Origin: Minisyncoccota bacterium
GTDB taxonomy: Bacteria; Patescibacteriota; Minisyncoccia; Minisyncoccales; JAGOPM01
Assembly: GCA_041651395.1 (NCBI GenBank)
Contig: JBAZJI010000001.1
Span: 182,533 to 246,532 of the forward strand
Length of the DNA stretch: 64,000 bases
Direction of reading: 5' to 3'
The position numbers and the translations under genes were made by a program. Within the stretch, counting starts at the first letter, position 1. Every line of letters begins with the position of its first letter. Below, one piece after another: positions 1 through 64,000 of the stretch. The notes beneath the pieces are model-generated. The model was not told the DNA's origin. It saw nothing but the letters and a program-made list of their open reading frames with translations, and did not search any database.

Positions 1-333
1 GAGGTACAGGGGATTAAGGGCGCGGGGAAAGTGGAAAAGATTTTGCTTTCAACGCCGGTTAATGGCAGTCAGGAATTGGCTTTAGACGGTGTATTTATTG
101 AGATTGGGAGCCTGCCAGTTAAAGATTTAATGAATCAATTAGGGATAGAGACCAACGAAGCGGGATTTATTTTGGTCAAAGATGACAGGGCAACCAATGT
201 TGCCGGAGTTTTTGCCGCCGGAGATTGTACTAATGGGCATAATATGCTCAAGCAGATTATTACGGCTTGCGCCGATGGGGCAGTAGCCGCTAATGCGGCC
301 TTTAAGTATTATAGAAGTCTGGCAAATAATTAA
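1..333 (+). CDS. trxB: thioredoxin-disulfide reductase, C-terminal part (5' end lies outside the window)
   Basis: Frame-1 translation from position 1 reads ...DGVFIEIG...GVFAAGDCTNGHNMLKQIITACADGAVAANAAFKYY, matching the conserved TrxB C-terminal FAD/NADPH region. Stop TAA at 331-333. Confidence 0.7.
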   Translation, partial: EVQGIKGAGKVEKILLSTPVNGSQELALDGVFIEIGSLPVKDLMNQLGIETNEAGFILVKDDRATNVAGVFAAGDCTNGHNMLKQIITACADGAVAANAAFKYYRSLANN

Positions 334-352
334 TATAATAATACATAAAACT

Positions 353-664
353 ATGGAGATAACTTTAACAGACGCCAACTTCGATCAGGAAGTTTTGAAG
401 GCGGATAAATTGGTTTTGGTGGATTTTTTTGCCACTTGGTGCCCGCCTTGCCAAGCCATGAAGCCCCTCATTGCCAAGATTGCACAGGAACAAAGCGAAA
501 AAGTGAAAGTGGGCATTCTAAACGTGGATGAAAACCCCGTGATTGCCGGGAAATATGGAGTGCAGAGTATTCCGACATTTATTTTTTTTAAGAACGGTCA
601 GGAAGTGAAAAAATTTGTCGGGGCCGTGCCCATGAATATTTTAATGGAAGAGATAAATAAATAA
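353..664 (+). CDS. trxA: thioredoxin
   Basis: A 103-aa product from ATG 353 with a WCPPC active-site motif (variant of WCGPC) and typical Trx-fold length, directly downstream of trxB. Confidence 0.8.
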   Translation: MEITLTDANFDQEVLKADKLVLVDFFATWCPPCQAMKPLIAKIAQEQSEKVKVGILNVDENPVIAGKYGVQSIPTFIFFKNGQEVKKFVGAVPMNILMEEINK

Positions 665-673
665 CCAAAAGTA

Positions 674-702
674 AAAACCCTCGCTTCTGCGGGGGTTTTG
701 TT
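674..702. terminator. Rho-independent terminator-like hairpin after trxA; a 17-bp palindrome ATTGCATTTAATGCAAT follows at 704-720
   Basis: A GC stem (accc(t)cgc / gcgggggt) is followed by a T-run. It lies between convergent genes, so it could act for both. Confidence 0.45.
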
Positions 703-769
703 ATTGCATTTAATGCAATTAGGGATTTAAGGAGTGTTATTTTGGCGGCGCCCTTTTTGTTCCAAGTGT

Positions 770-1870
770 TTATTTTTCTGAGTCCTTGTCAAAGACAGAT
801 TGGGCGCTGATATAGGATTCAGGATTTTCACACTTTCCCGAAGAGGTTATTGCCTCCACATTCCAGAATACCGTATATTGCGATGTTTGCCAGGAGAAGC
901 CAGGATCTGTTTTTCGTATCAGATTAATAACCGCTTCTTTTTCTATTGCCATATTTTTTATCTCTCCGTCCCGAATAGTTCCAATATCAAGAGAGCCTTG
1001 CCCAACCTCGTTAAACTCATCGTTTTTCCAATCACCGATCTTAAATTGAGCTTTGAGCGTTATTGTTTGCTCTCGGTCAAAAGAGCCGATGTAATTGACT
1101 TCAGGGAACAGAAATGTTTCTTTTTTTGTTTCTGTGGCTGGCGAAATACTGGGATCGATAAACATCATATTGAGCTCATAGCGAAGGGGTGGCGTTTCGC
1201 TGATTAAACATTTGCCTCTTGCGTCATAATCAAAGACTGTTTGGGGAAAGTTATAATATATGGGTTTTTTACCCTTAGCCTCTTTGATTATTTTTATGCC
1301 TAGCAGACTTTTTTTATCCTTGCCCCAAGCCACCGGGAATTTACCGAAAAGCTTTACGCGCTCTTTTGGGCTGATGGGAGCTATAAGAATTTTATCGCCC
1401 CGGCCGCTACCGCAGATTATTTTGCCCTTAATCTTATACTCACTGGTCTTTTTTTGGCCTACCTGATCTAAACGGAAAAAATAAACCGAATATTCCGCAT
1501 TAGATTCATCAATTTTGCCGAAATGCTTTGGATCCATCCGAAGCATTAAGGCCGACATCATTTCGCAACGCCTATCTGACTCTTGCCATTTGAATGTGCA
1601 TAGACATCCGTGGGAGAATGGTTCGCCCGTCGGGTATTCTTTTCTGTAAACAAACGGCAAATTGGAAAGGCACTGAACATTTTGCCAATCGGCGATGCCA
1701 AATTCAGCTCCGAAATATTCGACAAAGAAATCGGTTCCCGAGTCGTTAATTTCCACCATAGTGCGGAAATCTTGGCTCAGCTGGCATTCTTCGGCAAAGA
1801 CTTCTGAAGAAAAACAGATGCAAGAAACAGCCAAAATACTGGTGCAAATTATTGCGATTATTTTTTTCAC
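770..1870 (-). CDS. hypothetical secreted protein (signal peptide)
   Basis: 366-aa ORF with N-terminal MKKIIAIICTSILAVSCICFSSEVFA signal-like segment. No recognisable family. Confidence 0.5.
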   Translation of the reverse strand: MKKIIAIICTSILAVSCICFSSEVFAEECQLSQDFRTMVEINDSGTDFFVEYFGAEFGIADWQNVQCLSNLPFVYRKEYPTGEPFSHGCLCTFKWQESDRRCEMMSALMLRMDPKHFGKIDESNAEYSVYFFRLDQVGQKKTSEYKIKGKIICGSGRGDKILIAPISPKERVKLFGKFPVAWGKDKKSLLGIKIIKEAKGKKPIYYNFPQTVFDYDARGKCLISETPPLRYELNMMFIDPSISPATETKKETFLFPEVNYIGSFDREQTITLKAQFKIGDWKNDEFNEVGQGSLDIGTIRDGEIKNMAIEKEAVINLIRKTDPGFSWQTSQYTVFWNVEAITSSGKCENPESYISAQSVFDKDSEK

Positions 1871-2124
1871 TCCTTACCTCCTTAAGTTTTCAATTTTTAA
1901 TTTATCCGCTCTTAATAGAGCAGGGTAATCCTTTTTGATTACACTATTTATTATATCATAAAATAGCAAAAAATCAAGAGACGAAGTAGCTAAAAAAGTC
2001 AAACTCTTTTAGGTGGTGTTTATTGGTTGCCCCGTGCGAAGTAGCGTATAACTCCGTACGCGACAAGCTAGAGGGGGTTTATTATGACTGTTGGGTTTTT
2101 TGTGGCAATTCAAAAACAGGGTTT

Positions 2125-3045
2125 TTAGCCCTGTTTTAGTGTGCTGCAAATTTCGTCTTTGGGACAATTTTGGCAGTAGATCTGCAAAGGAATAGTTGCA
2201 AATCTCATAAGGATAGTATAAATGGCCGGAGCCAGCACTGCCTGAATGGGAAAGAATTTTCCTGCCAAAACAGAAGCTAAAGTAAAATTGCGGTAAAGGC
2301 CAATGAGCCCGATTGTCGCCTTTTGTTTTTTTGTTTTGCCGACTAAAAATCCAAAACCTATTTCTACCAAGGAGACGATAATTAAAGCGATGGTAATCCA
2401 AAATATCTGATTGAGATTGCTAAAAACCGTTTCTCTGGCGCCGGCAACAATAGACCAAATCACGCAAAATATCAGAATAACATTTATTTTTTGCCCCTGC
2501 GGTTTTATTTGCTTGTCGAGTTTTAATATTTTTATAATGTAGGCAAAAGCAAAAGGAATAAGGATGGTTTGCAGAATAAATCCGGATATGTCGGTAAATT
2601 TTACTTCAATAATTTTTCCGGCCAATAGCCAAATCATCAAAGGGGTAAACAAGGGGCTTAAGAGATGCGTATAAACCGAGGCGGCCAATGATTTGCTGGT
2701 ATCCCCGTCCATAATATCTGTCATTGCGGCCGCGGAAACCGCTACGGGCGTAGCACAAACTAAAATTAGCCCAACGAAAAATCCCGAAGGTATGACTCGG
2801 CTAAAGGGTAGGCAGAGAATGGGGGCAAGAATCAGGACAGCCGCGGAAATCAGCGCCGCTTCCCGCCAATTTTTGAATTCCTTTTTTAGAGCTGGGATTT
2901 CTATATTCAGGAAACTAATGGTCATTATGCAGCCCAGGAGAAAGGTGGAATACGGTTTTAAGAGCAACCCGAATTGGGGGAATATTAAAGCAATAAATGG
3001 AGCCAGGCCGATAATATAAGCCGAATACCTTTTTAGGAAATCCAT
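2125..3045 (-). CDS. polytopic membrane protein, possibly BASS/SBF-type (bile acid:sodium symporter family) transporter
   Basis: 306 aa, roughly 9-10 hydrophobic helices, with size and helix pattern similar to the SBF/ACR3-like fold. A terminator hairpin (2111-2137) overlaps its stop codon. Confidence 0.4.
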   Translation of the reverse strand: MDFLKRYSAYIIGLAPFIALIFPQFGLLLKPYSTFLLGCIMTISFLNIEIPALKKEFKNWREAALISAAVLILAPILCLPFSRVIPSGFFVGLILVCATPVAVSAAAMTDIMDGDTSKSLAASVYTHLLSPLFTPLMIWLLAGKIIEVKFTDISGFILQTILIPFAFAYIIKILKLDKQIKPQGQKINVILIFCVIWSIVAGARETVFSNLNQIFWITIALIIVSLVEIGFGFLVGKTKKQKATIGLIGLYRNFTLASVLAGKFFPIQAVLAPAIYTILMRFATIPLQIYCQNCPKDEICSTLKQG

Positions 3046-3048
3046 AAA

Positions 3049-4011
3049 TTAGCGCAGATACATTTTGGTATTTTCTAGATGCTCGGCAAAATCACGCGAG
3101 GTGTGGATGTAGCCGGCTTTGTCGTGCATGTAATAAAGTTGGTCGGTAGTTTCAGGGTTGAGGGCCGCGCTAATGGCGGGCAAAGATGGGTTGCAGATGG
3201 GCTCTGGTGGCAAACCTTTGACTACATAGGTATTGTAGGGGGAGTCGATTTTATAATTTTCGCGGACAAGTTTTGGCCACCAGTCAGTGCTGGTGCCCAT
3301 GACGTATTGGACCGTGGCATCTATTTGTAATCTTTGGCCAAGATTCAGCCGATTTTGCAAAATACCGGCAATAATGGGTAATTCTTCCTGCCGGTAAGAT
3401 TCGCGCTGTAAAAGGGAAGCAATAATCAAAGTTTGTTTCTTTTTTTTCTCGCTCACGCCCGCCCAAATTGATTTGGTTTTTTTGGAAAATTCATCAAGCA
3501 TTTTTTTAGCCGCTTCTTTAGGCGCAATACCGCTTTTAAGCAGGTAAGTTTCGGGGAACATGCTGCCTTGCAAAGCATTGGCCAAAAATTCTGTTTTCTG
3601 TTCGTTGTCCCAATTTAATTCTTTGGCGAAAATATCGACAATTTCTTCATTACGCAAACCCTCAGGCACTTGGACCCAGAATTCGCTTTGCTTGGAGGTT
3701 AAAACATCGACTAATTGTTGCGGCCACATGCTGGGAGAAACCAGGTAGCCCCCGGCCTGGATTTTGCGCCCACGCAAAAAACTCAAAAATATGGTTTTGT
3801 TTCGGAATATTTTTTCCTTTTTGAGGCGCTCAATTATTTTATCCTGCGGCTCATTGAGTTTGACGATAAATTCCTGCTTAGGGCGGGGCTGGAAGCTAGA
3901 TGGCCCAAAAGCATTAAGCCAGAATAACGCTATTGTAGCTGCCAAAATCAAAAAAATTACGCCCGGGACTAGTAATTTTTTCCACAAAGGTGGAGCTTTC
4001 ATGTAGTTCAT
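3049..4011 (-). CDS. mltG: endolytic murein transglycosylase MltG (YceG family)
   Basis: N-terminal TM anchor, then conserved YceG-like blocks (GGYxL..., LQ.DATVQY, YNTYxxKGLPPxPI.NP). Confidence 0.75.
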   Translation of the reverse strand: MNYMKAPPLWKKLLVPGVIFLILAATIALFWLNAFGPSSFQPRPKQEFIVKLNEPQDKIIERLKKEKIFRNKTIFLSFLRGRKIQAGGYLVSPSMWPQQLVDVLTSKQSEFWVQVPEGLRNEEIVDIFAKELNWDNEQKTEFLANALQGSMFPETYLLKSGIAPKEAAKKMLDEFSKKTKSIWAGVSEKKKKQTLIIASLLQRESYRQEELPIIAGILQNRLNLGQRLQIDATVQYVMGTSTDWWPKLVRENYKIDSPYNTYVVKGLPPEPICNPSLPAISAALNPETTDQLYYMHDKAGYIHTSRDFAEHLENTKMYLR

Positions 4012-4155
4012 AAGACAAAATCAGCATAGCACAGCTTTTCCAATCGCCCTGTGGAAAGTTTTTTTGGGTTGACCCAGAAAAGGATTTATAATAAGGGCGG
4101 ATAAAGCTTTTTTTGAAAAGCTTAATCCTTTTGCGTATATATAAAAACATAAAAT

Positions 4156-7100
4156 ATGTCCCAATATAAAGTTTTTTGTAAAGCCATTTTCACGGTTTTC
4201 TGCGTTGTGATGGTTTTGGCATTTGCCGGTATCGCTAATGCCTTTACCCAGCAATCAACATCGCAAGTGAAATTCAGCAATATTAGCGTTTCTGGCGGTG
4301 GCGGGCAAATATTTATTTACGATAATAATAAATATGATCCGCAGACTGTTTCTGCCGATATTCGCAATACGCCGCTTAAGCCCTGCCTTGATACGAGGCA
4401 GCTTGGCAGTGGCGGGCTGAAGATTTCCTGGAATTTATCCGCCGCTAAACCGGTAGGCTTTGATCATTGGTATGTCCGCTATGCCTGCGCCAGCACGCCG
4501 GCTATTGCAGCTGATACCAATACTATCGGGCGGGCATATTCTGATACTATTACTTGGAGTAGCCCAGCTTTATCTGCGGGACAATATTGCAAGATTTGGG
4601 CCTATGCCATGAAGGGCAGTAATTCTAATGAAGGTCTAAATATTGGCTTGGGAGGGGCTAACACCAGCCCGATTCAAGCTTGTTCTTTGAAGCCCTCAAT
4701 TTCTATTTTAGAGGGCAAGACCCTGAGCGTGTCCTCAATTTCTATCACTGTCCGCTATAACGACACAGGGGACAATTCTGATAGAGGACAAATTTATGCT
4801 TACGTCTATGACTCTCTTTGCACAAAATTAATCGGTTATGCCGGACCTTCGACCGTAAGTAAGAATGGGACAATTACTTTGGTTAAGGGTTCTCTGGATG
4901 CTAACACGACTTATTGCGTGAAGCCTTACGCAATTTCTGATGACAATGTCAGGGGATTTGGGGCTACCCAAATGAAAATTACCACTGGTGCCAGCTCTCC
5001 TAAGCCTGCGGAAGATTTTTCTAATAATTTCAAAATTTGTCGAACAAGCGATACGGACAAGTGCAGCGATTTTACTACTCAAAGTCCTCTGACCTTACTG
5101 GCCTGTAATTCTTACGTTGCCGGTTTAGGTATCGCAAAATTTAACACTTGCTATCTTGTCAGTGACACAAATAGTGTTTTAGCGTGTAATGCGGCTTGCT
5201 CTAAAGCTTCCGGAGAGGCTTCTGAAGAGCTTTCTTATTGCGATACGGCCTTCAAATGTGTTGGCGGAAAAATGACCAAAACGGAATGCAAACTCAAAAA
5301 CGGTAATAAAGATTGTTGGACCGGGCTTTATTGCGGCGGGCAGTGGTATAATGCCGATTCTAAATGTATCCCCACGACCGCAGCCTTATTAATAAATCCT
5401 TATATTCCGGAAACAACTGATTTCAAATGTGTTTCCGAGACACTAAGTTCTAAAGTAGAAACCGCGCTTTTCGCCAAGTTGCTTTCGACTGGCGGGGCGG
5501 CCAGCGCCAATGTGTTTTTTGATGTGTATGATAAAAGCGCGAAATGGGTTGCCAGCCAGAGTTTTTCAGGAAAGGCCAGCGGTAGTGAGATGAGCTACAA
5601 TCCTTTACTCGAGCAAGGGACTGAATATCGCTTCAAGGCTTCGGCCTATACTTCTGGCAATTCCACCTCCGTTTCTGTTTTATTTACGACGCCTTATTGC
5701 ACAACGCCTGAGCCCTTGGAGGAACTTTCATATTGTGATGGTTTAGTTTGCCGAGGAGTAAAAACAACCAAGACCAAATGCCGCACCGAATTAAATAAGG
5801 GTTTGGACTGCCGCGCCGGGCTTTATTGCGGCGGGACAGCAAGCAATCCGGACCAGACTTGCAAAGCCGGTGCGCCGGCGGATTATAGTTTGCTGCTTTC
5901 TGTGCCCGAGGTGACCGTCAAAGATTGCAGTGCTGCCGGCTCTAAAGCGGATATTTCTGTGATTATGATGCCCAGCCTTGGCAGTAATAACAGCGGCAAT
6001 ATTCTAGTTGAACAGCTTGATGCCAATGGCTCGGTGGTGACCAGTAAGACGATTGCAAGCGTGCGCAGCCTGGAGAATTATTACTGGAATTTTTCTTTAA
6101 GCCCCAAACAGGCCGCAAAGGTTCGGGCGACCTTGTATGTAGTGGGCGGTAAAACTATTCAGACCAAGGATGTGGTCGTAAAGTGCGCCGAGGAACCAGT
6201 GAGTGTTTTTTCTTATTGTGAAGCCAAAACTTGCGTGGCCCGCAAAATGACCGAATCGGCTTGCCGGGCAGCTAATGGCGGCAAGGATTGCTACGTCAAT
6301 GCTTATTGCGGTGGGAAGATAAATAATCCCGATGCTAATTGTTTGGGTCTTGACCAAAATAAGATTGAAATTGTTTTACCTAGCCAGTTTGATCAGATTT
6401 GCGCTGGCGATACCATTATCCGCGCACCTGTGAAAATTAGAATTATTTCCACTTTTGGCGGAGTAATCGGCACAGCGACCGTGAAGGTATTAAATAGTTT
6501 TGGCACGGAGATACTTTCCCAAAAATATACTGATGCTAAAGCCGGGAGTGCCTATGGCAATGAAGTGATATTCCAGCCAAACCAAAAATATAAAGTGGAA
6601 GCCAGTTTAGGGACCAGTAATGCCGCGCCTTCTATTGTTTCTGCCGAATTCATTGCCAAGAGCTGCGCCACCCAGACCGATGAAGTCAAAACGAGATCAT
6701 TTTGCTCCGGTATTGTTTGCCGGACGGTGAAAGAAACTGCCGCAGAATGTAAAGCGGAAAATAACGGCAACGCCTGTTTTGAGGTTCCTTATTGCGGTGG
6801 AACTATTTCTGACTACGGCGACAGTAAGTGCACCTCCATAGACACTTCTAAGGAGCGCTCTTATTGCTCTGCCGGGAAGTGCACTACTATAAAAACCACG
6901 GCCGCTGATTGCAAAGCGCGCAATAATGGCAACGCATGTTTTGAGGTGCCATATTGCGGCGGGCTTTGGTATAACGGCGATTCCAAATGCCAACAATCCA
7001 GTTGCAGTAAAGAGAGTTTAAGAAGCTTATCTTCGGAACTTCGAAGCGTTTATGAAAATGCCGGCGGATATAAAAAATATTGCTACAAGGGGGTAACATT

Positions 7101-10100
7101 GAAAGTCGGTTTGTCATTATACGGCGCGATACAGTGCCCGAATTTGTACATGCCGTATGTGGAACAGGATGTGTATCTTTCGAATACATCTTTAGATTTA
7201 GCTTGGCGGCTCGCCGCGACCACTGAGCAGGAGGCTGTAAATAATATCCAAGGATATATCGATAATAATATTGCGAGGCTGACTAAAGATTGCGAATGCT
7301 ATAAAGGTATTATTGTCAGTCGATTGATGGAAACTGCGCCGGCTGGCGGAACAGTTGATTTCCCTTATTCGGCGAGATTAGTCGTGGATACAACTTCTGG
7401 CCGATATTTTAATGATATAACCGGGTGTGATGAATCATCAAAGACTGGCGGTGAATTTTGCGTTGGCGGAAACACTATCGAAGATGTAAAAAATAATGCA
7501 AGAAGATATATTGATAACCATCCAAATGAGTTTACTAAAACCCAATGTATCTCTACCGATACTATCAAGGAGCGTTCTTATTGTTCTGGCAACTCTTGCA
7601 TAACTATCCGCAGTACGGCTACCGCCTGCCGTGAGAAGAATAATTGGCAGGATTGTTTTGAGGTGCCATATTGCGGCGGGCTTTGGTATAACGGCGATCA
7701 AAAATGCGCTGCCCTCGATCCTGTGCAGGAGCGCTCTTATTGCCTTGGCGCAACTTGCAAAACCGTGAAGACTACGGCCGCTAATTGCAAAGCCATGAAT
7801 AATGGAACGGATTGTTTTGCTCTACCATATTGCGGCGGCACAATCTCTGATTATGGCGATAGCAAATGCGGCGCGTTAAAGCAGCTGACGATTACCAACC
7901 CAACAGCTTCTTATTGGAAACTTAACGATAACATCGATTTCACTTGGATTAATGGCAAGCCGGGAGAAACAGTTTACATTTCCCGTTGGCTTAATTATGG
8001 CAGCAATAGTTTAGCGCTTTGCGCCGGGCGCAATGATGCCAATGGCTCGGGCTCTTGCCGTTGGACGGTGAATGCGCAGCTTGGCAAACATACTATTTGG
8101 GCTAAAGCTGCCAGCAGCCAAAGGGACTTTGATACAAAAGTTGAAATTGAGGTAATCGAACACTTGCCTGAAAGCAGCCTTTCCTTGAAAAATAATTATT
8201 TCAGCTCCAATGTTTGGGATGGGCCTCTTCAGCGCAAACAGGTAGCCGGGTTCAAAGTGACCGCCCAAGAATCTACCCAGAATCTCACGAGATTTAATTT
8301 GGATTTTTCCGGAAAGATTTGGGAGAACTTTGCCATCCTTGATGTTTATGACGCCACAATGGGGACTTCAATATTTTCCAAGAGTATTATTGCCTATGAT
8401 TTTATCCAGAGTGGTTCATATTGGAGGATAAATATAGAACCGTTCAGATTGCAAGTTCCTTTGGAGGCCAATTATCCGCACGAATTGCAGGTTTTCCTGA
8501 CAAGCCGCGACGGTCAACTTTCTACCGTCAATTATCAGATATTTGTTAATAAGAATGCGGCTCGCGCCACGGGTGCTAATGGTTTGAGTTATTATGCGCC
8601 TGATAAAGATGCGGAAGTTTCAAATTTCTTCCGAATCGCTCCGCAGCCGCCTAAATATTTTGCCTGTTCCAATGCTCTTTGCCAGATTGTAAAAAATCCT
8701 TTAACCGGCAAAGAAGTGCAAAGTGAAGCGGAATGCCAAATTGCCACGAATTTTGCCAAGACTTGTTACTTAAATGACAGCACTTGCCAAAATATTTGCA
8801 AGTCAGTTTGTGTCAAAGATGGTTTTGCCTACAAGGATCGCGGAGATATTTGCTGCGCCACTGATGGTTACAAAGAAATCGATTCTTCCGTTTTGAAAAA
8901 TGACGGTAGCTGCACGGCTGGCAATCCTAACGTGAAAATTTGCTCTAAATGCGGCAATGGTTCTTGCGACTCAATGGAAAATAAATGTAACTGTTCGCAA
9001 GATTGTGGCGCCTTATGCAACAAGGTTAATCAGAATGCGGTGGATGCCACTCTTTGTTGCCCGGGTTTGACTTGGCTTTCTAACCAATATCGCCTTGGCC
9101 GCGATGGGGGTTGTGTAAACAGCGGCTTTACCAATGGTATTTGTGTTAATACCAAATGCGGAGACGCTAAATGCGAAGGATATGAAGATAAATGCAACTG
9201 CCCAGTTGATTGTAAAGAAGTTTTGGGTTGCAAAGCAGCCAACCAGAATGCCGATTCCCCCGGCTTGTGCTGCCAAAATCTTGATTGGCTTTCCAATAAA
9301 TATCGCCTCTCCAGTAATGCGAGCTGTGCGGACAGCGGCTTTATCAATGGTATTTGTGTAACCACTAAATGTGGCGATACCAAATGCGAAGGATATGAAG
9401 ATAAGTGCAACTGCCCGCAAGATTGCAGTGGTTCGGTTATTCCCGGAACTTGTGTTGCCGAGGGTAAAGTGATTTATCCAGATGGCAGCGCGTGCTGCTC
9501 GGGTTTAACAAAAATTACCGGCCAAAATGTCGGTTATGACGGCGTAACTTGTGTAGATGTATATAGCAGCGGCATGGGTTTCTGCTCTAAATGCGGAGAT
9601 GGCAAATGCGAGAATCCGGAAAATAAATGCAACTGCCCGATTGATTGCGCTTGCGGCAATGGGAGATGCGACGGCAATGAAAATTACCAAACTTGTCCGC
9701 AGGATTGCGAAAAGCCGACTGAGGAAAAATATTGTTATAAGGGAATGTATATTTATTTCTCCAATTATCCTAATCCCAAAGTTAACAACGCAAAATACTG
9801 GCTTTCCAATTGGGATTTTGGTGGCGACTTAAAAGGTTTTAGCGGTTCTGTTGAAACGGCCAAAGCCGCGGCAGAAATGTATGTGGCTTCGCTCTGCGAT
9901 GGCACTAATGCTAAGAGCTATAATTGCACTCAGTGCGAGCGCACCGACCTTATTCCCGAGGTCATGGAAAAAATCTGTTTCAATAACAAGACATATTACT
10001 ACCGATCCAATAAACCCAATGCGGAAAGCAAGACTTTATTCTGGGTGAAAATAATTTTAGGCGGAGAATTAAAAACAATAGGTCATGATAGCGAGAGCCA

Positions 10101-12570
10101 GATGATTGCGTTCCTTAAAGGTGTTATGCCTTCGGCGCAGCTCAAATTTGCCGAACCTTGCACCGGGACAGAGGAGAAAGCTGATTATAATTATTGCGAC
10201 AAATCCAGCCCTGCTAAATGCCAACAAGAAGATGCCACGACTTTAACCCAATGCGAAACAAAATATGGCAAGGGTAATTGCTTTAAGGCTGACCCGACTT
10301 GTGCCGGCAAATGTGCCAAGATGGGGGCTAGTTGCCGCAAATGTGTGCACGGCATGTGTGCTTATTATGACCCGGCGGGTAATCCCAATACGGTGAATAA
10401 TTCCAAATGGTACATTGCCAATTATAGGCTTAGTGGCACGGCTGTTCCGATTGGTGAAGATACGGAAATGGCGATTGTCGCCCGCATCGATTTCCTCTGG
10501 AATGGGGTAACCAAGAATGATTTTAATTTCGCGCAATGCACTGAAACTCAAGACTTGGAAGTTGATTGCTATAAGAGTATTTCTATCCGATATGCCGCGC
10601 AAGGCAATCCTAAAGTGTTGGGCCAAAAATATTACATCAAAGTTACGGAAAAAGATGGCAATGTTTTCTGGTTTGGCTCTAGTGGCAGCATTAAAAACGA
10701 TGACCAAAATGCCAACATCGCTTATTTGAGGAGCCTTATTGATATCTATACAAATATAACGCCCGATTATGTTAAGGAATGTTTTACTACTCCCAAACCG
10801 GCCGGAGTGAAAAATCCGACTCCCAAAGCGGCCGGCAGCCTCGCCCCCAAGGGCGCCCCGGCCGATGACCCTTATTATAGAGGTGAGTGGCAGTATTGTT
10901 ACCCTGACGGGAAGAACTTGAATTCCGATTGTCGGAAAATGTTTTATTGCGATTTGCGCAATGCCTGTTCTGGCCAAAATTGTAATGTAACTGAAACTTC
11001 CCGCTATTATTACAAGCTCACTTCTTGCCAAGACGGTTTGGCTTATCAGTCTGCCTTGAAGGGCAAGACTACTGGATATTGTTATAACACCAGGCAAGAG
11101 GCTGAGAGCGCTTGTAAGAGATATTTTTATTGCGCTTCGGGTAATGGCACGGCCACCAATGTTTTACTGACTAAAGCCGGCAAAGCCTATACCGATGTTT
11201 ATGAATGTACGAGAAACCTCAAGGTTGATGAGTCCGGCTCCGGCCCGATTGGGCAGTGCTACGATAGCGAGCAGGAAGCCAAAGACCACTGCAGCCGTTG
11301 GTATTATTGCCCGGCCGATCCAGCCAAAAAAGGCTGCTCGCCTTCTAATACTTATGCCGACGAGGCAGCTTGTATGGCGGGTGTGATAAAAAATGCCCCC
11401 AAGGCTTTGCCTAAGTGCTACAAGGATCAAGAAACGTGCAATCAGGCTTGCCAGTCAAATGTTTTGTGGACTGCTTATAATGATCCAAAAGAGGGGCTAA
11501 TTTGCGACCAAGTTAAAGAGAGAGATCGCAATGGCGCTATTAGGCAATTTTATGGGAAGGTTGATGATGCGATTTCTGAATGCCGCCAATATTTAGATAC
11601 CAATAATCGCAAAGATACCAATTTGGATTGCTATAAAACTTTTTCGGAATGTGACGAGGCTATCAGTGGTAAGAGCCGCATGCGCGTCTGCCTAAAATCC
11701 GGGGATGCCAAATGTGCCGCTTTGCCGAGTAAATACGAAAATACTCAGGCCGGATGCGATAAATTTTTAAGCGATAATAAAGGGTTGGTTGGTTTGAATA
11801 AATGTTATGATTCGCTTTATTCAGCCACTTGCGACAGTGATTGTAAAAATGCCGGCTCCTCGCAATTCAAGGGCGCTTTCTATATCAAACCCGATGCGGC
11901 GGCCGGGAAAAATGGCGGCTGTTTGGCCTTGAGCGGATTTGAAAACGGCAAGCTAGCCTGCGAGAACGAAATTTCCCGCGCTTGGGATACGCAGGTTAAT
12001 AAGACTTGTTATCTTGATACCGCCGATTGCAATTCCAATTTCCCCAAAGGCGGTAGGGAGGCTGTACCTAATGTTTCCAAGGTTATGAATAGCGGGCTGT
12101 ATAAGTTTTATTATTACAACAAGACCATTGAATCCTGCGTGCTAAGCCAACGATATTTTTCTACCCTAAGGGAATGCAAGGATTTTTATTCTAAGATGAG
12201 CGTGGAAGCTTTGCCTGATTGCTTTAGTTGGCTTGCTGAGTGTCAGGCCAAGGGTAACCGCTATGCGTTTTTTGTCCGCGAGGGTTTACAAGGTATTTAT
12301 AAGATGACTACGGAAAGATATGCCTCTCCCTCGGCTTGCAGACAAAATGTGGCCAAATATTATTCGCCGCTTAAAGCTTATTCGGTTTGTTATACGAGTA
12401 TCGCCGCAGCCTCAACTGATAAGGAAAAGGAAAAACAGAAACTAAACTTTTATTATTTGAATAATTCGACCTGCCGGTATGCGGGAAAGTTTCTGACGCA
12501 AAAAGCTTGCGAATATTCAACTAAGCAAAGATGTTTCATCAGTTCCCGTTGTGACAATAAAGTGATTTGA
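4156..12570 (+). CDS. giant secreted Cys-rich modular surface protein (2804 aa)
   Basis: Single uninterrupted ORF opening with signal peptide MSQYKVFCKAIFTVFCVVMVLAFAGIANA. It holds 7 copies of a six-Cys ~48-aa module (…SYCxxxxCxxxKTTxxxCKAxNNGxxCFEVPYCGG…DSKC). It also has repeated CGDGKCExxENKCNCPxDC modules and FN3-like TxYCVKxYAxS signatures. Confidence 0.8.
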   Translation: MSQYKVFCKAIFTVFCVVMVLAFAGIANAFTQQSTSQVKFSNISVSGGGGQIFIYDNNKYDPQTVSADIRNTPLKPCLDTRQLGSGGLKISWNLSAAKPVGFDHWYVRYACASTPAIAADTNTIGRAYSDTITWSSPALSAGQYCKIWAYAMKGSNSNEGLNIGLGGANTSPIQACSLKPSISILEGKTLSVSSISITVRYNDTGDNSDRGQIYAYVYDSLCTKLIGYAGPSTVSKNGTITLVKGSLDANTTYCVKPYAISDDNVRGFGATQMKITTGASSPKPAEDFSNNFKICRTSDTDKCSDFTTQSPLTLLACNSYVAGLGIAKFNTCYLVSDTNSVLACNAACSKASGEASEELSYCDTAFKCVGGKMTKTECKLKNGNKDCWTGLYCGGQWYNADSKCIPTTAALLINPYIPETTDFKCVSETLSSKVETALFAKLLSTGGAASANVFFDVYDKSAKWVASQSFSGKASGSEMSYNPLLEQGTEYRFKASAYTSGNSTSVSVLFTTPYCTTPEPLEELSYCDGLVCRGVKTTKTKCRTELNKGLDCRAGLYCGGTASNPDQTCKAGAPADYSLLLSVPEVTVKDCSAAGSKADISVIMMPSLGSNNSGNILVEQLDANGSVVTSKTIASVRSLENYYWNFSLSPKQAAKVRATLYVVGGKTIQTKDVVVKCAEEPVSVFSYCEAKTCVARKMTESACRAANGGKDCYVNAYCGGKINNPDANCLGLDQNKIEIVLPSQFDQICAGDTIIRAPVKIRIISTFGGVIGTATVKVLNSFGTEILSQKYTDAKAGSAYGNEVIFQPNQKYKVEASLGTSNAAPSIVSAEFIAKSCATQTDEVKTRSFCSGIVCRTVKETAAECKAENNGNACFEVPYCGGTISDYGDSKCTSIDTSKERSYCSAGKCTTIKTTAADCKARNNGNACFEVPYCGGLWYNGDSKCQQSSCSKESLRSLSSELRSVYENAGGYKKYCYKGVTLKVGLSLYGAIQCPNLYMPYVEQDVYLSNTSLDLAWRLAATTEQEAVNNIQGYIDNNIARLTKDCECYKGIIVSRLMETAPAGGTVDFPYSARLVVDTTSGRYFNDITGCDESSKTGGEFCVGGNTIEDVKNNARRYIDNHPNEFTKTQCISTDTIKERSYCSGNSCITIRSTATACREKNNWQDCFEVPYCGGLWYNGDQKCAALDPVQERSYCLGATCKTVKTTAANCKAMNNGTDCFALPYCGGTISDYGDSKCGALKQLTITNPTASYWKLNDNIDFTWINGKPGETVYISRWLNYGSNSLALCAGRNDANGSGSCRWTVNAQLGKHTIWAKAASSQRDFDTKVEIEVIEHLPESSLSLKNNYFSSNVWDGPLQRKQVAGFKVTAQESTQNLTRFNLDFSGKIWENFAILDVYDATMGTSIFSKSIIAYDFIQSGSYWRINIEPFRLQVPLEANYPHELQVFLTSRDGQLSTVNYQIFVNKNAARATGANGLSYYAPDKDAEVSNFFRIAPQPPKYFACSNALCQIVKNPLTGKEVQSEAECQIATNFAKTCYLNDSTCQNICKSVCVKDGFAYKDRGDICCATDGYKEIDSSVLKNDGSCTAGNPNVKICSKCGNGSCDSMENKCNCSQDCGALCNKVNQNAVDATLCCPGLTWLSNQYRLGRDGGCVNSGFTNGICVNTKCGDAKCEGYEDKCNCPVDCKEVLGCKAANQNADSPGLCCQNLDWLSNKYRLSSNASCADSGFINGICVTTKCGDTKCEGYEDKCNCPQDCSGSVIPGTCVAEGKVIYPDGSACCSGLTKITGQNVGYDGVTCVDVYSSGMGFCSKCGDGKCENPENKCNCPIDCACGNGRCDGNENYQTCPQDCEKPTEEKYCYKGMYIYFSNYPNPKVNNAKYWLSNWDFGGDLKGFSGSVETAKAAAEMYVASLCDGTNAKSYNCTQCERTDLIPEVMEKICFNNKTYYYRSNKPNAESKTLFWVKIILGGELKTIGHDSESQMIAFLKGVMPSAQLKFAEPCTGTEEKADYNYCDKSSPAKCQQEDATTLTQCETKYGKGNCFKADPTCAGKCAKMGASCRKCVHGMCAYYDPAGNPNTVNNSKWYIANYRLSGTAVPIGEDTEMAIVARIDFLWNGVTKNDFNFAQCTETQDLEVDCYKSISIRYAAQGNPKVLGQKYYIKVTEKDGNVFWFGSSGSIKNDDQNANIAYLRSLIDIYTNITPDYVKECFTTPKPAGVKNPTPKAAGSLAPKGAPADDPYYRGEWQYCYPDGKNLNSDCRKMFYCDLRNACSGQNCNVTETSRYYYKLTSCQDGLAYQSALKGKTTGYCYNTRQEAESACKRYFYCASGNGTATNVLLTKAGKAYTDVYECTRNLKVDESGSGPIGQCYDSEQEAKDHCSRWYYCPADPAKKGCSPSNTYADEAACMAGVIKNAPKALPKCYKDQETCNQACQSNVLWTAYNDPKEGLICDQVKERDRNGAIRQFYGKVDDAISECRQYLDTNNRKDTNLDCYKTFSECDEAISGKSRMRVCLKSGDAKCAALPSKYENTQAGCDKFLSDNKGLVGLNKCYDSLYSATCDSDCKNAGSSQFKGAFYIKPDAAAGKNGGCLALSGFENGKLACENEISRAWDTQVNKTCYLDTADCNSNFPKGGREAVPNVSKVMNSGLYKFYYYNKTIESCVLSQRYFSTLRECKDFYSKMSVEALPDCFSWLAECQAKGNRYAFFVREGLQGIYKMTTERYASPSACRQNVAKYYSPLKAYSVCYTSIAAASTDKEKEKQKLNFYYLNNSTCRYAGKFLTQKACEYSTKQRCFISSRCDNKVI
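5224..7870 (+). repeat. array of seven six-cysteine ~48-aa modules inside the 2804-aa gene, including a near-identical 45-bp DNA repeat (6937-6981 vs 7655-7699)
   Basis: Protein-level repeats EELSYCDTAFKC..., KERSYCSAGKC..., QERSYCLGATC... read directly; the DNA string tgttttgaggtgccatattgcggcgggctttggtataacggcgat occurs twice. Confidence 0.7.
8941..9712 (+). repeat. tandem CGxGxC-ExxENKCNCPxDC modules with LCCxxLxWLSNxYRL spacers inside the 2804-aa gene
   Basis: Repeated CGNGSCDSMENKCNCSQDC / CGDAKCEGYEDKCNCPVDC / CGDTKCEGYEDKCNCPQDC / CGDGKCENPENKCNCPIDC / CGNGRCDGNENYQTCPQDC read in the translation. Confidence 0.65.
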
Positions 12571-12579
12571 TTTTTCTTC

Positions 12580-12606
12580 CGCGCCTGATTTTCGGGCGCG
12601 GGCTGA
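12580..12606 (+). terminator. hairpin terminator candidate between the two giant genes
   Basis: ccgcgcc-tgattttcg-ggcgcgg stem-loop immediately after the stop at 12570. The T-run is weak. Confidence 0.35.
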
Positions 12607-12632
12607 AAAACCAAATATTTTTCAAAATAAAT

Positions 12633-15600
12633 ATGCAAAAAAAATTCATTATCAGTGCGGTAGCGGTTGTTTTGGGGCTTTTGGCTATAGCGATAACGCC
12701 ATTATTTGCCCAGACAATCGAGAATTTAACGGCCGAACAGAAGGCGATATTTTTGCAAGTTTTAGCTGACGAAATTGCTATTCGAAAAGATATGGCCGGC
12801 CCGCAAGTTGCCGGGGCTTATGCTACGCCCGATGCGGCTTACGTGCCGCAGGCCAAAACCTTACTTTTTGTTAAGCCGAGGGTTTTGGGTGTCGTGGCTT
12901 TGTCGGGGAGTTTAACTTCCCGCTGTGGCGATGGTATTTGCGGCTCAGGGGAATATTATTCCAATTGTCCGAGTGATTGCGGCAAGGGGGCCACGTTGCC
13001 GGGTTATGGCGGCAATTTGACTGGTGGCTATAATCCTACCGGAAATCTTAACAGTGGCTCCTTGATTCAAAATCCCTGTAATTATAATTTTCAATGCGAG
13101 CCATTGCGCGGCGAAACTACTCTTAATTGCGCTTCGGATTGCAAAACCAGCGCTATCACTTATCCGGGAACGGTTGGCACGGGTGCAACAAATCTTGGTG
13201 GTGGTTTAATTTCCGGCGGGGCGAATCCCTGTAATTATAATAATTTGTGCGAGCCATTGCGCGGCGAAACTACTCTTAATTGTTTTTCTGATTGTAAATC
13301 TAGTTCTATTGGGACAGTGAATAATAATCCGCCATATCCGGGCTGGCTGAGGTGTGAGGTTTGTGGAAAGTGGTACAACCCCACAACCGGAAGATGTCCG
13401 GAAATATGCAATGAGACTGCCTCGGGAAGCGGCGAGGATTATACTAAGCAATCAGCTCCGATCACTTTGCCTCCGGAAGTAAAAGAGGGCAAAAATATTT
13501 TACGTGGCAGCGTTTCGGAAATTGTTGCGGGAGGCGAGCCGGGATTTATTGTTTATGATCCTAGCCAACCGCAAACCCGTGGTTCCCAAATCGGGGGAGC
13601 TGGTGGGGTACAAATCGGGGGTGTTCAAAGCGGGCAAACCAACGTTGGCTTTGGCTCTCAGGCCGGTGGCTTACCCGGATCAATAAGAATTAATGTTTCT
13701 GGATTCGTTTCCGCCAGTTATGACAAAACGACAAAAATATTTACGGCAACTTACGAAGATCCTACGCTTTTGCCCGGGAAGACGCGCGCTTATCGTGCCG
13801 CCATCAGGGTAAAGTCGGCTAGCTTATCGGGCGGTTATGCTTATATTGAGGCGCAAAACGAGCAATATATTTACGGGCAGGCTAAGGTTTTCAAAGCGGG
13901 TGAATGCCCTTGTCCCGAGACCGATGAATGGGTTTGTTACGATGTTTTTAGCTACAATACGACAACCAAGGTGGTGGCTACCTCTACGGCTGAGTTCAAA
14001 AATCCTTGTATTGCGGCTTGCGAAATTGGTAAAGTCCGCAAGGATAACCCGGCTACCAATTATAATTTTAAGAAGAACGGCAAATGCCAAACGAGCGATA
14101 CTATCCGCGGCAAAGATGTGACGGCGCCATTTAAGATTTCTACCGTTGGTCCGGCTGAAGTTACGGAGATTAAGCCGGGAGAAATGGGTTATGACCAAAA
14201 ACAAAAAAGGTTTAGGGTCAAGATTGCAATGAAGGTAGAGGATTTCGGTTCAATGCAGGCTATTCGCTTGCTGTCCAGTCCTTATCAATATAATAAGACC
14301 AAGAATCCCACCGGCGCTTTAGCTTTAGGCGAGGCTAAAAATATTTCCGCGAGCGCGCCGATTAATTCACAAGTGCAGATTTTTGATGCGAATAAAAATA
14401 TTCCCGGAACTTGGTTTATTAAGCCCGGCGATAATCAGAACCAAATAAGTTTTGAGGCGATTATTTCCGAGAATGGAGAACATTGCTTTATCGCGCGAGC
14501 TTATGCTATGCGAGATTATAAACCCGGTGATCAGTACCTTTCTAATACTGCTTATGCCGAACAATATTTAGTTAATGCCGATAATGAAGTTTGCGTGAAA
14601 GTAGAGGGCCTTGCCCAACAGGTGACTAAGGATTGTAAAACGATTAACGGCAAGGAAATTTGCATTAATGTAACTAATCCGTGCGTTGGCAATAATTGCA
14701 TTAATGTCGGCGAAGATTCGGTAATTACAGCTACTACGAGCCGACCGTTTGAAGACTTATCAATCGTGCAAGTGGCATCGCCAGAAGTTACAACCCTTGA
14801 AGCGGTTAACATTACGACTAATTCTATCACCTTAAGAGGAAGGTTAACCAAGCTGGGTGGCTCTCCGCCATGGGGCGATGATTCGCGATATGCCAAGCGC
14901 GAGACCTATGTGAGTTTTGGAGGGTCAAGCATTAAGGAAACTCCTAGCCAAAAAATGGCCACTGTCGGCGATTTTGAATATACTGTTAAGGAATTAAAAC
15001 CCGGAACGGAGTATTGCTATAATGCCATTGCTTGGCTGCAAAAAGCCGGCGCAACAACTCAGCCGACTGAATATGGCTTTATAGCTAGCGGAATAACCCT
15101 CGCCAAAGAGAAGGCTGCGTATGGCAAAAGCATTTGCGTAAAGACACAATTTGGTGATGCTTTGGAAAAAGCGGAAAGTTCAGAAAATCCGGAATTGGAA
15201 CTAGAAAAAATGGGTTATAAGACGAATTTAGACGAATTCGGAGTAAATTGGGCCAGTGCTTATAAGAATGTTGTCCGACCATTTACAATTACAGCTTCTT
15301 TCTTCTCCACTTCGATAAAACTCGATAGTGATACGATGTATGGCATGATGCACAAGACTGATTTAGAAAAAGAATCAATCGCTATTCCGGTTGTCGGCTT
15401 TGCCTTCCAGAGGGGCTCAACTGCGGCCAGCGGCCCATACGCGGGCGGGGCTATTTCTTTGTCTGGTGCTCCTGTGCAGCAAAGCGGCAAAACGTATTTT
15501 GTGATTGCCGGCAAGGGTATTGCTTTGGGTAAAGATGACTATACCTTCAATTTCAAAATGCCTGACATTTTGGCCGGCATGAGTTTTAATTATTATCCAT

Positions 15601-16976
15601 TCGCTATTTATGATGGCAAGATTTATTCCGCAAGTATGCCGGCTAAGATTTCTGCCGCGGCAGATAAAACTTATATCAACCCAGATATCAATGCCTTGGA
15701 AAATGGAGAATTAAAGCGCGGGTGGCAAAAGGGTTATTATAAAGCTGAGTTGCGCGGCGAAGTTCTTAAAATCGGCAGCGGCGCACAAGCAGCCAGTGGG
15801 GTTACGGTTGGATTCTCTATTATTTCTTCCGATGATAATTTAATCAGCAAGACGCATTCGGGATATGTGCAAGGAAGTAAGAGATTCGATTATCCAGGAG
15901 ATTTATCGTACGAATATGGCCAGATAAGGAGCGGATATACTTATTGCTATAAATTGGCTGCCGGCCTCTCGAATAGCTCCATGCAATATTCGGCTAAGGA
16001 GATCTGTTTTACTGCTCCAGTAGAAGATGATTGGAAATTAGATGTTTATACTGCGCCAACTTCCACGGCTTGGAAAAATCAAAGCGAACAATCTTACAGT
16101 GAGATTTGCGCCAAATGTGCCAATATCACTACCGCACCCCGCCCGCCCAATTCGTCTTTTACGTCTAGTTTTGGAATACGAACTGCGGTTTGCGCCAGCG
16201 ACAATAAGACTTACGAAAAAGAGTGTTTCCAATATTATTGCACGAAGGTCGGTTTAAGATTGAAGAGCTATGGTGCTTGCCAAACAACGCCTGTAGTCAC
16301 TATTAAAACCGGAACAGTGGCCAGCGGTATCTTGGCGTATAATAAGGCGATAGTGGCCAGAGTTAATAAGATTCCCGGTTCGGCTACACTTAGCACCAGC
16401 GACACGGCCAATGCAAACATTAAAGTTTTCATCCAAGCTGTGGGTGGGAGTGCCTATATTAAGACAAGCGGCGCATTCGTAGTTGGACTTTACGAAACAG
16501 CTAAGGGGCGCTTAGGGACTATCCCTCCGGATAAAATTAAATATAGTTGCGGCAGTGAAAGGGTAGGGTATTCTTATAAGATTTCTGCTATTGGTGGCAA
16601 TGAATGTGATTTGATTGTAAATTTTGAGCCCATTTATATGTCTTCAGCTGTCGGAAAATATTATGTGAGGCTGGAGAGTATTTTGTGGACGCAAACGGAA
16701 AATGGTGCAACAAAAGTTTCCTCTATTGTGGCCACTAGCGGAGATTATTTCTCGACTACTCCTGTAGATTTGATTTATCGCAAAGGCATTGCCGCGGGAA
16801 CGGGTAAACAATGTGTTTGCACTGCGCAATATCAGCCGGTTTGCGCTGTACCACCCGGATTTACTCAGCCGCAAATTTATCCAAATCTTTGTTATGCCCA
16901 GTGCGACAATGCTACGGCCAAAACAGAGTATCAAGTGATAGGCGGGAAGTGTGTTTACGTGAACTATAATCGCTAA
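12633..16976 (+). CDS. giant secreted protein (about 1447 aa) with CGDGxC…NCPxDC modules, FN3-like signatures and Kazal-type inhibitor-like domains
   Basis: Start taken at ATG 12633 (MQKKFIISAVAVVLGLLAIAITPLFAQ signal peptide); the tracker start 12567 overlaps the upstream gene and terminator. Kazal-like: AVCASDNKTYEKECFQYYCTKVGLRLKSYGAC and CVCTAQYQPVCAV…LCYAQCDNATAKTEYQVIGGKC. Cys modules: RCGDGICGSGEYYSNCPSDC, NPCNYNFQCEPLRGETTLNCASDC (twice). Confidence 0.75.
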   Translation: MQKKFIISAVAVVLGLLAIAITPLFAQTIENLTAEQKAIFLQVLADEIAIRKDMAGPQVAGAYATPDAAYVPQAKTLLFVKPRVLGVVALSGSLTSRCGDGICGSGEYYSNCPSDCGKGATLPGYGGNLTGGYNPTGNLNSGSLIQNPCNYNFQCEPLRGETTLNCASDCKTSAITYPGTVGTGATNLGGGLISGGANPCNYNNLCEPLRGETTLNCFSDCKSSSIGTVNNNPPYPGWLRCEVCGKWYNPTTGRCPEICNETASGSGEDYTKQSAPITLPPEVKEGKNILRGSVSEIVAGGEPGFIVYDPSQPQTRGSQIGGAGGVQIGGVQSGQTNVGFGSQAGGLPGSIRINVSGFVSASYDKTTKIFTATYEDPTLLPGKTRAYRAAIRVKSASLSGGYAYIEAQNEQYIYGQAKVFKAGECPCPETDEWVCYDVFSYNTTTKVVATSTAEFKNPCIAACEIGKVRKDNPATNYNFKKNGKCQTSDTIRGKDVTAPFKISTVGPAEVTEIKPGEMGYDQKQKRFRVKIAMKVEDFGSMQAIRLLSSPYQYNKTKNPTGALALGEAKNISASAPINSQVQIFDANKNIPGTWFIKPGDNQNQISFEAIISENGEHCFIARAYAMRDYKPGDQYLSNTAYAEQYLVNADNEVCVKVEGLAQQVTKDCKTINGKEICINVTNPCVGNNCINVGEDSVITATTSRPFEDLSIVQVASPEVTTLEAVNITTNSITLRGRLTKLGGSPPWGDDSRYAKRETYVSFGGSSIKETPSQKMATVGDFEYTVKELKPGTEYCYNAIAWLQKAGATTQPTEYGFIASGITLAKEKAAYGKSICVKTQFGDALEKAESSENPELELEKMGYKTNLDEFGVNWASAYKNVVRPFTITASFFSTSIKLDSDTMYGMMHKTDLEKESIAIPVVGFAFQRGSTAASGPYAGGAISLSGAPVQQSGKTYFVIAGKGIALGKDDYTFNFKMPDILAGMSFNYYPFAIYDGKIYSASMPAKISAAADKTYINPDINALENGELKRGWQKGYYKAELRGEVLKIGSGAQAASGVTVGFSIISSDDNLISKTHSGYVQGSKRFDYPGDLSYEYGQIRSGYTYCYKLAAGLSNSSMQYSAKEICFTAPVEDDWKLDVYTAPTSTAWKNQSEQSYSEICAKCANITTAPRPPNSSFTSSFGIRTAVCASDNKTYEKECFQYYCTKVGLRLKSYGACQTTPVVTIKTGTVASGILAYNKAIVARVNKIPGSATLSTSDTANANIKVFIQAVGGSAYIKTSGAFVVGLYETAKGRLGTIPPDKIKYSCGSERVGYSYKISAIGGNECDLIVNFEPIYMSSAVGKYYVRLESILWTQTENGATKVSSIVATSGDYFSTTPVDLIYRKGIAAGTGKQCVCTAQYQPVCAVPPGFTQPQIYPNLCYAQCDNATAKTEYQVIGGKCVYVNYNR

Positions 16977-16988
16977 TCTCGGATCGGA

Positions 16989-17030
16989 AATGGGTCATCC
17001 GAGAAAAGGATGATCCATTTTTTATTTTTT
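16989..17030 (+). terminator. strong Rho-independent terminator after the second giant gene
   Basis: 11-bp stem atgggtcatcc / ggatgatccat (one G-U) with loop gagaaaa, followed by ttttttatttttt. Confidence 0.6.
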
Positions 17031-17321
17031 GCCTTGGAAAATTAACCTGTGGAAAACTTAAAAAATTCACTTCTGGTTTTAAGGGTATTTGTCCGCAAAA
17101 ATCAGAAAAATTTTCTCAAATTTTTAGGAATTTTTTGACATTTTCTGTTCTTTAGGTCGTAAAATAGAAATTTTAGAAAAAATCGTCACGTATTTCAAAG
17201 GTTTTTTGGAGGTGGGGTATTTTTTCCTAAAAAACCTGCGCGTTCAGTGTTTTTTGGGCACTTGTTTTACGACTATAAAACAAGTACTTCGGAGGACAGA
17301 AGTTGCGAAATCGGTCAAGAA

Positions 17322-17349
17322 TTGACGCAAAAAAATGAAAGCTTAAAAT
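17322..17349 (+). promoter_or_regulatory. sigma70-like promoter candidate for nrdD (TTGACG-16 nt-TAAAAT)
   Basis: Hexamers read directly, about 40 nt upstream of ATG 17391, within a 410-bp AT-rich intergenic region. Confidence 0.35.
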
Positions 17350-17390
17350 TATTAGTACCTAGAATTTAGTAGAAAATTTCAAATATTTTT

Positions 17391-19556
17391 ATGGTGAAAA
17401 AGCTCGAAAAGATTCAAAAAAGGGATGGCCGCATTGTTGATTTTGATCAAGTGAAGATTACCGACGCGGTCGAGAAGGCGATTTTGGCAACCAATGCCGG
17501 TGACGGGGCAATGGCCGCAAAAGTTTCTGATAAAGTGACCGATATTTTATCTAGAAGATTTCGTAAGGGCGAGGCGCCTAATATCGAACAGGTACAAGAT
17601 GTTATTGAGGAGGTATTGATGCTGGAAGATTTGGTGGAAACGGCCAAGGCTTACATTATTTATCGTGAGCAACGCCGCCAATTACGCGAAATCGAAAAAG
17701 CTACTGATGAATCGGTTGGGCACGTCGAGCAATATTTGAATAAACTGGATTGGGAGGTGAAGGAGAATGCCAATATGGCTTATTCTTTGCAGGGTCTTAA
17801 CCATTATGTGGCGACCTATGTGATGAAAAAATATTGGCTGGAAAAAATTTATCCCAAAGAAGTCCGCGAGGCCAATGAGAACGGGGCTTTTCATGTGCAT
17901 AATTTAGATACACTTGGACCGTATTGCATGGGTTGGGATCTTTACGATTTTTTACTCAAGGGCTTTGGCGGGGTTAACGGCAAAGTGGAATCTAAACCGC
18001 CAAAACATTTCCGTTCTGCCCTTGGGCAAATTGTAAACTTTTTGTACACCATGCAGGGGGAGTGCGCCGGAGCCGTGGCCTTTTCTAATTTTGATACTTT
18101 GCTAGCCCCTTACATTCGCCATGACAATTTGAATTATCAGCAAGTTAAGCAGGCGATGCAGGAGTTCATGTTTAATTTGGCTGTGCCGACTCGGGTTGGA
18201 TTTCAGACGCCCTTTACTAATATTACTTTAGATATTAAACCCTCAGCGGCTTTTGCCAGTGAGCCGGCTTTAGTGGGTGGCGTGGCGCAAGAAAAAACCT
18301 ATTCCGAATATCAGGAAGAAATGCGGATTTTAGATAAAGCTATTTATGAGTGTATGTTGGAGGGTGATAAAAATGGACGGCCCTTTACCTTTCCGATACC
18401 AACTATAAATATTACGAAGGATTTTGATTGGGATAACCCCGATCTTGATATCGTTTGGGAGGCGACGGCAAAATATGGCATAAATTATTTTGCCAATTAC
18501 ATAAATTCGGAAATGGATCCCAAGGATGTGCGCTCGATGTGTTGCCGGCTTCGCTTGGATTTGACCGAGCTGCGTAATCGCGGCGGCGGCGGACTTTTTG
18601 GGGCTGGAGCTCTGACCGGCTCAGTGGGTGTGGTAACCATTAATTTGCCCAGAATCGGCCATACTTCTAAAACCAAAAAGGAGTTTTTTGCCCAGTTGCA
18701 TAAAATAATGGATTTGGCTAAAGACAGTTTGGAGATAAAGCGCAAGGTTTTGGAAAATTTCATTGAGAAGGGCCTTTATCCTTATTCGCGCTATTATTTA
18801 GCCGGAGTCAGAAAGGCCCGCGGAAAATATTTTGCCAATCATTTTTCTACCATCGGCCTTACGGGTATGAATGAAACCCTTTTGAATTTTTTGGGTGAGG
18901 ATATCGGCTCGCAAAAAGGGCGTAAATTCACTTTAGAGGTGCTCGATTATATGAGAGATGTATTGGTCAAATACCAAGAGGAAACCGGAAATATTTATAA
19001 TTTAGAGGCGACGCCGGCAGAAAGTACTTCCTATCGCTTGGCGCTTAAGGATTTGAAGATGCACCCCGATATAATCCACGCCGGAACCAAGGAAGTGCCT
19101 TACTATACTAATTCCACCTTATTGCCGGTCAATTATACCGATGATGTTTTTGAGACTCTGAAACTGCAAGACGAGATACAATGTAAATATACCGGCGGAA
19201 CGGTCTTGCATATTTTTGTCGGGGAGAGGATACACGAAATAGGGCCAGTGAAGAATTTAGTCAAAAAAATATTCAGCAAATTCCGACTTCCTTATATTAC
19301 CATTACTCCGACCTTTTCTATTTGCCCCGTGCATGGATACATTTCCGGCGAGCACAAGACTTGCCCCAAGTGCGTGGTGCAGCAGCCTTGCGAGGTGTAT
19401 TCGCGCATTGTTGGGTACTTGAGGCCGGTCAACCAGTGGAATGAAGGCAAACAGCAGGAATATTGTGACCGGAAAACTTATAAAGTGGAAATTCCCCAAG
19501 CTGCTCCCGCCCAAGAGGGCTCACACGTCCAGGCAATCTTAGTTAAAGAACCCTAA
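17391..19556 (+). CDS. nrdD: anaerobic ribonucleoside-triphosphate reductase (class III RNR)
   Basis: N-terminal ATP-cone (MVKKLEKIQKRDGRIVDFDQVKITDAVEKAI). C-terminal Zn-ribbon CPVHGYISGEHKTCPKC and glycyl-radical-type RIVGYL motif. 721 aa. Confidence 0.85.
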   Translation: MVKKLEKIQKRDGRIVDFDQVKITDAVEKAILATNAGDGAMAAKVSDKVTDILSRRFRKGEAPNIEQVQDVIEEVLMLEDLVETAKAYIIYREQRRQLREIEKATDESVGHVEQYLNKLDWEVKENANMAYSLQGLNHYVATYVMKKYWLEKIYPKEVREANENGAFHVHNLDTLGPYCMGWDLYDFLLKGFGGVNGKVESKPPKHFRSALGQIVNFLYTMQGECAGAVAFSNFDTLLAPYIRHDNLNYQQVKQAMQEFMFNLAVPTRVGFQTPFTNITLDIKPSAAFASEPALVGGVAQEKTYSEYQEEMRILDKAIYECMLEGDKNGRPFTFPIPTINITKDFDWDNPDLDIVWEATAKYGINYFANYINSEMDPKDVRSMCCRLRLDLTELRNRGGGGLFGAGALTGSVGVVTINLPRIGHTSKTKKEFFAQLHKIMDLAKDSLEIKRKVLENFIEKGLYPYSRYYLAGVRKARGKYFANHFSTIGLTGMNETLLNFLGEDIGSQKGRKFTLEVLDYMRDVLVKYQEETGNIYNLEATPAESTSYRLALKDLKMHPDIIHAGTKEVPYYTNSTLLPVNYTDDVFETLKLQDEIQCKYTGGTVLHIFVGERIHEIGPVKNLVKKIFSKFRLPYITITPTFSICPVHGYISGEHKTCPKCVVQQPCEVYSRIVGYLRPVNQWNEGKQQEYCDRKTYKVEIPQAAPAQEGSHVQAILVKEP

Positions 19557-19678
19557 ATTTTCCCCCGCCTAAAAAGCGGGGAAAGGTTTAGAATGAAAAA
19601 TATCCAATGGATACCGGCGAAAGCCGGTATGGCAAAATGAAATTATTGGTTCAACTAAATTAGTTATCGGTTGATTTT

Positions 19679-20386
19679 ATGCTTATTGGCGGATTGCAAA
19701 AAACAACATTAATTGATTATCCGGGTAAAATAGCCTGCGTTGTTTTTTTGGCCGGTTGTAATTTTCGGTGCCCATTTTGTTACTCAGCGGAAATTGTTTT
19801 GCCGGAAAAAATTTTAAGGCAGCCGACGATCAGCGAGGAAAAATTTTTTGCTTTTCTGAAGGACAAAGTCGGGATGCTCGACGGGGTAGTAGTCTGCGGC
19901 GGAGAACCGACCTTAAATGAGGATTTACCCAATTTTATAAAGAAAATAAAAAATTTAGGATTTTTGGTGAAGCTGGATACTAACGGCAGCAATCCCGCCA
20001 TGCTTAAAAAGCTCCTTAAGGGAAATTTTCTCGATTATGTAGCTATGGATATCAAAGCCAAGCCTGAAAATTATAAAAAGGTTGGCTGTGGTGCCTCGGA
20101 TTTTCAAAAAGTAGAGGAAAGCGTAAAAGAGTTGAAGAAAAATAATATTGCCTTTGAATTTAGAACCACGATGGTTCCGGGCTTGGTTTCGGCTTCGGAT
20201 ATGCCCCAAATTGCCAAATGGATCGGCGGTTTAGACGTTCCTTATTATTTACAGAATTTTCGTCCGGATAAAACTTTAGACCCTTCCTTGATGTCTCTTT
20301 CCCCTTATACTGACCAAGAAATCAAAGAAGCCGAACAAGCCGCCAAGCCGTATTTTAAGAGTGTGAAAGTGCGAAACTATATTTGA
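19679..20386 (+). CDS. nrdG: anaerobic RNR activating protein (radical SAM)
   Basis: CNFRCPFCYS (CxxxCxxC radical-SAM cluster motif) near the N-terminus, plus the GGEPTL motif. Immediately downstream of nrdD. Confidence 0.75.
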   Translation: MLIGGLQKTTLIDYPGKIACVVFLAGCNFRCPFCYSAEIVLPEKILRQPTISEEKFFAFLKDKVGMLDGVVVCGGEPTLNEDLPNFIKKIKNLGFLVKLDTNGSNPAMLKKLLKGNFLDYVAMDIKAKPENYKKVGCGASDFQKVEESVKELKKNNIAFEFRTTMVPGLVSASDMPQIAKWIGGLDVPYYLQNFRPDKTLDPSLMSLSPYTDQEIKEAEQAAKPYFKSVKVRNYI

Positions 20387-20533
20387 GAAACTGGGGCTTT
20401 GCCCCACGCACCTAACTGCCTTGCGCGATACCTTAAAAGATAATTTGTGTGAGTATTAAGAAGATATCCAAGACTTCGACCCACAGCTCTTCTTGCAAAG
20501 AGCTGATTTTTTTATATTATTAAAGCAATATAT

Positions 20534-21613
20534 ATGATGAAGATTGAGTTCCCGGTTTTCAAAACTAGAGTCCAAGGGGTTGATAGAAAGTTCGACCTTA
20601 CGACCGTAGCGGGCCGCAGAGAATATTTTCAGGCCAAAGCCGGATTAGAGATAGCCAAGATAAAGGATTATTTGGATAAGGGCGGCACTTTTGTTGCGTA
20701 TTTATTGGGTAAGAAGAATTCCGGTAAAGGAACTTATTCTAAGCTTTTTGCTGAGGCTATCCAAACCGATAGGGTCGCACATATTTCTATTGGCGATCTC
20801 GTCCGTTCGGTCAACGAAGAGGCGAAAGACCCTGCTAAGAAAAGAGAATTAATTGCTTGGTTAGAGAAAAATTATCGCGGTTATAGCGATCCGGAAGAAG
20901 GTATTAATATTTTGCTCTCTCGTGACGTTTCTAAGCTTTTGCCTACGGAACTCATTTTGGCTTTGACTAAGCGCGAAATTGCCAAGCACCCGCGCAAAGC
21001 TATTTTTTTAGATGGTTTTCCAAGGCAATTAGACCAAATTTCTTACTCCTTATACTTCCGCGACCTGATCGACTATAGGCAAGACCCGGACTTTTTCGTT
21101 TTAATAGATGTTTCCGCTTCGATTATTGATGAGCGCATTAAATATCGGCGCATTTGCCCGGCTTGCAAAACCCCGCGCAACCTTAAGCTTTTAAGGACCT
21201 CTAAAGTTCAATTTAATAAGAACAATAAAGAGTATGAGCTTATTTGCGACAATCCCGATTGTAGTGGTGGCAATCCAGTCATGGTGCAGAAAGAAGGGGA
21301 TAGCTTAGGCATTGAAGCTATTCGTGACCGGATTGAGGCTGATGATACCTTAGTAGAAAAAGCTTTTGGTCTTTATGGTATACCAAAAGTTTTGTTGAGA
21401 AATTCGGTGCCCTTGGATGTAGTTAGGGATATGGTTGATGATTACGAGCTCACGCCCGAGTATGTTTATGAAACCCAAGGAGACGGTTCGGTAAAAGTTA
21501 CGGAAAAACCTTGGACTATAATTGATGATCGGGGAGTGGTTTCTAATTCCTTGATGCCCGCCCCGGTAGCCCTTTCCCTTATTAAGCAGATGTCAGACGT
21601 GTTGGGATTATAA
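20534..21613 (+). CDS. adenylate kinase-family NMP kinase paralog with N-terminal extension
   Basis: P-loop GKKNSGKGTYSKLF, HISIGDLVR (NMP-binding), FLDGFPRQLDQ, and a Cys4 lid (RICPACKTP…CDNPDCSG). A second, more canonical adk is at 44310. Confidence 0.55.
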   Translation: MMKIEFPVFKTRVQGVDRKFDLTTVAGRREYFQAKAGLEIAKIKDYLDKGGTFVAYLLGKKNSGKGTYSKLFAEAIQTDRVAHISIGDLVRSVNEEAKDPAKKRELIAWLEKNYRGYSDPEEGINILLSRDVSKLLPTELILALTKREIAKHPRKAIFLDGFPRQLDQISYSLYFRDLIDYRQDPDFFVLIDVSASIIDERIKYRRICPACKTPRNLKLLRTSKVQFNKNNKEYELICDNPDCSGGNPVMVQKEGDSLGIEAIRDRIEADDTLVEKAFGLYGIPKVLLRNSVPLDVVRDMVDDYELTPEYVYETQGDGSVKVTEKPWTIIDDRGVVSNSLMPAPVALSLIKQMSDVLGL

Positions 21614-21678
21614 TTCCCCGGGGCTAATGCCGTAGATCAGGTTTTTACAAAAGGTTTTTAGGCGCACGCAAACAAAAA

Positions 21679-21703
21679 CTGCCTTAGTCGGGCAGTTTTT
21701 GTT
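21679..21703 (+). terminator. terminator hairpin after the NMP-kinase gene
   Basis: ctgcc-ttagtcg-ggcag followed by tttttgttt. Confidence 0.45.
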
Positions 21704-22081
21704 TCTTGACGCTCGGGCTTTATTATTGAAATGGCAGCGTAATTATTTTTTTCAAAGCAATGCTGCAAAAACCTTTTGCGGGAGTAGTTAGTGCGAATTA
21801 GATTTTATTAAATATGAATAATAAAAGAAGCCGCTAAAAGCGGCTTATGAGGGAGACATCAAAGATGTTTTGTGGTGGGGCCCGGCGAAATTGGTTACAT
21901 ATAAGGAGGTTCAAGCATTTTGAAAATTATTCAGGCCGGGCCCGAGGTGAAAAATGTAGGATCGTCTACCTACGGCATTATCTTTAGGGTGTTTATGGGT
22001 AAAAGTGCTGGAGGAGCAATGGTAAGATTGATCCCAAATAATAATATCATCTAATCTCTTTTAGTCAAATAAAGATAAATA

Positions 22082-22109
22082 AAAGCGCGCTCTTGGGTAG
22101 AGCGCTTTT
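22082..22109. terminator. bidirectional terminator-like hairpin inside the ORF-free region
   Basis: aaagcgcgctct-tgggt-agagcgcttt, with A-run upstream and T-run downstream. Confidence 0.4.
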
Positions 22110-22683
22110 GAATGAATAATCTTGGCATTGTCCCATAAGGTGTGGGGTTTGGTAGAGCGGCTGAATACATAATGCCCAGGATGTGAAAGTTTATGGCATT
22201 ATTTTTAACGGGTACTGTCACCTGAATTTGGCTGTAAGCCAATATAATCCATCAGCTTGGTTGCGATCTTACAAGCCTTTTTTGGATTTGTTTATTCTTG
22301 GCCGCTTGCCCGTGCATCAACCACTTAAAATAGAAAATCATTTTTTTGACCGTCGCATTTTTGTTATCAGGGTTTATCCCTACTCCTAACCATTTTCCTC
22401 CTTTGTCTTTGCATTGGAGAGAATTCCGCGCACGTGGCCGGATGATGGCTTGGGGGAGTCCTCGCATTCCTTTGACTGCGGGATTTGGATTTCCCTAAAA
22501 CAACCTTAAAAAATCATTTTGGACCCGCTCTTATAAAGAGCATTGCACCTCCTCGAAATTTTCCATCTGGGCGTGGGATGACTGCTAAGATATATAGGCG
22601 TATTTTAAGGGGCTAGGTCTCCTGAGCGCGCATGCGTTCAGTAACAGTATATTATTTAAGAGAGAGGTATTTGTCAATATATA

Positions 22684-22727
22684 TAAAAAAGGGCGCAAAA
22701 GCCCTTAAAAAACGAAAGGCGCCTTTG
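22684..22727 (-). terminator. two tandem hairpins with T-runs on the minus strand (aagggc-gcaaaa-gccctt; aaaggcgccttt)
   Basis: Read directly. On the minus strand each GC hairpin is followed by TTTTTT, implying a minus-strand transcript ending here that starts somewhere in 22.74-23.77 kb. Confidence 0.4.
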
Positions 22728-23770
22728 GGGTAAGGTCGCCTGTGTGGGATTTTCCATGTCTCTTGCCCCTTGCATTCGGATTCTTGTCAGGAGTCTTTGC
22801 GACTGATGTTGACGAAAATCTGATGTTTCAAAAAATACTGGCAATGTCTTGTACGGGTCGCTTTGGAGCCGTACTTGCGCTATCCCTCTTGTTGGCAATA
22901 AGCCAAATGCCTCCGTCTTGGAACTCTTGGCAGTGGAAGAATGGGTCTCACGGGACCGATTCCAGTGCTATTCCTCGAACGCTAAGGCCTTTTATAGATA
23001 GGGCGTGGACACATTGTTCTCCAGCTGTTTGTTGGACGATGTCTGCCAAGCAAACAAATTAAGCGAGATAAACCGGATCATTTGTCCGGGCGGGGTATCA
23101 ACAGAACGGCTTTTTGCATGGTTCATAACTCCCTGCAAATAAGTTTTCTGAAAGATTCCCCCTGATCCCATTTGAACTCATTGATCTTAAAGATCGATTT
23201 TTTGGCCTATCATGGTGAATAATTCACCCTTCTACCATCTTTTGATGGTGACGCCTTTCCCATTAGCCTTCTTGATTAATCCGGCTAATGGCGGCTTGCC
23301 TGCAGTGATTTCTTTTGGCACTGCAGCGCGGTTTAGCGTGTTGGTGGATGGCTTGGTCAAAGTAATCCGGGCAGTCCCGGTTATTTGGCTTGGGCCATTT
23401 TTAGGCAAAAATCAAGGTCCGTCTCGAATATGGTTCATGGCTATTGTTCTCTCTGCGCTTTAGCGCCTTGGGTGAAGACTTGCAACCGCAACCGGTTGCT
23501 GGTCAAAAACAAATACCATGAGCGGGTGGGAGAGTGGAAAATATATTAATATGAATGAGCATTTATGCCGGGTTAGGCCCCTTTCCGATTTCAATCGTCG
23601 CCGTAAATATTACTGGAGCAATCTCTGTTGCTGAATTTGGGGCCTTTTCCCTTGTAAACCAACCAGGACCTTGTCCTTGATTGGTTTTTAATGATAGCAT
23701 ACTTTATATATTTTGTCAAGAGGGTTATTTTACAACAAAAAAACGCCCATTTCTGAGCGCTTTCCGTTTG

Positions 23771-23841
23771 TCGGGCTGCCGGGAATTGAACCCGGATTTT
23801 ACCCACCCCAAGGGCATGTACTGCCGTTGTACTACAGCCCG
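23771..23841 (-). tRNA. tRNA-Pro (anticodon GGG)
   Basis: Reverse complement folds as acceptor CGGGCTG / CAGCCCG, D-arm GTAC-AACGGCA-GTAC, anticodon arm TGCCC-TTGGGGT-GGGTA (anticodon GGG, G37), T-arm CCGGG-TTCAATT-CCCGG. 71 nt, CCA not encoded. Confidence 0.85.
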
Positions 23842-23905
23842 ATGTAGCCATTGGCTACATCGGGCGATCCCTTAAAGGTGGGTTCCCGGCAGCCAAGGGT
23901 CAGTG

Positions 23906-24127
23906 TTATTTCGTCTTTTTGCTAAGAGCCTTAATACACTTGGCACAGGCCAATACTTTTTGTCCCACAAACTTTTTATATTTGCCGGTAGCCGAAACAG
24001 GCACCAATACTTTGTGCAAATTCGGGAATTTTCTTTTCTTGGGGCCGGGATTGTAGCGGGACATGAGCTTCTTATACTCACGGGTCATAATGGAGCCCTT
24101 GCCGCAAATGGTGCAGATTCTGGACAT
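23906..24127 (-). CDS. rpmB: 50S ribosomal protein L28
   Basis: 73 aa reading MSRICTICGKG…KRKFPNLHKVLVPV…, matching the conserved L28 N-terminus (MSRVCxxxGK…RxFxPNLH). Confidence 0.8.
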   Translation of the reverse strand: MSRICTICGKGSIMTREYKKLMSRYNPGPKKRKFPNLHKVLVPVSATGKYKKFVGQKVLACAKCIKALSKKTK

Positions 24128-24235
24128 AGTTTCAGTAATTATTTTGACTTCTAAATAATAGTATAATTTTTCATTTTTGGCAAGAGGATGAAGGGTTTGC
24201 GATATTTTGGCGCTGTTTGGTATAATGAGTCTGAT

Positions 24236-25180
24236 ATGAAAAAGATTTTATTTGCGCTTGTTATATTTTCTATTTTAATCGCGCCAAAGGTTTTGGCCTA
24301 CCAAGAATGGGTTGATAGCGGCTATAGGCAATCATCATATTCGGGGTTGGATTGCGGTAACTCGCCATTCACTTGTTATATTTCCGAGGATTACGTGGAG
24401 GCCAAGTATAATCAAGATATGGCCCAATATTACGCAGCCCAAAATACGGCCGGAGAAACCAATGATTATTCTATTATAAGGCAGCTAAGCCTTCCTGTTT
24501 ATGCAGGGGAAATGGTTGACGGGCGCCTTTATTGCTATTTTGGTTATGTTGAAAATCCCCAGACTCAGCGTTGCGAGAGAATAAGCGTGCCGGAAAATGC
24601 GGCACTTAGCGAGAGTGGAAAGGGGTGGAGCTGCTTATTCGGGTTTAAGAAAGTTTATGGCCAAGATGTTTGCGAATTGGATTCCGTCCCTTCTTTGGCC
24701 AAGGTTAAACTAGACAACCATACCAATGATTGGGGTTGCGTTTTTGGCTTCAAAAAGGCCTTCGGCGGTTGTGAGAGATTGATTTTCCCAGCGCATGGGC
24801 ATGCAGATTCTGAGGCTAAAGATGGTTGGGATTGCGATAGAGGATACGAGCGAACCGAAGATGGGGACTTTTGCCAGAAGATTGAAATTCCGGCTAATGC
24901 CAAACTCAGCAAGGCCGGCAAATCCTGGGTTTGCAATTCCGGCTATGCTGTACAGTATTTGGCCAATGATCAAAGAATTTGTGTTAAGGCCGGAACAGTA
25001 AAATCTCCCCTCAGAGCAGTGGCCGGGGTCAAAAAACTAAGCTGTAAATTTGGCTATGAGGATTCGGGCGGGGAGTGCACGAAAATTTTAATTCCGCTTA
25101 ATGGCCAGCTGGCCGCTGACGGCAAATCCTGGGTTTGTAAGTCGGGGTACCGAAAGGTTGAAGGCCGATGTCTAAGATAA
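24236..25180 (+). CDS. secreted protein with about six ~38-aa Cys-containing repeats (GxxWxCxxGY/F…C…IPANAxLSxxG)
   Basis: Start taken at ATG 24236 (MKKILFALVIFSILIAPKVLA signal peptide) rather than the tracker start 24188. Repeats read directly. TGgTATAAT lies at 24218-24226, only 10 nt upstream. Confidence 0.55.
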   Translation: MKKILFALVIFSILIAPKVLAYQEWVDSGYRQSSYSGLDCGNSPFTCYISEDYVEAKYNQDMAQYYAAQNTAGETNDYSIIRQLSLPVYAGEMVDGRLYCYFGYVENPQTQRCERISVPENAALSESGKGWSCLFGFKKVYGQDVCELDSVPSLAKVKLDNHTNDWGCVFGFKKAFGGCERLIFPAHGHADSEAKDGWDCDRGYERTEDGDFCQKIEIPANAKLSKAGKSWVCNSGYAVQYLANDQRICVKAGTVKSPLRAVAGVKKLSCKFGYEDSGGECTKILIPLNGQLAADGKSWVCKSGYRKVEGRCLR

Positions 25181-25290
25181 ATAGCATATCCGCCCGGTTT
25201 TCCGGGCGGTTTTTAGTTAGTTGACATTCTTGACAAATAGTGCGATTATTGTATTAAATACTTTCAAAATATATAAGGAAAGGAGGGAAA

Positions 25291-26142
25291 ATGGAGATCC
25301 CCAAAGAAAAGCGTTTAGAGTATTTTTTGGACGGTTTGCGCCGCGGTGTTGATATCCCGATTTTGGCAAGTGAGCTTGGAGTTTCTCCAAATTCTCTTTT
25401 TGCCTATAAATCCGGATTAATGTTTTTTGGCTTATTGGATAAAATTTTGGAAAAGAACCCTGATTGCGCCAAAGAACAACAAGAGCTAGATGAACTGCAA
25501 AAATTCCGAGATCAATATCTAGTGGCTAATTGGCGAAATGCTGCCCTTGAAGAAATTTTGCAAGCGACGGGTTTTAAGAACCGTAAGGTTTTGAAAACTT
25601 ACATTCGCCGGGCTAAAAAACGTGGCGTGCCGATTCCTGAGCGCGAGTATGTGCCTCAGAATATGTATACGGCCAAAAAAGAGAAAGCTGAGCCGCTCGC
25701 TACCAATGAAAAAGTAGTTACTCGAGCACCCAGCAACCCGCCGGCTAAGCCCCAAACAGTAGAAAAGAAAAAGAGCTTGCCTGAACCGATTGAGCCATTG
25801 CCTCAGGAAGAAAAAAGACCGCCGGCCCCTGCCAGACAACCAATTATCAGTAGCTCTCTAAAAGACGGTGAAGCTATCCCGCGCGGCCCTAATGCACTCG
25901 ATAATCCCGATGAGCCGGGGACAAAAGTAAAGCTCCCGGATATGAGCCGCTATGGTGTGCTTGACCCTCCCAAAAATCCGATTAAAAAGGAACCCAGCCA
26001 CAAAGGCATGACTATGGAGGAATTTGACCAGCATCGCAGAAGACTCAACCAAGAAAAGGATAAGGCCAAAACGCCAGAAGAATTGGAACAGGAAGCCCAA
26101 GCAGCCAAAGAATTTTTCAAGGAACATTTGCCAGACTATTAG
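25291..26142 (+). CDS. hypothetical protein, N-terminal HTH-like region and Pro/Lys/Glu-rich disordered C-terminal half
   Basis: 283-aa ORF with RBS-like GGAAAGGAGGGAAA upstream. No family recognised. Confidence 0.45.
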   Translation: MEIPKEKRLEYFLDGLRRGVDIPILASELGVSPNSLFAYKSGLMFFGLLDKILEKNPDCAKEQQELDELQKFRDQYLVANWRNAALEEILQATGFKNRKVLKTYIRRAKKRGVPIPEREYVPQNMYTAKKEKAEPLATNEKVVTRAPSNPPAKPQTVEKKKSLPEPIEPLPQEEKRPPAPARQPIISSSLKDGEAIPRGPNALDNPDEPGTKVKLPDMSRYGVLDPPKNPIKKEPSHKGMTMEEFDQHRRRLNQEKDKAKTPEELEQEAQAAKEFFKEHLPDY

Positions 26143-26193
26143 CCCGCCAAACGGGTTTTTTTATTTGTCCAAAAATGCTAGACTGGAATTATT

Positions 26194-26820
26194 ATGGATT
26201 TTGGCATTCAAACAATTTTTACTTTTTTAGTTTTGTATTTTTCTGTGGTTATCCATGAATTGGCACATGCTTACGTGGCTTATTCCATGGGAGATAACAC
26301 AGCGCGCAATATGGGCAGGCTCACTATAAACCCTCTGGCGCACATTGATTTATTCGGCACGATTTTGTTGCCTTTAAGCATGATTTTGGCCAATATCCGG
26401 CCGGTTTTTGGTTTTGCCAAGCCCGTGCCAATCAACCCTTATAAATTCAATGACCAAAATTGGGGGCTTTTCAAAGTGGCTTTAGCTGGTCCGCTTTCCA
26501 ATTTATCTTTGGCTTTGATTTTTGGTTTAGTCTTGCGGTTTTTGCCTATAAATAGCCCTTATGCCGCCAATTTTGCGGCCATGATAAATTTGATAGTAAT
26601 TATTAATATCGGTTTGTTTTCTTTTAATATTTTGCCCATTCCGCCTTTAGATGGTTCTGATATTTTTGGCCAGTGGCTGCCATTTTTACGCCGCGTTAAG
26701 CACACGATGAATTTTTATATGCAGTTTGTGCTTTTGTGGTTTGTGCTTTATGTGGCCGGGGATTATGTTTATTATTTTGCCATGTTTTTATATAAGTTGA
26801 TTACTGGCATCTCATTTTAA
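26194..26820 (+). CDS. site-2 protease (M50)-family integral membrane metalloprotease
   Basis: HELAHAYVAYSMGDNTARNMGRLTINPLAHIDLFGT is the characteristic HExxH…GRLTLNPLxHID block of the small S2P/M50B proteins. Polytopic. Confidence 0.7.
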   Translation: MDFGIQTIFTFLVLYFSVVIHELAHAYVAYSMGDNTARNMGRLTINPLAHIDLFGTILLPLSMILANIRPVFGFAKPVPINPYKFNDQNWGLFKVALAGPLSNLSLALIFGLVLRFLPINSPYAANFAAMINLIVIINIGLFSFNILPIPPLDGSDIFGQWLPFLRRVKHTMNFYMQFVLLWFVLYVAGDYVYYFAMFLYKLITGISF

Positions 26821-26823
26821 TAA

Positions 26824-26851
26824 AAAGCAGGGGAGATAACCCCTGTTTTTG
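26824..26851 (+). terminator. Rho-independent terminator (caggggagataacccctg + TTTTT)
   Basis: Read directly after the stop at 26820. Confidence 0.5.
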
Positions 26852-26854
26852 TAT

Positions 26855-26883
26855 TTGACAAAAATAAAATAAAATGCTATAAT
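26855..26883 (+). promoter_or_regulatory. perfect-consensus sigma70 promoter TTGACA-17 nt-TATAAT
   Basis: Hexamers and spacer read directly. AGGAGG RBS and ATG 26955 lie downstream. Confidence 0.5.
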
Positions 26884-26954
26884 TAATATATTGTAAAGAA
26901 GGCAGAAAAGCCTGATTTGTACAAGAACAAATATACAACGATTATTAGGAGGAA

Positions 26955-27164
26955 ATGATGAAAAGAATAGTTACGATCGCTCTCTGTTTTGCGGTTCTAG
27001 TCATGTGTTGCGCTACACTGATAGGATGCATTGGCGACGGCAGGAGTTTTGACGGGAAAGAATACGACCCCTTCAACGACAGGTGGAGCCCGCTTTACAA
27101 GCTTAACCCTCTGCGCCATCTTGATCCGCTCAAAGACCTCAGTCCCTGGAATTGGGACGAGTGA
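26955..27164 (+). CDS. small secreted protein / putative lipoprotein (69 aa)
   Basis: MMKRIVTIALCFAVLVMCCATLIGC hydrophobic N-terminus with Cys. Strong RBS, consensus promoter upstream, terminator 27180-27204 downstream. Confidence 0.45.
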   Translation: MMKRIVTIALCFAVLVMCCATLIGCIGDGRSFDGKEYDPFNDRWSPLYKLNPLRHLDPLKDLSPWNWDE

Positions 27165-27389
27165 AAACATTAATCACATAGCCGCACATCTGTGCGGCTT
27201 TTATTATGAAAACAGCTTGTTTTATAAGTATTTGTTCTTATTGATTTTTTATGGATATTATGTTATAATTAAACATTCACGTTCGCTAAAAATTGTAGAG
27301 GTTTTTACCTAAAATGCCTGATAATTGCAGGCGCGATATTTTAAGCGTAGTAATATCAAATCAAGATTGATTTGATAAGGAGGAATTTT

Positions 27390-27908
27390 ATGACAGGCAA
27401 TGAGCCCGTGACTTCTGCTGATTTGTTGGCAATACCAAATAGCGCAGTGTCGCAAGAGCAAAGTATCCAGATGCTGGCCGATGATTTCGTAGAGGCTATT
27501 GTGGAAGTTTTGGCAAATTTCAAAAATGGCCAAAACATTAACTCATGCACTCTAAGTAATCTATTTGGCAAGCCAACACTTTCTTTTACTCTGTCGCCGG
27601 CACTTGGGCGCGCTTATGACTCAGGGGGAATAATACTTAGCAGTTTATTTTCTCTGGCCAGGGCGAAATTTGTCGAAAGGGAGCAACGGGCGTGCAGGCA
27701 ACTCTATGAGCCATATGTCTGGGGCACGACTATCAAATACTACAGTTTTTCCGAATGTGTTAAGGTGCCGCCAAGCGTCTGGGGTATCGTAAGAAAGAAG
27801 CTGCTGGCGAAGGGCTACGCGGTTTACAAACTATTTGAAAGGTTTGATGGCGGAGAAGCATTTCCTCATTATTTCTATCTAGAAATAATGATCGGCCCGC
27901 TCACTTAA
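27390..27908 (+). CDS. hypothetical protein (172 aa)
   Basis: Start set at ATG 27390, 6 nt downstream of AAGGAGG; the tracker start 27372 is a TTG inside the RBS. TTGATT-N16-tgtTATAAT promoter candidate near 27238-27272. Confidence 0.5.
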   Translation: MTGNEPVTSADLLAIPNSAVSQEQSIQMLADDFVEAIVEVLANFKNGQNINSCTLSNLFGKPTLSFTLSPALGRAYDSGGIILSSLFSLARAKFVEREQRACRQLYEPYVWGTTIKYYSFSECVKVPPSVWGIVRKKLLAKGYAVYKLFERFDGGEAFPHYFYLEIMIGPLT

Positions 27909-27926
27909 GTTAAAGATAATCAGGAT

Positions 27927-27953
27927 AGCCCCACATTGTGGGGCTCTTTTTAT
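27927..27953 (+). terminator. terminator hairpin agccccaca-tt-gtggggct + TTTTT
   Basis: Read directly after the stop at 27908. Confidence 0.5.
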
Positions 27954-27962
27954 ACTCAGGTA

Positions 27963-27991
27963 TTGACAATATTGGGTTTTCCGCTTATCAT
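27963..27991 (+). promoter_or_regulatory. str-operon promoter candidate TTGACA-17 nt-TATCAT, followed by a ~215-nt structured leader before rpsL
   Basis: Hexamers read directly. The leader contains nested hairpins (ttcgcg…cgcgaa; ggctctgttgg…ccaacagat…agagcc). Confidence 0.4.
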
Positions 27992-28211
27992 GATTTCGCG
28001 AAAGAAAACTTCGCGCTACAATTTTCCTTTGATAGAAGACGCTGAAAACCTAGGCGGGGAACTGCCCGGGATAATAAACGGCTCTGTTGGCATGGCTATT
28101 CCAACAGATCAGATAGAGCCAAGCGTATACGATGCAAACAAAAAATTGTGGGGTTACGGAGTTTTAACTTCATTTTTTGTATTATCAAAACCAGAAATTA
28201 TAAAGAAAACT

Positions 28212-28640
28212 ATGCCGACAGTACATCAGCTATTAAAACACGGCAGGAAAGCCACAAAGAAGAGGTCCAAAACCTTGGCTTTGACATACGGCTTTAATAC
28301 CAAGAAAAATAAACCGGTTGGCTATTTTGCGCCTTTTAAGCGTGGAATTTGCATTAAGGTCACAACTACGACCCCTAAAAAACCGAACTCAGCTTTGCGT
28401 AAAATCGCCAAGGTTCGCCTTTCTAATGGCCATGAAGTGACTGCTTATATCCCAGGTGTGGGACATAATTTACAGGAGCACTCCGTGGTTATGATCCGTG
28501 GCGGCAGGGTAAAAGACTTGCCTGGTGTCCGCTATCACATTGTGCGTGGTGTCCTCGATACCACTGGCGTGGAAGGTCGCAAACGCGGAAGGTCATTATA
28601 TGGTGCCAAAAGGCCCAAGGCTGGAAAAACTGGAAAATAA
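28212..28640 (+). CDS. rpsL: 30S ribosomal protein S12
   Basis: [17 protein letters not shown]…[12 protein letters not shown]…[28 protein letters not shown] is near-identical to the conserved S12. The tracker ORF 27936 has a 92-aa spurious in-frame upstream extension. Confidence 0.9.
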
Positions 28641-28659
28641 TTAAGGACAAAGGACAAAT

Positions 28660-29121
28660 ATGGCTAAGAAATTTGTAAAAAAAGAACTGTCCCCTGACCC
28701 CATTTATAACAGTGTCCTCATTAGCAAGCTAGTGAACTATGTTATGAAAAAAGGCCAGAAACAGACTGCTCGCAAGATTGTTTACGGTGCTTTTGAAATC
28801 GTTAAGGGCAAAACCAATCAAGAGCCCATGGACGTTTTTAACAGTGCTATCCGCAACGCCAGACCGTTGTTGGAAATTAAACCAAGGCGCGTGGGAGGTG
28901 CCGTTTATCAAGTTCCTAAGGAGGTTGATGAGCAGCGCGGAACCGTTTTAGCCTTGCGCTGGATTTTGGAGGCCTCCCGCAAGAAAAAGGGCAAGCCCTT
29001 GGCGCAGAAGCTGGCCAACGAAATCATGGAAACTGCCAATGGGCAGGGAGATGCTATCCGCAAGAAAGAGAACGTGCACAAGATGGCTGAGGCCAACAGG
29101 TCATTTGCCCACCTTGGATAA
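28660..29121 (+). CDS. rpsG: 30S ribosomal protein S7
   Basis: Conserved S7 blocks (KPRRVGGAVYQVP, MAEANRSFAH) and position after rpsL. Confidence 0.9.
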   Translation: MAKKFVKKELSPDPIYNSVLISKLVNYVMKKGQKQTARKIVYGAFEIVKGKTNQEPMDVFNSAIRNARPLLEIKPRRVGGAVYQVPKEVDEQRGTVLALRWILEASRKKKGKPLAQKLANEIMETANGQGDAIRKKENVHKMAEANRSFAHLG

Positions 29122-29156
29122 AAAATTAATAGTTATAAATTTTACACTAATTAACT

Positions 29157-31259
29157 ATGCCTCGCATTGTACCCATTGAGAGATACCGCAATATCGGGAT
29201 TATCGCTCACATTGACGCTGGTAAAACAACTACCACAGAGCGTATTTTGTATTACACGGGTGTGACTCACAAAATCGGTGACATTGACGAAGGAAATACC
29301 ACGACTGACTGGATGGTTCAGGAAAAGGAGCGCGGAATCACTATTACTTCCGCGGCTATTACCGCTTTTTGGACTCCGCAGGATTTGCCCAAGACCAAGG
29401 ACAACCAATATTTGATTAACGTTATCGATACCCCAGGACACATTGACTTTACGGCCGAAGTTATCCGCTCGCTGCGCGTGCTGGATGGCGCGGTCGTCGT
29501 TTTTGATGGAGTTTCCGGTGTCGAACCACAGTCTGAAACCGTTTGGAGGCAGGCTGATGATTACAAAGTTCCGCGCATGTGCTTCATCAATAAGTTAGAC
29601 CGCATGGGCGCTTCCTTTGTTGATTCTTTTAATTCCATTTTACATAAGCTCACGCCTAATGCCGTGGCCATGCAGATTCCGATTGGCTTGGAAGCCAATC
29701 ACAAAGGTATAGTGGATTTGCTCAAAATGAAAGCCTATTATTTCGAAGGAGATATGGGCCAGAATGTCATTGAAAAGGATATCCCCGAGGAGCTTAAAGC
29801 TGAAGCTAAAGAGTGGCATGACAAGATGGTTGAGCACATTTGCGGCAATGATGATGCTTTGATGGAAAAGTATTTGGGCGGAATCGAACCTAGCATCGAG
29901 GAATTGCGCAAGGCTTTAAGAAAGGCCTGCATTGCTAACAAGTTAGTGCCGGTTTTTTGTGGTTCTTCTTTGAAGAATAAAGGCACTCAACCTTTGCTCG
30001 ATGCTGTTATTTATTATTTGCCCAATCCTTTAGATATTCCTGCTGTGCAGGGAACCAATCCCAACACTGGAGAAATTGTGGAGCGCAAGACAGATGACAA
30101 GGAGCCGTTCTGCGGTTTGGCTTTTAAGATTGCCACTGACCCATTTGTGGGCAGTTTGGTTTATGTGCGTGTTTATTCGGGCGCTTTGAAAAAAGGCACC
30201 TATGCCTATAATGCCGTTTCCGGGAACAAGGAGCGCGTAGGCCGTTTGGTGCGTATGCATGCGGATAAGCGTGAAGAAATTGAGGAAATTTTGGCCGGAG
30301 ATATCGGCGCTTTTGTCGCTGGGCAAGCCAAAACCGGTCAAACTTATTGCGATGAGGATAATCCAGTAATTTTGGAAAAAGTGGAATTCCCTGATCCGGT
30401 TATTAATGCTCAGATTGAACCCAAGACCAAAGATGACCAAGAAAAAATGGGTGTGGCCTTGCGCAAACTGACCGATGAAGATCCGACTTTCAGAGTTTCT
30501 AAAAATGAGGAAACCGGGGAGACGATTATTGCCGGTATGGGAGAGCTCCATTTGGAAATTATGATTGACCGCATGCGCCGCGAGTTCAATGTGCAGATTA
30601 ACACGGGCAAGCCACAGGTTGCTTACAAAGAAACTATCCGCAAGGAAGTCGAGGCTGAAGGAAAATACATCAGGCAATCAGGGGGCCGAGGACAATATGG
30701 TCATTGTAAGATTAGGGTCAAGCCCATGGAGAGAGGTAAAGGATTCGAATTTCTTGACGAGATTAAGGGAGGTGTGATTCCGCGTGAATTCATCAATCCG
30801 ATTGAAAAGGGTATTAAGGAAGCACTGGAAAAAGGAATTGTGGCTGGATATCCGATGATTGATGTTTCTGTCACGCTTTGGGATGGTTCTTATCACGAAG
30901 TGGACTCCTCGGAAATGGCGTTTAAGATCGCCGGCTCCATGGCCGTTCAAGAGGCCGCCCGCAACGCCAGCCCGGTGCTTTTAGAGCCGATAATGAATTG
31001 TGAGATTATCATGCCGCCGGAATACTTCGGTGACGTGATCGGGGATGTCAATTCTCGCCGCGGGCGCATTGAGGATACTTTCGACAGAATGAATCTTAAA
31101 GTCGTAAAAGCCAAAGTGCCTCTAGCCAATATGTTTGGCTACATGACCACTCTGCGCTCTATTACGCAGGGACGCGGAACATTCACTATGCAATTCCACG
31201 ATTACGAAGAAGTTCCGGCCAATATTGCTAAAGAAATTATCGAAGGAAGGAAAAAATAA
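29157..31259 (+). CDS. fusA: elongation factor G
   Basis: 700 aa with G-domain motifs [25 protein letters not shown] and the EF-G domain IV/V architecture. Confidence 0.95.
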
Positions 31260-31273
31260 GTTAACAAAAGGGT

Positions 31274-31543
31274 ATGGATATCAATGACATAAAAAAAATG
31301 ATGAGGTCGCGCAATGATAAGGTCGTCATCATTGAGAATGGTAAGCCGATTATGGTTGTAATGCCTTATGAGGGCTATGAGCAGATTTCTTTGGCTTTGC
31401 CGGAGTTGCCGCTTTCCAAGGAGGAGAGTAAGGCTCTACCCGGGACCAAAACGCCAGCTGTTCAGCCGCATAGTCCTGCGCCGCAGGAGAAGACAGAAAA
31501 TGAAAACGACAAGCTCAATCTTAATGACCTCCCATTCCTCTAA
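31274..31543 (+). CDS. small protein with Phd/YefM-antitoxin-like N-terminal domain and Pro/Glu-rich tail
   Basis: DKVVIIENGKPIMVVMPYEGYEQISL resembles the YefM/Phd core (ITRxGxPxAVLxSxEEYESL). No toxin partner; inserted between fusA and tuf. Confidence 0.4.
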   Translation: MDINDIKKMMRSRNDKVVIIENGKPIMVVMPYEGYEQISLALPELPLSKEESKALPGTKTPAVQPHSPAPQEKTENENDKLNLNDLPFL

Positions 31544-31550
31544 TAAACCC

Positions 31551-31578
31551 TTGACTTATAAAGAGATTTTGGTACAAT
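31551..31578 (+). promoter_or_regulatory. tuf promoter candidate TTGACT-16 nt-TGgTACAAT (extended -10)
   Basis: Hexamers read directly, about 70 nt upstream of ATG 31650. Confidence 0.45.
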
Positions 31579-31649
31579 AAATACGTCAAAAATCCATTAA
31601 AATAAAAAATAAAAATCGCCCTTTGGGCAAAATAAAATAAATAAAAAAT

Positions 31650-32849
31650 ATGGCAGATAAAGCGAAATTCGAAAGGGGTAAGCCCCACCTTAATATCGGT
31701 ACCATCGGCCACGTTGACCATGGTAAAACCTCGCTCACTTCCGCTATCTTGCACACTCTCCACTTGGAGGGTTTGCCAGTGGATGAGCGCTCAGTCGACC
31801 AAATCGACAGTTCTCCTGAGGAAAAAGCTCGTGGAGTAACTATTAACATTTCCCACCTCGAGTACGAGACTAAGAATAGGCACTACGCCCACATTGACTG
31901 CCCCGGACACGCAGACTATGTCAAGAATATGATTACCGGTGCGGCCCAAATGGACGGTACTATTCTGGTAGTTTCCGCCGCTGACGGCGCCATGCCTCAG
32001 ACCCGGGAACACATCATTTTGGTCCGCCAAGTCGGTGTGCCCGCCATCGTCGTTTTCCTCAACAAGTGCGACATGGTTGATGATAAAGAAATGATTGATT
32101 TGGTTGAACAGGAAGTTCGTGAACTTTTGAAAAAATATAAATTCCCCGGCGATGAAATTCCTTTCATCCGCGGTTCTGCTACCAAGGCTTTGGAACAAAC
32201 TTCCACTGACAATGAATGGTCAAAGGCTATTCTTGATTTGATGGCGGCCTGTGATTCTTATATCCCGGCTCCGACCCGCGAAACCGATAAGCCTTTCTTG
32301 ATGGCTGTCGAAGATGTTATGACCATTTCTGGCCGCGGCACTGTGGCTACTGGTCGTATCGAGCGCGGTGTGGTTAACGCTAACGATGAAGTTGAAATCG
32401 TCGGTTTGCGCGAAACCCAGAAGACCACCGTGGTCTCCTTGGAAATGTTTAAGAAGATTTTGGATCAGGCTATGGCCGGAGACAATGTCGGTATCTTGCT
32501 TCGAGGTTTGAAGAAAGAAGATTTGGAGCGCGGTCAGGTTCTTTGCAAACCCGGCTCCATCACTCCGCACACGGAATTTGAAGCCAGTATTTACGTTATG
32601 ACCAAAGAAGAGGGTGGCCGCCACACGGCATTTGCCAAAGGCTATAAGCCCCAATTCTACATGAGGACTACCGACGTTACCGGTGAGGTTAGTCTCCCGG
32701 AGGGCGTGGAAATCGTCATGCCCGGTGACACTGTTAACATCAAGGTCAAATTGATTGCTCCTATCGCCTTGGAAGAGCAACAGAAGTTCGCTATCCGCGA
32801 GGGTGGCCGGACTGTGGGCGCTGGAGTTATCACCAAGATAATTGCGTAA
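31650..32849 (+). CDS. tuf: elongation factor Tu
   Basis: 399 aa with [23 protein letters not shown] motifs and full-length homology to EF-Tu. Confidence 0.95.
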
Positions 32850-32883
32850 GTTATTACCAATCTAAGTAAGCAAAGGCACTACC

Positions 32884-33213
32884 ATGGCAGTAAAAAAGGA
32901 AGAAATAAAACAAAAATTACGGGTAAAGTTAAGAGCATATGACCACAAGGTCATTGACAATGGCGCGAAACAAATCGTTGATATGGTTACGCGCCATGGT
33001 GGCAATGCCGTGGGTCCTGTGCCTTTGCCTACCGAGATTAAAAAGTTTACAGTCAACCGCTCCACCTTCGTCCACAAGGACGCTCGGGAGCAGTTTGAAA
33101 TGCGCATACACAAGCGCATGATCGACATTGTCGGCCCCAACCAGAAGGTTATTGAGTCACTGCGCGACATTAACCTCCCGGCCGGAGTGGATATTGAGGT
33201 CAAAATGTACTGA
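32884..33213 (+). CDS. rpsJ: 30S ribosomal protein S10
   Basis: KLRVKLRAYDHKVID…GPVPLPT…FTVNRSTFVHKDAREQFEMRIHKRMIDI matches S10. Confidence 0.9.
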   Translation: MAVKKEEIKQKLRVKLRAYDHKVIDNGAKQIVDMVTRHGGNAVGPVPLPTEIKKFTVNRSTFVHKDAREQFEMRIHKRMIDIVGPNQKVIESLRDINLPAGVDIEVKMY

Positions 33214-33336
33214 TAAAAACCTAATACATTTCCAATAGCGCTGCCCCAAAATGGGCGCGCCAAGAAATACAGATATCGGTGTTAACCGGATTCATTTGCC
33301 GGGTTAGCCCCGGCATTTGATTTACCCTAAATAAAT

Positions 33337-33930
33337 ATGAAATTCATTGTAGGAAAAAAATTGAAGATGGGTCAGATTTGGAAGGATAACAAGGTTATCC
33401 CTGTTACCATTGTGGAAGCAGGGCCTTGCACTGTCACCCAAGTCAAAGAAAAAGAAAAGGACGGCTATAATGGCGTCCAGGTTGGTTTTGGCAAAATCGA
33501 AAAAGAATCCAAAATCACCAAGTCGCTCAAAGCCAAGCCCTTCGACCATTTGAAAGAATGTTCGATCGAGGCACAGGTAAAAGTGGGCGACATTTTAGAT
33601 GTGTCACAATTCGCTGAAGGCGACATTATTAAAGTCGCCGGCGTCAGCAAGGGAAAAGGTAACCAAGGTCCGGCCAAGCGTTATGGTTTCCGCGGAGCAG
33701 CTTCGGCTACTCACGGTAACAAACATAACCACAGGACCACTGGTTCTATTGGTTCCCGCTGGCCGCAAAGGGTGGTGCCCGGCAAGAAAATGGCCGGCCG
33801 CATGGGCGGAATTCGCACTACTGTCAGCGGTTTGATTGTTGTAAAAATTGATAAGGAGCAGAACTTAATTGCAATAAAGGGCGCAGTTCCAGGCCATGCC
33901 GGCACACTCCTTGAAATCACTGCCAAGTGA
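33337..33930 (+). CDS. rplC: 50S ribosomal protein L3
   Basis: Conserved L3 blocks (GKGNQGPAKRYGF…GSIGSRWPQRVVPGKKMAG) and operon position. Confidence 0.9.
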   Translation: MKFIVGKKLKMGQIWKDNKVIPVTIVEAGPCTVTQVKEKEKDGYNGVQVGFGKIEKESKITKSLKAKPFDHLKECSIEAQVKVGDILDVSQFAEGDIIKVAGVSKGKGNQGPAKRYGFRGAASATHGNKHNHRTTGSIGSRWPQRVVPGKKMAGRMGGIRTTVSGLIVVKIDKEQNLIAIKGAVPGHAGTLLEITAK

Positions 33931-33951
33931 TTGAAGTAATAATCCGAAACT

Positions 33952-34581
33952 ATGAACTTCGAAACTTATAACCAAAAAGGATCAAAGGCAGGAGAAATTA
34001 CTCTTCCCGAGGAGATTTTCGGTTTGGCTATTAATAATAATTTACTCCACCAAGTTGCCGTTTCCCAGGCTTCTAACCGCCGCGAAAGCCATGCCCATAC
34101 CAAAGACAGGGGCGAGGTAGCCGGCACTGGTAAGAAACCTTGGAAGCAAAAAGGCACTGGCCGCGCTCGCGCTGGCTCCGTGCGCTCACCGTTATGGCGC
34201 AAGGGAGGTATTACTTTTGGCCCGCGCAATGAACGCAGCTATAAAAAAGAAATCCCGGCCAAGATGCGCCGCAAGGCTTTGTTTATGGCGCTTTCCGGTA
34301 AATTGGCCGACAATGAACTGATAATTTTGGATGCTTTGCAATCCGAAAAAGGCAAGACCAAAGAAATGGCTGAACTCTTTGCCAAATTGCCCGTTGGTAA
34401 AGCGACTGTTTTAGTGGCTTTACAAAAACATGAGCCGGCCTTGGTCAAAGCGATTTTTAATTTGAAAAATGTAAAAGTCTTGGAGGTCCGCAATTTGAAT
34501 TCTTTGGACGTTTTGAACAGCAAATATTTTGTGACCACCAAGGGCGGCATTGAAGAATTGAAAAAGGTTTTTCTCAAATAA
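33952..34581 (+). CDS. rplD: 50S ribosomal protein L4
   Basis: KPWKQKGTGRARAGSVRSPLWRKGGITFGP is the L4 signature. Confidence 0.9.
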   Translation: MNFETYNQKGSKAGEITLPEEIFGLAINNNLLHQVAVSQASNRRESHAHTKDRGEVAGTGKKPWKQKGTGRARAGSVRSPLWRKGGITFGPRNERSYKKEIPAKMRRKALFMALSGKLADNELIILDALQSEKGKTKEMAELFAKLPVGKATVLVALQKHEPALVKAIFNLKNVKVLEVRNLNSLDVLNSKYFVTTKGGIEELKKVFLK

Positions 34582-34598
34582 CCAGATAAATCACTACC

Positions 34599-34931
34599 AT
34601 GGCTAAACAAGAAGAACAAAAAAATACTATCAAGCGGGAGAATACCAAACCTGAAAAAAACTTCAGTGTCATTCGCAAGCCTTTAGTGACCGAGAAGGCC
34701 GCTATGCTTGCCCAAAACAACAAGTACGTTTTTTCAGTCGATAAGCGCGCCAACAAGCACCAGATCGCCCAAACAGTGGAAAAACTTTATAAGGTGCATG
34801 TTGTCGATGTTAATGTTTCCAAGATTCCGGCCAAGCGCAAGGGTTTTGGAAGACTTGCCGGAAGTAAAGCCGCTGTTTACAAGGCTATCGTGACTGTTAA
34901 AGCCGGGGAAAAAATAGAAATATTCCAATAA
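34599..34931 (+). CDS. rplW: 50S ribosomal protein L23 (N-terminal Lys/Glu-rich extension)
   Basis: VIRKPLVTEKA…YVFSVDKRANKHQI…VNV core matches L23. Confidence 0.85.
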   Translation: MAKQEEQKNTIKRENTKPEKNFSVIRKPLVTEKAAMLAQNNKYVFSVDKRANKHQIAQTVEKLYKVHVVDVNVSKIPAKRKGFGRLAGSKAAVYKAIVTVKAGEKIEIFQ

Positions 34932-34932
34932 C

Positions 34933-35757
34933 ATGATGAAGCATCACAAGCCTACAACTCAAACCCAGAGGCATACGGTTACCGAAGACTTTTCTCTTCT
35001 CACCAAAAAGAGGCCGGAAAGAGCTTTGACTTTTTTCCGCAAGAAGAACTCTGGTCACAATAGCGCCGGGAGAATTTCTACGCGCCACAAAGGCGGCGGC
35101 CACAAGCAGCTTTATCGTTTTGTGGAATATGGCCAGAAGGAAATGTTGGGCCAGACTGGCAAAGTTATTGCTTTGGAATATGATCCGAACAGGACCGCCT
35201 TCATTAATTTGGTGGATTTTGGCGGAAAGAAATTTTATGTAATCGCTCCGCAGGGCCTTAATGTCGGTGACGCAATTACTTTTGCGGAAAAAGCCGAGAT
35301 TAAAGTGGGTAATCGCATGAAGTTGAAAAATATCCCCGTGGGAACATCGGTTTTCAACGTGGAGATCCAGCCTGATCAAGGCGGCAAGCTTATCAAAGCT
35401 GCCGGCAGCTCAGCCATTGTTTTGGCTAATGAAAATGGCGTGACTAACTTAAAAATGCCTTCCAGCGAAGTGCGCACTATTAATGATGAATGCTATGCCA
35501 CCGTGGGTGCCATTTCCAGACCCGAGCACAAATATGTCAAATTAGGTAAAGCCGGCCGCAGCCGTTGGAAAGGCATCAGGCCTACTGTTAGAGGTACGGT
35601 TATGAATCCTGTTGACCATCCGCATGGAGGTGGAGAAGGAAGGCAACCGCTTGGTATGTCTGCTCCTAAGACTCCTTGGGGAAAGATTGCCAGAGGTGTT
35701 AAAACCCGCAAACGCAAATATACCAATAAATATATTCTTGCCCGCCGGACTAAATAA
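34933..35757 (+). CDS. rplB: 50S ribosomal protein L2
   Basis: [18 protein letters not shown] and [14 protein letters not shown] signatures. Confidence 0.95.
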
Positions 35758-35768
35758 TATCAACTACT

Positions 35769-36101
35769 ATGTCTAGATCACTTAAGAAAGGGCCTTATGT
35801 TGACGAAAAACTTTTAGGAAAAGTTAAGTCAGCCAAGGACAAAACAATCATAAAGACTTGGTCCCGCGATTGCACCATCGTGCCCGAATTTGTCGGCCGC
35901 ACTTTTGGAGTGCATAATGGCAAAGAATTTATTGCTGTGGCTGTTAATGAAGAAATGGTTGGCCATAAGCTCGGGGAATTTTCTCCCTCTACCAAGTTCT
36001 CCCGCCACGGAGGTAAAAAGCAGAAGGAACTTGAAGGTAAAGCCGCTGCAGTTGCTGCCGCTTCTACCGCCGCTGCCCAAACCGAACCTACCAAGAAATA
36101 A
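35769..36101 (+). CDS. rpsS: 30S ribosomal protein S19 with Ala-rich C-terminal tail
   Basis: [16 protein letters not shown]…HNGKEF core. About 18 extra C-terminal residues ([20 protein letters not shown]). Confidence 0.9.
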
Positions 36102-36110
36102 TAAACTACC

Positions 36111-36575
36111 ATGTCAGTAAAGGCATACATAAAATATATCAGGATAGCGCCCAGAAAAATGATGTTAATGGCTGATCTTATCCGCGGAAAATCAGTTATT
36201 GAAGCTGAGCGCATTTTGAGATTCAAAACCAATAGGACAGCACAGCCCATGCTTAAGCTTTTGCTTTCCGCTAAGGCTAATGCCAAGCATAATTTCCAAT
36301 TAGATCCCGACACCCTTTATATCTGCAAGCTTTGCGTGGACAAGGGTCCCACACTCAAAAGGAGTATGCCTCGTTCCCGCGGCACCGCTTTCCCGATTAT
36401 GAAGTTTACCTCCCATGTCAATATGGAACTAGGAACCAAGGAGGAAATCGCCCAGCAGCCGACGGGCGCCCGAGGGATTAAAGCTGCCAAGTTGGCTAAA
36501 GCCCAAGGCGCAGCCGAGGTCAAGGAAGCCAAAAAAGAGGCTCCCAAAAAAGTGAAAAAAGTATCTAAGAAATAA
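36111..36575 (+). CDS. rplV: 50S ribosomal protein L22 with Lys/Ala-rich C-terminal extension
   Basis: KYIRIAPRKMMLMADLIRGKSV…RSRGTAFPIMKFTSHV matches L22. The tail is KAAKLAKAQGAAEVKEAKKEAPKKVKKVSKK. Confidence 0.9.
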   Translation: MSVKAYIKYIRIAPRKMMLMADLIRGKSVIEAERILRFKTNRTAQPMLKLLLSAKANAKHNFQLDPDTLYICKLCVDKGPTLKRSMPRSRGTAFPIMKFTSHVNMELGTKEEIAQQPTGARGIKAAKLAKAQGAAEVKEAKKEAPKKVKKVSKK

Positions 36576-36576
36576 T

Positions 36577-37221
36577 ATGGCGCACAAAGTCCACCCAAAA
36601 GTTTTCAGGATTAAAGGAATAGGCGATTGGTCTTCACGCTGGTTTGATGTGAAGAATTTCCCTAAGAATTTGGAAAGCGATATGCTTATCCGCGATTTTT
36701 TAGAAGAGAAATTGAAAGAAGCCGGCGTTCAAGGAATCGAAATTGAAAGATTCACCGACAAGATCAGGATTATCGTTAATACTGCCAGACCCGGTGTTAT
36801 TATCGGCCGCGCCGGCAAAGGTGCTGAAGATTTGAAGAAAGAATTGGAGAAAAAATTCGGCGGCAAGACCAAGAAACAGGAAATTAAATTGGAGATCCGC
36901 GAGATTAAGAATCCTTGGATTAATTCTACTTTCATTGCCCAATATATTGCGGGACAAATTGAGAGACGCGCCAAATTCCGCTCAGTTATGAAACAGGCCA
37001 TGAAAAAGGCCAGCCTCAATAAGGAAGTTAAGGGAATTAAGGTTGATGTGGCCGGAAGGCTTAACGGAGGCACTATTGCCCGCCGCGAGTGGCTTTCTCA
37101 GGGCCGGCTTCCCAGAACTTCTTTGCGTGCTGATATCGATTACGGTTTTGCCGAGGCTCATTGCACTTACGGTTTAATCGGGGTAAAGGTCTGGCTCTAC
37201 AAAGGAGATAAATTCGAATAA
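36577..37221 (+). CDS. rpsC: 30S ribosomal protein S3
   Basis: MAHKVHPKVFRIKGIGDWSSRWF and KH-domain blocks; operon position. Confidence 0.9.
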   Translation: MAHKVHPKVFRIKGIGDWSSRWFDVKNFPKNLESDMLIRDFLEEKLKEAGVQGIEIERFTDKIRIIVNTARPGVIIGRAGKGAEDLKKELEKKFGGKTKKQEIKLEIREIKNPWINSTFIAQYIAGQIERRAKFRSVMKQAMKKASLNKEVKGIKVDVAGRLNGGTIARREWLSQGRLPRTSLRADIDYGFAEAHCTYGLIGVKVWLYKGDKFE

Positions 37222-37229
37222 ATACTATC

Positions 37230-37640
37230 ATGTCTTTATTGATGCCATCAAAAGTTAAATTCAGAAAGATGCAGAAGGGCCGCAACCGGGGTATTGCCCG
37301 CCGCGGCACTACTTTGTCTTTTGGCGCTTTCGGGATTAAATCCTTGGAGCACGGATACATTACTTCCAGGCAGTTGGAAGCCTCTAGACGCGTCATTTTG
37401 CGCTTCTTGAAAAAGGGCGGAAAAATGTGGATTAGGATTTTCCCTGCTAAGCCCATTACCACTAAAGGCGCGGAAATGCCTATGGGTGGAGGTAAGGGTG
37501 CGGTTGATCATTATGCTTTTCCTTGCCAGCCGGGCAGAGTAATTTTTGAGCTCGACGGTTTAACCGAGGCCGAAGCTAGAGAAGCTTTGACCAAAGCTGC
37601 GCACAAATTACCAGTGGCCGTTAAATTCATTTTGAAGTGA
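37230..37640 (+). CDS. rplP: 50S ribosomal protein L16 (the true start may be the internal ATG at 37242)
   Basis: PSKVKFRKMQKGR…MWIRIFPAKPITTKGAEMPMGGGKG matches L16. Confidence 0.9.
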   Translation: MSLLMPSKVKFRKMQKGRNRGIARRGTTLSFGAFGIKSLEHGYITSRQLEASRRVILRFLKKGGKMWIRIFPAKPITTKGAEMPMGGGKGAVDHYAFPCQPGRVIFELDGLTEAEAREALTKAAHKLPVAVKFILK

Positions 37641-37641
37641 T

Positions 37642-37836
37642 ATGGATACCAAAGAATTAAAACAGAAAACGCATAAAGAATTGTTGGACATGCTCGCCGA
37701 GCAGCGCAAGAAAATTGAACAGATGCGCTTTGACATCGCTGCCGGAAAACTGAAAAAGACCCATGAGTACGGTTTAGCCCGTAAGACCGTGGCTAGAATT
37801 AAGACAATTCTGAAAATAAGCCAAAACAAGCAATAA
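37642..37836 (+). CDS. rpmC: 50S ribosomal protein L29
   Basis: 64 aa, helical, ELKQKTHKELLDMLAEQRKKIEQMRF; position between L16 and S17. Confidence 0.8.
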   Translation: MDTKELKQKTHKELLDMLAEQRKKIEQMRFDIAAGKLKKTHEYGLARKTVARIKTILKISQNKQ

Positions 37837-37837
37837 T

Positions 37838-38071
37838 ATGGCTAATAAGATTTTCAAAGGAATAGTAACTTCCAACAAGATGGCCAAAACCATCACCGTG
37901 GAAGTGGAAAGCATTAAACGCGATACCAAATACAGGAGGTCTTTCAAGAGCCACACCAAACTGCACGCTCATTGTGAGGATTCTGCCAAATACGGCGTGG
38001 GGCAGAGCGTGGCCATTACTCAGTGCCGGCCACTCTCTAAGACCAAGAAATTTATTGTCGTCGAAGGTTAA
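37838..38071 (+). CDS. rpsQ: 30S ribosomal protein S17
   Basis: GIVTSNKMAKTITVEVE…KYRRSFKSHTKLHAHCE matches S17. Confidence 0.85.
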   Translation: MANKIFKGIVTSNKMAKTITVEVESIKRDTKYRRSFKSHTKLHAHCEDSAKYGVGQSVAITQCRPLSKTKKFIVVEG

Positions 38072-38087
38072 AGATTAAAACGATACC

Positions 38088-38456
38088 ATGATACAGACTA
38101 GATCAATGTTAATAGTTGCAGATAATACAGGCGCAAAAGTTGCCCAGTGTTTTCGCATCTTGGGCGGAACAAAACACCGCTATGCACAATTAGGCGATGT
38201 GATTGTTTGCGCAGTAAAAAAAGCTGAGCCGCGCAGATTAGTCAAGAAACATGACAAAGTGCGCGCCGTTATTGTCCGCCAAAAAAGGGCCTTCAAAAGG
38301 GCCGACGGGAGCTATGTCTCTTTTGATGACAACGCTGTTGTAATCATTGATGACAAAGGCCAGCCCAAGGGAGGTCGTATTTTTGGACCTATCCCGCGCG
38401 AAATTAAAGAAAAAGGCTTCGACGCAGTCGCAGCTTTGGCAAAAGAAATAGTATGA
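38088..38456 (+). CDS. rplN: 50S ribosomal protein L14
   Basis: MIQTRSMLIVADNTGAK…GGRIFGPIPRE matches L14. Confidence 0.9.
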   Translation: MIQTRSMLIVADNTGAKVAQCFRILGGTKHRYAQLGDVIVCAVKKAEPRRLVKKHDKVRAVIVRQKRAFKRADGSYVSFDDNAVVIIDDKGQPKGGRIFGPIPREIKEKGFDAVAALAKEIV

Positions 38457-38779
38457 AGATAAAAAAAGGCGATAAAGTTTTAATAATTTCTGGCAAGTCC
38501 CGCGGAAAGCAGGGAAAGGTTCTGCAGGTTTTTCCAGAAAGAGAGAGGATTGTGGTAGAGGGTGCCAATATCGGCAAGAGGCACACTAAGCCCAAACAGC
38601 AAGGCGAAAAAGGGCAGACCATCGAGAGGCCGATGCCGTTGCATGTCAGCAATGCCAAATTAATTTGCCCTAAATGCAACGCGCCGGCCCGGATAGGTTA
38701 TCGGGTGAACACTGCAAAAGACGAAAAAGGTTCCAGGGTGAAAGTGCGCATCTGTAAAAAGTGCGGCAGCGAAGTTTAA
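38453..38779 (+). CDS. rplX: 50S ribosomal protein L24 with C-terminal Cys4 zinc-ribbon-like tail
   Basis: KOW-type N-terminus (KIKKGDKVLIISGKSRGKQGKV) followed by CPKC…(21 aa)…CKKC. Confidence 0.85.
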   Translation: MKIKKGDKVLIISGKSRGKQGKVLQVFPERERIVVEGANIGKRHTKPKQQGEKGQTIERPMPLHVSNAKLICPKCNAPARIGYRVNTAKDEKGSRVKVRICKKCGSEV

Positions 38780-38793
38780 TTTAGCTTATTATC

Positions 38794-39345
38794 ATGTTGC
38801 AGGAAATCTATAAAAAAGAGGTCATGGCCAAAATGCAAAAGGAACATGGTTTCAAAAACACCATGGCTATACCCAAAATAACGAAGGTGGTCATTAATAC
38901 CGGCTTTGGCAGGCAGGCAACCAGTTTGACTAAGGACCAGCTCAAGAGATTTGTGGAAACCGTGGAAAATGATGTTTCTGCCGTTACTGGTCAGAAGGCG
39001 GTTTTGACCCGCGCCCACAAATCAATTTCTAGTTTCAAATTGAGGCAGGGTTTGGTTATTGGCGCTAAAGTCACTTTACGTGGCAAGAGGATGTATGACT
39101 TCCTTGAACGCCTTGTTTATATTGCCTTGCCGCGCACCCGTGACTTCCGCGGAATAGATACTAAGAATGTCGACAAGAACGGCAACCTTTCCATCGGCAT
39201 TAAGGAGCACACGGTTTTCCCGGAAATTATTCAAGATAAGGAAAAGCAGATTTTAGGCATGGAAATTACGGTCGTAACCACTGCCAAAAATCATGATGAC
39301 GCTTTGACACTTCTTAAACTCATGGGATTCCCGTTCAAAAAATAA
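38794..39345 (+). CDS. rplE: 50S ribosomal protein L5
   Basis: PKITKVVINTGFG… and RDFRGI blocks. Confidence 0.9.
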   Translation: MLQEIYKKEVMAKMQKEHGFKNTMAIPKITKVVINTGFGRQATSLTKDQLKRFVETVENDVSAVTGQKAVLTRAHKSISSFKLRQGLVIGAKVTLRGKRMYDFLERLVYIALPRTRDFRGIDTKNVDKNGNLSIGIKEHTVFPEIIQDKEKQILGMEITVVTTAKNHDDALTLLKLMGFPFKK

Positions 39346-39354
39346 AGAACTACC

Positions 39355-39540
39355 ATGGCAGTTGCAGCACAAATCGCAAAATCAAAAAAGAAACCCAAGT
39401 ATTCAACCCGCCAGTCGCGCCGCTGTTTTAGGTGCGGGCGCAAGCACGCCTACATGAGGGCCTTCGGCCTTTGCAGGATTTGCTTCCGCGAAATGGCCAA
39501 TAAAGGTTTGATACCCGGAGTGAAAAAATCAAGCTGGTAA
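39355..39540 (+). CDS. rpsZ: 30S ribosomal protein S14, zinc-binding type Z (61 aa)
   Basis: [24 protein letters not shown] is the CxxC…CxxC short-form S14. Confidence 0.85.
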
Positions 39541-39544
39541 AAAT

Positions 39545-39931
39545 ATGGACCCAATCGTTGATATGTTGAATAGGATCCGCAATGCCCAAGCTTCCGCCAA
39601 GGAGGTCGTGGACATTCCGCAATCCCGAATAAAATATGAAATCGCCCAAGTACTCGAAAAGTACGGATTTGTCGGCAAGATCGAAAGGTCCGGCCGCAAG
39701 GGCAAGAAGCTGATGCATGTTTCCCTTATTTATCGCGAAGGACAGCCCGCTGTTAGCGGTATCAAGCGTGTCAGCCGCCAAGGACAGAGGATTTATTCTG
39801 CCTACACCCAGCTCAAAGCGATTAAGGGTGGCAAGGGGATTTCTATAATTTCCACCTCCAAAGGTATTATGAGCAATGTCGAGGCCCGCAAGCAAAAGGT
39901 CGGAGGGGAAGTGTTAGCGGAAGTTTGGTAA
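39545..39931 (+). CDS. rpsH: 30S ribosomal protein S8
   Basis: MDPIVDMLNRIRNAQ…GGEVLAEVW matches S8. Confidence 0.9.
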   Translation: MDPIVDMLNRIRNAQASAKEVVDIPQSRIKYEIAQVLEKYGFVGKIERSGRKGKKLMHVSLIYREGQPAVSGIKRVSRQGQRIYSAYTQLKAIKGGKGISIISTSKGIMSNVEARKQKVGGEVLAEVW

Positions 39932-39947
39932 TTAAAGAAACAATAAT

Positions 39948-40490
39948 ATGTCTCGTATAGGAAAAAAACCAATACAGATTCCTACGGGGGTCGAAGTCAA
40001 AGTTGACGGCTCCAAGGTTTTTGTCAAAGGAACAAAAGGGCAGCTTGAAATGACAGCGCACCCTTCCATTGAAGTTAAATTGGAGGGCACTTGTGTTACT
40101 TTCACTCCGAAATTTGAAGATAAAGATACCAGGGCTTTGTGGGGTTTAACCCGCGCCTTGGTGCAAAATATGATTAACGGCGTGACCACCGGCTATGAGA
40201 AGCGTTTGGAAATACAGGGTATCGGTTATGGCGCCACGGTGGAGGGCGGGAACCTCGTACTTAAGGTGGGTTACACCCACCCGGTGAAGATTGTTAAAGA
40301 GCAGGGAATCGATTTCAAAGTGGAAAAGAATATCGTTATTGTAAGCGGTATCGACAAGGAAAAAGTCGGCAATATTGCAGCGAAGATCCGCGCCACTCGC
40401 AAGCCCGAACCATATTTGGGCAAGGGTATTCGTTACCAAGGCGAGGTGGTTCGCAAGAAATTGGGTAAGAAAGCTGCCAAAGCCGCATAA
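39948..40490 (+). CDS. rplF: 50S ribosomal protein L6
   Basis: MSRIGKKPIQIPTGVEVKVDG…YKGKGIRY matches L6. Confidence 0.9.
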   Translation: MSRIGKKPIQIPTGVEVKVDGSKVFVKGTKGQLEMTAHPSIEVKLEGTCVTFTPKFEDKDTRALWGLTRALVQNMINGVTTGYEKRLEIQGIGYGATVEGGNLVLKVGYTHPVKIVKEQGIDFKVEKNIVIVSGIDKEKVGNIAAKIRATRKPEPYLGKGIRYQGEVVRKKLGKKAAKAA

Positions 40491-40507
40491 TCTAACTGAC
40501 TAATACC

Positions 40508-40849
40508 ATGCAAAAGACACAGGAAAAAAGAATACGCAGGCATGTGCGCATCCGCGCCAAAGTCCAGGGAACTGCAGAGTGCCCCAGACTTTGCGTCTTC
40601 CGCTCCAATAAGCATATTTATGCCCAATTGATAAATGATCAGACCGGCAAGATAATCGCCTCCAGTAGCGACTTAAAAGATGCCAAGGGTAAGAAGATGG
40701 AGAGGGCTTCAGAAATCGGAAAAGCTATTGCCGAGCTCGCCAAGAAACAGAAAATCGAAAAAGTCGTTTTTGATCGTGGGGGCAACAGGTATCATGGCCG
40801 GGTTAAGGCCTTGGCCGAAAGCGCCCGCCAAGCCGGCTTAAAATTCTAA
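40508..40849 (+). CDS. rplR: 50S ribosomal protein L18
   Basis: [28 protein letters not shown]… matches L18. Confidence 0.85.
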
Positions 40850-40859
40850 TCGAAATATC

Positions 40860-41633
40860 ATGGAACAGGACAATACTCAACAACAAAATAACGTCCCTCA
40901 AGCTCCAGCCCCACAAGCAGCGGCCGCTCCACAGGGAGCCAGACAGCAACGCGGTTTTGGCGGCCCAAGACAAGGCGGTTTTAATCGCGGTCCCGGTGGA
41001 CAAGGAGGACCTGGCAGAGGCGGCTTTGGCGGAGGACGCGGCGGTTTTAATCGTGGCGGCCGGCCGGGCGAAGGGGGTTTTGGCGGCAAACCAGGATTCC
41101 GGAGGGGTTTTGGCGGCCCGAGGGGCGACAAACCGGAAAAACTTTACGATTCGAAAACTATCGAAATTTCCCGCGTGACCCGTGTGACTGGTGGCGGTAA
41201 GAAAATGAGCTTCCGCTCCATTGTGGTTATCGGAGATAAAAATGGCAAGGTTGGTTTGGGTGTGGCCAAGGGTAAAGATGTGGCCATGGCCAACGAGAAA
41301 GCCGGCCGTTATGCTAAGCGCGCTATGATTATTGTGCCCATTGTTAATGGTACGATTCCCCATGAAGTGCGCAGTCGCGCCGGCGCTTCAGAAATAATTT
41401 TGAAACCGCAAACCCAAGGCCGCGGTATCGTGGCTGGTGGGGCTGCCAGAGTTATTTTTTCCATGGCCGGATACAAAAATGTTACGGCCAAGTATTTGGG
41501 CAATACCAAGAATAAGCTTAATAACGCGAGAGCAGCTTTCTTGGCGCTTTCCAAATTGAAAATGAATAAGAAAAAAGGCGAAGCCAAAGACCAATTGGCC
41601 GTGGCTAAGCCCAGTGACCAAATTCAAGAATAA
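40860..41633 (+). CDS. rpsE: 30S ribosomal protein S5 with ~95-aa Gly/Arg/Phe/Pro-rich N-terminal extension
   Basis: Core IEISRVTRVTGGGKKMSFRSIVVIGDKNGKVGLG…GRGIVAGGAARVIF matches S5. The N-terminus is (GGF/RGG/GGP)n low complexity with no internal Met. Confidence 0.85.
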   Translation: MEQDNTQQQNNVPQAPAPQAAAAPQGARQQRGFGGPRQGGFNRGPGGQGGPGRGGFGGGRGGFNRGGRPGEGGFGGKPGFRRGFGGPRGDKPEKLYDSKTIEISRVTRVTGGGKKMSFRSIVVIGDKNGKVGLGVAKGKDVAMANEKAGRYAKRAMIIVPIVNGTIPHEVRSRAGASEIILKPQTQGRGIVAGGAARVIFSMAGYKNVTAKYLGNTKNKLNNARAAFLALSKLKMNKKKGEAKDQLAVAKPSDQIQE

Positions 41634-41637
41634 AGGT

Positions 41638-42213
41638 ATGCAGACACACCAACTGAGCACAACCAATAATAGGGATAAGAAACGTATTGCTCGCGGAGGC
41701 GCCCATGGCGTTTTCTCCGGTCGAGGAGCTAAGGGTCAGCGTTCACGCGCGGGCCGCAACTTCCAGCCGATTATCAGGCAATTCGTTAAACGTTATCCCA
41801 AGAAGCGCGGTTATCGCTTTGAGGTTATTGAACTCAAGCCGATAATTTTGGAATTAGAGGCCGTGGCCAAGAAATTCCAAGCCAATGAAATTGTCAGCCC
41901 CAGCACTTTGTGCGAAAAGGGTTTGATTTCCATTTGGCATGGTTATTATCCGGAAGTTAAAATTTTGGGAACCTGCAAGCTCGACAAAGTTTTGAAGGTT
42001 TCCGGCGTTAAGATTTCCAATTCTGCCCGCAAGTGCATTGAAGAAGCCGGCGGGAGGGCCATTTATATCGCTAAAGCAAAACCGGCAGGCAAGAAAAAGA
42101 AAGGTAAGCCGGCTAAACCCGCCAAGGAAGTTAAGGAGGTTAAGGAAAACAAGGAAGAAACTCCTAAAAAGGAGGCTCCTGCCAAAAAAGCGGAGAAGAA
42201 AACCGCAAAGTAA
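41638..42213 (+). CDS. rplO: 50S ribosomal protein L15 with Lys-rich C-terminal extension; no L30 gene precedes it
   Basis: Start set at ATG 41638, just after the S5 stop at 41631-41633. ARGGAHGVFSGRGAKGQRSRAG is the L15 signature. rpsE runs directly into rplO with no rpmD. Confidence 0.8.
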   Translation: MQTHQLSTTNNRDKKRIARGGAHGVFSGRGAKGQRSRAGRNFQPIIRQFVKRYPKKRGYRFEVIELKPIILELEAVAKKFQANEIVSPSTLCEKGLISIWHGYYPEVKILGTCKLDKVLKVSGVKISNSARKCIEEAGGRAIYIAKAKPAGKKKKGKPAKPAKEVKEVKENKEETPKKEAPAKKAEKKTAK

Positions 42214-42264
42214 GCGCGCCTGCCCGTTTTCCAAACGGGCTAAGGCATATTATAATAGCTTATT

Positions 42265-43599
42265 ATGATCGGACACATTACACAAATATTCAAAACCAAG
42301 GATTTACGCAACAAATTTATTTTTGTGCTCGCTATGATGGCCATTTTCCGCCTGATGGCAAGCATTCCTGTTCCGGGAGTTGATATCTCTTTAATTACTA
42401 AGTTTTTTGCCAGCGGTCAGAATAGCGCGTTCGGATTTTTGAACATGATTTTGGGCGGAGGCTTGGAAAATCTTTCCTTGGTCATGTTAGGTATGGGCCC
42501 TTATATTACGGCCAGCATTATTTTCCAGCTTTTGGGCATGATTATCCCTTCCATTGAGGAAATGATGAAAGAAGGCGGGGAAGCAGGCCGCAAGACCATC
42601 AATCAGTGGAGCCGTTTGGCCACCGTGCCTTTGGCGCTCTTGCAGGGTTGGGCCATGATAAAACTTTTCCAAACCCAAGGCTTGATACCCAATTTGCCGC
42701 TTTCGGTTTTAATCAGCGCCTTGATTTCTATTGCCGCGGGTTCGGTTGTGGTTATGTTTTTGGGCGAGTTAATTTCTGAAAAGGGCATTGGCGACGGTGT
42801 ATCTTTGTTGATTTTTGCCGGTATCGTTTCCCGTTTGCCAAATGGCATTTACAATCAGATAATACTTTTTGATGCTTCGAATTTGAGCAGCATTCTGAAC
42901 ATGGCGGTTTTTGCCCTTATCTCTATTGCCATGATCGGCTTGGTTGTTTCTATTAATGAAGCCCGCCGCAATATCACGGTTTCCTATGCCAAGCAGGTCA
43001 GGGGGAATAAAATGTTTGGCGGCGTAACTACTTATTTGCCTTTATCCGTTAACCCGACTGGCGTTATCCCGGTTATTTTTGCCGTTTCTTTTATGGTTAT
43101 CCCCGGGGCTATTTTCCAGCTTTTGGCGCGCATTCCCTCCATGAAAGGTTTAGAGGGCGTTTCAGAATTTTTCGCTAGAACCTTTACGTCTTTTCCGTAC
43201 TGGGGGCCGATTCCCGGCGCAGTTTGGGGTGCGGGGCTTTATGATTTGATTTATTTCTTGTTGGTATTTTTCTTCACTTATTTTTATGCGGCCGTGGTTT
43301 TTAATCCCAAGGATATTGCCGACAATTTGCAAAAAACCGGCGGTTTTGTGCCCGGTATCAGGCCCGGCGAAAATACGGCTAAATACATCGACACTACGCT
43401 TAACAGGCTTTTATTGGTGGGCGCCGCTTTCTTGGGCTTTATTGCTATCGCCCCTTCCATTGTGGGCTCTTTGACCCAAATCCAAGGTTTTGACTTTTTG
43501 GTCGGTGGCACTTCGCTGCTCATCGTGGTATCCGTGGTTATGGATACAATCAAGAAGGTCAATGCCCAATTACAGATGAGAGATTACGAAACTATTTGA
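42265..43599 (+). CDS. secY: preprotein translocase subunit SecY
   Basis: 444 aa, 10 TM segments and conserved SecY blocks (GGTSLLI, QGF at the C-terminus). Confidence 0.9.
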   Translation: MIGHITQIFKTKDLRNKFIFVLAMMAIFRLMASIPVPGVDISLITKFFASGQNSAFGFLNMILGGGLENLSLVMLGMGPYITASIIFQLLGMIIPSIEEMMKEGGEAGRKTINQWSRLATVPLALLQGWAMIKLFQTQGLIPNLPLSVLISALISIAAGSVVVMFLGELISEKGIGDGVSLLIFAGIVSRLPNGIYNQIILFDASNLSSILNMAVFALISIAMIGLVVSINEARRNITVSYAKQVRGNKMFGGVTTYLPLSVNPTGVIPVIFAVSFMVIPGAIFQLLARIPSMKGLEGVSEFFARTFTSFPYWGPIPGAVWGAGLYDLIYFLLVFFFTYFYAAVVFNPKDIADNLQKTGGFVPGIRPGENTAKYIDTTLNRLLLVGAAFLGFIAIAPSIVGSLTQIQGFDFLVGGTSLLIVVSVVMDTIKKVNAQLQMRDYETI

Positions 43600-43612
43600 G
43601 AATTAAAAAAAT

Positions 43613-43638
43613 CCCCGCCCTCCGGCGGGGATTTTTTA
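43613..43638 (+). terminator. strong Rho-independent terminator after secY (ccccgcc-ctcc-ggcgggg + TTTTTT)
   Basis: Read directly. Confidence 0.6.
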
Positions 43639-43667
43639 TTGACTGGAGGAATGTTCTCCCCTATATT
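43639..43667 (+). promoter_or_regulatory. promoter candidate TTGACT-17 nt-TATATT, with AGGAGG RBS 6 nt before ATG 43700
   Basis: Read directly. Defines an independent transcription unit between secY and adk. Confidence 0.4.
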
Positions 43668-43699
43668 GTGGGTGGACCATTAAAAAAAGGAGGGTTCTG

Positions 43700-44238
43700 A
43701 TGGTGCGAAAATATTTTAGCTGTGAACCGTTTGTGTCTGGCCTCTTTGAGCGCGTGGAGGCCCAAGCTGCCGCCGATTGCCAATCCCAAAGCAAAATTGA
43801 ATCATTGACTTTTAAGATTGGCGAGGCTTTGGAAAGTGATTTACAAGGTTTTTTTCCCAGGCCATGCAAACGGCTAAGGAATTGCCTGAGTTGCGCGTTG
43901 ATACCTTCAAGACATTTTATGAGAGGGTAAAAGACCCGACCAGCCAGCAAGAGTCCGAGGAATTCCGGGATGCGTATCTGGCGCAGATGCAGTATATTTT
44001 TGTGCCTGGCCCCAAAGCCGATACCGTTGAATTTCAAATCACGGGCGTTCATGCTTATTCGGGCAGTTGCCGCTTGACTGTGGAAGCGATTTTCCGGAGC
44101 CAGGATCTGCCGGTTTTAAGGACGAGCCTTTGGTTGGCCAATGACGAGCATTGGGCGAATTTCCACTCGCTGATAAATTTGGCTTGTAACAAAATTATTC
44201 TCGACTCGGCCGCTTGCTATTCGCAGATGAGCCGTTAG
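43700..44238 (+). CDS. hypothetical protein encoded by two overlapping ORFs (43700-43930 and 43864-44238) consistent with a -1 frameshift at a T7 run (43849-43855)
   Basis: Good promoter and RBS serve only the first ORF. The second ORF is in the -1 frame and opens at 43840, spanning the slippery T TTT TTT C. The joined product would be about 180 aa. Confidence 0.4.
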
Positions 44239-44260
44239 CCGCCTTTAGGGCGGCTTTTAT
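44237..44260 (+). terminator. terminator hairpin gccgcc-ttta-gggcggc + TTTT
   Basis: Read directly, overlapping the stop at 44236-44238. Confidence 0.5.
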
Positions 44261-44309
44261 TTGATCAGGGTTTTGCCATTGGCAAAAGTGTGTTATTCTG
44301 GGTAAAGGT

Positions 44310-45008
44310 ATGGAGAAGGAAAAATTTATAATACTCATTGGCCCGCCGGGTTCGGGCAAAGGCACGCAGGCCACGCTTTTATCTGAGCGTTTAGGCTTAT
44401 ATCTTTTTGAAACTTCTAAGATTTTGGAAGATTGGTTTGCCAAATCACGCGACGATGATTTTGTGGAAGCTGATGGCCAGAAATTTTACGCCAAGGCCGA
44501 AAAAGAAATGCGCTCCCAGGGCATCTTGTGCAGCCCGCCTTTTGTCACTAAACTGGTGCACGACAAGATTGAGCAACTTTTTAATGAAGGCAAAGGCGTT
44601 ATTACTTCGGGCAGCCCGCGCACACTCTATGAAGGCGAAAAGCTCGTGCCGTTTTTAGAAAAGCTTTATGGCCGGGAAAATATTTGGGTTTGTGTTTTAG
44701 ATCAGGATGTCGAAACCTCAATTTTCCGCAACAGCCACAGGCGTATTTGCGAACTAATGCGCCATTCAATTTTACATTCCGAGGAATTTGAAAAGCTAGA
44801 ATATTGCCCGATTGACGGCAGTAAACTTGTAAAAAGAGTAGGAGTAGGGGACGATCCGGAGCATATCAGGGTGCGTTATTCTCAGTATAAAGAGCGCACG
44901 GAGCCCTTGGTGGGATTTTTCCAAAAAGAAGGTTTGAAGGTTAAAATATTTTCCGGAGAAAATACGCCCGCCAAACTTTTTGATGAATTATTAGGATTTT
45001 TGTCATGA
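44310..45008 (+). CDS. adk: adenylate kinase
   Basis: GPPGSGKGTQA P-loop and lid region with Cys/His; conserved position before map. Confidence 0.75.
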   Translation: MEKEKFIILIGPPGSGKGTQATLLSERLGLYLFETSKILEDWFAKSRDDDFVEADGQKFYAKAEKEMRSQGILCSPPFVTKLVHDKIEQLFNEGKGVITSGSPRTLYEGEKLVPFLEKLYGRENIWVCVLDQDVETSIFRNSHRRICELMRHSILHSEEFEKLEYCPIDGSKLVKRVGVGDDPEHIRVRYSQYKERTEPLVGFFQKEGLKVKIFSGENTPAKLFDELLGFLS

Positions 45009-45751
45009 TTATTTTGAAGACTAAAGAGGAAATAGAAATAATGCGCGAAGGCGGCAAGCTGCTTTCCGCTATTTTGCAGGAACTGGCTAAAATGGTTAAG
45101 CCGGGAATTTTGGATACTGAAATCGAAGAAGCTTGCGCCAAACTTCTTTTGCAGAATGGGCTTAAAAGCAATTTCAAGGATTATGGCGGCTTTCCTAATG
45201 TGACCTGTATTTCTATTAATGATGTGGTGGTGCACGGAATCGCCAATGGCACCGTCTTAAAAGACGGTGATCTCCTGTCACTGGACTGCGGAGCGATTTA
45301 TAAAGGCTACAATACTGATATGGCCATCAGCTTGGTTGTGGGGCACCCGGATTATGAGGCGCAACGTTTGTGCAAAGTTGCTAAAGAATCTTTGAAGCTA
45401 GGTATCAGAACAGCCGTGCCGGGTAATACTTTTGGTGACATTGGATATGAAATCCAAAAGTATGTCGAGGCGCAAGGCTTCTCAGTGGTGCGCGATTTGT
45501 GTGGACATGGGATTGGCAAAGAGCTCCACGAGGATCCGCAAATCCTTAATTATGGCAAAAAGGGGACGGGCCAAGTTATTAAAAAAGGAATGGTTTTTTG
45601 TATTGAGCCGATGATTACTAATGGCGATTGGGAAATTAAAAAAGGCCTCGACGGTTTTTCTTATAAGACAGTTGACGGCTCATTGGCTTCTCATTTTGAG
45701 CATATGGTAGCCATTACAGATAATGGCCCAGAGGCTTTAACTTATTCATAA
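45005..45751 (+). CDS. map: type I methionine aminopeptidase
   Basis: 248 aa with DxxxxDxG…H…E…E metal-ligand pattern (DGDLLSLDCGAIYKGYNTD…HGIG…FCIEPM…HFEHMV). Confidence 0.9.
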   Translation: MIILKTKEEIEIMREGGKLLSAILQELAKMVKPGILDTEIEEACAKLLLQNGLKSNFKDYGGFPNVTCISINDVVVHGIANGTVLKDGDLLSLDCGAIYKGYNTDMAISLVVGHPDYEAQRLCKVAKESLKLGIRTAVPGNTFGDIGYEIQKYVEAQGFSVVRDLCGHGIGKELHEDPQILNYGKKGTGQVIKKGMVFCIEPMITNGDWEIKKGLDGFSYKTVDGSLASHFEHMVAITDNGPEALTYS

Positions 45752-45778
45752 ATCATAATATAATTAAACAGACAAAAT

Positions 45779-46276
45779 ATGCTCAAGATATGGCAAATTA
45801 AGCCAAACCCCGAGGGTAAAGATCGTTACGACGGCGTTTCGGACGCCCCGATACATCAAGTTTCTAGCGAGTGGATCGATTTGAAATACGATGCTTTGGT
45901 AGGGCACTATGTGATGGGGGGAGTAAAGCTTCAAAAGCAGATTGAAAAAGATGGACAAGTAATTTGGTGGGATGTTTTAGAATTTCCCGCCGATATTCAC
46001 TTTGAGTTGGGTTCAGAAAAAGTTTTGCGCATCCATTCCGGTAAGCTTATGGCTGAAGCCGCCATGGAGCGCCAAGATCGGGAAGGGGCGGATTTCCATT
46101 TTTTTACCCAAAAGAGTTTTGTATGGAGCAATAAGGATGCCGAGAATATCCGGATTCTGGATAAGGATGGCAAAGTGCTTGATGAAGCGTCTTATGATCC
46201 TTGGCCGCCCGAGGGCGAAGTTTTGCACCGCAACGACAAGAATAAATTGATTTACGTCTTCAAGGAACAAGGTTAA
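45779..46276 (+). CDS. hypothetical protein (165 aa)
   Basis: Clean ORF after map with no recognised family. Terminator-like gccctcgtgaagcgggggcctttt follows at about 46288-46312. Confidence 0.45.
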   Translation: MLKIWQIKPNPEGKDRYDGVSDAPIHQVSSEWIDLKYDALVGHYVMGGVKLQKQIEKDGQVIWWDVLEFPADIHFELGSEKVLRIHSGKLMAEAAMERQDREGADFHFFTQKSFVWSNKDAENIRILDKDGKVLDEASYDPWPPEGEVLHRNDKNKLIYVFKEQG

Positions 46277-46333
46277 TAAATAGTTAAAGGCCCTCGTGAA
46301 GCGGGGGCCTTTTGTGATGCCTTGGTTCTTTAA

Positions 46334-46924
46334 TCAAGGCATATTGACATCAAATGTTCCCAGGGTAATCATTTCCGTTTTGTTTCCGGCATCATCAAGC
46401 AGCGGCAAATCTTCAAGATTTTCATCGAATGCGCTGTAGACTTCCAGGTTGAAGTGCAGCAGCTTGTTGCCATTTCTGGTTCGGGTTGGTTGCCAGTAGT
46501 AGGGGGTGCTGCCAATCGAGATAGAATCATTGGTGACTGTCTGCGATTCACCCTCGTACCAGTAGCGAACCTTGGCGAGCAAAATGTCTTCACTTTGCCA
46601 GCGCCCGAAATTCTTTACTTTGATTTCTACAAGCTGTTCCCCGGAAAGGCCGGAAAAATACTGGGCCTTAACCCCGAGAGCACGCTCTACCTTTTGACCT
46701 TCCTGAAGCCTTAGGATTTCCTTTTCTTCCTTTGGCCGGGAGGCTGCTTGTTCAACTGCCTTGGGAGCGGCTGTTGGAAAGGTGATTACTTTTGCAGCAT
46801 TCTTGGGGCTTTCCGAAACGGATGGCACCAAGTTGGCCGACAGATCTTTTTCACCTTTTCCAGTGCAGCCAACGGCCAGAATCGCAACAACTGCCACGCA
46901 AATTAGAATGCTGATATTTTTCAT
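46334..46924 (-). CDS. lipoprotein (lipobox LAVGC), hypothetical
   Basis: N-terminal MKNISILICVAVVAILAVGCTGKGE. Confidence 0.5.
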   Translation of the reverse strand: MKNISILICVAVVAILAVGCTGKGEKDLSANLVPSVSESPKNAAKVITFPTAAPKAVEQAASRPKEEKEILRLQEGQKVERALGVKAQYFSGLSGEQLVEIKVKNFGRWQSEDILLAKVRYWYEGESQTVTNDSISIGSTPYYWQPTRTRNGNKLLHFNLEVYSAFDENLEDLPLLDDAGNKTEMITLGTFDVNMP

Positions 46925-47112
46925 TTAATCCTCCTTCTGGATTATTTGATGTATATTTTTTTGTTAATTCATAAGTTGCCTTATGATACTTATATTATAG
47001 CACATTTTTAGCAAAAAATCAATGCACGAAGTTGCCAATAAAATCAACCCTTTCTGCCCCCTTGGTAGAGTTTCAATTAAAAAAGCCCCAAATAACTTGG
47101 GGCTTTTTAAGC

Positions 47113-50100
47113 TTACTGTAATTCGGGCGGGTTAAAGTCCTTAAATGTTTTTCTTGAGATATCGTAAATTTCTCCAACCTCAGCTAGTTTGCTTAATGGG
47201 AACAGGATATAGGTTTGGTCCCCGGATAAGCCAGAAACATTTTGGCCGCAGCTATCACTTAACCTCCCATTGTAATTCTTATCAACGGCCGTGGTCAGGC
47301 GGAATAATTTGCGGGGGCTCTGGGGGGATGCAATCGAATCATTGCCAACTGCTTTAACCGAGTTTTTATCATATTCGTCCCAGCGGGAAATATTTACGTA
47401 GTGCGATGGATTGCCGTAGCAGCGCATAATTATCGGAATACCCCGGGAAGTAAACCTCTGGGTTTGCTCCCAATTAACAAATTGCCGGTCAGGGAATTTA
47501 TCGCCCATGCTGCTAGAGCCGGTAATCGGCATAAAGACCATGCCCAGATTTGTTTGGAAATCCTTAAAAATATTATGTTTGCCGCTTAAAGCCCAATCAA
47601 CGGAAAAAAGACCTTTACAGGTTAAGTAGCGCAAAACTTTATAAGTGGTTGGCTCATACTTTTCATAGCGCTCCTCGACGCTTAATTTGGAATCATCGAT
47701 TTTTTCGTATGGCTTCCAATCGTCATTACAGCTGTTGGTTTTGATGTCGTAAAAACAACCGCGAATGGCCAGATTATATTCCCGCTGCCAATTAGCGCGG
47801 AAGGAGTTGTCGTTGCGATACCAGTAGGCAAAAGACATGGAAAGCGCGCTATCGCCACAGCCGGCCGAGCCGACCACAGACATTCTATCTGTGGCATAAA
47901 GGCGGCGGCAGGAAGTGTATTGTCCGCTGGTTTGGGAGAATTGCGGCACGTCAGTCATAGAAATAATCGATTTGGGCTCTCCGCAATTCAGGCAGGAAAA
48001 AGTATTATTCCCAGTGCAGTCGGTGGCCACGCAAGCTTGCCATTTATAAAGGTAGCGGGAATATTTTTTCTTAACTTCGAGGTATTCATAAACCGGCAGG
48101 CCTTGATTCTTCATTTTTTCGGAAACATAATCTTCAAACGGATTATTAAGGGCATAATAGAACATTCCTTTTTCGGCCGGGACGGCAACCATGTGCTCGC
48201 GTTTGCGTAATCCCTGTGAGCAGGCAAACCGGGTATCAAAACTGATTGAGGGATCGTCTCCGGCCGGCTCTTCGGAGCAGATATTGAAGTAATATTTGGC
48301 TTGGGGATTGCCCTTACCCAGAGTTTTGGCCGCTCCAGAGAAGAGAATTTTTTGCCAGCTCATGGAGTAGGCTTTCAAAGTCAAAGCTTGCGGGGATTCG
48401 ATATTAAATTCTTTAGTTACGGGGAGGGAATATTTTTTGTCGCCGTATTTGCCCATATTCTCGGCAATCAGGGTGGCAAAAAATTTCTTTTTTCCGTCCA
48501 AGTGGTCATTGCCGATTAAAACTCCAAACAGGCTGCCCGATTTTTCAGCGCGTGAAAAGGTTACCCGGTGGGGATTTTTCTTAAAGAAAGGATCGTCTTT
48601 GGGGTTGAGCTTGGTATTAACCGGCTCGCCCTCCAGCCACCAATAGGCCCAGATAAGAGCGCCACTGCCGCCCTCATTAGTGGTGTTACCATCGGAAAGA
48701 AGTTGCCCGGTAACATTATAGGAAAAGGTTTTGCTATTGGCCGGATAGGTAATGTTTTTTATCCGGAAATCATCGGCTTCCAGCGTCGGCTTGGCAAATG
48801 ATGTTTTGAAGGGGATTATCTCTCCATAGGTTGTCCCCGCATTATTTGCGCCCACAGCCTGGACGCAATATTCCGTATCGGGCTTAAGCCCGTTTTGGGA
48901 ACCAAAATAGTAAAGCCCGTTGCGGGAGCCGGTCTTGGCTTCAAAAAATTGTTCTTTATCTTTAGCCTGGGGCTCGATGCTGCAATCGGCAAGGTAGAAT
49001 ATATCGCTTTTATCAGTGATATTTTCTACTGGCCGTTTTCTGGCTTCCCACACCCTAAACCAGGTCTTGAAGCTGCTATCATAAATATTTTGTTCGTCGA
49101 GTTTGGCTTCAAAACTGGCCGAGGTATCTTTGATAAAATTTAAGGCATTAAGCCCGCAAGGTTCGGGTTGGGATTTTCCAATAAAGGGGGTAAATTGGGT
49201 GTAATAATAGGGGAGGTAATTTTGCGGCGTGGAAGCGTCGGGCGGTACAAAAAATTTGCAGGTTTGGATTCTGGGCAGGCGCAAAGTTTTGAAGATACCG
49301 ACATTGGTTTTATCGGTATATTTATCCGTGGGCGAATTAGCCACCACCGAGCGGAAACAATATTGCCCGCCGCCCTCTTCAAGGGTGTCTACTACCACTC
49401 CGTAAGTTACTTTACCCGAATCTTTTTTCTGTTTGTAATAAAATATTTCGACAGCCTTATCCTGGAGTGACCTTATCTCTTCAGGATCAGGTATTTGTTT
49501 TTTATCGGTGCAGGGCCAATACTCAAACCAAGCTTTAACGGCATTGCGATTTCCACCTGAACTTATAATTTCCCCTTCCAGCCGGGCCTTGGTTGTCCCG
49601 ATACCTTCAGCCGACACGGTTTTGGATTGAAGGGGCAGAACCGCCTCCGAGCATTGATAACCGTCATAGGCTTTTTGTTCGGTGCGCCCTAAGTTTTGCG
49701 CTGCTGCCTTCCAGCAATATTTTTGATTGTATTCCACATCCAGATCAGTGGTAAAATATTGCCCGCCCGGCTCTGTTCTCAGGTCAATGGATTTTAGAAT
49801 TTTTGGGTTGGGTATGGGGCCTTGCCATTGGTTGCGCAGAGCATCTTGGTATTTGGCCCAGTAAAAATAAGTATAGCCTTTGCTGATACTGACGGTTTGG
49901 TCAAAGCGGAAAATTCGCCCGCCTAACCGGATTTTGTTTACTAATTCCGGGCTATCCGATCTTTTTAGATAGAAAAAGTCGGTGGACTCGTCATACACTT
50001 CGTTTTTCACCCAGTTTTGGCAATTTTCATCGCCTAAGGTGGTAAAGCACTGAGCATTTTTTTTATCAACCGAATAACCCCAATCCGTGTGAGCTAAGGC

Positions 50101-51195
50101 AAAAAAGCAGTAGGGGGTGCAGGGTTGAAGGCCGGTGATTTGGGCAAAATGTTTTCCCGCTTTAGTGAACTTGGGATTGGCCGCATAAGGAGTTTTTATG
50201 GTCGTGGAAACATTATCCTGGTCGTAGGCATTGTAATAATTAAACCAGGGCACGGCGCCACTCGGGTCATCCCCGGGGTCGACTATTTCCATGCTTAGAA
50301 CCGCACTATTTCTGGTAACTTTTTCCGCAGACAGAGTTTTTAACTTGGTGCGATAAAGAAAAACCGTTTGGCCGTTAATATCGCAAATGCTTTTACCGGA
50401 AAACCAACCGTTTTTATTCCATGCCGAGGCTTGATAGCAATAATTTTGCAGTGGGGGCAAGAAATTTTTAGTGGTATAAGAATAAATACTGTTATTCAGC
50501 ACCGGGGGAAGGTCGTCAGTGGATTTGTTCGGATCGATTCTGATAACGAGGCTGTTTTCCATACCATCGCGGACCAATGTTTCTCTGGGGAAAAGGTCCC
50601 AGGCGATGTAGGGTTCCTGCAAATCATTACCATTGCTGTAAAAGCTGGCGCGAAAAGTCGTATCACCCAAACTTTGGTTTTGGGTAGTGGCCTCGGTATT
50701 AATCATGGGCAGAAGTTTGGGAATTTCATCCCTGGGACAGATTGTAAATTCTGGGCTTGCATAAGCCAAATTTTTGGCTTTATCAAATACCCGCATTTTG
50801 CAGAAGCAGTTACGCGACACATCGGCATCTTGATAGGTGCGTGAATCCTGCGGCACAGTCCAAATACCGGTCATTTCTTTCTGGTTGGGCGTTTCACCTT
50901 CGGCTAATTGGGCGGGGGTAGAGCGTTGCCCGTAAGAAATGTATTCCTGTCCTGTATAGCCATAGGCCGAATAGCAAATGACGTCAAAAAACGGATAGTC
51001 GGCGGTTTTTCCAGAAGTTTCCTTCCAGTGAAATTCCAAATCCACTCCGCTGGGGAAAAACGTAAAATAGGGATCGTTAAAAGACGTCGAGCGGTTACCG
51101 AAAATTATTCGGGTCGCGAATTGGGCCGCTTGGGTATAACTGGCGGCAAAAGCAATCAGGAATACGCAAAAAAGAAAGACGAAAAATTTCTTCAT
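47113..51195 (-). CDS. giant secreted protein (about 1360 aa) with multiple FN3-like signatures and a Cys-rich C-terminal region
   Basis: Start set at the Met giving signal peptide MKKFFVFLFCVFLIAFAASYTQA (revcomp of 51193-51195). Repeated TxYCxxAxAxNxxG motifs (TEYCVQAVGANNAGTTYG, GQYCFRSVVANSP, YCWKAAAQNLG). C-terminal SVVGSAGCGDSALSMSFAYWY block. Confidence 0.7.
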   Translation of the reverse strand: MKKFFVFLFCVFLIAFAASYTQAAQFATRIIFGNRSTSFNDPYFTFFPSGVDLEFHWKETSGKTADYPFFDVICYSAYGYTGQEYISYGQRSTPAQLAEGETPNQKEMTGIWTVPQDSRTYQDADVSRNCFCKMRVFDKAKNLAYASPEFTICPRDEIPKLLPMINTEATTQNQSLGDTTFRASFYSNGNDLQEPYIAWDLFPRETLVRDGMENSLVIRIDPNKSTDDLPPVLNNSIYSYTTKNFLPPLQNYCYQASAWNKNGWFSGKSICDINGQTVFLYRTKLKTLSAEKVTRNSAVLSMEIVDPGDDPSGAVPWFNYYNAYDQDNVSTTIKTPYAANPKFTKAGKHFAQITGLQPCTPYCFFALAHTDWGYSVDKKNAQCFTTLGDENCQNWVKNEVYDESTDFFYLKRSDSPELVNKIRLGGRIFRFDQTVSISKGYTYFYWAKYQDALRNQWQGPIPNPKILKSIDLRTEPGGQYFTTDLDVEYNQKYCWKAAAQNLGRTEQKAYDGYQCSEAVLPLQSKTVSAEGIGTTKARLEGEIISSGGNRNAVKAWFEYWPCTDKKQIPDPEEIRSLQDKAVEIFYYKQKKDSGKVTYGVVVDTLEEGGGQYCFRSVVANSPTDKYTDKTNVGIFKTLRLPRIQTCKFFVPPDASTPQNYLPYYYTQFTPFIGKSQPEPCGLNALNFIKDTSASFEAKLDEQNIYDSSFKTWFRVWEARKRPVENITDKSDIFYLADCSIEPQAKDKEQFFEAKTGSRNGLYYFGSQNGLKPDTEYCVQAVGANNAGTTYGEIIPFKTSFAKPTLEADDFRIKNITYPANSKTFSYNVTGQLLSDGNTTNEGGSGALIWAYWWLEGEPVNTKLNPKDDPFFKKNPHRVTFSRAEKSGSLFGVLIGNDHLDGKKKFFATLIAENMGKYGDKKYSLPVTKEFNIESPQALTLKAYSMSWQKILFSGAAKTLGKGNPQAKYYFNICSEEPAGDDPSISFDTRFACSQGLRKREHMVAVPAEKGMFYYALNNPFEDYVSEKMKNQGLPVYEYLEVKKKYSRYLYKWQACVATDCTGNNTFSCLNCGEPKSIISMTDVPQFSQTSGQYTSCRRLYATDRMSVVGSAGCGDSALSMSFAYWYRNDNSFRANWQREYNLAIRGCFYDIKTNSCNDDWKPYEKIDDSKLSVEERYEKYEPTTYKVLRYLTCKGLFSVDWALSGKHNIFKDFQTNLGMVFMPITGSSSMGDKFPDRQFVNWEQTQRFTSRGIPIIMRCYGNPSHYVNISRWDEYDKNSVKAVGNDSIASPQSPRKLFRLTTAVDKNYNGRLSDSCGQNVSGLSGDQTYILFPLSKLAEVGEIYDISRKTFKDFNPPELQ

Positions 51196-51340
51196 ACTCG
51201 TCTTTATTCTATCCGAAAATTGCAAAAAGGGATGTGCAAAACTCCTTATTTTATAGAGTTAAAAAGGCTCTACTTTACAAATCAAAAATTTGTGATATAA
51301 TTAGGTAATTAACAAAAACATACGGAAAGGAGGGGATAAC

Positions 51341-52156
51341 ATGAAGAGCAGAAATTTCCTCGTTTTGGTGGTATTATTGGCGACATTTTCTTCTTTTGCC
51401 AACATACCTTGCCACGCGCAATGTTTGGACTATCAGTGGGAGTCGCGCATTTATCCGGGCTGCGACAATCTAAGGATTGATATTCGCGCCTACGATCTTA
51501 AGCAGAACCAGCAAGTCACATTCTTTGCTATTCTGCTGCGCAACCCCGGTTCGCCGGAATTTAATTTCCAGCGCGACCACAGAATGGTTTGCTTGGGCAC
51601 CATTAAGGCTATTGCAAATAAAACTGACGGCAAGCTTGTCCGCGCTTTAAGCGATATAATCTATGATTTAGAATATTCGTGTCGCGGCCGGAATGTAACT
51701 TACGGCCTCAGTCTGATTTGCGACAAAGAAGACCTCAAGTGCATTCCATCTTTAGCCAAGCAGTATTTTCGCGTTTTGCCCGACAAGCCAAGCAGCGCAA
51801 TCAGCAGCCCCAAGGATGGCACTAGATTCTTTCTCGGTTCTCCGATTTGCGTGAAATGGGATAGGAAGCTTTTTGCTCCCGAAACCAAGTTACGTATCTC
51901 TCTGAGAAAAATCTACACGGCCGATGCTTACGACGAATTGTTCGTTCTTGAGAATGAGGCAAATGATGGCCAAAGTGAGCTCTACGTTCCGCAGGATTTG
52001 GTGGAAAATGCCACCCATAATTTATTGGACATGGTTGGCAGTGACTATTGTTGGATCTTAATCCAGCAAGAAAATCGAGAAATCGTCAGTGACGGTTTAT
52101 TCTCCATCTTTAATCCCAACGAATCCCCGAATTTCGGTCCCAGACAGGATAAATAA
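51341..52156 (+). CDS. secreted hypothetical protein (signal peptide)
   Basis: MKSRNFLVLVVLLATFSSFANIPCHAQC N-terminus; RBS GGAAAGGAGGGG upstream. Confidence 0.5.
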   Translation: MKSRNFLVLVVLLATFSSFANIPCHAQCLDYQWESRIYPGCDNLRIDIRAYDLKQNQQVTFFAILLRNPGSPEFNFQRDHRMVCLGTIKAIANKTDGKLVRALSDIIYDLEYSCRGRNVTYGLSLICDKEDLKCIPSLAKQYFRVLPDKPSSAISSPKDGTRFFLGSPICVKWDRKLFAPETKLRISLRKIYTADAYDELFVLENEANDGQSELYVPQDLVENATHNLLDMVGSDYCWILIQQENREIVSDGLFSIFNPNESPNFGPRQDK

Positions 52157-52252
52157 ATAATTTAAGCCACCCAAAAGGGCGGCTCTTTAGTTTTTTAGGG
52201 GACAAAATAGCTTTGCCAAAGGGGAATTTTTTGTATAAAATACTGGCAAGCT

Positions 52253-52993
52253 ATGGAACAAAGCGTATTTTTGTCTGTCATCATTCCAGCCTACAATGAA
52301 GAAAAGAGATTACCCAAAACCTTGGAGTCGGTTTGCTCTTGGCTGGCCAGCCGCCCTTATAGCAGTGAGGTTATAGTGGTTTCTGATGGCTCCAAAGATA
52401 ATACGCAAAAAGTCGCCCGAGAATTTTGTGCCCGCTATCCTTTTTTACAAGTGTTACAATATTTACCTAATCGTGGTAAAGGTTATGCCACGCGCTTCGG
52501 AATGCAAAAAGCCCGCGGGCATTACCAAGTTTTTACCGATGCGGACAATTCCACCTCCATTGAACAATGGGAAAAAATGATCCCGGAATTCGAAAAAGGA
52601 TTTGAAGTGGTCATCGGCTCGCGCGATATTAAAGGCGCAATTTTAGATCCACCCCAACCACCTTGGAGGCGTTTTATCGGCAATGGTTTTAATTTGGGTA
52701 TTCAGATTTTGCTCGGGCTTTGGGGCATCTGGGATACACAGTGCGGCTTTAAGGGTTTTACCCAAAAAGCCTCGCAAGCGATTTTTCCAAAAGCCCGGAT
52801 TGATCGTTTTGCTTTTGATCCGGAAATTTTATTATTGGCGCGCAAAAATAAATTCAAAATAAAAGAGATTCCTGTGCATTGGATAAATGATGCGGACAGC
52901 CGCGTCAAAGGAAAAACGGTTTTAGAAATGCTCAAAGACGCTTTTCGTATTAAAATTAACGACCTAACCGGGAAATATGAAAGCCAAAATTGA
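52253..52993 (+). CDS. family 2 glycosyltransferase (polyprenyl-phosphate sugar transferase-like)
   Basis: VIIPAYNEEKRLPKTLESV…VIVVSDGSKDNT…FTDADNS are the GT2 DxD/Rossmann blocks. Confidence 0.75.
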   Translation: MEQSVFLSVIIPAYNEEKRLPKTLESVCSWLASRPYSSEVIVVSDGSKDNTQKVAREFCARYPFLQVLQYLPNRGKGYATRFGMQKARGHYQVFTDADNSTSIEQWEKMIPEFEKGFEVVIGSRDIKGAILDPPQPPWRRFIGNGFNLGIQILLGLWGIWDTQCGFKGFTQKASQAIFPKARIDRFAFDPEILLLARKNKFKIKEIPVHWINDADSRVKGKTVLEMLKDAFRIKINDLTGKYESQN

Positions 52994-54029
52994 AAAACCG
53001 CAAATCATCAATTCAGAATTACGCCGCGACTTGATAAGCAAGGATTCGGTAGTAATTTCCAGAACCCGCAACCGCCAGCCGCAAGATTATCGGCATAAGA
53101 GCAAGCCGTTTTTTACTCCCAAATCCAAATGCCCTTTTGAAAATCTGGGGAAATCCGGTCAGCATCCGCCGGTTTTGGCGATTCATAACGGGCAGCGTTT
53201 GTCGCTTAACGGGGTTTTTCCGGCCCAGTGGAGCACGGTAATTATTCCCAATAAATTTCCGATTTTATCTCCGGTTGAAAAAATGGAAATAAAAATCCAA
53301 GGCCAGTTTTACGAAACGATTACCGCCTCGGGGTTTTGCGAGCTAGTCATCAGCAAAGACCATAAACCGCGATTTCATCAGCTTGAGGTCGGGCAAATAA
53401 AAGAGATGATTGATGCCTACCAATGGCGCTATTTGGAATTGATGGATAAGAAATTCGTCAGCTATATCTCTATTTTTCATAATTGCGGCAAGGAAGCGGC
53501 AGCTTCACAGAGTCATAACCATAGCCAGATAATCACTTCACCGTTGGTGGACAAAGATTTGGCGCGGGCTTTAGCTAATGCCCGCGAATACGAGCAACGG
53601 CATAATGCTTGCCCTTATTGCGATATGCGGGTTTTTGACAAGCAGGAAGGCCGCCGGCTGATTTTTGAAAATGAACATTTTATGGTGGTAGCGCCTTTTG
53701 CCTCGAAAAGCGAATTTGAGATGATTATCACCCCTAAAAGACATTCGCCTAATTTCGAAGAGGTAACCGAAGAAGAAAAATTAGCCTTGGCTCAAGCCTT
53801 CAAAAAGACTTTGACGGCTTTAGAAAAAGCTCTCAATGGCCCGGATTATAATTTTTATTTGCACACTTCGCCTTGCGATAATGCAAAATCTTATCCATAC
53901 TATCATTGGCATTTCACTATTTTACCCGTGGTGAAAAAGATCGGGGGATTTGAATTGTCCACCAAGCTCGATGTTAATACTATCGAGCCGGAGATTGCCG
54001 CCCAATTTATCAAAAAATACTTAAAATGA
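52977..54029 (+). CDS. GalT-like HIT-superfamily nucleotidyltransferase (galactose-1-phosphate uridylyltransferase family)
   Basis: HxHxQ active-site-like SHNHSQII and CPYCD…EHFMVVAPFASKSEFEMIITPKRH. Overlaps GT2 by 17 nt and tpiA by 4 nt, so operon-coupled. Confidence 0.5.
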   Translation: MKAKIEKPQIINSELRRDLISKDSVVISRTRNRQPQDYRHKSKPFFTPKSKCPFENLGKSGQHPPVLAIHNGQRLSLNGVFPAQWSTVIIPNKFPILSPVEKMEIKIQGQFYETITASGFCELVISKDHKPRFHQLEVGQIKEMIDAYQWRYLELMDKKFVSYISIFHNCGKEAAASQSHNHSQIITSPLVDKDLARALANAREYEQRHNACPYCDMRVFDKQEGRRLIFENEHFMVVAPFASKSEFEMIITPKRHSPNFEEVTEEEKLALAQAFKKTLTALEKALNGPDYNFYLHTSPCDNAKSYPYYHWHFTILPVVKKIGGFELSTKLDVNTIEPEIAAQFIKKYLK

Positions 54030-54781
54030 AAAAAATCGTTATCGCGAATTGGAAATGCTTCCCGGAAACCAAACAGGAGGCCCAAACCATTCTTAAACAG
54101 CTTAATCCCTCCTGCAAAGGGCTGAAAAATACTTCCGTGACCGTTTGTCTGCCTTTTCCATTTCTGCAATTAGCCTGCAATTTCAAACAGCCCAGTATCT
54201 CCTTTGGCGCCCAAAATTGTTTTTGGCTGCCTTTTGGCGCTTATACCGGGGAGGTTTCCGCTTCACAGTTGGCAACCACGGGCGTGCAATATGTAATCTT
54301 GGGCCATTCAGAAAGGCGGCAACATTTTAACGAGCCTAATGATATCATCAATAAAAAAATCAAACTCTGTTTGGAAAATAAAATGAAGGCCGTGCTTTGC
54401 GTTGGCGAATCTTTCGAGGATAGGCAGCTTAAAAGAGAGAACGCCATTATCCGCGGCCAAATTTTGCAAGGGCTAAAAGATTTTGGGCCCAAAGAAATGG
54501 TAAATTTGTGTATTGCCTATGAACCGGTTTGGGCCATTGGCAGCGGCAAGCCCTGCTCAAGTGAAGATGCCAAAAACATGGCCACTTATATCAAGGGCCT
54601 GATGTATGAAGTTTTCGGCGCTAAAGAGTTTCCGGTTATTTATGGCGGCTCGGTTAATTCTGGCAATGCCAAGGATTATATTACTAACGGCAATATGGAC
54701 GGGCTTTTAGTGGGGCGCGCTTCCTTGGATTGGCAGGAGTTTGTTAATATTATTTTATCAATCGAAAAGAATAAGGCATGA
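54026..54781 (+). CDS. tpiA: triosephosphate isomerase
   Basis: IANWKC…ILGHSERR…CVGES…AYEPVWAIGSG…YGGSV are canonical TIM motifs. Confidence 0.85.
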   Translation: MKKIVIANWKCFPETKQEAQTILKQLNPSCKGLKNTSVTVCLPFPFLQLACNFKQPSISFGAQNCFWLPFGAYTGEVSASQLATTGVQYVILGHSERRQHFNEPNDIINKKIKLCLENKMKAVLCVGESFEDRQLKRENAIIRGQILQGLKDFGPKEMVNLCIAYEPVWAIGSGKPCSSEDAKNMATYIKGLMYEVFGAKEFPVIYGGSVNSGNAKDYITNGNMDGLLVGRASLDWQEFVNIILSIEKNKA

Positions 54782-56583
54782 CATCAAAGGAGCTTAGGCA
54801 AAAATTTATTAATTTTTTCGAAAAAAATGGGCATAAGCAAGTGCCCTCCAGTTCTTTGCTGCCAAGTGACCCCTCGGTTTTATTTACCACGGCGGGCATG
54901 CAACAATTTGTGGACTATTTAGCCGGATACAAAGATCCCCTGAACAAATTCGGCTCGCGCCATTTATGTTCAGTGCAAAAGTGTTTCCGTACTAATGATA
55001 TTGAAGAGATAGGCGATGATACCCATCACACATTTTTTGAAATGTTGGGTAACTGGAGTATTGGCACGGACGAAAACGGGCAATACTTTAAGGAGGTGGC
55101 CATCAAATACGCTTTGGAATTTTTGCAGAGCTTAGGTTTCAAAAAAGATAAAATGTGGGCCACGATTTATCAGGGAGATAGCGTCATTGCCAAAGATGAT
55201 GAGGCTAGAGATATTTGGATTAAAAACGGCATACCAGAGGAGCGCATTTTGCCTTGCGGGAGCGATAATTTTTGGGGGCCAACGGCTGCCACCGGACCCT
55301 GCGGCCCTTGCTCGGAAATCCATTATGACCGCGGAGCGGAGTTTGGCTGCTCTTCGGCTGATTGTAAGCCAAATTGCCCTAACTGCAAACGTTTTGTGGA
55401 GATTTGGAATTTGGTCTTCATGCAGTATTCCAAAAATGAAAAAGGCGAATTCGAAAAATTGCCGCAAACCAATGTGGATACGGGTTCGGGTTTAGAAAGA
55501 GTGCTGACTATCCTTAATGGCACACCTTCAGCTTTTGAAAGTGATTTATTTTTGCCTTTAATCGAGGAATTGGAAAAGATTTCCGAAAAAAAATATAGTG
55601 AGGCGCAATTTGCCTATCGGGTTATCGTCGATCATTTGCGCGGGGCTTGTTTTTTGGTAGCGGATGGTTTTAAGCCGGATAAAATCGGGCAGGGTTATGT
55701 TTTGCGCCGGCTCATCAGACGCGCTATCAGGCAGGCAAGAATTATCGGCTCGCAAGAAATTTTTGTGTCGCTTTTAGCGCAAAAAATAGTAACCCAATAT
55801 GGAGAAATTTATCCCGAGCTTGCCCGGGCCCAAAGCGGGATAATAAAAATTTTAACAGAGGAACAGGAAAAATTCGGTAAGGCTTTGGAAAATGGCTTAA
55901 AAATTTTGGATAAAAAATATCCCAAAACAGAAAAGGGCGGAATCATCAGTGGCGTCGATGCGTTTGATTTATACCAGACCTATGGTTTCCCTTGGGAAAT
56001 GATTGCGGAGGAAGCGGCCTCGCGCGGTTATACTTTAGATAAGGCGGGTTTTCAAAATACCCAATCTCAACATGTGGAAATTTCTCGCGCGGGCGCGGCC
56101 AAGCTTTTTGGCGGCCATGGGGCCAATGAAGTGCAAGATGAACAGTCCAAAGAAAAGATTACCAAGCTCCATACGGCCACGCACATTTTACAAGCGGCTT
56201 TGCGCCAAGTATTGGGGGAGGGCGTCAAGCAAATGGGGTCAAATATTGATGCTACAAGGTTGCGCTTTGATTTTTCTTTTGAACGCAAGATGTCCCCTGA
56301 AGAGATAAAGAGGACACAGGACATCGTTAATGAGCAAATCCAAAAAAATCTTATCGTGACCAAGGAGGAAATGGACTATATGAAGGCCATGGAATCGGGC
56401 GCTTTGGCCTTTTTTAAGGAAAAATATCCCGATAAGGTTAATGTTTATTCGATAGGGGACTTTTCCAAAGAGCTTTGCGGCGGCCCGCATGTGGACTGTA
56501 CCGGGAAGCTTGGAAAATTCAAAATTATCAAGGAGGAATCGGTGGCCGCTGGGGTCAGAAGGATTAAGGCTACGCTGGAATGA
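54778..56583 (+). CDS. alaS: alanine--tRNA ligase, short form (catalytic + editing domains, no C-Ala domain)
   Basis: FTTAGMQQF…FRTNDIEEIGDDTHHTFFEMLGNWSIG (class II AlaRS). Editing HTATHIL…CGGPH. 601 aa versus about 870 in full-length enzymes. Confidence 0.8.
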   Translation: MTSKELRQKFINFFEKNGHKQVPSSSLLPSDPSVLFTTAGMQQFVDYLAGYKDPLNKFGSRHLCSVQKCFRTNDIEEIGDDTHHTFFEMLGNWSIGTDENGQYFKEVAIKYALEFLQSLGFKKDKMWATIYQGDSVIAKDDEARDIWIKNGIPEERILPCGSDNFWGPTAATGPCGPCSEIHYDRGAEFGCSSADCKPNCPNCKRFVEIWNLVFMQYSKNEKGEFEKLPQTNVDTGSGLERVLTILNGTPSAFESDLFLPLIEELEKISEKKYSEAQFAYRVIVDHLRGACFLVADGFKPDKIGQGYVLRRLIRRAIRQARIIGSQEIFVSLLAQKIVTQYGEIYPELARAQSGIIKILTEEQEKFGKALENGLKILDKKYPKTEKGGIISGVDAFDLYQTYGFPWEMIAEEAASRGYTLDKAGFQNTQSQHVEISRAGAAKLFGGHGANEVQDEQSKEKITKLHTATHILQAALRQVLGEGVKQMGSNIDATRLRFDFSFERKMSPEEIKRTQDIVNEQIQKNLIVTKEEMDYMKAMESGALAFFKEKYPDKVNVYSIGDFSKELCGGPHVDCTGKLGKFKIIKEESVAAGVRRIKATLE

Positions 56584-56759
56584 GGACAAGGGACACTAAA
56601 AGCGGTCAATTTGACAAAAATTAATAATATTTCGTAATCAAAATCCCCCTTGACAGGGGGCTTGATTTGTGTGGGCAATCGTGCATATAATGCGCAAAAG
56701 TAGATAATTTAACCCCCGGCCAAAAGCCGGCGGAGTTTGCACAAAATAATAAAAAAAAT

Positions 56760-59700
56760 ATGAAAACCACAAAATTATTTTTGGTTTTTATCCTCGGTTT
56801 TGCCCTTGTAGCAGGTATGGCAATTCCTAATGGATATGCAAGTGCGCTCACAACCCAAGAGAAGTTAAGTCTCGTGGACCGCTTGAATGCTTTAAGCTCT
56901 ACCCAGCTTAAAAGCGTAATTGATTCCTTAAACGGTGGGCCAGCCCCCATTGATTCTAAGTCAATGCAATTGGCCATTGAGCTTTCCATGCTCTCGCAAA
57001 GCGAATTGACCGAAGTGGTCAAGCTTATCGGGACTTATGGCAGCGGCTCAACTTATTCGGGATCCAATTATGATCCGTATGGCGATAGTTATTATGGTGA
57101 TTCCTCGATGAGTATTAGTCTCTCTTCGAATTACTACAATCAGACTGTTGATTCTTCCTCTCAAAAAGAGATTGGCACCATCAATGCCTATGCTTATGGT
57201 TCCGCCCTTAATATCAACAGGATAGTTTTGAAATTCAACAAAGATATTTCCAGCGACCTTTCCAATGTCGCCCTTTTTGTAAATGGAAGCCAAGTGGCCG
57301 TAAAGCAATCATACTCGGTGACTGAATATGGCAGCAATGATTGGCGGCTTTCTTTCGATAGTTTATCTATTCCGGTTTCCAAAAATAGCTCCAAGTCTAT
57401 TACAGTCAAGGCACAGGCCAAGGAACTTTCCAGCTATAGCACTGGAAAAACTTTCCAATTCCAAATTCCTAATAGCGGCGTGCGCGCGAGCGAATCATAT
57501 TATTCGTCCAATTATGTCTATGGCGGCTCCACTTCTTGGCTGACTTTTTACACCGCTTCCAGCTATGGTAGCGGCAGCGGCAATGGCAGTTATCCTTCCT
57601 ATGGATATTTCAGTGTGGATAAAAATGCTAATGGCGGCACCAATTACATCGGCGCCAACGACGAGGAAGAGGTAGCTTGCTATAAGATTACGGCTCCGGC
57701 CCAAAATTTGAGGGTTAATCGGGTTGATTTCATGTTTAATAACGATTACACCAATGAAATCAAATGGCTCGCCTTGATCGACAAAAGCGAGAGTACTATT
57801 TTGGATTCAGGCACTTTTGGGGAAAGGACTTATGTAAGTTCTGGTCAGTACCAATATCGTTTCTCTGGATTTTCCCTCAACATTCCCGCCTATCAGACCA
57901 AAGAAGTTTGTTTGAAAATCCGCACCGGTGCCATCTCTTATGATAAATATGTCACTTATTCCATGCCTTCGCAGGGTGTTTTGGCGGTCGATGATTATGC
58001 GCAGACCAGATACGCGGCCGATACCACGGCCAACTACCTGACCATATCTTCGGGCTATGGTAACAATGATGATGGCAGCGGCAATTACAGCAATGGCGAA
58101 GCCAAAATCGTTGTAACCAATTCCACGATTAAGCGCACCTATGGCAGCTCTTATTCGGGATATTATGGTGAGGGCTCAATGACTGTGGCTGTTACAGCCG
58201 GCCGTTATGATGTGACTATTGCGCGCAATGATGGTAGCAGTAAGGGTTTTGTGGTCAGCTTGCTTTCCGAGAATGGCTCGCAAGCCGCTTCCAATTCTAC
58301 TTATCAGTGGCTCGGCCCGACCCAGACCGCGGATTATTACGATCACCATATTTCCGCTTACCAGACAAAATACTTTACCATTAACTTTAAGATTTACCCG
58401 AATTTTGGCGGTAATTATTATGCCAAGTTAAACGGCCTCTATTATACTGAGAATTATGCCACGCGTTACAGCTCGGCATATTTCAAGACCGAGAGCGTTT
58501 ATTTGGGCGAGGGCAGCGGCACTTACCCGCCTTCCAATAATAATGATGCCAGTATCAATGCTTATTTTCACAGCGCCACGGCTGACGGCAGTGTTTACAC
58601 TGATGCCAATGGCTATTCCTGCTATAGTAATTGCAGCTCAGGTTGCCTGCCCGGAAATTATAATTTGAAAGTTTCCGTTTCGGCTGTGGGCGGCGATGCC
58701 TTTTTCTGCGCTGATGAGCGCTGCGTGACTCCCTCTTTTGTGGGTGAAATTACCAGCCAATATGGCAGCACTCTTCCCTCATTTACGACCAAGATTGAAA
58801 GCAGCAATGCCGAAGAAACGACAGTTTACGAATCTCAGCTTAATGGCTACCAATATTTTTGGCAGGGTTATCCTTTGAAGTTTTATGTTGTCAGGCAAGG
58901 AACCAACCGCACTTTCAATATCAAGCTTAGCCGGGTGCAAATCGGCAACAATCAGAGCGGTTATTATTTGGCGAGAATCAAGAGCATTAATTGGTATTCC
59001 AGCGGCTTTGGTTCTTTGAAGCAATACAGCGGCAATTTGAGCAGTTTCAAGACCGAAACTACGCTTTTGAGCGCTTGTAATAATGGCGGCGGTTCCGGCT
59101 ATGGTTATTGCGGAGACGGAATCTGCAACAATAATGAAACTTATTACAGCTGTTCTACTGATTGCTCCAGCAATAGCCAGGGCAATGTTAATGTTTCCCT
59201 TTACTACACGCCAAGCGAGGTGACAGTGAAAACCAATGATTATGACAGGCAAGTGGTTTGTCACAAAATTACTACGGATTACAACAGCTTAACGGTTCAA
59301 AAAATCGCTTACAAATTTAACAGCGATGTTTATCCGAGCTTTTCCACCTTCGCCATTATGGATGGCAGCTCCAGGCTCGCCACCCAAAATGCTTCTAATC
59401 GACAGAGTGATTATTATGGCGGCTACAGCCTCGCCTTTGAGGGACTCAATATTTATATTCCGAGCAATTCCTCTAAGATTGTTTGCTTGGCGGCTACGCC
59501 CCAGCAAGATTATGGCTACAGCAGCAGTAAAACCTTTAATGTTTCTTTAGCGCAAAACGGTGTCCGGGCGACTACTAATTATAGTCAGACGGTTTTTGGC
59601 ACTGATTCGAGCAATAGGACCTTTTATCTCTCGCAAGGCTATCAAAGCTCGCCCATCACTATGGCACTTTCTACCAGCGATTATACTCGCGACCAGAATA

Positions 59701-61310
59701 TCAATTCCTACAAGACCTATGATGTTGTTTTGGGCAATGTGGAATTCAAGAGCAACCAAAGCGCTTATCTTACCGGTGTCAGGGGTAAATTAGTTGCCAC
59801 TTTACCGGTCACTGATTATTATCGCAGCGCCAATGATATTGCCTCTACTGTTTCTATTTGGGATAGTTATAGCCGTTTAGCCACTGCTTATGTTAACGAG
59901 GATGGCACTTTTGCCTTCACTGGTTTTTATGCCAATATTTACGGCAGCAGCTATCCGAAAACTTTAACTATCAAAGCCGATATCAATGCCAATACCTATG
60001 GCCAAGCTTATAATGGGGATCAAATTTATTTTGTCATCGACAGCCAAGATGTGACTGCGGATCGCGGCGTGGAAATTGCGCGCGTAATCTCTAAGACAGT
60101 TACCCTCAGGGGCAGTTATAATGGCGGCGGTTCAGGCTATGGTTATTGCGGAGACGGAATCTGCAACAATGGAGAAAGTTATTACACCTGCTACCGCGAT
60201 TGCTCTGGCTCTAGTTATGGCTATTGTGGAGATGGAATCTGTAATAACAATGAAACTTATTATTCTTGCTATTCGGATTGCTATAATAGCGGCTCCAGTG
60301 GTTATTATAATTTCACGGTTTCCATGGAATCCACGCCTCGTATCACTGTGGATAGGAGCACAACCGGCAAAGAAACAGCCAAGGCTACTTTTTCGCTCAA
60401 GCTCACTGCCCCAATGTATCAAACCATTTGGGTGCCAGCTGACAGTATTGAGGGCAACGCTATCAATAATTCCGACGGCTCTTCACCGGTTACCTACAAG
60501 ACTGTTACTTGCTCGGGCACTAGAGATACCAATAATTCCAGCCTTTACATTTTGCAGCCCAACCAGAGCATGATTTGCACTATCAACTTTGAGATTAGGC
60601 CGCAATCTTCGGGCAACCATTATGCCTATTTGACCGCGCTTAAGTATCGCACTAGTTTGACTGGCTCTGACACTAATTACATCACTTCCGATTTGCAGAA
60701 TACCTATAAGACCTCCCAAGTTTATCTCAATGCCATTGTGGGGGGCGGCACCAATTACGGCACGCCCACGATTATCCCGGCTTCCTTAACCTACAGCTCA
60801 GGCGACAATACTTTATACATGTCGGCCAATATCACCAATATCGGTTATTCGGCTGTGACTGAATACGGCTTCTCGCTCTACAAGCAAACTCAAGGCTATT
60901 CGGCCCGCCAGCTTATTGCCGAGATTGCCACAGTCAATTATCCGCAGTTAGTAGTGGCAACAAAGCGCAGCCCGGATCCCAATACGGTTTACTGTATCCG
61001 CGCCTATGCCAAAAATTCTTACGGTGAGTATGTTTCCCAGTCCTATGATGATAAGTGTATCACTACCGGCAACACGAGCGGCTCAGGCTCGGGCAGTGGT
61101 AGTGGTTCAGGCAGCGGCAGCACCCAGGGTTATGAGTGCCATCGTGGGGTAAAGATTTATACTAATGCCACGAGGCCCTATACCTATGGTGTAGGTTCTA
61201 GTAATAAAACCACTTGGGCTGAATATGTGGATTTAGCCAGTGCCAAGGATTTTATTAATACTATTATCAGCACGGCTCCGAGCATGGTTGATACTACGCA
61301 ATGTAATTAA
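56760..61310 (+). CDS. giant secreted low-complexity (S/Y/G/N/T-rich) protein (1516 aa) with CGDGICNN-ETYYSC-xDC modules
   Basis: Signal peptide MKTTKLFLVFILGFALVAGMAIPNGYASA. Four GGGSGYGYCGDGICNNNETYYSCSTDCS-type modules. (GS)n linker GNTSGSGSGSGSGSGSGST near the C-terminus. Confidence 0.7.
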   Translation: MKTTKLFLVFILGFALVAGMAIPNGYASALTTQEKLSLVDRLNALSSTQLKSVIDSLNGGPAPIDSKSMQLAIELSMLSQSELTEVVKLIGTYGSGSTYSGSNYDPYGDSYYGDSSMSISLSSNYYNQTVDSSSQKEIGTINAYAYGSALNINRIVLKFNKDISSDLSNVALFVNGSQVAVKQSYSVTEYGSNDWRLSFDSLSIPVSKNSSKSITVKAQAKELSSYSTGKTFQFQIPNSGVRASESYYSSNYVYGGSTSWLTFYTASSYGSGSGNGSYPSYGYFSVDKNANGGTNYIGANDEEEVACYKITAPAQNLRVNRVDFMFNNDYTNEIKWLALIDKSESTILDSGTFGERTYVSSGQYQYRFSGFSLNIPAYQTKEVCLKIRTGAISYDKYVTYSMPSQGVLAVDDYAQTRYAADTTANYLTISSGYGNNDDGSGNYSNGEAKIVVTNSTIKRTYGSSYSGYYGEGSMTVAVTAGRYDVTIARNDGSSKGFVVSLLSENGSQAASNSTYQWLGPTQTADYYDHHISAYQTKYFTINFKIYPNFGGNYYAKLNGLYYTENYATRYSSAYFKTESVYLGEGSGTYPPSNNNDASINAYFHSATADGSVYTDANGYSCYSNCSSGCLPGNYNLKVSVSAVGGDAFFCADERCVTPSFVGEITSQYGSTLPSFTTKIESSNAEETTVYESQLNGYQYFWQGYPLKFYVVRQGTNRTFNIKLSRVQIGNNQSGYYLARIKSINWYSSGFGSLKQYSGNLSSFKTETTLLSACNNGGGSGYGYCGDGICNNNETYYSCSTDCSSNSQGNVNVSLYYTPSEVTVKTNDYDRQVVCHKITTDYNSLTVQKIAYKFNSDVYPSFSTFAIMDGSSRLATQNASNRQSDYYGGYSLAFEGLNIYIPSNSSKIVCLAATPQQDYGYSSSKTFNVSLAQNGVRATTNYSQTVFGTDSSNRTFYLSQGYQSSPITMALSTSDYTRDQNINSYKTYDVVLGNVEFKSNQSAYLTGVRGKLVATLPVTDYYRSANDIASTVSIWDSYSRLATAYVNEDGTFAFTGFYANIYGSSYPKTLTIKADINANTYGQAYNGDQIYFVIDSQDVTADRGVEIARVISKTVTLRGSYNGGGSGYGYCGDGICNNGESYYTCYRDCSGSSYGYCGDGICNNNETYYSCYSDCYNSGSSGYYNFTVSMESTPRITVDRSTTGKETAKATFSLKLTAPMYQTIWVPADSIEGNAINNSDGSSPVTYKTVTCSGTRDTNNSSLYILQPNQSMICTINFEIRPQSSGNHYAYLTALKYRTSLTGSDTNYITSDLQNTYKTSQVYLNAIVGGGTNYGTPTIIPASLTYSSGDNTLYMSANITNIGYSAVTEYGFSLYKQTQGYSARQLIAEIATVNYPQLVVATKRSPDPNTVYCIRAYAKNSYGEYVSQSYDDKCITTGNTSGSGSGSGSGSGSGSTQGYECHRGVKIYTNATRPYTYGVGSSNKTTWAEYVDLASAKDFINTIISTAPSMVDTTQCN
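59085..60290 (+). repeat. three ~80-bp DNA repeats (about 85-90% identical) encoding CGDGICNN-E-YY-C-DC modules (59085-59170, 60123-60205, 60221-60290)
   Basis: ggcggcggttc(c/a)ggctatggttattgcggagacggaatctgcaacaat… read twice, plus a third more diverged copy. Confidence 0.6.
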
Positions 61311-61377
61311 ACTAACACCCCGCGAAAGCGGGGTGTTTTTGTAATCAAAGGTATTTGCTATAATAGAAATGATGTTT

Positions 61378-62370
61378 ATGAAAAAAATTATTTTAGCAGT
61401 CGCGATGCTTCTGGCGGCACAGGGAGCCATGGCTGCAGATATGAGAGTGGAAACAATCAAACAAACCGTGCCTGAAATAAAAGGGGAAGTAGAAGTTCAG
61501 GCCGGCTGTTTCAAAGTCACGGCACCGGGGCAAACCGGATTTTATATCAATAAAATCCAACTTTATTCGCCTAAAGATCCGGGGCAATATTTTTCCTCCA
61601 TCAAACTTGTTTCTAATCTCAATGGCAAACAGGTTATTTTAGGAGAATTGGCCGGCACTGATGCCGACAAAATTAAAGATAATGATTTCCGGCTGAATTT
61701 TCCCAAAATGTCTTTGCCCGTAGCCAGAGGCCAATACAAAAATGTCTGCATCATAGTTAAGGGTCTGCCCAATGTAACCAGTGATACAGAATTCAGTTTT
61801 ACGGTTTTGAAAAACGGCTTGCGCTCAATCGATGCCAAGAAAAAATCAGCCTACTCCAGCAAGCAATTAAGCTTTATTAAAATCAAGGTCAAAGCGGTTA
61901 AGGCGTCCATCCAGCCCTCAAATGGCTCAACCTCCACTAGCACGCCTTCGGCCGCGCCGTTTTACACGCTTAATTCCGACATCAAGATTAACCACAATTT
62001 AGCCGTAAGCGACACGGCTGATGCCACCATCCAGATACAGTTAAGTCCTAAGGGCGGGGATATTTATATTCCTACAAGCGGGGCAGTTTTGGCCCGAGGC
62101 ATGCGCAATGATTTTACCGAGACTACCTCTACTTTTTCCTATACGGTCAATGCCGATTTGCAGGGAAGCAATTATATTATCCGCAATGGCGATACCAAAT
62201 ACATTTCCGTGGCCATGCATATCGAGCCCAATAATACCGGCTACTTTTATGGCGAAGTCTATTCCATCGGTTGGAAGAATACTCCTGAGAGCGCCACCCT
62301 TAACCTAATGGATTATCCGGATATCGGACAACAATACCGGACAGCCACTGTTTATTTGATTAAACGTTAA
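61378..62370 (+). CDS. secreted hypothetical protein (signal peptide MKKIILAVAMLLAAQGAMA)
   Basis: ORF 61369-62370. Internal ATG 61378 gives a canonical signal peptide. Confidence 0.5.
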   Translation: MKKIILAVAMLLAAQGAMAADMRVETIKQTVPEIKGEVEVQAGCFKVTAPGQTGFYINKIQLYSPKDPGQYFSSIKLVSNLNGKQVILGELAGTDADKIKDNDFRLNFPKMSLPVARGQYKNVCIIVKGLPNVTSDTEFSFTVLKNGLRSIDAKKKSAYSSKQLSFIKIKVKAVKASIQPSNGSTSTSTPSAAPFYTLNSDIKINHNLAVSDTADATIQIQLSPKGGDIYIPTSGAVLARGMRNDFTETTSTFSYTVNADLQGSNYIIRNGDTKYISVAMHIEPNNTGYFYGEVYSIGWKNTPESATLNLMDYPDIGQQYRTATVYLIKR

Positions 62371-62476
62371 ATTGTCCCCAGCCACCTGCGATTTCCACAG
62401 GTGGCTTTTTGGTTAAAGAGGGCTATAATAAGTTTGCACCGGAATACACGGGGCAATTTTTCGCATTCGATTCGAT

Positions 62477-63730
62477 ATGGATAAAAAAAGAATTTTTGAC
62501 GTTGTTGTTCCGCAAAAAAAGATGCAGAACAAAAATATTTACAGAGTTCAATTAGAAACTTATAACACCCGGCCGCGGCGCGACCATGGGGCGCCGGGCG
62601 GGCTTTTGGTTTTTCTGTTTTTGGCCCTATCTTGCTTTTTAGTTTACTGGTTTTGGGAGCCCACGGCCCAAATAACCATGGTTATCTCCCCAGAGCGAGC
62701 CCAAAAAGAAATCGAGATTAAGGCCATTAAAAACACTTCCACAACCGACCTGAATAATCGGACTATCGCTCTTTACCAGCTAAGCGATCAATACACCCTG
62801 ACGCAGGATTTTCCGGCTACGCAAGCAGAGATAAACGACAAAGCCAAGGGCACTATCCGGATTTTTAATGAAACCGACAGCACTAAAACTTTTGTAACCG
62901 GGACACAGTTTTTAGCCGACAGCAATTTGATGTTTTCTATTGTCCAAAGGGTGACTATCCCGGCAGCCACCAGCGACGGTGGGAAATTGGTGCCCGGCAC
63001 CCTCGACGTTACGGCAGAGGCGGCCAAGCCGGGCGTGGAGTATAATATCGGCCCTTCGGTTTTTTCTATTCCCAAATTAAAAACCACTTCTTATTTTTCT
63101 AAAATCTACGCCAAATCTTTTGCGAACATGGCAGGCGGTTTTGTGGGCACGGGGTTAAAAGCCACTCCCGAAGATATCACCCAAGCCGACGATTTTATGT
63201 CGCGGGAAATTTTCAAAAAGGCCAAAGACACAATAGTGCAAAAATATTCCGAGCATAAAATTTTAGACACCACTTTTGAGCAAAGGGTCATGGCAACTTC
63301 GAGCAAGCTCGATCCCAATTCCAAAGAAAAAATGTTCACATACGAAATTAAAGTAGAAACGATTGTTCTGGCCACCAAGAAAAGTGATTTAGAATTTTTA
63401 GCTAAAAAAGCTTTGGGAGGGGAGCTAAAACAAGGCCAGATAATCGCCGAAAAGCTCTTTAATTATAAGATAATTTCCGAAAATGCCGATACGCAAAAAG
63501 GCCAAGCTTGGATAAGGGTAGAGGGCGCGGCTCCTTATTATTATCCGCCAAATTTTGAGCTCATAAAAACCGAAATTGCAGGCAAGCCCATAAGTCAAGT
63601 GCAAGGTATTATTGAGCCTATGTACCCGGGAAAGGTAAGCGAAATAAGGGTAAATTTGAACCCTCCCATTAAAGATAAGCTGCCCCAGGATATCCAAAAA
63701 ATCACCACAGTCCTGCAAGGGGTTGACTAA
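62477..63730 (+). CDS. membrane-anchored hypothetical protein (one N-terminal TM, large extracytoplasmic domain)
   Basis: GGLLVFLFLALSCFLVYWFW TM after a basic N-terminus; 417 aa. Confidence 0.5.
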   Translation: MDKKRIFDVVVPQKKMQNKNIYRVQLETYNTRPRRDHGAPGGLLVFLFLALSCFLVYWFWEPTAQITMVISPERAQKEIEIKAIKNTSTTDLNNRTIALYQLSDQYTLTQDFPATQAEINDKAKGTIRIFNETDSTKTFVTGTQFLADSNLMFSIVQRVTIPAATSDGGKLVPGTLDVTAEAAKPGVEYNIGPSVFSIPKLKTTSYFSKIYAKSFANMAGGFVGTGLKATPEDITQADDFMSREIFKKAKDTIVQKYSEHKILDTTFEQRVMATSSKLDPNSKEKMFTYEIKVETIVLATKKSDLEFLAKKALGGELKQGQIIAEKLFNYKIISENADTQKGQAWIRVEGAAPYYYPPNFELIKTEIAGKPISQVQGIIEPMYPGKVSEIRVNLNPPIKDKLPQDIQKITTVLQGVD

Positions 63731-63776
63731 TCGCGTTCTTTTTGCTACATTAATAACGCTTATCACTACAACCTAA

Positions 63777-64000
63777 ATGTCCAATTCAAACGGGATTATA
63801 AAAACGCAAGGAGTAATAACAGAAGCGCTCCCTAGTGCTTCTTTTAAGGTTCGTTTGCAAGATGGTAGGGAAATCATGGGGTTTCTCGGCGGCAAAATGA
63901 GGCTGCACCATATTAGGATTATGCCCGGAGATAAAGTGGAAGTAGAAATAAGCGAATATGATCAGACTAAATGCCGAATAACATTTAGGATGCGTCAATA
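63777..64000 (+). CDS. infA: translation initiation factor IF-1 (stop codon truncated by the window edge)
   Basis: …QGVITEALPSASFKVRLQDGREIMGFLGGKMRLHHIRIMPGDKVEVEISEYDQTKCRITFRMRQ aligns to IF-1 (S1-like OB fold). Confidence 0.8.
   Translation, partial: MSNSNGIIKTQGVITEALPSASFKVRLQDGREIMGFLGGKMRLHHIRIMPGDKVEVEISEYDQTKCRITFRMRQ

Follow-up and report, generated by a model that had tools for sequence, protein, structure and literature searches.

A new six-cysteine YCGG module repeated seven times in a giant cysteine-rich protein of a CPR bacterium

The main finding of this work is the identification of a new domain, a module of about 48 residues with six cysteines and a YCGG motif, which is real, strongly conserved and assignable to no described Cys-rich family. 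The module is encoded in a 64,000-nt stretch of DNA (hereafter the window) of an uncultured Minisyncoccota bacterium (GCA_041651395.1, JBAZJI010000001.1:182533-246532), whose genome is deposited as Candidatus Paceibacterota, that of its relative being deposited as Candidatus Saccharibacteria. The window is core chromosome, with a ribosomal operon, SecY, NrdD and NrdG, and positions 4156-12570 of its plus strand form a single ORF of 2,804 aa, deposited as MFA5165842.1 ("hypothetical protein WC449_00875"). By composition count the protein, a mosaic that is probably secreted, holds 182 Cys (6.5%), and the window encodes several other large signal-peptide proteins in which no Pfam match passes the curated cut-offs. 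Elsewhere in the window, an ORF-free stretch of about 1.9 kb (21816-23724) shows a conservation that exceeds that of the surrounding genes.

Profile and sequence comparisons located exactly seven YCGG modules in the protein, all on the plus strand. Module a lies at 5221-5367 (aa 356-404; C1-C6 at aa 362-404, nt 5239-5367), module b at 5716-5862 (aa 521-569; C1-C6 at aa 527-569, nt 5734-5862), module c at 6199-6342 (aa 682-729; C1-C6 at aa 688-729, nt 6217-6342) and module d at 6685-6831 (aa 844-892; C1-C6 at aa 850-892, nt 6703-6831), with module e in tandem to it at 6847-6990 (aa 898-945; C1-C6 at aa 904-945, nt 6865-6990). They are followed by module g at 7564-7707 (aa 1137-1184; C1-C6 at aa 1143-1184, nt 7582-7707) and, again in tandem, module h at 7723-7869 (aa 1190-1238; C1-C6 at aa 1196-1238, nt 7741-7869). 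The copies are either dispersed, with periods of about 480-495 nt, or paired, 159-162 nt apart, and Tandem Repeats Finder reported no array. When the module profile was run against all six-frame ORFs of the window it found only these seven copies, the next best domain scoring below 0 bits; the same module positions were seen again in two independent assemblies, and all aligned Cys (173/173) are kept in a 91%-identical orthologue. Therefore, the repeat cannot be attributed to chance, and the seven-copy, six-Cys repeat of about 48 aa announced by the original prediction is confirmed. Its six-Cys YCGG pattern also stands, with three gaps that were off by one, the spacing in the seven copies being C-x4(5)-C-x9-C-x8(9)-C-x4-Y-C-G-G-x8(9)-C. 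Its description of the last four copies as nearly identical was overstated, since they share 48-63% identity in protein and 56-72% in DNA, and only a tract of 45 nt is identical. Apart from the cysteines, the conserved positions are the S/Y before C1, a Thr before the helix, an Asn-Gly after it, the Gly-Gly turn and an Asp before C6, which look like scaffold residues, while the strand and helix faces vary between copies.

Searches with the whole 2,804-aa protein returned no Pfam or NCBIfam family at E<=1, and 16 single modules gave scattered matches only, each in at most 3 of the 16 and all far under the curated cut-offs (9-13 bits versus 24-27 where scores were printed). Since nothing rose above the cut-offs, the clear Pfam/TIGRFAM match that had been named in advance as counter-evidence did not appear, and the view that the module fits no known Cys-rich domain was borne out by Pfam, NCBIfam and the PDB sequences, where no module match was found and the best, a ZZ zinc finger at E 0.28, is noise. 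PHROGs yielded no match for the module. The profile search with the module copies, as proposed with the original prediction, was carried out exhaustively over 1.84 billion representative proteins and recovered only the cluster of the gene's own orthologue; a word-indexed search with the same profile found nothing. The whole-protein search brought two relatives only, the scans of JGI metagenomes for more family members found nothing, and the GTDB genome scan returned only the MAG already carrying the orthologue. Within the same protein, other six-Cys modules of a "hairpin-helix-CY" type (aa 292-351, 1499-1552, 2009-2056, 2381-2436 and 2507-2566) are plausible relatives by eye, and the YCGG profile weakly touches one of them (iE 0.032), but this kinship was rejected, with an hhalign probability of 0.7%.

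The AlphaFold model of the module (pLDDT 83.5, built on an alignment that is shallow and largely made of paralogous copies because the family has only three sequences) predicts a beta-hairpin (residues 3-9 and 12-18), a helix (20-26) and then a loop, with C1 and C2 on the hairpin, C3 on the short helix and C4-C6 holding the C-terminal loop. Foldseek with this model gave no PDB match at E<2.7 and no BFVD match at E<0.6. Three of the copies are taken in by a larger repeat of about 165 aa that consists of an Ig-like beta-sandwich and the module; in ten aligned units of this size, the Cys at both ends of the spacer is invariant. Spacer 1 (5368-5715, plus strand, aa 405-520), closed by this conserved Cys pair, was recognized by the unit alignment and by BLASTP against spacer 3 (E 1e-4), spacer 2 (5863-6198, plus strand, aa 570-681) by sequence comparison and the unit alignment, and spacer 3 (6343-6684, plus strand, aa 730-843) by AlphaFold and Foldseek. 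The model of the 166-aa unit 3 (pLDDT 82) begins with eight strands, after which come the hairpin and the helix, and its sandwich matched in the PDB the Ig-like domains of GH2 enzymes, CARDB, an ApaG-type protein and GbpA, with E-values down to 5e-5.

The loop between C5 and C6 invites another reading of the module, as a lectin-like carbohydrate-binding unit whose aromatic residues (YCGG-LWYNGD) would bind a host cell-wall glycan, as fungal CBM1 or plant hevein do. Fungal CBM1 is a domain of about 36 aa with four Cys arranged as QCGG...C...C...YxQC, and the C5-GG-x8-C6 segment of the module, with its Tyr and Trp, reproduces the Cys spacing of the first half of CBM1; an epibiont, moreover, plausibly must bind the wall of its host. 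Weak CBM_1 matches were obtained in 2 of the 16 modules (best E 0.16), but they are far under the gathering threshold, and none of the eight copies queried from the window itself, LWYNGD modules among them, gave one; in addition, the W-Y loop occurs in only 3 of the 7 copies, the others carrying TISDYGD or TASNPD. Aromatic-C-G motifs are also present in hevein-like peptides, which are defined by an adjacent CC (CX8CX4CCX6C...), SXXG in loop 3 and GXXXX-aromatic in loop 4 (PMC8512870). No module has the adjacent CC, the two loop signatures are likewise missing, and neither the whole protein nor the single modules matched Chitin_bind_1. Membership in CBM1 or hevein was rejected on the sub-cut-off matches and the missing CC, and carbohydrate binding stays as a functional analogy that we regard as unlikely.

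The preferred reading, that of a disulfide-stapled extracellular module, begins with the export of the protein. Its sole hydrophobic segment is N-terminal (only aa 3-32 exceed the threshold in a Kyte-Doolittle scan) and corresponds to a predicted signal peptide or signal anchor (aa 1-29, 4156-4242, plus strand) with a putative cleavage site at an AXA motif (...AFAGIANA|F), and because of this the protein would be exported via Sec; neither an LPXTG motif nor a C-terminal TM segment was found in the 2,804 aa. The Cys of the mature part number 180, which is even, while His makes up only 0.3%, and every YCGG module retains its six Cys as every Ig-like spacer retains its two. In comparison with the 91%-identical orthologue, dN/dS is 0.054 for the whole gene and 0.087 for the modules (dS 0.40), and the gene is under strong purifying selection. 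The even Cys count per domain and the complete Cys conservation suggest that three disulfides most likely staple each module. An oxidising exterior is not guaranteed, since the organism encodes an anaerobic ribonucleotide reductase (NrdD, NrdG) and appears to be anaerobic, and no Dsb- or VKOR-type oxidoreductase is encoded within the window.

This apparent anaerobiosis also speaks for the possibility that the six Cys bind metal, as Zn or an Fe-S cluster, the modules being metal-stabilised knuckles and not disulfide units. The Cx4C at the hairpin turn resembles a metal knuckle and a zinc finger of ZZ type was the best PDB sequence match, but that match is noise; besides, a signal peptide is present and His is almost absent, six Cys are not divisible into tetrahedral sites, and the adjacent Ig-like spacers carry just one conserved Cys pair each, which is typical of a disulfide. 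We consider metal binding very unlikely. About as unlikely is that the array works as a protease inhibitor with several heads, or that it is the precursor polyprotein from which knottin- or defensin-like peptides are cut at the ER-S linkers. Sporadic weak toxin matches (Toxin_7 in 3 and Toxin_37 in 2 of the 16 modules) and the Kazal-like Cys patterns read from the sequence of a neighbouring gene (Pfam Kazal_1 E 0.95) would agree with it. Nevertheless, all these matches are under the curated cut-offs and inconsistent across copies: for the knottin/ICK (Toxin_7, Toxin_12) and CS-alpha-beta (Toxin_37) families the best E was 0.0046, with Toxin_7, and the printed match scored 12.3 bits versus a cut-off of 27. 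The Kazal consensus is C-x(n)-C-x7-C-x6-Y-x3-C-x2,3-C-x(n)-C, with C4 and C5 in one helix, whereas the helix of the module carries one Cys only, and no Kazal match was found on the giant protein or its modules. Foldseek returned no toxin or inhibitor, and since three of the modules are fused to Ig-like domains in a 2,804-aa chain conserved from end to end, a structural protein fits better than a precursor.

The 45-nt tract mentioned above reveals how this gene changes. Its first copy, at 6937-6981 (plus strand), encodes CFEVPYCGGLWYNGD and had been correctly placed by the original prediction; the second, also an exact match, lies 717 nt (239 codons, in frame) downstream at 7654-7698 (plus strand), and not at 7655-7699. 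None of 200,000 permutations produced an identical run as long as this. Between modules e and g, to which the two copies belong, the 25 sites that are shared by orthologues but distinct between paralogues all fall in the 5' two-thirds of the module, whereas the 3' third is identical within each genome and has five differing sites between genomes, the lineage-specific substitutions in the region of the tract being common to both paralogues. Because the 3' third matches within genomes yet differs between them, the identity of the tract is due to concerted evolution by gene conversion between old paralogues and not to a young duplicate; the recent intragenic duplication initially proposed is thus replaced by a gene-conversion tract. 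The accompanying proposal, that the repeat is a recombination substrate with variable copy number, found support in the module counts of the three proteins (7 in the window, 8 and 6 in its two relatives). Directly after the conversion tract, at 6987/6988, is the breakpoint of a genome-specific cassette (6988-7554, plus strand, aa ~946-1135) made of two Cys-bounded alpha/beta modules: collinear homology to the locus of the relative ends at 6987 and restarts at 7555, and the same break appears in the protein alignment. The 567-nt cassette is present only in this genome and stands for 479 nt of the relative, which correspond to a third tandem module and one Ig-like domain; it has no paralogue in the window or related loci and no homologue in the protein database. 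Although metagenome repeats can be mis-assembled and the architecture of the region differs between assemblies, that the repeat is an assembly artefact or non-coding DNA has a negligible probability, since copies with at most 72% DNA identity outside the single 45-nt tract are too divergent for collapse or expansion, an independent MAG has modules a-e, g and h in collinear order, and the 8.4-kb ORF is intact with the low dN/dS given above.

Taken together, we hypothesize, with somewhat better than even confidence, that the YCGG module is a structural or adhesive unit, extracellular and stapled by disulfides, in a giant CPR surface protein whose evolution proceeds by recombination within the gene. 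It would be a small mini-domain of about 48 aa that folds independently and acts as a rigid "bead" resistant to proteases, in a surface protein that an ultra-small CPR/Patescibacteria bacterium exports via Sec. The module occurs either next to an Ig-like beta-sandwich or in short tandem series. The whole protein, whose structural or adhesive role is suggested in its adhesive part by analogy with other CPR proteins, would most likely attach the cell to another cell or surface, and its architecture would change by homologous recombination within the gene: modules convert one another, are gained or lost, and cassettes are replaced where modules meet. A bolder proposal, which we offer as speculative and rather improbable, is that the giant adhesin of an epibiont recognises its host through a surface formed by this module, a disulfide-rich fold restricted to one lineage and unrelated to any other in sequence or structure; gene conversion, cassette swapping at the borders of modules and in-frame deletion from one 45-nt repeat to the other would then provide built-in surface variation, which could affect host range, or phage and immune evasion. 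Few candidates exist for host recognition and holding in ultra-small CPR bacteria; giant, Cys-rich surface proteins that lack annotation are among them, and almost none of their domains has been described. The module of this locus is compact, at about 48 aa, and clearly delimited; it has a confident model and a clear Ig-like partner domain, and it could be expressed and solved. The locus is also a clean natural case of concerted evolution and cassette exchange within a giant surface-protein gene. Its value lies in a new domain definition and a testable prediction on recombination, and not in a new principle.

Several known systems resemble the module in part. The EGF-like domains of the eukaryotic extracellular matrix are also six-Cys extracellular modules of about 40-50 aa, used in tandem, interleaved with Ig/FN3-like domains and serving as disulfide-stapled spacers or binding beads. 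However, they have a C5-x-C6 spacing and an all-beta, two-hairpin fold, whereas in the YCGG module C5 and C6 are 10-11 residues apart and residues 20-26 are predicted as a helix; no Pfam EGF model matches, one module giving EGF_Mua-3 at E 1.2 (9.8 bits versus a cut-off of 27). Like hevein-like and CBM1 domains, the YCGG module is a short disulfide-rich unit in which an aromatic-C-G(G) motif precedes a loop rich in aromatic residues, a likeness that for CBM1 is limited to the CGG-x8-C half, and it has in addition the N-terminal hairpin and the helix. CGDGxC...CPxDC repeats of the Myxococcus cysteine-rich type are present in the giant protein itself, at nt 8941-9707, and recur in further large secreted proteins that the window encodes. 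They are Cys-rich extracellular repeats as well but differ in motif and spacing; the NCBIfam and Pfam models for Myxococcus-type repeats match neither repeat type in the protein. A parallel also exists among CPR bacteria themselves. In Peribacteria, large proteins (about 1,655 aa) with a signal peptide and roughly 7% Cys differ from strain to strain, and a role in attachment was proposed for them (Anantharaman et al., 2016, PMC4736985). The features common to such proteins, namely a length above 1,000 aa, a Cys content of about 6.5-7%, a signal peptide, no functional annotation and a CPR host (PMC4736985), are found here in a 2,804-aa protein with 6.5% Cys and a signal-like N-terminus in a CPR genome, and strain variation is seen in the 7, 8 and 6 modules and in the 567-nt cassette standing for 479 nt. 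As this class is descriptive and not a sequence family, the likeness is one of description, and the six-Cys module is undescribed there: the domain is new, but it belongs to an already recognised class of giant surface proteins.

The six-cysteine YCGG module is real, constrained and undescribed. All of its copies in the window lie within one open reading frame (window 4156..12570, + strand), whose product of 2,804 aa was deposited as MFA5165842.1, 'hypothetical protein WC449_00875 [Candidatus Paceibacterota bacterium]'. As originally predicted, there are seven copies, the number returned by both a regular-expression scan and a profile HMM, and the latter found no extra copy in the six-frame ORFs of the 64-kb window. 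On alignment, the spacing is C-x4(5)-C-x9-C-x8(9)-C-x4-Y-C-G-G-x8(9)-C. The last four copies had been described as nearly identical, whereas their identity is just 48-63% in protein and 56-72% in DNA. Among 16 modules pooled from three genomes, the six Cys, the Ser two positions before C1, the Asn that follows the helix and, in the GG turn, the second Gly are invariant (16/16), and the Tyr before C1, the Thr before the helix, the Tyr before C5 and the Asp before C6 are nearly so. The giant protein as a whole contains 182 Cys (6.5%) and 0.3% His, and all 173 Cys that can be aligned with the orthologue are kept (173/173).

Segments of ~110 aa directly precede three of the modules (b, c and d). 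The three spacer-plus-module units of the window align mutually and with units of two relatives of the giant protein, P0001 and P0002 (ten units in total), and an invariant Cys stands near the start of each spacer with another near its end. The structure models were built on shallow alignments: AlphaFold2 on the ten-unit alignment (pLDDT 82) gave eight beta strands followed by the module hairpin and helix, and in the lone-module model (pLDDT 83.5) strands span 3-9 and 12-18, with a helix (20-26) and a C-terminal loop behind them. Foldseek matched the spacer model to PDB entries for Ig-like beta-sandwich domains of GH2 glycosidases, CARDB, an ApaG-type protein and GbpA (best E 5e-5). Some of the seven-fold repetition therefore consists of a ~165-aa unit, Ig-like sandwich plus module, that occurs three times. 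Along the giant protein, module a is followed by the three Ig-like units and then by two tandem pairs, d-e and g-h.

The module had been called unassignable to any known Cys-rich domain, and rightly so: comparisons with Pfam, NCBIfam, PHROG, PDB sequences and Foldseek gave no credible match. The whole giant protein matched zero Pfam and zero NCBIfam families at E<=1, and no PHROG. When the 16 modules were scanned singly at E<=10, the matches were scattered and mutually inconsistent (Toxin_7 in 3/16, Toxin_37 in 2/16, CBM_1 in 2/16, several other families once each), and every match with a printed score fell far under its family cut-off. The module model reached a best Foldseek E of 2.7 in PDB and 0.6 in BFVD. 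Descent from other six-Cys modules of the giant protein was also tested and is unsupported. A lectin-like role was considered for the aromatic C5-C6 loop, which resembles CBM1 or hevein, but the module fell outside both when membership was tested. Metal binding by the six Cys has on its side only the one match of the module profile among PDB sequences, a ZZ zinc finger at noise level (E 0.28). For a protease inhibitor or peptide precursor, the single-module Pfam matches and the Foldseek matches are inconsistent or absent. An assembly artefact is excluded by independent collinear assemblies and by strong purifying selection (against the orthologue, dS 0.40 and dN/dS 0.054 for the whole gene, 0.087 for the modules and 0.03 to 0.17 for single modules).

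Using the whole giant protein as query, two relatives were retrieved, P0001 (2,774 aa, ~90-91% identity) and P0002 (3,312 aa, 69% identity over 35% of the query). The module profile gave nothing in a word-indexed search of 5.8 billion clusters, and two scans of JGI metagenome contigs were likewise empty. For the profile-HMM check proposed with the original prediction, a profile of the 16 modules was run exhaustively through HMMER against 1.84 billion representatives, and it returned only P0001. Upstream of each of the three genes, on the opposite strand, are an SBF transporter and YceG; downstream are a further large secreted protein, NrdD and NrdG. Since the database and metagenome searches gave only its orthologues, the module appears, as far as can be seen, restricted to a single orthologous gene in a narrow lineage, within the limit that a 52-position profile cannot pick up distant relatives in so large a library.

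The window is core chromosome, with a ribosomal protein operon, EF-G, EF-Tu, SecY and AlaRS, and contig k141_1056181 of ENA ERZ27247363 (951,739 nt) is 100% identical to it. For the 91%-identical relative the label reads 'uncultured Candidatus Saccharibacteria bacterium'; in the taxonomy, Candidatus Paceibacterota is a synonym of phylum Minisyncoccota, which includes class Nanosynbacteria. We equate Nanosynbacteria with the cultured TM7 (Saccharibacteria) lineage, so that the Paceibacterota and Saccharibacteria labels would be compatible; both fall within CPR/Patescibacteria. While EF-G is intact in the window (700 aa), gene calling in the relative MAG GCA_964596325.1 (L008 10492-12755) gives just a C-terminal part of 334 aa, preceded by an opposite-strand 228-aa ORF without Pfam match; either an insertion or faulty assembly in that relative could account for the difference.

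The exact 45-nt repeat within modules e and g is present at 6937-6981 and 7654-7698, its copies being 717 nt apart (239 codons) and in frame. It had been attributed to recent intragenic duplication, which the codon alignments contradict. In the 5' two-thirds of these modules, 25/25 informative sites pair orthologues (e with e, g with g), whereas in the 3' third e and g match exactly over 45 nt in the window and over 54 nt in L001, the P0001 locus, although five of these sites differ between the two loci. Identical runs of such length appeared in 0/200,000 permutations of the differences. Modules e and g are old paralogues with a 3' third homogenised within each genome and differing between genomes, and their identity is, as read from these alignments, concerted evolution by gene conversion. 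Modules f and h of L001 are identical at 144/147 positions. The window protein and P0001 are collinear apart from a single block, where window 6988-7554 (567 nt) stands in place of L001 12831-13309 (479 nt). In P0001 the block encodes the module e tail, a third tandem module (f) and an Ig-like domain, and in the window it is an in-frame cassette of ~190 aa (aa ~946-1135), peculiar to this genome, with two Cys-bounded alpha/beta modules beginning CYKG... No homologue or donor of the cassette was found in the window, related loci or protein database, and its left breakpoint directly adjoins the 45-nt tract. Gene conversion and cassette exchange should replace the duplication reading. As for the repeat as a recombination substrate, module number does differ among relatives (the window has 7, P0001 8 and P0002 6, where one module is degenerate, with a shortened C5-C6 loop and all six Cys kept), but repeat-mediated deletion is only plausible, such a variant not having been observed. 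We infer that the perfect in-frame direct repeat is a plausible substrate for RecA-type deletion; a 717-nt deletion, had it occurred, would leave a d-e/g-h triple resembling the tandem triple of P0002.

Repeats of the type CGDGxC-x(5-7)-C-x-CPxDC occur in five copies in the giant protein (window 8941-9707) and also in two other large secreted window proteins (~12924-12983, 59106-59168 and 60114-60254); they resemble the Myxococcus-type Cys-rich repeat, yet neither Pfam nor NCBIfam gave a match at E<=1. A Cys-bounded ~60-aa module with a C-[YH]-[KR]-G start and a terminal helix followed by Cys was recognised by eye in at least four copies at aa 1858-2210 of the giant protein, in two within the cassette, and at window 61134-61307, the C-terminus of a 1,516-aa secreted protein (56760-61310). 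The downstream neighbour (12567-16976, likely true start Met codon 12633) is a secreted orphan protein of ~1,447 aa whose length varies sharply (1,267 aa in L001, 521 aa in L002, the P0002 locus), with Kazal-like Cys patterns (C-x-C...PVC...Y-x-N-x-C-x3-C; Pfam Kazal_1 weak, E 0.95). Window 24188-25180 encodes a 330-aa signal-peptide protein, kept in relatives, with about six short repeats G-K/D-x-W-x-C-x-x-G-[FY]...C, for which Pfam gave only EGF_MSP1_1 and Antifungal_pept, at or just under cut-off.

Between an adenylate-kinase-like gene (20534-21613) and tRNA-Pro (23770-23841) lies an ORF-free element of ~1.9 kb (21816-23724), with stops in all six frames and no ORF above 106 aa. It is 94.9% identical to a relative MAG over 1,915 alignment columns, against 73-90% for the flanking gene ends, and the differences lack codon periodicity. 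Both halves have, on each strand, a lower MFE than shuffles (z -3.4 to -5.6), and on the + strand substitutions slightly favour keeping the pairs. To either side of the element, Logan contigs from a different sample series break off. It matched no Rfam family even at E<=1 and no phage or plasmid, and it contains no repeats. We regard the element as a candidate large structured ncRNA for which no family has been described.

We read the YCGG module as a probable disulfide-stapled extracellular mini-domain in a giant exported protein, with both export and disulfide pairing predicted, which would act as a stiff bead or a binding surface, probably in adhesion. This reading is favoured because of the predicted signal peptide, the even Cys number per domain, the complete Cys conservation, the near-absence of His, the clustering of conservation at scaffold-looking positions and the Ig-like partner domain. 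The only hydrophobic segment of the protein is N-terminal (aa 3-32, ...AFAGIANA|F), and neither an LPXTG motif nor a C-terminal anchor was found in it. Against this reading count the anaerobic RNR carried by the organism, the lack of a Dsb-like gene near the giant-protein gene and the shallow alignment underlying the models. A giant surface protein serving attachment is further suggested because the window holds several other large secreted orphan proteins and because CPR parallels have been published. In CPR Peribacteria, large, strain-variable secreted proteins with ~7% Cys were proposed to mediate attachment (PMC4736985), and in another CPR genome repeat-bearing surface proteins undergo diversification (PMC6851277). 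The YCGG module, known from only three sequences, fits a recognised kind, the Cys-rich repeat modules that giant surface proteins of CPR bacteria carry.

Follow-up and report, generated by a model that had tools for sequence, protein, structure and literature searches.

A 19-residue four-cysteine acidic module recurs in three large secreted proteins of a Candidatus Paceibacterota genome and is not matched by models of the Myxococcus cysteine-rich repeat

Three of the four giant proteins (G1 to G4) encoded in the window, the whole 64,000-nucleotide stretch of DNA analysed here, which comes from a bacterium with a tiny genome, share a 19-residue, four-cysteine acidic module, which we confirm as a real building block of large secreted proteins. 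The strict pattern CG[DN]..C...E....C..DC retrieved exactly nine such modules, while a search of all six frames of the 64 kb gave no match in G3 or in other frames. Their 19-residue consensus is C-G-[DN]-G-x-C-[ED]-x-G-E-[TSN]-x-x-[SNT]-C-P-x-D-C, with Cys1, Gly2, Cys6, Glu10, Cys15, Asp18 and Cys19 invariant. The family is defined by the spacing C-x4-C-x8-C-x3-C together with Gly2, Asp/Asn3, Glu10 and Asp18, and 9/9 window copies show all of these features. A preliminary description of this DNA had proposed a C-G-D/N-G-x-C…E…C-x-x-D-C core common to three of the four giants. The four peptides that it quoted are all present, the modules lie in G1, G2 and G4 and are absent from G3, and the cysteine spacing is identical in all nine. 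Its list of copies was incomplete, as G1 encodes five canonical modules, G4 three and G2 one plus two length variants (Table 1).

Table 1. Coordinates of the module-bearing proteins, their 66-residue domains and their modules in the window
Feature	Position	Strand	Description
G1	4156-12570	+	2804-aa secreted protein, 6.5% Cys; four 66-aa domains and one stand-alone module
G1 66-aa ten-Cys domain, copy 1	8809-9006	+	aa 1552-1617; C-terminal 19 aa are module 1
G1 module 1	8950-9006	+	CGNGSCDSMENKCNCSQDC
G1 66-aa domain, copy 2	9016-9213	+	aa 1621-1686
G1 module 2	9157-9213	+	CGDAKCEGYEDKCNCPVDC
G1 66-aa domain, copy 3	9229-9426	+	aa 1692-1757
G1 module 3	9370-9426	+	CGDTKCEGYEDKCNCPQDC
G1 66-aa domain, copy 4	9451-9648	+	aa 1766-1831; copy modelled with AF2, pLDDT about 90
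G1 module 4	9592-9648	+	CGDGKCENPENKCNCPIDC
G1 module 5, stand-alone, four-Cys	9652-9708	+	CGNGRCDGNENYQTCPQDC; one residue past module 4
G2	12633-16976	+	1447-aa secreted protein, MFA5165843.1
G2 canonical module	12924-12980	+	CGDGICGSGEYYSNCPSDC; within Gly/Thr/Asn-rich linker region
G2 22-aa length variant, copy 1	13077-13142	+	CNYNFQCEPLRGETTLNCASDC
G2 22-aa length variant, copy 2	13230-13295	+	CNYNNLCEPLRGETTLNCFSDC; twin of CNYNFQCEPLRGETTLNCASDC
G4	56760-61310	+	1516-aa secreted protein, Ser/Tyr/Gly-rich, 1.85% Cys
G4 module 1	59109-59165	+	CGDGICNNNETYYSCSTDC; GGGSGYGY linker on one side, Ser-rich linker on the other
G4 module 2	60147-60203	+	CGDGICNNGESYYTCYRDC
G4 module 3	60225-60281	+	CGDGICNNNETYYSCYSDC; in tandem with module 2, 7-aa linker between

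G1 corresponds to NCBI MFA5165842.1, a hypothetical protein from a Candidatus Paceibacterota MAG, and positions 8941-9712 of the window encode its residues 1596-1853. The mechanical ORF of G2 starts at a TTG at 12567, and it is the ATG at 12633 that gives a signal peptide. The N-termini of the carrier proteins are all signal-peptide-like or lipoprotein-like. Low-complexity linkers flank the modules of G2 and G4. In the length variant CNYNFQCEPLRGETTLNCASDC of G2, E-x4-C-x2-DC is retained and loops 1 and 2 are longer. A candidate second building block common to G1 and G4, a 'C[YH][KR]G...' alpha/beta module at the C-terminus of G4, was not supported, as Smith-Waterman scores against shuffles gave z ≤2. 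Within G1, the copies of this alpha/beta module do show mutual relatedness (z up to 9).

The DNA copies of the module are merely 60-81% identical and differ at many synonymous sites, which indicates conservation at the protein level and no recent DNA duplication. An orthologue of G1 with 90% identity retains all five modules. Beyond the window, an exhaustive profile search found the module in at least 8,083 protein clusters (50% identity) at E≤1e-3 and in 316 cluster representatives at E≤1e-30; a single protein can carry as many as 27 copies. Index-based homologue searches returned nearly exclusively short proteins, so that multi-domain carriers were under-sampled by them. Besides DPANN archaea, CPR bacteria, Planctomycetota and others, carriers were found in Myxococcota, where the module is very common and many carriers come from aerobic members, including cultured Sorangium. 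Among 1585 unique modules picked by cysteine spacing alone, Gly2 is conserved in 97%, Asp/Asn3 in 99%, Glu10 in 99% and Asp18 in about 100%, and 1519/1585 of these modules from other organisms carry all four invariants. The three polar positions (Asp/Asn3, Glu10 and Asp18) are therein conserved to the same degree as the cysteines. Surface-exposed positions are highly variable. Cysteine loss is rare, with 811 intact modules, eight single losses and no double loss. Some carrier proteins also contain classical extracellular domains with disulfide bonds, namely Somatomedin B, trypsin, DUF4215 and Kazal.

Neither the four giants nor isolated module segments, scanned against Pfam and NCBIfam at lax thresholds, retrieved anything relevant, and the PDB contained no meaningful sequence match to the module profile or to a 13-copy protein. 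The 19-residue module is without a curated Pfam or NCBIfam model and without PDB sequence coverage. No description of it was found in the literature on the motif strings or on cysteine-rich repeats of DPANN and CPR.

The preliminary description had joined G1, G2 and G4 into one family through this building block, a conclusion that the comparison does not support. All-vs-all comparison of the three with BLASTP and phmmer --max yielded, modules aside, just faint, non-significant beta-sandwich hints. Since the module is promiscuous and found in thousands of unrelated architectures, sharing it does not establish homology between its carriers.

Four of the G1 modules each make up the C-terminal end of a larger domain with 66 residues and ten cysteines. 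Among CPR bacteria and DPANN archaea, this domain also constitutes small secreted proteins and is found, with its module, appended to the C-terminus of secreted phosphodiesterase/sulfatase-type enzymes. AF2 predicted it with a pLDDT of about 90, as short hairpins plus a helix at PIDC. Tandem stand-alone modules were modelled with moderate confidence (pLDDT 68.5) and a helix turn at each xxDC. Foldseek searches of the PDB returned nothing significant for the domain (best E=0.28, query-normalised TM 0.32) and no structural neighbour for the stand-alone module. The top neighbours of the domain, all non-significant, were knottin and IGFBP N-terminal-type folds, which likewise have a small beta-hairpin core and several disulfides. 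Unlike these, the domain has ten cysteines, a 19-residue module fused at its C-terminus and no Pfam match.

Cysteine counts indicate how the module may be bonded. When the module contains an additional Cys13, 119/122 units have an even number of cysteines between an upstream CC and the module. When Cys13 is absent, this number is odd in 27/32 units. The total is even in 146/154 units, as for fully paired domains, which supports disulfide pairing. Two intramodule disulfides are accordingly predicted from sequence, their pairing backed by this parity and their topology being provisional. As Asp/Asn3, Glu10 and Asp18 are as conserved as the cysteines, they suggest a disulfide-locked, possibly Ca2+-binding extracellular connector. 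LNR, LDL-A and cbEGF are also small acidic disulfide modules, and by analogy with them the module possibly binds Ca2+. Oxidative folding in the host is an assumption, given that the host encodes an anaerobic ribonucleotide reductase, NrdD/NrdG, and that no disulfide-forming enzyme was seen within the window.

Overall, the best explanation, and one we consider fairly probable, is a disulfide-locked, probably cation-binding extracellular mini-module that serves as a connector. Held by two internal disulfides, its 19 residues would have almost no regular secondary structure save for a single helical turn at the last xxDC, and the carboxylate or amide side chains of Asp/Asn3, Glu10 and Asp18 would probably bind a cation such as Ca2+. 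Within the linkers of secreted and surface proteins, such a unit could work like a bead or rivet that is compact and resists proteases. G4 and G2 have it singly or in tandem, inside Gly/Ser/Tyr-rich linkers that separate beta-rich domains. In G1, a five-cysteine version would be stapled by a disulfide of its extra Cys13 to the 47-residue beta-hairpin subdomain in front of it, both together giving the 66-residue, five-disulfide domain.

Alternatively, the module or the 66-residue domain of G1 is itself a binding or adhesive element, directed at a host-cell surface, a glycan or a protease, and not a passive connector. This would suit the occurrence of the domain as whole small secreted proteins of CPR and DPANN and as an enzyme appendage that resembles a binding module. 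The weak structural neighbours of the domain are binders, namely knottin toxins and the N-domains of IGFBP, although none of these Foldseek matches is significant (E≥0.28). An attachment role has been proposed for large cysteine-rich surface proteins of CPR bacteria (PMC4736985), and DUF4215 repeats are found in adhesive trail proteins of diatoms (bioRxiv 10.1101/2023.03.06.531300). However, the variability of the surface-exposed positions and arrays of up to 27 copies, which resemble spacers, make a binding role rather unlikely in our estimation.

The modules could also be divergent copies of the Myxococcus cysteine-rich repeat (TIGR02232, 'cysteine-rich acidic repeat'; PF13948 DUF4215; IPR011936), which the preliminary description found them to resemble. 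Both are short, acidic, four-cysteine extracellular repeats abundant in Myxococcota, and the resemblance holds for their N-terminal halves: hhalign placed CG[DN]G-x4-(G)E of the two in the same register (12 columns, P=0.0016). It does not extend to membership, as the probability of this alignment was only 15.9% and nothing aligned past residue 10. The C-terminal halves are unlike (xxxxCPxDC in the module versus xCDDGNxxxxDGCxxxC in TIGR02232), position 6 is a cysteine in the module and hydrophobic in TIGR02232, and the TIGR02232 unit spans about 31-38 residues versus 19. The full pattern CG[DN]Gx4GExCDDGNx4DGCx3C is absent from the module.

The hmmsearch that had been suggested as a check gave no match either. 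TIGR02232 (38-position model, cut-off 20.8 bits) retrieved neither the whole of G1, G2, G3 or G4 at E≤1 nor isolated module segments at E≤10, and PF13948 (cut-off 27 bits) matched no giant and no isolated module. Both models remained silent at E≤10 even on foreign arrays, comprising proteins with 8-17 module copies, seven of them searched with TIGR02232, and a five-copy array, whereas a synthetic positive control of the TIGR02232 type scored 149.2 bits (E=1.8e-44) with TIGR02232 and 90.6 bits (7.3e-26) with PF13948. The two repeats do meet within single proteins, P0257 and P0233. In P0257, they alternate eight times as separate units, and TIGR02232 matches precisely the eight units of its own kind, leaving the 19-residue modules between them uncovered. 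DUF4215 was present in 1/40 multi-copy carriers. We regard divergence from the Myxococcus repeat as unlikely; judged by sequence, the module appears to be its neighbour and not its member.

A third repeat, NF033662 (acid_disulf_rpt, acidic double-disulfide repeat; cut-off 41 bits), is likewise extracellular and rich in Asp, with four cysteines in two disulfides, and occurs in the same protein, P0233. It differs in its pattern (CxDGxDNDxDGxxDCxDxDCxxDPxC, about 27 residues), which has neither the CG[DN]GxC start nor the invariant Glu. Matches to its HMM were confined to the five units of this repeat in P0233; the window proteins and the module arrays gave none.

Another possibility is that the four cysteines bind a metal, as a Zn knuckle or an Fe site, and form no disulfides. 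Four invariant cysteines within 19 residues and the anaerobic NrdD/NrdG reductase of the host would fit this, as would the sole PDB sequence match of the profile, the AN1-type zinc finger 1wfl, which is non-significant (E=0.93). However, classical zinc knuckles are spaced as CxxC, unlike the C-x4-C...C-x3-C of the module. Extra cysteines come and go in pairs (the 146/154 units above), and carriers are secreted proteins or lipoproteins, many from aerobic Myxococcota. The module also accompanies disulfide-bonded extracellular domains. Metal coordination by cysteines would, in addition, leave the invariant acidic residues unexplained, and we consider it improbable.

Lin-12/Notch repeats (LNR, PF00066) are small, acidic and Ca2+-binding, with little secondary structure, and the module could be a remote homologue of them. 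The two have a core G-N-G-x-C-D in common, and a five-copy array from the foreign protein P0147 matched PF00066 at E=1.2e-3 over four stretches, although its 19.7 bits lie below the Pfam gathering threshold of 21.2 bits. The LNR has six cysteines in about 35 residues versus four in 19. The modules of the window had no LNR match at E≤10, 0/40 multi-copy proteins matched LNR at E≤1e-3, and Foldseek returned no PDB neighbour. Weak similarity to the LNR-containing pappalysin-1 has been described for cysteine-rich CPR proteins (PMC4736985). Altogether, homology to LNR seems very unlikely.

A chance or low-complexity coincidence in cysteine-rich proteins, for which the 6.5% Cys of G1 might speak, can be practically dismissed, since 2000 residue shuffles of the four giants gave no occurrence of the strict pattern and 0.0035 per shuffle of the cysteine-only pattern against nine observed, G4 has three perfect copies with just 1.85% Cys, and homologous copies elsewhere number in thousands.

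The module is separate from both TIGR02232 and NF033662, so that the extracellular toolbox contains no fewer than three different beads. With its confident AF2 fold and lack of a significant structural neighbour, the 66-residue domain is a tractable target for structural, ligand and adhesion tests. A bolder and, to us, doubtful proposal is that the module and the 66-residue five-disulfide domain constitute an undescribed fold family of Bacteria and Archaea, apparently concentrated in organisms that live by cell contact (predatory Myxococcota as well as the episymbionts of CPR and DPANN), where it would be a Ca2+-dependent adhesion or rigidifying element of attachment proteins. CPR bacteria, DPANN archaea and Myxococcota rely on physical contact with other cells, and a large share of their unannotated surface proteome consists of small, acidic, cysteine-rich repeats. 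One new HMM could partly annotate thousands of hypothetical proteins that are now invisible to Pfam and NCBIfam.

The module motif, a 19-residue unit with four cysteines, is real and conserved at the protein level. Nine copies with the identical spacing CG[DN]xxCxxxExxxxCxxDC were found among the four giant ORFs, of which G1 has five, G4 three and G2 a single copy, which confirms the preliminary description's report of shared Cys-rich modules in three giants; the strict pattern matched neither G3 nor any other reading frame of the window. When the residues of the four giants were shuffled 2000 times, the strict pattern never came up, and a pattern of the cysteines alone did so at a rate of 0.0035 per trial. 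Two further 22-residue length variants in G2 keep the E-x4-C-x2-DC half. Copies share 60-81% DNA identity, with many synonymous changes, and all five G1 modules are kept in a 90%-identical orthologue, where substitutions are confined to variable positions. In G1, an additional cysteine at position 13 (Cys13) gives four of the five modules a total of five Cys, and each of these four makes up the C-terminal third of a larger unit with 66 residues and ten Cys (C..EG...CC.GL..I...G.C.....C.KCGDG.C...EN.CNCP.DC); the remaining G1 module has four Cys and stands alone, one residue after the fourth. Those of G4 and G2 likewise have four Cys and stand alone, as beads within Gly/Ser/Tyr/Thr-rich linkers that separate beta-rich regions (one such context reads ...GGGSGYGY, module, SSNSQG...).

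The source of the window is a Candidatus Paceibacterota (CPR/Patescibacteria) MAG, in which it lies on a contig of 957 kb. All four giants have signal-peptide-like N-termini, and G1 and G2 are both annotated as 'hypothetical protein'. A mechanically called G2 ORF has a TTG start that overlaps the stop codon of G1; the deposited G2 protein uses an ATG, which yields a clean signal peptide, and the two genes are therefore same-strand neighbours 62 nt apart. Since the flanking genes are housekeeping ones (YceG, anaerobic ribonucleotide reductase NrdD and its activase, adenylate kinase, AlaRS and a ribosomal-protein cluster), they give no operon-level clue to function. The proposal that the module unites three giants in one family was not supported, as the giants have no further alignable segment in common and the module itself is promiscuous.

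Coordinates of the giant genes and of features within and beside them
Feature	Window position	Strand	Protein residues	Remarks
G1 (MFA5165842.1)	4156-12570	+		2804 aa, 6.5% Cys
G2 (MFA5165843.1)	12633-16976	+		1447 aa
G3	47113-51225	-		1370 aa
G4	56760-61310	+		1516 aa
G1, second Cys-rich repeat	5239-7869		362-1238	seven copies, 42-47 aa, six Cys
G1, C[YF][KN]G... module	7081-7500, 9733-10800		976, 1048, 1860, 1941, 2138	~75 aa, ~5 copies
G1, interval of the preliminary description	8941-9712		1596-1853	
G1 stop/mechanical G2 start	12567-12633			TTG start
G2, Kazal-like patterns	16180-16250, 16840-16970			C-terminal third
G2, Kazal_1 match	 		1207-1228	E=0.95
NrdD and radical-SAM activase	17391-20386			directly downstream of G2
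G4, (Gly-Ser)7 linker	61030-61075		~1426-1459	
G4 C-terminus	61137-61307			

The giants carry other repeats and domains. G1 has a second, unrelated Cys-rich repeat ('C..xxC...K.T...C......xxC.....YCGG......C', with 'ERSY' before several copies) that no Pfam or NCBIfam model matches, and C[YF][KN]G... copies that are mutually related (Smith-Waterman z up to 9 vs shuffles); the similar-looking G4 C-terminus showed no significant relationship to the latter (z<=2). Kazal-like cysteine patterns occur in G2 (e.g. 'CASDNKTYEKECFQYYC' and 'CTAQYQPVCAV...YPNLCYAQC'), where Pfam Kazal_1 matches weakly; in P0032, a foreign protein, genuine Kazal domains accompany the 66-aa domain. In G4, the (Gly-Ser)7 linker precedes a last ~57-aa two-Cys C-terminal domain and caused a spurious Pfam 'Serglycin' match (E=7e-4). 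G3, which has no module, gave weak FN3-like Pfam matches only (Pur_ac_phosph_N, E=2.2e-5), and its C-terminal ~300 aa include a 'SAGCGDSA' segment with no family assignment.

Widespread as it is, the module is missing from the curated Pfam and NCBIfam libraries, the two members through which InterPro was covered. No Pfam-A or NCBIfam model matched the giants, the isolated modules or seven foreign proteins of 8-17 copies, and none of 40 multi-copy carriers had a family covering the module; the domains beside it in these were Somatomedin B (six proteins), trypsin (three), RCC1, Kelch, SpvB and DUF4215 (one). Sequence searches of the PDB gave no relative, and literature searches found no published description.

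Likeness to the Myxococcus cysteine-rich repeat TIGR02232 had been proposed, and distant kinship with it is one of the rival readings. The likeness is real over a 10-residue half-motif, and a profile-profile comparison aligned the first 12 columns only (xxCG[DN]GxxxxGE; probability 15.9%, P=0.0016). Membership did not stand: a five-copy module array had no score on TIGR02232 or PF13948, a meaningful negative because a synthetic TIGR02232-type sequence scored 1.8e-44 and 7.3e-26, respectively, in the same runs. In P0257 (609 aa), from the representative library, the module and bona fide TIGR02232 repeats strictly alternate eight times, and the TIGR02232 model picks out exactly eight stretches. 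P0233 (1286 aa) contains three kinds of small acidic Cys repeat, namely NF033662 'acidic double-disulfide repeat' (CxDGxDND...), TIGR02232-like units and ~12 module copies. These mixtures suggest a shared extracellular 'bead' toolbox, in which the module joins TIGR02232 and NF033662 as a third type of small acidic Cys repeat.

An exhaustive search of 1.84 billion cluster representatives with a 30-column profile of 22 modules matched 8083 proteins at E<=1e-3; 2413 of these reached E<=1e-10 and 316 reached E<=1e-30, and single proteins carry as many as 27 copies. A signal peptide or lipobox is present in nearly every carrier sampled, which places the module in an extracellular context. A degenerate DNA pattern scanned across GTDB, one genome per species, matched at least 120 stretches, many loci having in-frame tandem matches; at ~42 bits against ~1.2e12 positions, by our estimate, fewer than one chance match is expected. 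Among the matches listed, with taxa read from record titles and proportions indicative only, were Myxococcota (at least 42, including cultured Sorangium), 'Deltaproteobacteria' (at least 6), DPANN archaea (at least 29; Woese-, Nano-, Micr-, Aenigmat-, Alti-, Iain-, Nanohal- and Undinarchaeota), Methanosarcinales and Planctomycetota (at least 5 each), Anaerolineae (at least 4), Patescibacteria and Acidobacteriota (at least 3 each) and other groups in smaller numbers. The 66-residue unit has at least 206 detectable relatives among the matches listed, most of them secreted proteins, 90-160 aa long, from DPANN archaea and from CPR bacteria (Wolfe-, Moran-, Gribaldo- and Parcubacteria); elsewhere it is appended to enzymes of the phosphodiesterase/sulfatase type, to DUF333 or to Kazal domains. 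A longer module variant with an inserted 'TCMAIGCP' (CG[DN]GICxxxTCMAIGCPxxETxxxCPxDC) lies beside this domain in small secreted proteins (P0004 aa 218-248; P0006 aa 79-109).

In 1585 unique modules chosen by cysteine spacing alone, G2, D/N3, E10 and D18 (module positions) are constrained as strongly as the cysteines (97%, 99%, 99% and ~100%). Loss of any of the four cysteines is very rare: 811 modules were intact, eight had single losses and none a double loss. In units with an upstream CC motif, the intervening cysteines are even in number in 119/122 with Cys13 and odd in 27/32 without it, so that the total is even in 146/154. This parity is the one expected from disulfide pairing, and indicates that Cys13 would staple the module to the preceding subdomain. 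An AF2 model of G1 aa 1764-1854, from an alignment of 21 units, gave the 66-aa unit short beta-hairpins and a one-turn helix at PIDC (pLDDT ~90); Foldseek against the PDB returned nothing significant, IGFBP N-domains and knottin toxins being at the top (E 0.28-2). For the G4 tandem (28 tandem pairs; pLDDT 68.5), the model showed a helix turn at each xxDC only, with no Foldseek match in the PDB.

As the likeliest reading we propose a mostly irregular mini-domain with two putative disulfides. In it, the three invariant acidic/amide residues would probably form a cation (Ca2+) site, on the analogy of LNR, LDL-A and cbEGF modules. Such a module may serve as a rigid, protease-resistant bead in the linkers of secreted and surface proteins, with a connector or adhesion role; in G1 it is built into a larger domain, with five putative disulfides, that may itself bind. 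Among the rivals, a metal-thiolate site would assign the same cysteines to a metal; the even counts point to disulfides, and the caveat on the disulfide reading is that the host looks anaerobic from NrdD (E=4e-193) and its activase (NrdD/NrdG) and that the window showed no gene for a thiol oxidoreductase. Under such a lifestyle, a protein with 182 cysteines would have to be folded oxidatively outside the cell. Homology to LNR (PF00066) would make the likeness one of descent; a foreign module array, the one further lead from the family comparisons, scored 19.7 bits, below the gathering threshold of 21.2, and the window's own modules gave no match. Direct ligand binding by the module itself is the remaining rival to the bead role.

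Follow-up and report, generated by a model that had tools for sequence, protein, structure and literature searches.

A candidate non-classical Kazal-type inhibitor module in a predicted secreted protein of a Paceibacterota bacterium

Kazal modules in described systems

The Anemonia elastase inhibitor (AEI; PDB 1y1b, analogue 1y1c) is a "non-classical" Kazal-type inhibitor of MEROPS family I1, and leech-derived tryptase inhibitor (LDTI; 1ldt/1an1), rhodniin and infestin are short-spacing (C-x-C ... C-x3-C) Kazal inhibitors. Many Kazal-like modules of multidomain proteins, such as those of follistatin, SPARC and agrin, do not inhibit proteases. In bacteria, Kazal modules are already known from lipoproteins of the Hyphomicrobiales, for example Pseudochrobactrum algeriensis WP_213600308.1 ("hypothetical protein"), which at 32.2 bits exceeds the Pfam Kazal_1 cut-off. 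Only 9 of 72,556 PLSDB records hold relatives of this bacterial Kazal lipoprotein, so that it was fair of an earlier sequence-only reading of the present locus to call such domains uncommon in bacteria. Among the oomycetes, PMC9904509 summarises secreted Kazal-like effectors, EPI1 and EPI10, that inhibit the host subtilase P69B. The protein described here adds a modest member to a known family.

A predicted secreted protein and its neighborhood

The three segments that the sequence-only reading had quoted as Kazal-like (here K1, K2 and K3) were all recovered where it had placed them in the window (the whole 64,000-nucleotide stretch of DNA analysed), in frame 3 of the + strand and within one ORF. 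This ORF and its surroundings contain:

12633..16976, + strand: gene for a predicted secreted 1447-aa multidomain protein (ORF list and translation)
12633..12710, + strand: predicted Sec signal peptide, MQKKFIISAVAVVLGLLAIAITPLFA up to the cleavage site and QT after it (read from sequence)
12924..13409, + strand: four small 4-Cys mini-modules, CGDGICGSGEYYSNCPSDC, two copies of CNYNxxCEPLRGETTLNCxSDC, and CEVCGKWYNPTTGRCPEIC (sequence)
14751..15032, + strand: FN3-like beta-sandwich domain, aa 707-800 (database relatives)
16974-16976, + strand: stop codon TAA of the 1447-aa gene
4156..12570, + strand: upstream gene for a 2804-aa secreted protein with 182 Cys (ORF and translation)
16986..17022, + strand: intrinsic terminator-like hairpin and T-run (15-bp stem, then TTTTTTATTTTTT)

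The product is NCBI MFA5165843.1 ("hypothetical protein WC449_00880") of a Candidatus Paceibacterota MAG, with an identical protein in NCBI/JGI. Taken jointly with the other parts of the explanation developed below, to which a little more than even probability is given, the gene would encode a Sec-exported, modular extracellular protein of this uncultured, ultra-small Paceibacterota (CPR) bacterium. The signal peptide, whose cleavage site was placed by reading rather than by a prediction tool, has no lipobox Cys in its sequence as read, and is kept, together with the 4-Cys mini-modules, in the orthologs P0003, P0041 and L003. The mini-modules matched no Pfam family. The FN3-like domain lies in a spacer block of ~905 aa. 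No other region has numerous relatives in the databases: 37 of 39 matches fall here, in multi-repeat proteins, and those sampled carry Pfam fn3 / Pur_ac_phosph_N. FN3-like domains would serve as a variable-length spacer.

The L003 ortholog is 92% identical. With a dN/dS of 0.088 over its whole length, and 0.061 for the K modules, this is a real gene under purifying selection. A shorter syntenic ortholog (P0003, 521 aa) lacks the spacer block and keeps only K1 and K3 of the three modules; because it links K1 straight to K3 via a P/S/T linker, these two can be regarded as the retained core.

The description of the Kazal host as a giant surface protein has to be revised. The host is 1447 aa long and carries a Sec signal peptide, but no anchor could be recognised in it, whereas the giant 2804-aa protein, which had no Pfam or NCBIfam match and belongs to no known family, is encoded by a separate, co-oriented ORF upstream. 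This Cys-rich protein gene is probably an operon partner of the Kazal-bearing gene: the gap between them is 62 nt without a T-run terminator, the terminator-like hairpin is found only after the 1447-aa gene, directly 3' of its stop codon, and the gene order is conserved in L001 and L003. Other Cys-rich repeats are abundant around the locus. An anaerobic ribonucleotide reductase adjoins it, a neighbor suggestive of life without oxygen, where disulfides outside the cell would not form as a matter of course.

The best-characterised Kazal domains are eukaryotic, as is the top PDB match discussed below (a sea-anemone inhibitor), and eukaryotic material, brought in by assembly or binning contamination or acquired very recently from a protist or animal, might account for the gene. 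This is highly improbable: the gene sits within a contig of 957 kb, among yceG, nrdD/nrdG, secY, a ribosomal-protein/EF-Tu region and alaS, GC is uniform across the locus (0.42-0.46), the hairpin length and loop of K3 are like those of bacterial (Hyphomicrobiales) Kazal modules, and syntenic orthologs occur in two further assemblies, a synteny that effectively refutes the idea.

The three Kazal-like segments

16812..16952, + strand: K3, six-Cys C-terminal non-classical Kazal-type domain, aa 1394-1440 (PDB searches, Cys register)
16107..16280, + strand: K2, six-Cys module, aa 1159-1216 (Pfam Kazal_2/Kazal_1 near cut-off)
16185-16280, + strand: K2 Kazal core, VCASDNKTYEKEC...C...GAC (contains AVCASDNKTYEKECFQYYCTKVGLRLKSYGAC), aa 1185-1216 (sequence)
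13905..14087, + strand: K1, six-Cys module, aa 425-485 (Cys spacing; no significant sequence match)

K3 (CVCTAQYQPVC...NLCYAQC...GGKC, frame 3) ends seven residues short of the stop and has the Cys spacing C-x-C-x7-C-x15-C-x3-C-x15-C, with a predicted reactive-site loop C1396-T-A1398(P1)-Q-Y (nt 16818-16832), a spacer Asn1418 within Y-P-N-L-C, and a 5-residue insertion (VPPGF) in its hairpin. Searched against PDB with phmmer, it matched 1y1c, a Kazal inhibitor of elastase (E=0.002); a two-ortholog profile (window K3 plus ortholog) matched the same structure with the six Cys all aligned (E=8.6e-6), and the best K3 profile search did so at E=1.5e-9, followed by many other Kazal inhibitors. Among full-length queries against PDB, P0003 gave E=3.8e-4, and P0001 had 1y1c as its sole match (E=0.21). 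Smith-Waterman z-scores for K3 were 9.7-15 against composition-preserving shuffles, and an independent reference Kazal profile scored 29.5 bits in the window and 46.1 bits in P0003, values reached by 0 of 3000 shuffles. The module is kept in L003 and in P0003 (61% identity), with the loop C-T-A-Q-Y-Q-P-V-C in the window versus C-T-M-E-Y-A-P-I-C in P0003. Native K3 had no Pfam match, because of the 5-residue hairpin insertion: with the insert deleted in silico, Kazal_2 scored the window copy at 21.3 bits and put the P0003 copy above the cut-off, at 27.8 bits. Judged from these comparisons, K3 is a genuine non-classical Kazal domain of the C-x-C / C-x3-C spacing class.

The sequence-only reading had named the absence of a Pfam Kazal match above threshold as refuting its idea, and by this yardstick the window's own sequence falls short, though narrowly: nothing for K3 or K1, and for the isolated K2 segment 21.7 bits with Kazal_2 (E=2e-4; cut-off 22.8 bits) and 18.3 bits with Kazal_1 (cut-off 21 bits), while the whole 1447-aa protein touched only Kazal_1, at E=0.9. 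The L003 copy of K2, at 23.0 bits, lies above the Kazal_2 cut-off. Weak PDB matches of K2 include LDTI, infestin, rhodniin, follistatin, SPARC and ovomucoid; its Smith-Waterman z against LDTI is 7.8, and its 14.5 bits with the independent reference profile were reached by 0 of 3000 shuffles. K2 may therefore be called a borderline Kazal core, above chance. Its Cys spacing (C-x2-C-x24-C-x10-C-x4-C-x12-C) leaves it without a canonical loop, since a 24-residue P/S/T-rich loop separates Cys2 from Cys3 instead of the 7-residue reactive-site segment; K2, a second Kazal core whose canonical loop has been lost, is probably a structural or binding module, or an atypical inhibitor.

An alternative is that the modules are Kazal-homologous but non-inhibitory: they would be small disulfide-braced structural, spacer or ligand-binding units in an adhesin-like extracellular protein, like the follistatin-type modules of follistatin, SPARC and agrin. 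In its favor, K2 lacks the canonical loop and its Pfam match spans HMM positions 13-48 only, follistatin and SPARC/BM-40 are among its weak PDB matches, the K modules sit among FN3-like and other beta-domains, and the vicinity encodes no protease partner; the 64-kb window yielded neither a serine protease gene nor a host or an anchor. K3 points the other way: it keeps every canonical-loop residue class (P3 Cys, P2 Thr, P2' Tyr, spacer Asn), its nearest relatives (AEI, LDTI, infestin, PSTI and ovomucoid) are single domains that function as inhibitors, and its place at the free C-terminal end fits an exposed inhibitor. A non-inhibitory role for the whole set is thus a possible but less favored alternative.

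K1 (CPCPETDEWVC...NPCIAACE...GKC, frame 3 of the + strand) has the spacing C-x-C-x7-C-x23-C-x3-C-x21-C, with the motif F-K-N-P-C-I-A-A-C and a hairpin 13 residues longer, and all six Cys are preserved in P0003 and L003. No Pfam or PDB match was found, even with the hairpin insert deleted in silico. With small custom Kazal profiles its results were marginal, at 12-14 bits, a level that 0-4 of 3000-5000 shuffles attained; the P0003 copy had only 4.9 bits (reached by 49 of 3000), and K1 scanned in whole-ORF context fell to noise (3-4.5 bits). An AlphaFold2 model of K1 (pLDDT 53-71) has a hairpin (433-442, 447-456), a helix with C4 and C5 (458-471) and a strand (476-480), an order that is a moderately confident prediction; Foldseek with this model returned nothing but noise. 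The AlphaFold models had pLDDT values of 35 (K2 and K3) and 49, too low to judge Cys connectivity. As a conserved module with six Cys, K1 could be a strongly diverged Kazal domain with a long hairpin; the chance that it is not Kazal-related at all is about even.

Could the resemblance be fortuitous throughout, with lineage-specific Cys-rich segments happening to share Kazal Cys spacing in a genome with Cys-rich secreted proteins? The lack of a Pfam match at threshold in the window sequence, the noise-level behavior of K1, the non-significant hhalign comparison of K1 with K3 (E=0.02-0.06, probability 1-2%) and a neighborhood rich in other Cys-rich repeats would all fit. But K3 is significant in unbiased whole-protein and profile searches, Kazal is the sole Pfam family touched by the native segments (K2 at 21.0-23.0 bits, around the cut-off), and the 2804-aa neighbor with its 182 Cys has no Kazal-profile match among the matches listed; chance is therefore tenable for K1 only, and as a general explanation improbable. 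The proposal of three Kazal-like segments accordingly stands for K3 (PDB profile search, in-register Cys, canonical reactive-site loop), holds weakly for K2, and finds no significant support in K1.

Proposed function and known counterparts

K3 retains the elements on which the standard (Laskowski) mechanism depends, and is therefore most likely a substrate-like inhibitor. Its P3 Cys would be tied to the helix (assuming Kazal-like disulfide pairing). P2 is Thr and P1 is Ala, where the short ortholog has Met; P1' is either Gln or Glu, P2' is Tyr, and a putative loop-bracing Asn lies two residues ahead of Cys4. Such a module would bind tightly, in the manner of a substrate, and block extracellular serine endopeptidases preferring a small or hydrophobic P1, putatively elastase-, chymotrypsin- or subtilisin-like enzymes that would probably come from a host or from neighboring microbes; inhibition would shield both the surface of the cell and the giant Cys-rich protein expressed alongside. 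The suggestion that the domains protect against or manipulate host proteases is plausible for K3 alone. The protein is most likely a tethered standard-mechanism inhibitor of elastase-/subtilisin-like serine proteases, and the explanation as a whole (K3 a Kazal inhibitor, K2 an altered core, K1 perhaps divergent, FN3-like spacer) is rated somewhat above even.

AEI, the top match of K3, has the loop C-T-M-Q-Y-D-P-V-C and shares the Y-x-N-x-C-x3-C motif; it is an animal protein of 48 residues that stands alone. K3, whose inhibitory activity is predicted, is instead a module at the C-terminus of a bacterial protein of 1447 aa, and has 15 rather than 10 residues between C3 and C4 owing to its beta-hairpin insertion. 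The LDTI group shares the Cys1-x-Cys2-x7-Cys3 and Cys4-x3-Cys5 spacing of K1 and K3, but K1 has 23 residues between C3 and C4 and its similarity is not significant; LDTI aligns with the K2 core from Cys3 to Cys6, and differs in its 7-residue reactive loop from the 24-residue segment of K2. Follistatin-type modules (follistatin, SPARC/BM-40, agrin) are, like K2, Kazal-like cores in multidomain extracellular proteins, usually non-inhibitory; they begin with an EGF-like hairpin that brings additional Cys, whereas K2 has six Cys only, and their PDB matches to K2 (E=0.4-1.2) are not significant. The Pseudochrobactrum protein, with a loop (C-T-M-E-Y-A-P-V-C) nearly identical to that of K3 in P0003 and, as in K3, a hairpin that exceeds those of animal Kazals in length, is a small lipoprotein of two modules from another phylum; its modules have four Cys (without Cys1 and Cys5), and its similarity to K3, ~40%, falls short of significance in tblastn alone (E=0.5). 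EPI1 and EPI10 are eukaryotic and experimentally shown inhibitors, likened to the CPR protein by function and not by sequence comparison: in both cases a host-dependent organism would deploy a secreted Kazal-like module against subtilisin-like proteases outside the cell.

The Kazal-bearing gene and its surroundings

All of the interval 13890-16960, in which the sequence-only reading placed three Kazal-like segments, is contained in a single forward-strand ORF, and each of the three peptides it quoted is present within a six-Cys module of that ORF. The features concerned are:

12633 (likely ATG) to 16976 (stop 16974-16976), + strand: Kazal-bearing gene, 1447 aa
Predicted signal peptide of the 1447-aa protein, typical Sec type: MQKKFIISAVAVVLGLLAIAITPLFA/QT
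13905-14087, + strand: module K1, aa 425-485, C-x-C-x7-C-x23-C-x3-C-x21-C
16107-16280, + strand: module K2, aa 1159-1216, C-x2-C-x24-C-x10-C-x4-C-x12-C
16812-16952, + strand: module K3, aa 1394-1440, C-x-C-x7-C-x15-C-x3-C-x15-C, ending seven residues before the stop
4156-12570, + strand: upstream gene for a 2804-aa secreted protein with 182 Cys, separate from the Kazal-bearing gene

Assignment of the modules to a "giant" surface protein needs correction: they belong to the 1447-aa protein, and the giant 2804-aa protein is encoded by a separate gene. An identical protein at NCBI (MFA5165843.1) lies on a 957-kb contig and has no precomputed Pfam domain. The neighbors are ordinary bacterial genes (yceG, nrdD/nrdG, ADK-like, the EF-G/EF-Tu region, secY, adk, map, alaS, tpiA), and GC content is uniform across the locus, at 0.42-0.46; contamination or a eukaryotic origin of the gene is rejected on grounds of synteny and composition.

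The gap between the 2804-aa gene (end 12570) and the Kazal-bearing gene is 62 nt. Since the sole convincing terminator (16986-17022) is 3' of the Kazal-bearing gene, the two are probably co-transcribed, the 2804-aa gene being a probable operon partner. Within the gap is a GC-rich hairpin (12581-12601, cgcgcc-tgattttc-gggcgcg) with no adjoining T-run; it may serve in processing or stabilizing the mRNA, or act as a weak attenuator. The NCBIfam search matched nothing, and neither it nor Pfam gave a match for the 2804-aa protein, which has several internal Cys-rich repeat families, including "SYC...C...NNGxxCFxxPYCGG" units (aa ~360-1240) and "KCGDxKCEGYEDKCNCPxDC" units (aa ~1590-1850). Synteny of its gene is maintained in two contigs carrying orthologs of the Kazal-bearing gene: L001, where the product is at least 3312 aa, and L003.

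Other features of the window include an unusual wealth of large, unannotated, extracellular-looking proteins. Two, at 47113-51225 (- strand, 1369 aa) and 56760-61310 (+ strand, 1516 aa), are essentially without family assignment; the former has a sub-threshold, FN3-like match to Pur_ac_phosph_N. A four-Cys mini-module, "CGDGxCxxxExxxxCxxDC," matching no Pfam family, is common to three large secreted proteins (12924-12980; 60147-60281; aa ~1599-1851 of the 2804-aa protein), and a 330-aa ORF (24188-25180, + strand) encodes a small Cys-rich module protein with weak, sub-threshold matches to EGF_MSP1_1 and Antifungal_pept. Directly downstream of the Kazal-bearing gene (17391-20386, + strand) are an anaerobic ribonucleotide reductase, NrdD (ATP-cone plus NRDD), and a radical-SAM activase. 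NrdD suggests an anaerobic or facultative lifestyle, raising a question: how do numerous extracellular disulfides form?

Evidence on Kazal character in the three modules

The Kazal-type inhibitor domain, classified as MEROPS family I1 and Pfam PF00050/PF07648, packs one alpha-helix against a beta-sheet of three strands; its disulfides are 1-5, 2-4 and 3-6, and its Cys pattern is C1-x(1-8)-C2-x7-C3-x~10-C4-x2-3-C5-x~10-17-C6. The binding-loop determinants are Cys2 at P3, Thr or Pro at P2, P1, P1', Tyr at P2', and an Asn before Cys4. Pfam scanning of the window's own sequence gave nothing above the Kazal thresholds: the whole protein matched only Kazal_1, at E=0.9, and isolated K2 scored 21.7 and 21.0 bits on Kazal_2 (cut-off 22.8; E=2e-4 at 21.7) and 18.3 and 17.2 bits on Kazal_1 (cut-off 21). 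Kazal is the only Pfam family touched by any native segment. The observation of three Kazal-like segments is partly confirmed, and its interpretation partly supported: Kazal identity holds for K3, from PDB searches and the loop, is borderline for K2, and is unproven for K1, which shows no significant similarity.

Judged by its sequence, K3 is a real Kazal domain. Its six Cys have Kazal order and spacing, the sole deviation being a C3-C4 hairpin five residues longer, and all six are kept in both orthologs: P0003, a 521-aa protein from L001, and a 1470-aa protein from L003. In a phmmer search of all PDB sequences, K3 ranks 1y1c, an analogue of the Anemonia elastase inhibitor (AEI), a non-classical Kazal inhibitor, first (E=0.002, six Cys aligned); a two-sequence profile of the window and ortholog K3 raises this to E=8.6e-6, the next matches being PSTI, SPI-1, leech-derived tryptase inhibitor (LDTI), silk inhibitor, infestin and OMSVP3. 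Unbiased full-length searches also lead to 1y1c, as the sole PDB match of the window protein (P0001; E=0.21) and at E=3.8e-4 for P0003. Smith-Waterman z-scores for K3, from composition-preserving shuffles, are 9.7-15, compared with 12.4 for two bona fide Kazals against each other. An independent reference profile built from AEI, LDTI and two modules of a Pseudochrobactrum lipoprotein, with the window sequence excluded, scores the window K3 at 29.5 bits and that of P0003 at 46.1, values reached by none of 3000 shuffles. Of the 47 PDB entries that a joint profile of K3 and the Pseudochrobactrum modules retrieves at E<=1, nearly all are Kazal inhibitors (top 1.5e-9, 1y1c).

As an isolated segment, the native window K3 has no Pfam match, and the best score among native copies is that from L003 (15.7 bits, Kazal_1). 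Pfam misses K3 because its hairpin carries a five-residue insertion (VPPGF). With VPPGF deleted in silico, matches to Kazal_2 span HMM positions 2-48, at 21.3 bits for the window and 27.8 bits for P0003; the P0003 copy alone passes the cut-off, and solely after removal of the insert. Small insertions hide genuine Kazal domains from Pfam thresholds, so counts of family I1 in bacteria are probably too low.

The predicted binding loop of K3 is canonical, C1396(P3)-T(P2)-A(P1)-Q(P1')-Y(P2')-Q-P-V-C, with a bracing Asn1418 two residues before Cys4 in Y-P-N-L-C1420; C-T-A-Q-Y and Y-P-N-L-C align with C-T-M-Q-Y-D-P-V-C and Y-G-N-A-C of AEI. Motif conservation and homology make a tethered standard-mechanism serine protease inhibitor the best-supported reading of K3. 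On this reading its targets would be elastase-, chymotrypsin- or subtilisin-like proteases that tolerate Ala or Met at P1, a variable stalk would keep it at a distance from the cell, and K2, possibly also K1, would be accessory Kazal-derived modules. The main rival explanation is that the K modules are structural or binding units without inhibition, as in follistatin and SPARC. Both of these are among the weak PDB matches of K2, which are mostly to Kazal proteins (LDTI, infestin, rhodniin and ovomucoid are the others), and K2 itself is an unlikely standard-mechanism inhibitor because it lacks the seven-residue Cys2-Cys3 reactive segment, having instead a P/S/T-rich loop of 24 residues between C1162 and C1187 (ANITTAPRPPNSSFTSSFGIRTAV), and has Lys at the bracing-Asn position (Y-E-K-E-C). 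K2 appears to be a borderline, atypical Kazal core. Its Pfam match spans HMM positions 13-48 only, and the L003 copy, with two substitutions, reaches 23.0 bits on Kazal_2; against LDTI z=7.8, and on the independent profile K2 scores 14.5 bits, a value that none of 3000 shuffles reached.

K1 may about equally well be a divergent Kazal domain or not. C-x-C-x7-C and C-x3-C fit the Kazal pattern and an F-K-N-P-C motif is present; the C3-C4 segment is 23 residues long. K1 has no Pfam match, either native or with 13 extra hairpin residues removed, no match among PDB sequences, and in its ORF context scores 3-4.5 bits, which is noise. With small custom profiles the window K1 gives 12-14 bits, reached by 0-4 of 3000-5000 shuffles, and the ortholog copy only 4.9-10. 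In an AlphaFold2 model built on two-sequence alignments (pLDDT 49.1 overall), a long hairpin from Cys3, a helix with Cys4 and Cys5, and a strand follow in Kazal order at pLDDT 53-71; Foldseek found no Kazal match for this model in the PDB. The corresponding C-terminal model (pLDDT 34.7) was unusable. An hhalign comparison of K1 and K3 is in register, at E=0.02-0.06 and a probability of 1-2%, and was dismissed as evidence of relatedness.

Orthologs, length of a putative stalk, and selection

The family of the 1447-aa protein is tiny. An exhaustive HMMER search with aa 249-1447 against 1.84 billion representatives gave 39 matches, all to the FN3-like domain (aa 707-800) except P0003, the only one covering a Kazal-like module (K1). 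Word-indexed homology searches returned only the protein itself for the full-length query, one fragment (P0041) for P0003, and nothing for a K2/K3 alignment, with which no candidate shared three 5-mers; with this yield, no deep alignment could be built. A first genome scan, with uninformative N-terminal patterns, found nothing, and the sole match of a metagenome scan was a WD40 protein, a false positive. A second genome scan found L003, a GTDB MAG contig whose 1470-aa ortholog is 92% identical and has all three modules. The taxonomic labels of the two conflict: "uncultured Candidatus Saccharibacteria bacterium" for L003 (CAZQSQ010000003.1) versus Candidatus Paceibacterota for the window protein at NCBI.

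P0003, from a Logan assembly, is a syntenic ortholog, with a giant gene upstream and nrdD/nrdG/ADK-like genes downstream. It shares the N-terminal region and K1 with the window protein; a 48-residue P/S/T linker then runs straight to K3, and the ~905 aa holding the FN3-like domains and K2 are absent. This length polymorphism (14088-16811 versus L001:10001-11566), in which the proteins of the window and L003 have an additional ~905 residues, suggests that a block of domains was inserted or deleted, altering the length of a putative "stalk." Between the window and L003, dN/dS is 0.088 (dS 0.43), and 0.061 within the K modules: the gene and its modules are under purifying selection.

Possible role and bacterial relatives

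Patescibacteria/CPR bacteria rely on other cells, and to our knowledge almost nothing is known of what their large, unannotated, Cys-rich extracellular proteins do. One possibility, which we consider rather doubtful as a whole, is that in a CPR episymbiont a functional, canonical K3 at the tip of a variable stalk (521 versus 1447-1470 aa), co-expressed with the giant Cys-rich protein, neutralizes serine proteases of a host or predator where the two cells meet. If this is true, Patescibacteria would have in K3 their first Kazal inhibitor of functional significance, one defining a longer-hairpin sub-lineage of bacterial Kazal domains that standard HMMs overlook. K3 is neither a new mechanism nor a new fold; its presence at the end of such a large extracellular protein hints that resistance to extracellular proteolysis belongs to CPR surface biology. 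As a 50-residue domain that can be synthesized and assayed, it offers a cheap and concrete biochemical handle.

The literature search found no paper linking Kazal domains with CPR bacteria, nor, among the matches listed, the phrases "bacterial Kazal" or "prokaryotic Kazal." A tblastn search of plasmids with K3 led to a "hypothetical" lipoprotein with two four-Cys modules that passes the Pfam cut-off (Kazal_1, 32.2 bits):

L005:1375-1887, plasmid NZ_CP075356.1 of Pseudochrobactrum algeriensis: WP_213600308.1, lipoprotein-like, annotated "hypothetical protein"

Relatives of this lipoprotein occur in 9 of 72,556 PLSDB records, all Hyphomicrobiales, which bears out the expectation that Kazal domains are uncommon in bacteria: they are rare yet not new there. 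Those in Sinorhizobium and Shinella replicons include several unannotated at that position. The P0003 K3 loop, C-T-M-E-Y-A-P-I-C, compares with C-T-M-Q-Y-D-P-V-C in AEI and with C-T-M-E-Y-A-P-V-C in the Pseudochrobactrum lipoprotein.

Follow-up and report, generated by a model that had tools for sequence, protein, structure and literature searches.

A conserved noncoding block beside a tRNA-Pro gene in Patescibacteria, with three predicted RNA genes

The gene-free region beside tRNA-Pro

The DNA analysed here (the window) is a 64-kb stretch of a 952 kb contig from a Patescibacteria lineage, in which genomes are ~1 Mb and tightly packed. The initial annotation described positions 21614 to 23770 as free of ORFs in an otherwise gene-dense genome, and as ending at a tRNA gene. 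This description is accurate. The longest ORF in the interval has 106 aa (22742-23062, plus strand) and the next-largest gene-free gaps in the window measure ~400-550 nt. The tRNA gene is tRNA-Pro(GGG) (Table 1). Public gene callers place no gene between the NMP-kinase gene on one side and rpmB on the other, in the source contig and in L017. The neighbourhood consists of translation genes: rpmB, tRNA-Pro and rpsL-rpsG-fusA-tuf.

Alignment with the sister species (S1) separates a conserved block from a variable 3′ flank of the kinase gene and from a spacer next to the tRNA gene. The flank includes the kinase terminator hairpin (21670-21704). It also contains a ~130-nt segment specific to the window, between the arms of a 12-nt perfect inverted repeat (21648-21659 and 21767-21778). 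The spacer is 45 nt long here, ~125 nt in L016 and ~140 nt in L017. Between strains, the stem of the tRNA-Pro terminator in this spacer is preserved through compensatory changes. Part of the tRNA 3′ flank is duplicated (TTTGTCGGGC) in the L017 spacer.

Table 1. Features of the locus. Positions are those of the window; transcripts, promoters and terminators are predictions.
Feature	Position	Strand	Description
tRNA-Pro(GGG)	23770-23841	minus	ARAGORN and cmscan; 100% identical in S1
Spacer with tRNA-Pro terminator	23725-23769	minus	hairpin 23768-23734, −15.1 kcal/mol; hypervariable between strains in length and sequence
Promoter P1	23691-23719	minus	TTGACA-17-TGnTATCAT, 11/12; predicted start ~23684
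Unit A, predicted ~1000-nt noncoding transcript	22685-23684	minus	promoter P1 and terminator 22706-22689
Unit A terminator region	22689-22726	minus	weak A/U hairpin 22726-22708, then hairpin 22706-22689 and U6 run
Promoter P2	22649-22677	minus	TTGACA-17-TAATAT, 10/12; predicted start ~22642
Unit B, predicted ~560-nt noncoding transcript	22078-22642	minus	promoter P2 and terminator 22105-22087
Unit B terminator	22087-22105	minus	−12 kcal/mol, z −4.1; invariant in S1
Promoter P3	22041-22068	minus	TTGACT-16-TGnTATTAT, 10/12 with extended −10; predicted start ~22034
Unit C, predicted ~215-nt noncoding transcript	21818-22034	minus	promoter P3 and terminator 21846-21828; fold z −3.9
Conserved noncoding block (units C, B and A)	21816-23724	minus	~1.9 kb, from alignment to sister species
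Variable 3′ flank of NMP-kinase gene	21614-21815		outside conserved block; unalignable with sister species

Coding potential, conservation and distribution

The conserved core is noncoding. Aligned with L001, the block shows indels of a length not divisible by three at 14 positions, and these are borne out in the independent assemblies L006, L016 and L017. The flanking genes have 0-6 gap columns each against L001, over 0.2-3.9 kb of aligned gene sequence. Because the indels are not in triplets, coding is excluded under any genetic code. An alternative code also fails since readthrough of TAA, TAG or TGA yields no long frame; reading through any one stop codon gives at most 206 codons. Block substitutions, relative to the sister species, have no codon-phase bias or 3-periodicity. 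No ORF of the block has an excess of synonymous over nonsynonymous changes.

The initial annotation named a degraded protein gene as an alternative. Six-frame translations of the block had no match in Pfam at E<=1 and none among 5.8 billion proteins. The longest ORF, searched exhaustively by phmmer against 1.8 billion representatives, returned only itself and one spurious, weak Ig-repeat match. The latter was discarded; it is a eukaryotic protein and its score is inflated by repeats. Hence, with no real protein homology, indels out of triplet and no periodicity, we rejected a degraded protein gene or recognisable pseudogene.

The block is 94.9% identical to L001, with 5.3% of columns differing, and 94.5-94.6% identical to L016 and L017. 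For comparison, 24.4% of four-fold degenerate sites in the flanking genes (463/1901) differ from L001. Other long intergenic regions of the same species pair are 83-86% identical (14-17% differ; 44% in one case). Thus, as judged by alignment with one other species, the block is conserved above the neutral level. The fast decay expected of a pseudogene graveyard was not seen, since the sister-species locus is more conserved than both synonymous sites and other intergenic DNA. The transition to transversion count of the block, 68:19, does not differ from that of third codon positions. Four-fold divergence ranges widely, from 3% to 44%, among neighbouring genes, so recombination may contribute to the low divergence of the block. 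Substitutions in the block are clustered (index of dispersion 1.5-1.9, P<0.001), and invariant runs of 115-120 nt lie beside patches that are up to 25-35% divergent. This distribution fits better with vertical descent and uneven constraint than with one recent transfer.

Recoverable copies of the block occur in two sister species only, at the same position and in the same orientation. Searches of relatives and metagenome collections place it in one genus-level lineage. For species that are 80-87% identical (L012-L015, L018 and L019), no contig continues beyond the edges into the locus, and independent assemblies break at both edges. No homologue of the block was found by blastn or nhmmer in L002-L004, with 61-64% kinase identity; in relatives at this distance, the equivalent site is occupied by unrelated DNA, part of which bears GIY-YIG. 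A gene-poor stretch of ~1 kb in L002, with a similar promoter, was rejected as a homologue because its global alignment gave a z of 1.1 and it resembles small SD-ATG genes. Searches of phages and plasmids by blastn found no copy. Exact-pattern scans of IMG/VR and JGI metagenomes, using four conserved 18-22-mers, gave no matches or chance matches only.

These observations bear on whether the block is a functionless relic, either decayed genes or a degraded mobile element inserted at the 3′ end of tRNA-Pro, with low divergence due to recent recombination or transfer. Integrative elements and islands also occur directly 3′ of tRNA genes, with hypervariable junctions and unrelated content between the same flanking genes in more distant relatives. 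The partial tRNA-flank duplicate, the assembly breaks at both edges and the uneven four-fold divergence along the region would be consistent with such an origin. However, the block has no ORFs, integrase or other protein remnant in six frames, and the far edge, near 21800, lacks an att-like direct repeat matching the tRNA end. The only duplicate of tRNA-flanking sequence is the partial one in the L017 spacer. We therefore rejected a tRNA-targeting integrative element. Other points against a relic are the lack of copies in phage, plasmid, viral and JGI metagenome collections, and the constant position and orientation in both species. Uniform recent transfer should not produce clustered substitutions, or diverged promoter spacers between intact hexamers (see below). 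Constraint is distributed within the block in a way that indicates function, and the conserved edges coincide with predicted transcription signals. Overall, we regard a relic as unlikely. The best reading of the sequence comparisons is that the block consists of genus-restricted noncoding RNA genes under purifying selection.

Two further kinds of element were considered and rejected. A replication origin or other DNA-level element was discarded for want of a GC-skew turn or repeats; one weak DnaA-box-like site was noted by eye. A diversity-generating retroelement template or CRISPR array was discarded since the block lacks internal repeats and is present only once in the window.

Predicted promoters, terminators and transcripts

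The initial annotation proposed that a noncoding transcript of up to about 900 nt is made from the minus strand. The sequence of P1 strengthens this proposal; a near-consensus promoter lies at the place required for a transcript of ~0.9-1 kb. P1 is fully conserved in S1 and is among only 4 matches of at least 11/12 in the window. In 128 kb of strand, our promoter scan returned 39 matches of at least 10/12, including P1, P2 and P3. Those that have an extended −10 (TG) mostly precede genes. At P2, both hexamers are intact in S1, with 3 spacer substitutions and a 2-nt deletion just upstream. At P3, both hexamers are likewise intact and 4 of the 16 spacer bases have changed. Thus, the two promoters retain hexamers and spacing with 7 of 33 spacer bases altered.

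Terminator-like sites are abundant; there are 14 in the interval 21000-24500, compared with 4.2 ± 2.1 in shuffled sequences. Two tandem minus-strand terminators had been proposed at the end of unit A. The downstream hairpin is a good terminator, but the upstream hairpin is weak and A/U-rich, and the pair together has a folding energy of −11.7 kcal/mol (z −1.0). In S1, this region is kept except for one loop change. The unit B terminator had been called bidirectional and we agree, because T runs flank both sides of the hairpin. Past each preceding terminator, the next −35 box is found within ~10-25 nt. The left edge of the block is the end of the unit C terminator tail and the other edge coincides with a promoter. 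In each of the three units, a separate predicted promoter and intrinsic terminator lie on one strand, as generically expected of a stand-alone noncoding RNA gene. All three are co-oriented with, and directly downstream of, tRNA-Pro(GGG) and rpmB.

On balance, and by a modest degree of belief, we think it probable that 21816-23724 comprises three noncoding RNA genes in tandem, each transcribed independently from the minus strand and under purifying selection. Transcription itself, together with the strand and the RNA ends of units A, B and C, is a prediction from sequence. According to this model, each unit would be an RNA gene in its own right, with transcription starting at a strong σ70-type promoter and stopping at the unit's own intrinsic terminator. 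In Staphylococcus aureus, SSR42 (~1.2 kb) and RNAIII (~0.5 kb) are examples of long regulatory RNAs whose genes each have a promoter and an intrinsic terminator. The predicted units resemble chromosomal sRNA and long regulatory RNA genes in having a stand-alone σ70-type promoter, a rho-independent terminator and no conserved ORF, and in their above-neutral conservation within a narrow lineage. They differ from these known RNAs in being three tandem units, in resembling none of them by sequence or Rfam model and in their host, a Patescibacteria (Paceibacterota) MAG.

Conserved and variable segments alternate within the units. Unit A has a 5′ stem-loop (23687-23656, −16.6 kcal/mol) and a 115-nt invariant run in its 3′ half (22799-22914). 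Unit B has an invariant run of 120 nt (22434-22554) and hypervariable patches at 22253-22278 and 22330-22357. Unit C has a hairpin (22018-22006) with CCUCC in the loop and, ahead of the terminator, a single-stranded segment rich in C. Unit C also contains the 9-bp G+C stem noted in the initial annotation (21943-21935 pairing with 21886-21878). This stem encloses a 48-nt variable loop, which has 7 of the 13 substitutions in the unit.

Purifying selection may act largely on primary sequence, with some parts locally structured. The structured parts would be the 5′ half of unit A, including a protective 5′ stem-loop, and the 9-bp stem and CCUCC-loop hairpin of unit C. The likeliest action of the units would be as stable trans-acting RNAs, through base-pairing and/or protein binding, a mode that we infer. 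For unit C, the most plausible targets would be Shine-Dalgarno regions, contacted through C-rich loops. The CCUCC loop, and the C-rich stretch before the terminator, resemble features of anti-Shine-Dalgarno sRNAs. RsaE/RoxS are sRNAs with such C-rich loops. More tentatively, units A (~1 kb) and B (~0.56 kb) could be the first members of new classes of noncoding RNA, long, strongly expressed and constrained in sequence, that are confined to a Paceibacterota lineage and have no described functional counterpart. They might, for example, serve as the scaffold of a ribonucleoprotein or as a regulator connected with translation. We consider this possible but doubtful.

Alternatively, the units might encode tiny proteins of ~8-45 aa, as mRNAs or as RNAs with a dual function, and might have an antisense partner similar to that of a type I toxin-antitoxin pair. 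Some sequence motifs would suit such a role. On the minus strand, unit B has GAGGAGG-N5-AUG, opening 9 codons within the 120-nt invariant run, and AAGGAGG-N3-AUG, opening 8 codons. In unit C, three GGAGG motifs on the plus strand are each followed after 4-9 nt by a start codon. A 35-codon plus frame (21950-22054) still ends in a stop in S1, where TAA has become TGA, and has ~4 third-position and 3 replacement changes. Conversely, such tiny ORFs cover only a small fraction of the conserved 1.9 kb, codon periodicity is found nowhere in the block, and the plus ORF at 21847-21987, of 46 aa, is reduced to 21 aa in S1. Furthermore, there is no plus-strand promoter ahead of unit C, the start codons are inside hairpins and the candidate peptides are not hydrophobic. 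Hence, we consider this explanation highly improbable.

RNA structure and comparison with large RNAs

The block belongs to no known RNA family. With Rfam 15, cmscan at gathering thresholds identified only tRNA in the whole window. At E<=10, there was no match between 21400 and 24200 to GOLLD, ROOL, OLE, raiA, RNase P, tmRNA, SRP, 6S, introns or small ribozymes. ARAGORN found no tmRNA in the window, and an Rfam scan of related loci returned no family match.

The initial annotation described the region as dense in hairpins. This is true of terminator-like sites, as noted above. However, fold z-scores in 150-nt windows are clearly negative in two zones only (21584-21958 and 23084-23833), and those in 21884-23083 are comparable to coding controls. 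Strong scores are confined to 21809-21958 and 23084-23833. The most conserved runs of units A and B fold no better than shuffled sequence. Two hairpins listed previously are present yet weak, with −3.6 kcal/mol at 23178-23200 and −6.4 kcal/mol at 23215-23230. Substitutions break fewer predicted pairs than expected from permutation: 2 compared to 12.7 at a pair probability of at least 0.95, and 19 compared to 28 at a probability of at least 0.5. Of 372 predicted pairs, 2 have compensatory changes: 23368/23379, in the hairpin 23367-23380, and 22914/22981. The covariation score is 0.009, compared with 0.007 in shuffles, and was reached by 27 of 500 shuffles; sliding the pair partners by −1 leaves it unchanged. 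With recoverable copies in two species only, this covariation is not significant. In a G-U strand test at a pair probability of at least 0.8, ~13 single changes were plus-compatible and 3 were minus-compatible. The test leans towards the plus strand, if anything, but is ambiguous and confounded by the G+T-rich composition of the leading strand. Taken together, the evidence for structure is modest and confined to local parts.

Initially, the region was proposed as a candidate for one or more large structured RNAs, with GOLLD and ROOL named as large RNAs typical of tRNA neighbourhoods. GOLLD, ROOL and OLE (PMC12286853, PMC5737381) are noncoding, several hundred to ~1000 nt long and sometimes found beside tRNA genes. 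The sizes of units A and B, and the adjoining tRNA-Pro, would be compatible with a new class of large, elaborately folded RNA of this kind, above all for the ~1-kb unit A. In addition, fold z-scores are −2 to −4 in the 5′ 600 nt of unit A (23084-23724), two pairs are compensatory and pair-breaking substitutions are depleted. Yet no covariance model matches even at E<=10, and covariation is not significant. Half of the block, including its most conserved runs, has no excess folding energy, and the G+C content is not above that of the genome. Rather than one large RNA, the block appears to be three smaller units, split by their own promoters and terminators. Known ornate RNAs are widespread but the block is confined to two species of one genus-level lineage. 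Since there is no Rfam match, three separate units are predicted and support for elaborate conserved structure is weak, a large ornate RNA is a minority possibility, and we judge it decidedly improbable. An ornate, ribozyme-like fold is less likely than trans-acting RNAs that act by base-pairing or protein binding.

We found no literature on regulatory or structural RNAs, or on sRNA biology, in the Candidate Phyla Radiation (Patescibacteria). The block takes up ~0.2% of the genome and is free of protein genes yet apparently under purifying selection, which suggests a function worth the cost. If expressed, the three predicted RNAs would be testable entry points into RNA-based regulation in Patescibacteria, and unit A would rank with the longer noncoding RNAs of bacteria. 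Because the block is more conserved than its flanks, and the tRNA junction is hypervariable, metagenome assemblies break at the locus much as they do at rRNA genes. Similar elements are probably under-represented in MAGs.

Conservation and coding capacity of the block

The window lies on a contig of 951,739 bp (ENA ERZ27247363, k141_1056181). The stretch between the NMP-kinase and tRNA-Pro genes (21614-23769) was singled out by the initial annotation as ORF-poor, and this is the case. Public gene callers call no gene there, the longest ORF is only 106 aa and single-stop readthrough opens at most 206 codons. Most of the stretch is occupied by a block that we compared with species S1. The block differs from S1 in 5.3% of columns (94.9% BLAST identity). 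By comparison, divergence is 24.4% at four-fold degenerate sites of 12 neighbouring genes (463/1901; range 3-44%) and 14-17% in other intergenic regions above 100 nt, with one case at 44%. To the left of the block, 200 nt could not be aligned with S1. Judged against these neutral levels, the block is conserved beyond neutrality.

The differences fall in clusters (index of dispersion 1.5-1.9, P<0.001). Invariant runs of 120 nt and 115 nt occur, as do short patches at 25-35% divergence (21895-21916, 22253-22272, 22924-22929 and 23259-23281). A uniform recent transfer, as the source of the low divergence, would not look like this; neutral-level patches would not be expected. Because such patches lie inside a slowly evolving block, the comparison argues that the block was inherited vertically over a long time, under purifying selection of uneven strength. 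Some contribution from recombination is possible, since four-fold divergence varies widely along the region.

The block carries 88 substitutions and 14 indel positions relative to S1. None of the indels has a length divisible by three, as confirmed in independent S1 assemblies; in the flanking genes, alignments of 0.2-3.9 kb contain 0-6 gap columns per gene. Substitutions between the window and S1 had no codon-phase preference in any indel-free block segment, and no block ORF of at least 20 codons had more synonymous than nonsynonymous changes. Six-frame translations gave no Pfam match at E≤1 and no match among 5.8 billion proteins. Exhaustive phmmer searches with the longest ORF returned nothing beyond that ORF itself and one spurious match, an Ig-repeat protein. 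By these measures, the block is noncoding. Tiny SD-AUG frames occur on each strand, yet they cannot explain why as much as 1.9 kb is conserved.

Predicted promoters, terminators and units

Features of the locus. Promoters, terminators and units are predictions; lengths are those of the predicted RNAs.
Feature	Position	Strand	Description
nrdD, nrdG, 359-aa NMP-kinase gene	17391-21613	plus	one flank of the locus
Conserved block	21816-23724	minus	units A, B and C
Unit C	21818-22034	minus	~215 nt
Terminator of unit C (last unit)	21846-21828	minus	T tail is left edge of block
P3 (unit C)	22068-22041	minus	TTGACT-16-TATTAT with TG
Terminator	22105-22087	minus	precedes P3
Unit B	22078-22642	minus	~560 nt
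P2 (unit B)	22677-22649	minus	TTGACA-17-TAATAT
Terminator	22706-22689	minus	precedes P2
Unit A	22685-23684	minus	~1000 nt
P1 (unit A)	23719-23691	minus	TTGACA-17-TATCAT with TG
tRNA terminator	23768-23734	minus	precedes P1
rpmB and tRNA-Pro(GGG)	23770-24088/24127	minus	other flank of the locus

The three predicted σ70-type promoters are among the best matches in the window, where only 39 matches of at least 10/12 occur in 128 kb of strand. The majority of extended −10 matches lie upstream of genes, indicating that the organism uses such promoters. In each case, the −35 box starts ~10-25 nt past a minus-strand terminator. P1 is unchanged in S1. P2 and P3 have intact hexamers and spacing there, with 7 of 33 spacer bases changed, a pattern expected of working promoters. 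A strand test using G-U-compatible single changes gave no minus-strand support; if anything it favours the plus strand, but this is confounded by the G+T-rich composition of that strand. The promoter-terminator architecture is therefore the basis for assigning the units to the minus strand.

Taken together, the best-supported reading of the sequence is that three noncoding RNA genes lie clustered in tandem, limited to a genus-level lineage. The largest member would be a stand-alone transcript of ~1 kb. Genes for stand-alone bacterial sRNAs and long regulatory RNAs are of the same kind, but none is alike in sequence.

Folding of the predicted RNAs

All hairpins listed by the initial annotation are present, although the second 'tandem terminator' and the two near 23.2 kb are weak. 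The claimed hairpin density holds for terminator-like sites (14, compared with 4.2 ± 2.1 in shuffles), but the excess folding energy is only local. In 150-nt windows, fold z-scores were −2 to −4 at 21584-21958 and 23084-23833, and like those of coding controls in the intervening 1.2 kb. Rfam 15 gave no match, even at E≤10. For unit A, a GOLLD/ROOL-type RNA is a less likely possibility.

We predicted pairs from the window sequence alone and compared S1 substitutions with permuted substitutions. With pair probability ≥0.95, 2 pairs were broken (12.7 expected); with ≥0.5, 19 were broken (28 expected). Paired positions changed at about half the rate of unpaired ones. Pairing is retained by double changes at 23368/23379 and 22914/22981. 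With effectively two species, covariation was not significant (0.009 against 0.007; 27 of 500 shuffles reached the score), and a slid control scored equally. Constraint largely on primary sequence is the best-supported interpretation.

Unit A has a 5' stem-loop of −16.6 kcal/mol. In unit C, a hairpin presents CCUCC in its loop and a C-rich stretch lies ahead of the terminator; the 9-bp G+C stem is invariant and its enclosed loop holds 7 of the unit's 13 substitutions.

Distribution and edges of the locus

The NMP-kinase has thousands of Patescibacteria homologues, with identity falling from 96% to 66% without intermediates. Relatives at 61-64% kinase identity keep nrdD-nrdG-kinase, with unrelated DNA beyond. 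Three further lineages were reached via the 90% cluster of the kinase. Species S1 (L001, L006, L007, L016 and L017) matches the genes of the window at ~90% nucleotide identity, and its strains are ~98.4% identical to one another; identity is 86.6% for S2 (L018) and ~80% for S3 (L012-L015 and L019). The block locus was recovered from S1 only, since S2 and S3 contigs end at the locus edges. All stop 47 or 101 nt past the stop codon of the kinase gene or, at the other edge, 21 nt beyond tRNA-Pro, and four S3 contigs from four separate runs share an identical terminal base. Another contig (L011), 100% identical to the window, terminates exactly at the tRNA-Pro 3' end, where L001 has a 100-N scaffold gap (L001 13057-13157). 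Contig ends fall at the locus edges in at least four lineages or samples; the assemblies are independent and come from several samples and three species. The locus is conserved above its flanks and its border is a strain-variable junction. Blastn and exact-pattern scans found no block copy in phage, plasmid, IMG/VR or JGI metagenome collections.

The tRNA-to-P1 spacer (23725-23769) is 45 nt here, ~125 nt in L016 (~6030-6145) and ~140 nt in L017 (~5900-6030), and so hypervariable even among strains of 98.4% identity. In L017, part of the tRNA 3' flank is duplicated within it (TTTGTCGGGC), resembling a scar left by integration or excision. This hypervariability, and the position of the block at a tRNA 3' end, suggest a mobile-element relic. 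Such a relic is without protein or att support, however, and would leave the internal constraint pattern of the block unexplained. The tRNA-Pro terminator stem is retained via double compensatory changes (CGCCCA/UGGGCG compared with CACCUA/UAGGUG).

The leader just 5' of tRNA-Pro (23837-23894, minus strand; L001 13238-13300; L019 95-160) forms a hairpin with a perfect 13-bp stem (23838-23865; −26.3 kcal/mol, z −7.9), which extends into the 5' end of the mature tRNA. Compensatory changes retain the stem in two further species (GCCCGAUGUAGCC, GCCCGCC..., GCCCGCUAGGCC). Upstream, the 12-nt GGCUGCCGGGAA (23894-23883) is invariant amid diverged leader sequence and complementary to the T-arm and acceptor 3' strand of tRNA-Pro. 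These elements may act as a signal for processing or for an alternative fold.

L002 (61% kinase identity) has ~1 kb without called genes (10290-11310) near its own tRNA-Pro(GGG). Directly after a terminator, this stretch starts at a strong minus-strand promoter (TTGACA-17-TATACT with TG, 11309-11281) very similar to those of the block. Several SD-ATG starts lie inside and GIY-YIG endonuclease fragments on the flanks. Homology to the block was ruled out (alignment z about 1).

The nrdD-nrdG-NMP-kinase order is kept across distant Patescibacteria (L002-L004, L012 and L016-L018). The kinase insert is rich in Cys-x-x-Cys pairs, and one homologue (P0002) is a fusion of the kinase with the radical-SAM activase. 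Beyond the kinase gene, a ~130-nt segment (21648-21778) is specific to the window and missing in S1. A perfect inverted repeat of 12 nt (CAAAAGGTTTTT / AAAAACCTTTTG) marks its two ends, the kinase terminator hairpin (21670-21704, with a perfect stem of 14 bp) lies inside, and the window has no second copy of the segment. It may be a small insertion. The L001 MAG (CAZQSQ010000003.1) is titled 'Candidatus Saccharibacteria', probably wrongly; the window's kinase protein is filed at NCBI under 'Candidatus Paceibacterota', with homologues in the Parcubacteria group.

A gene-poor gap of 551 nt (26821-27371) lies upstream of the rpsL-rpsG-fusA-tuf cluster, with 86% identity to S1 and a sole called ORF of 68 aa. 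It has the window's only perfect 12/12 promoter match with an extended −10 (26855-26883, plus strand), and might represent a long leader or a further small RNA. Between the window and L001, 3% of four-fold sites differ in rpsG and 13% in rpsL (region 27936-29121), compared with 37% in rpmB and 44% in the kinase gene. This uneven synonymous divergence points to strong codon-usage constraint or recombination.
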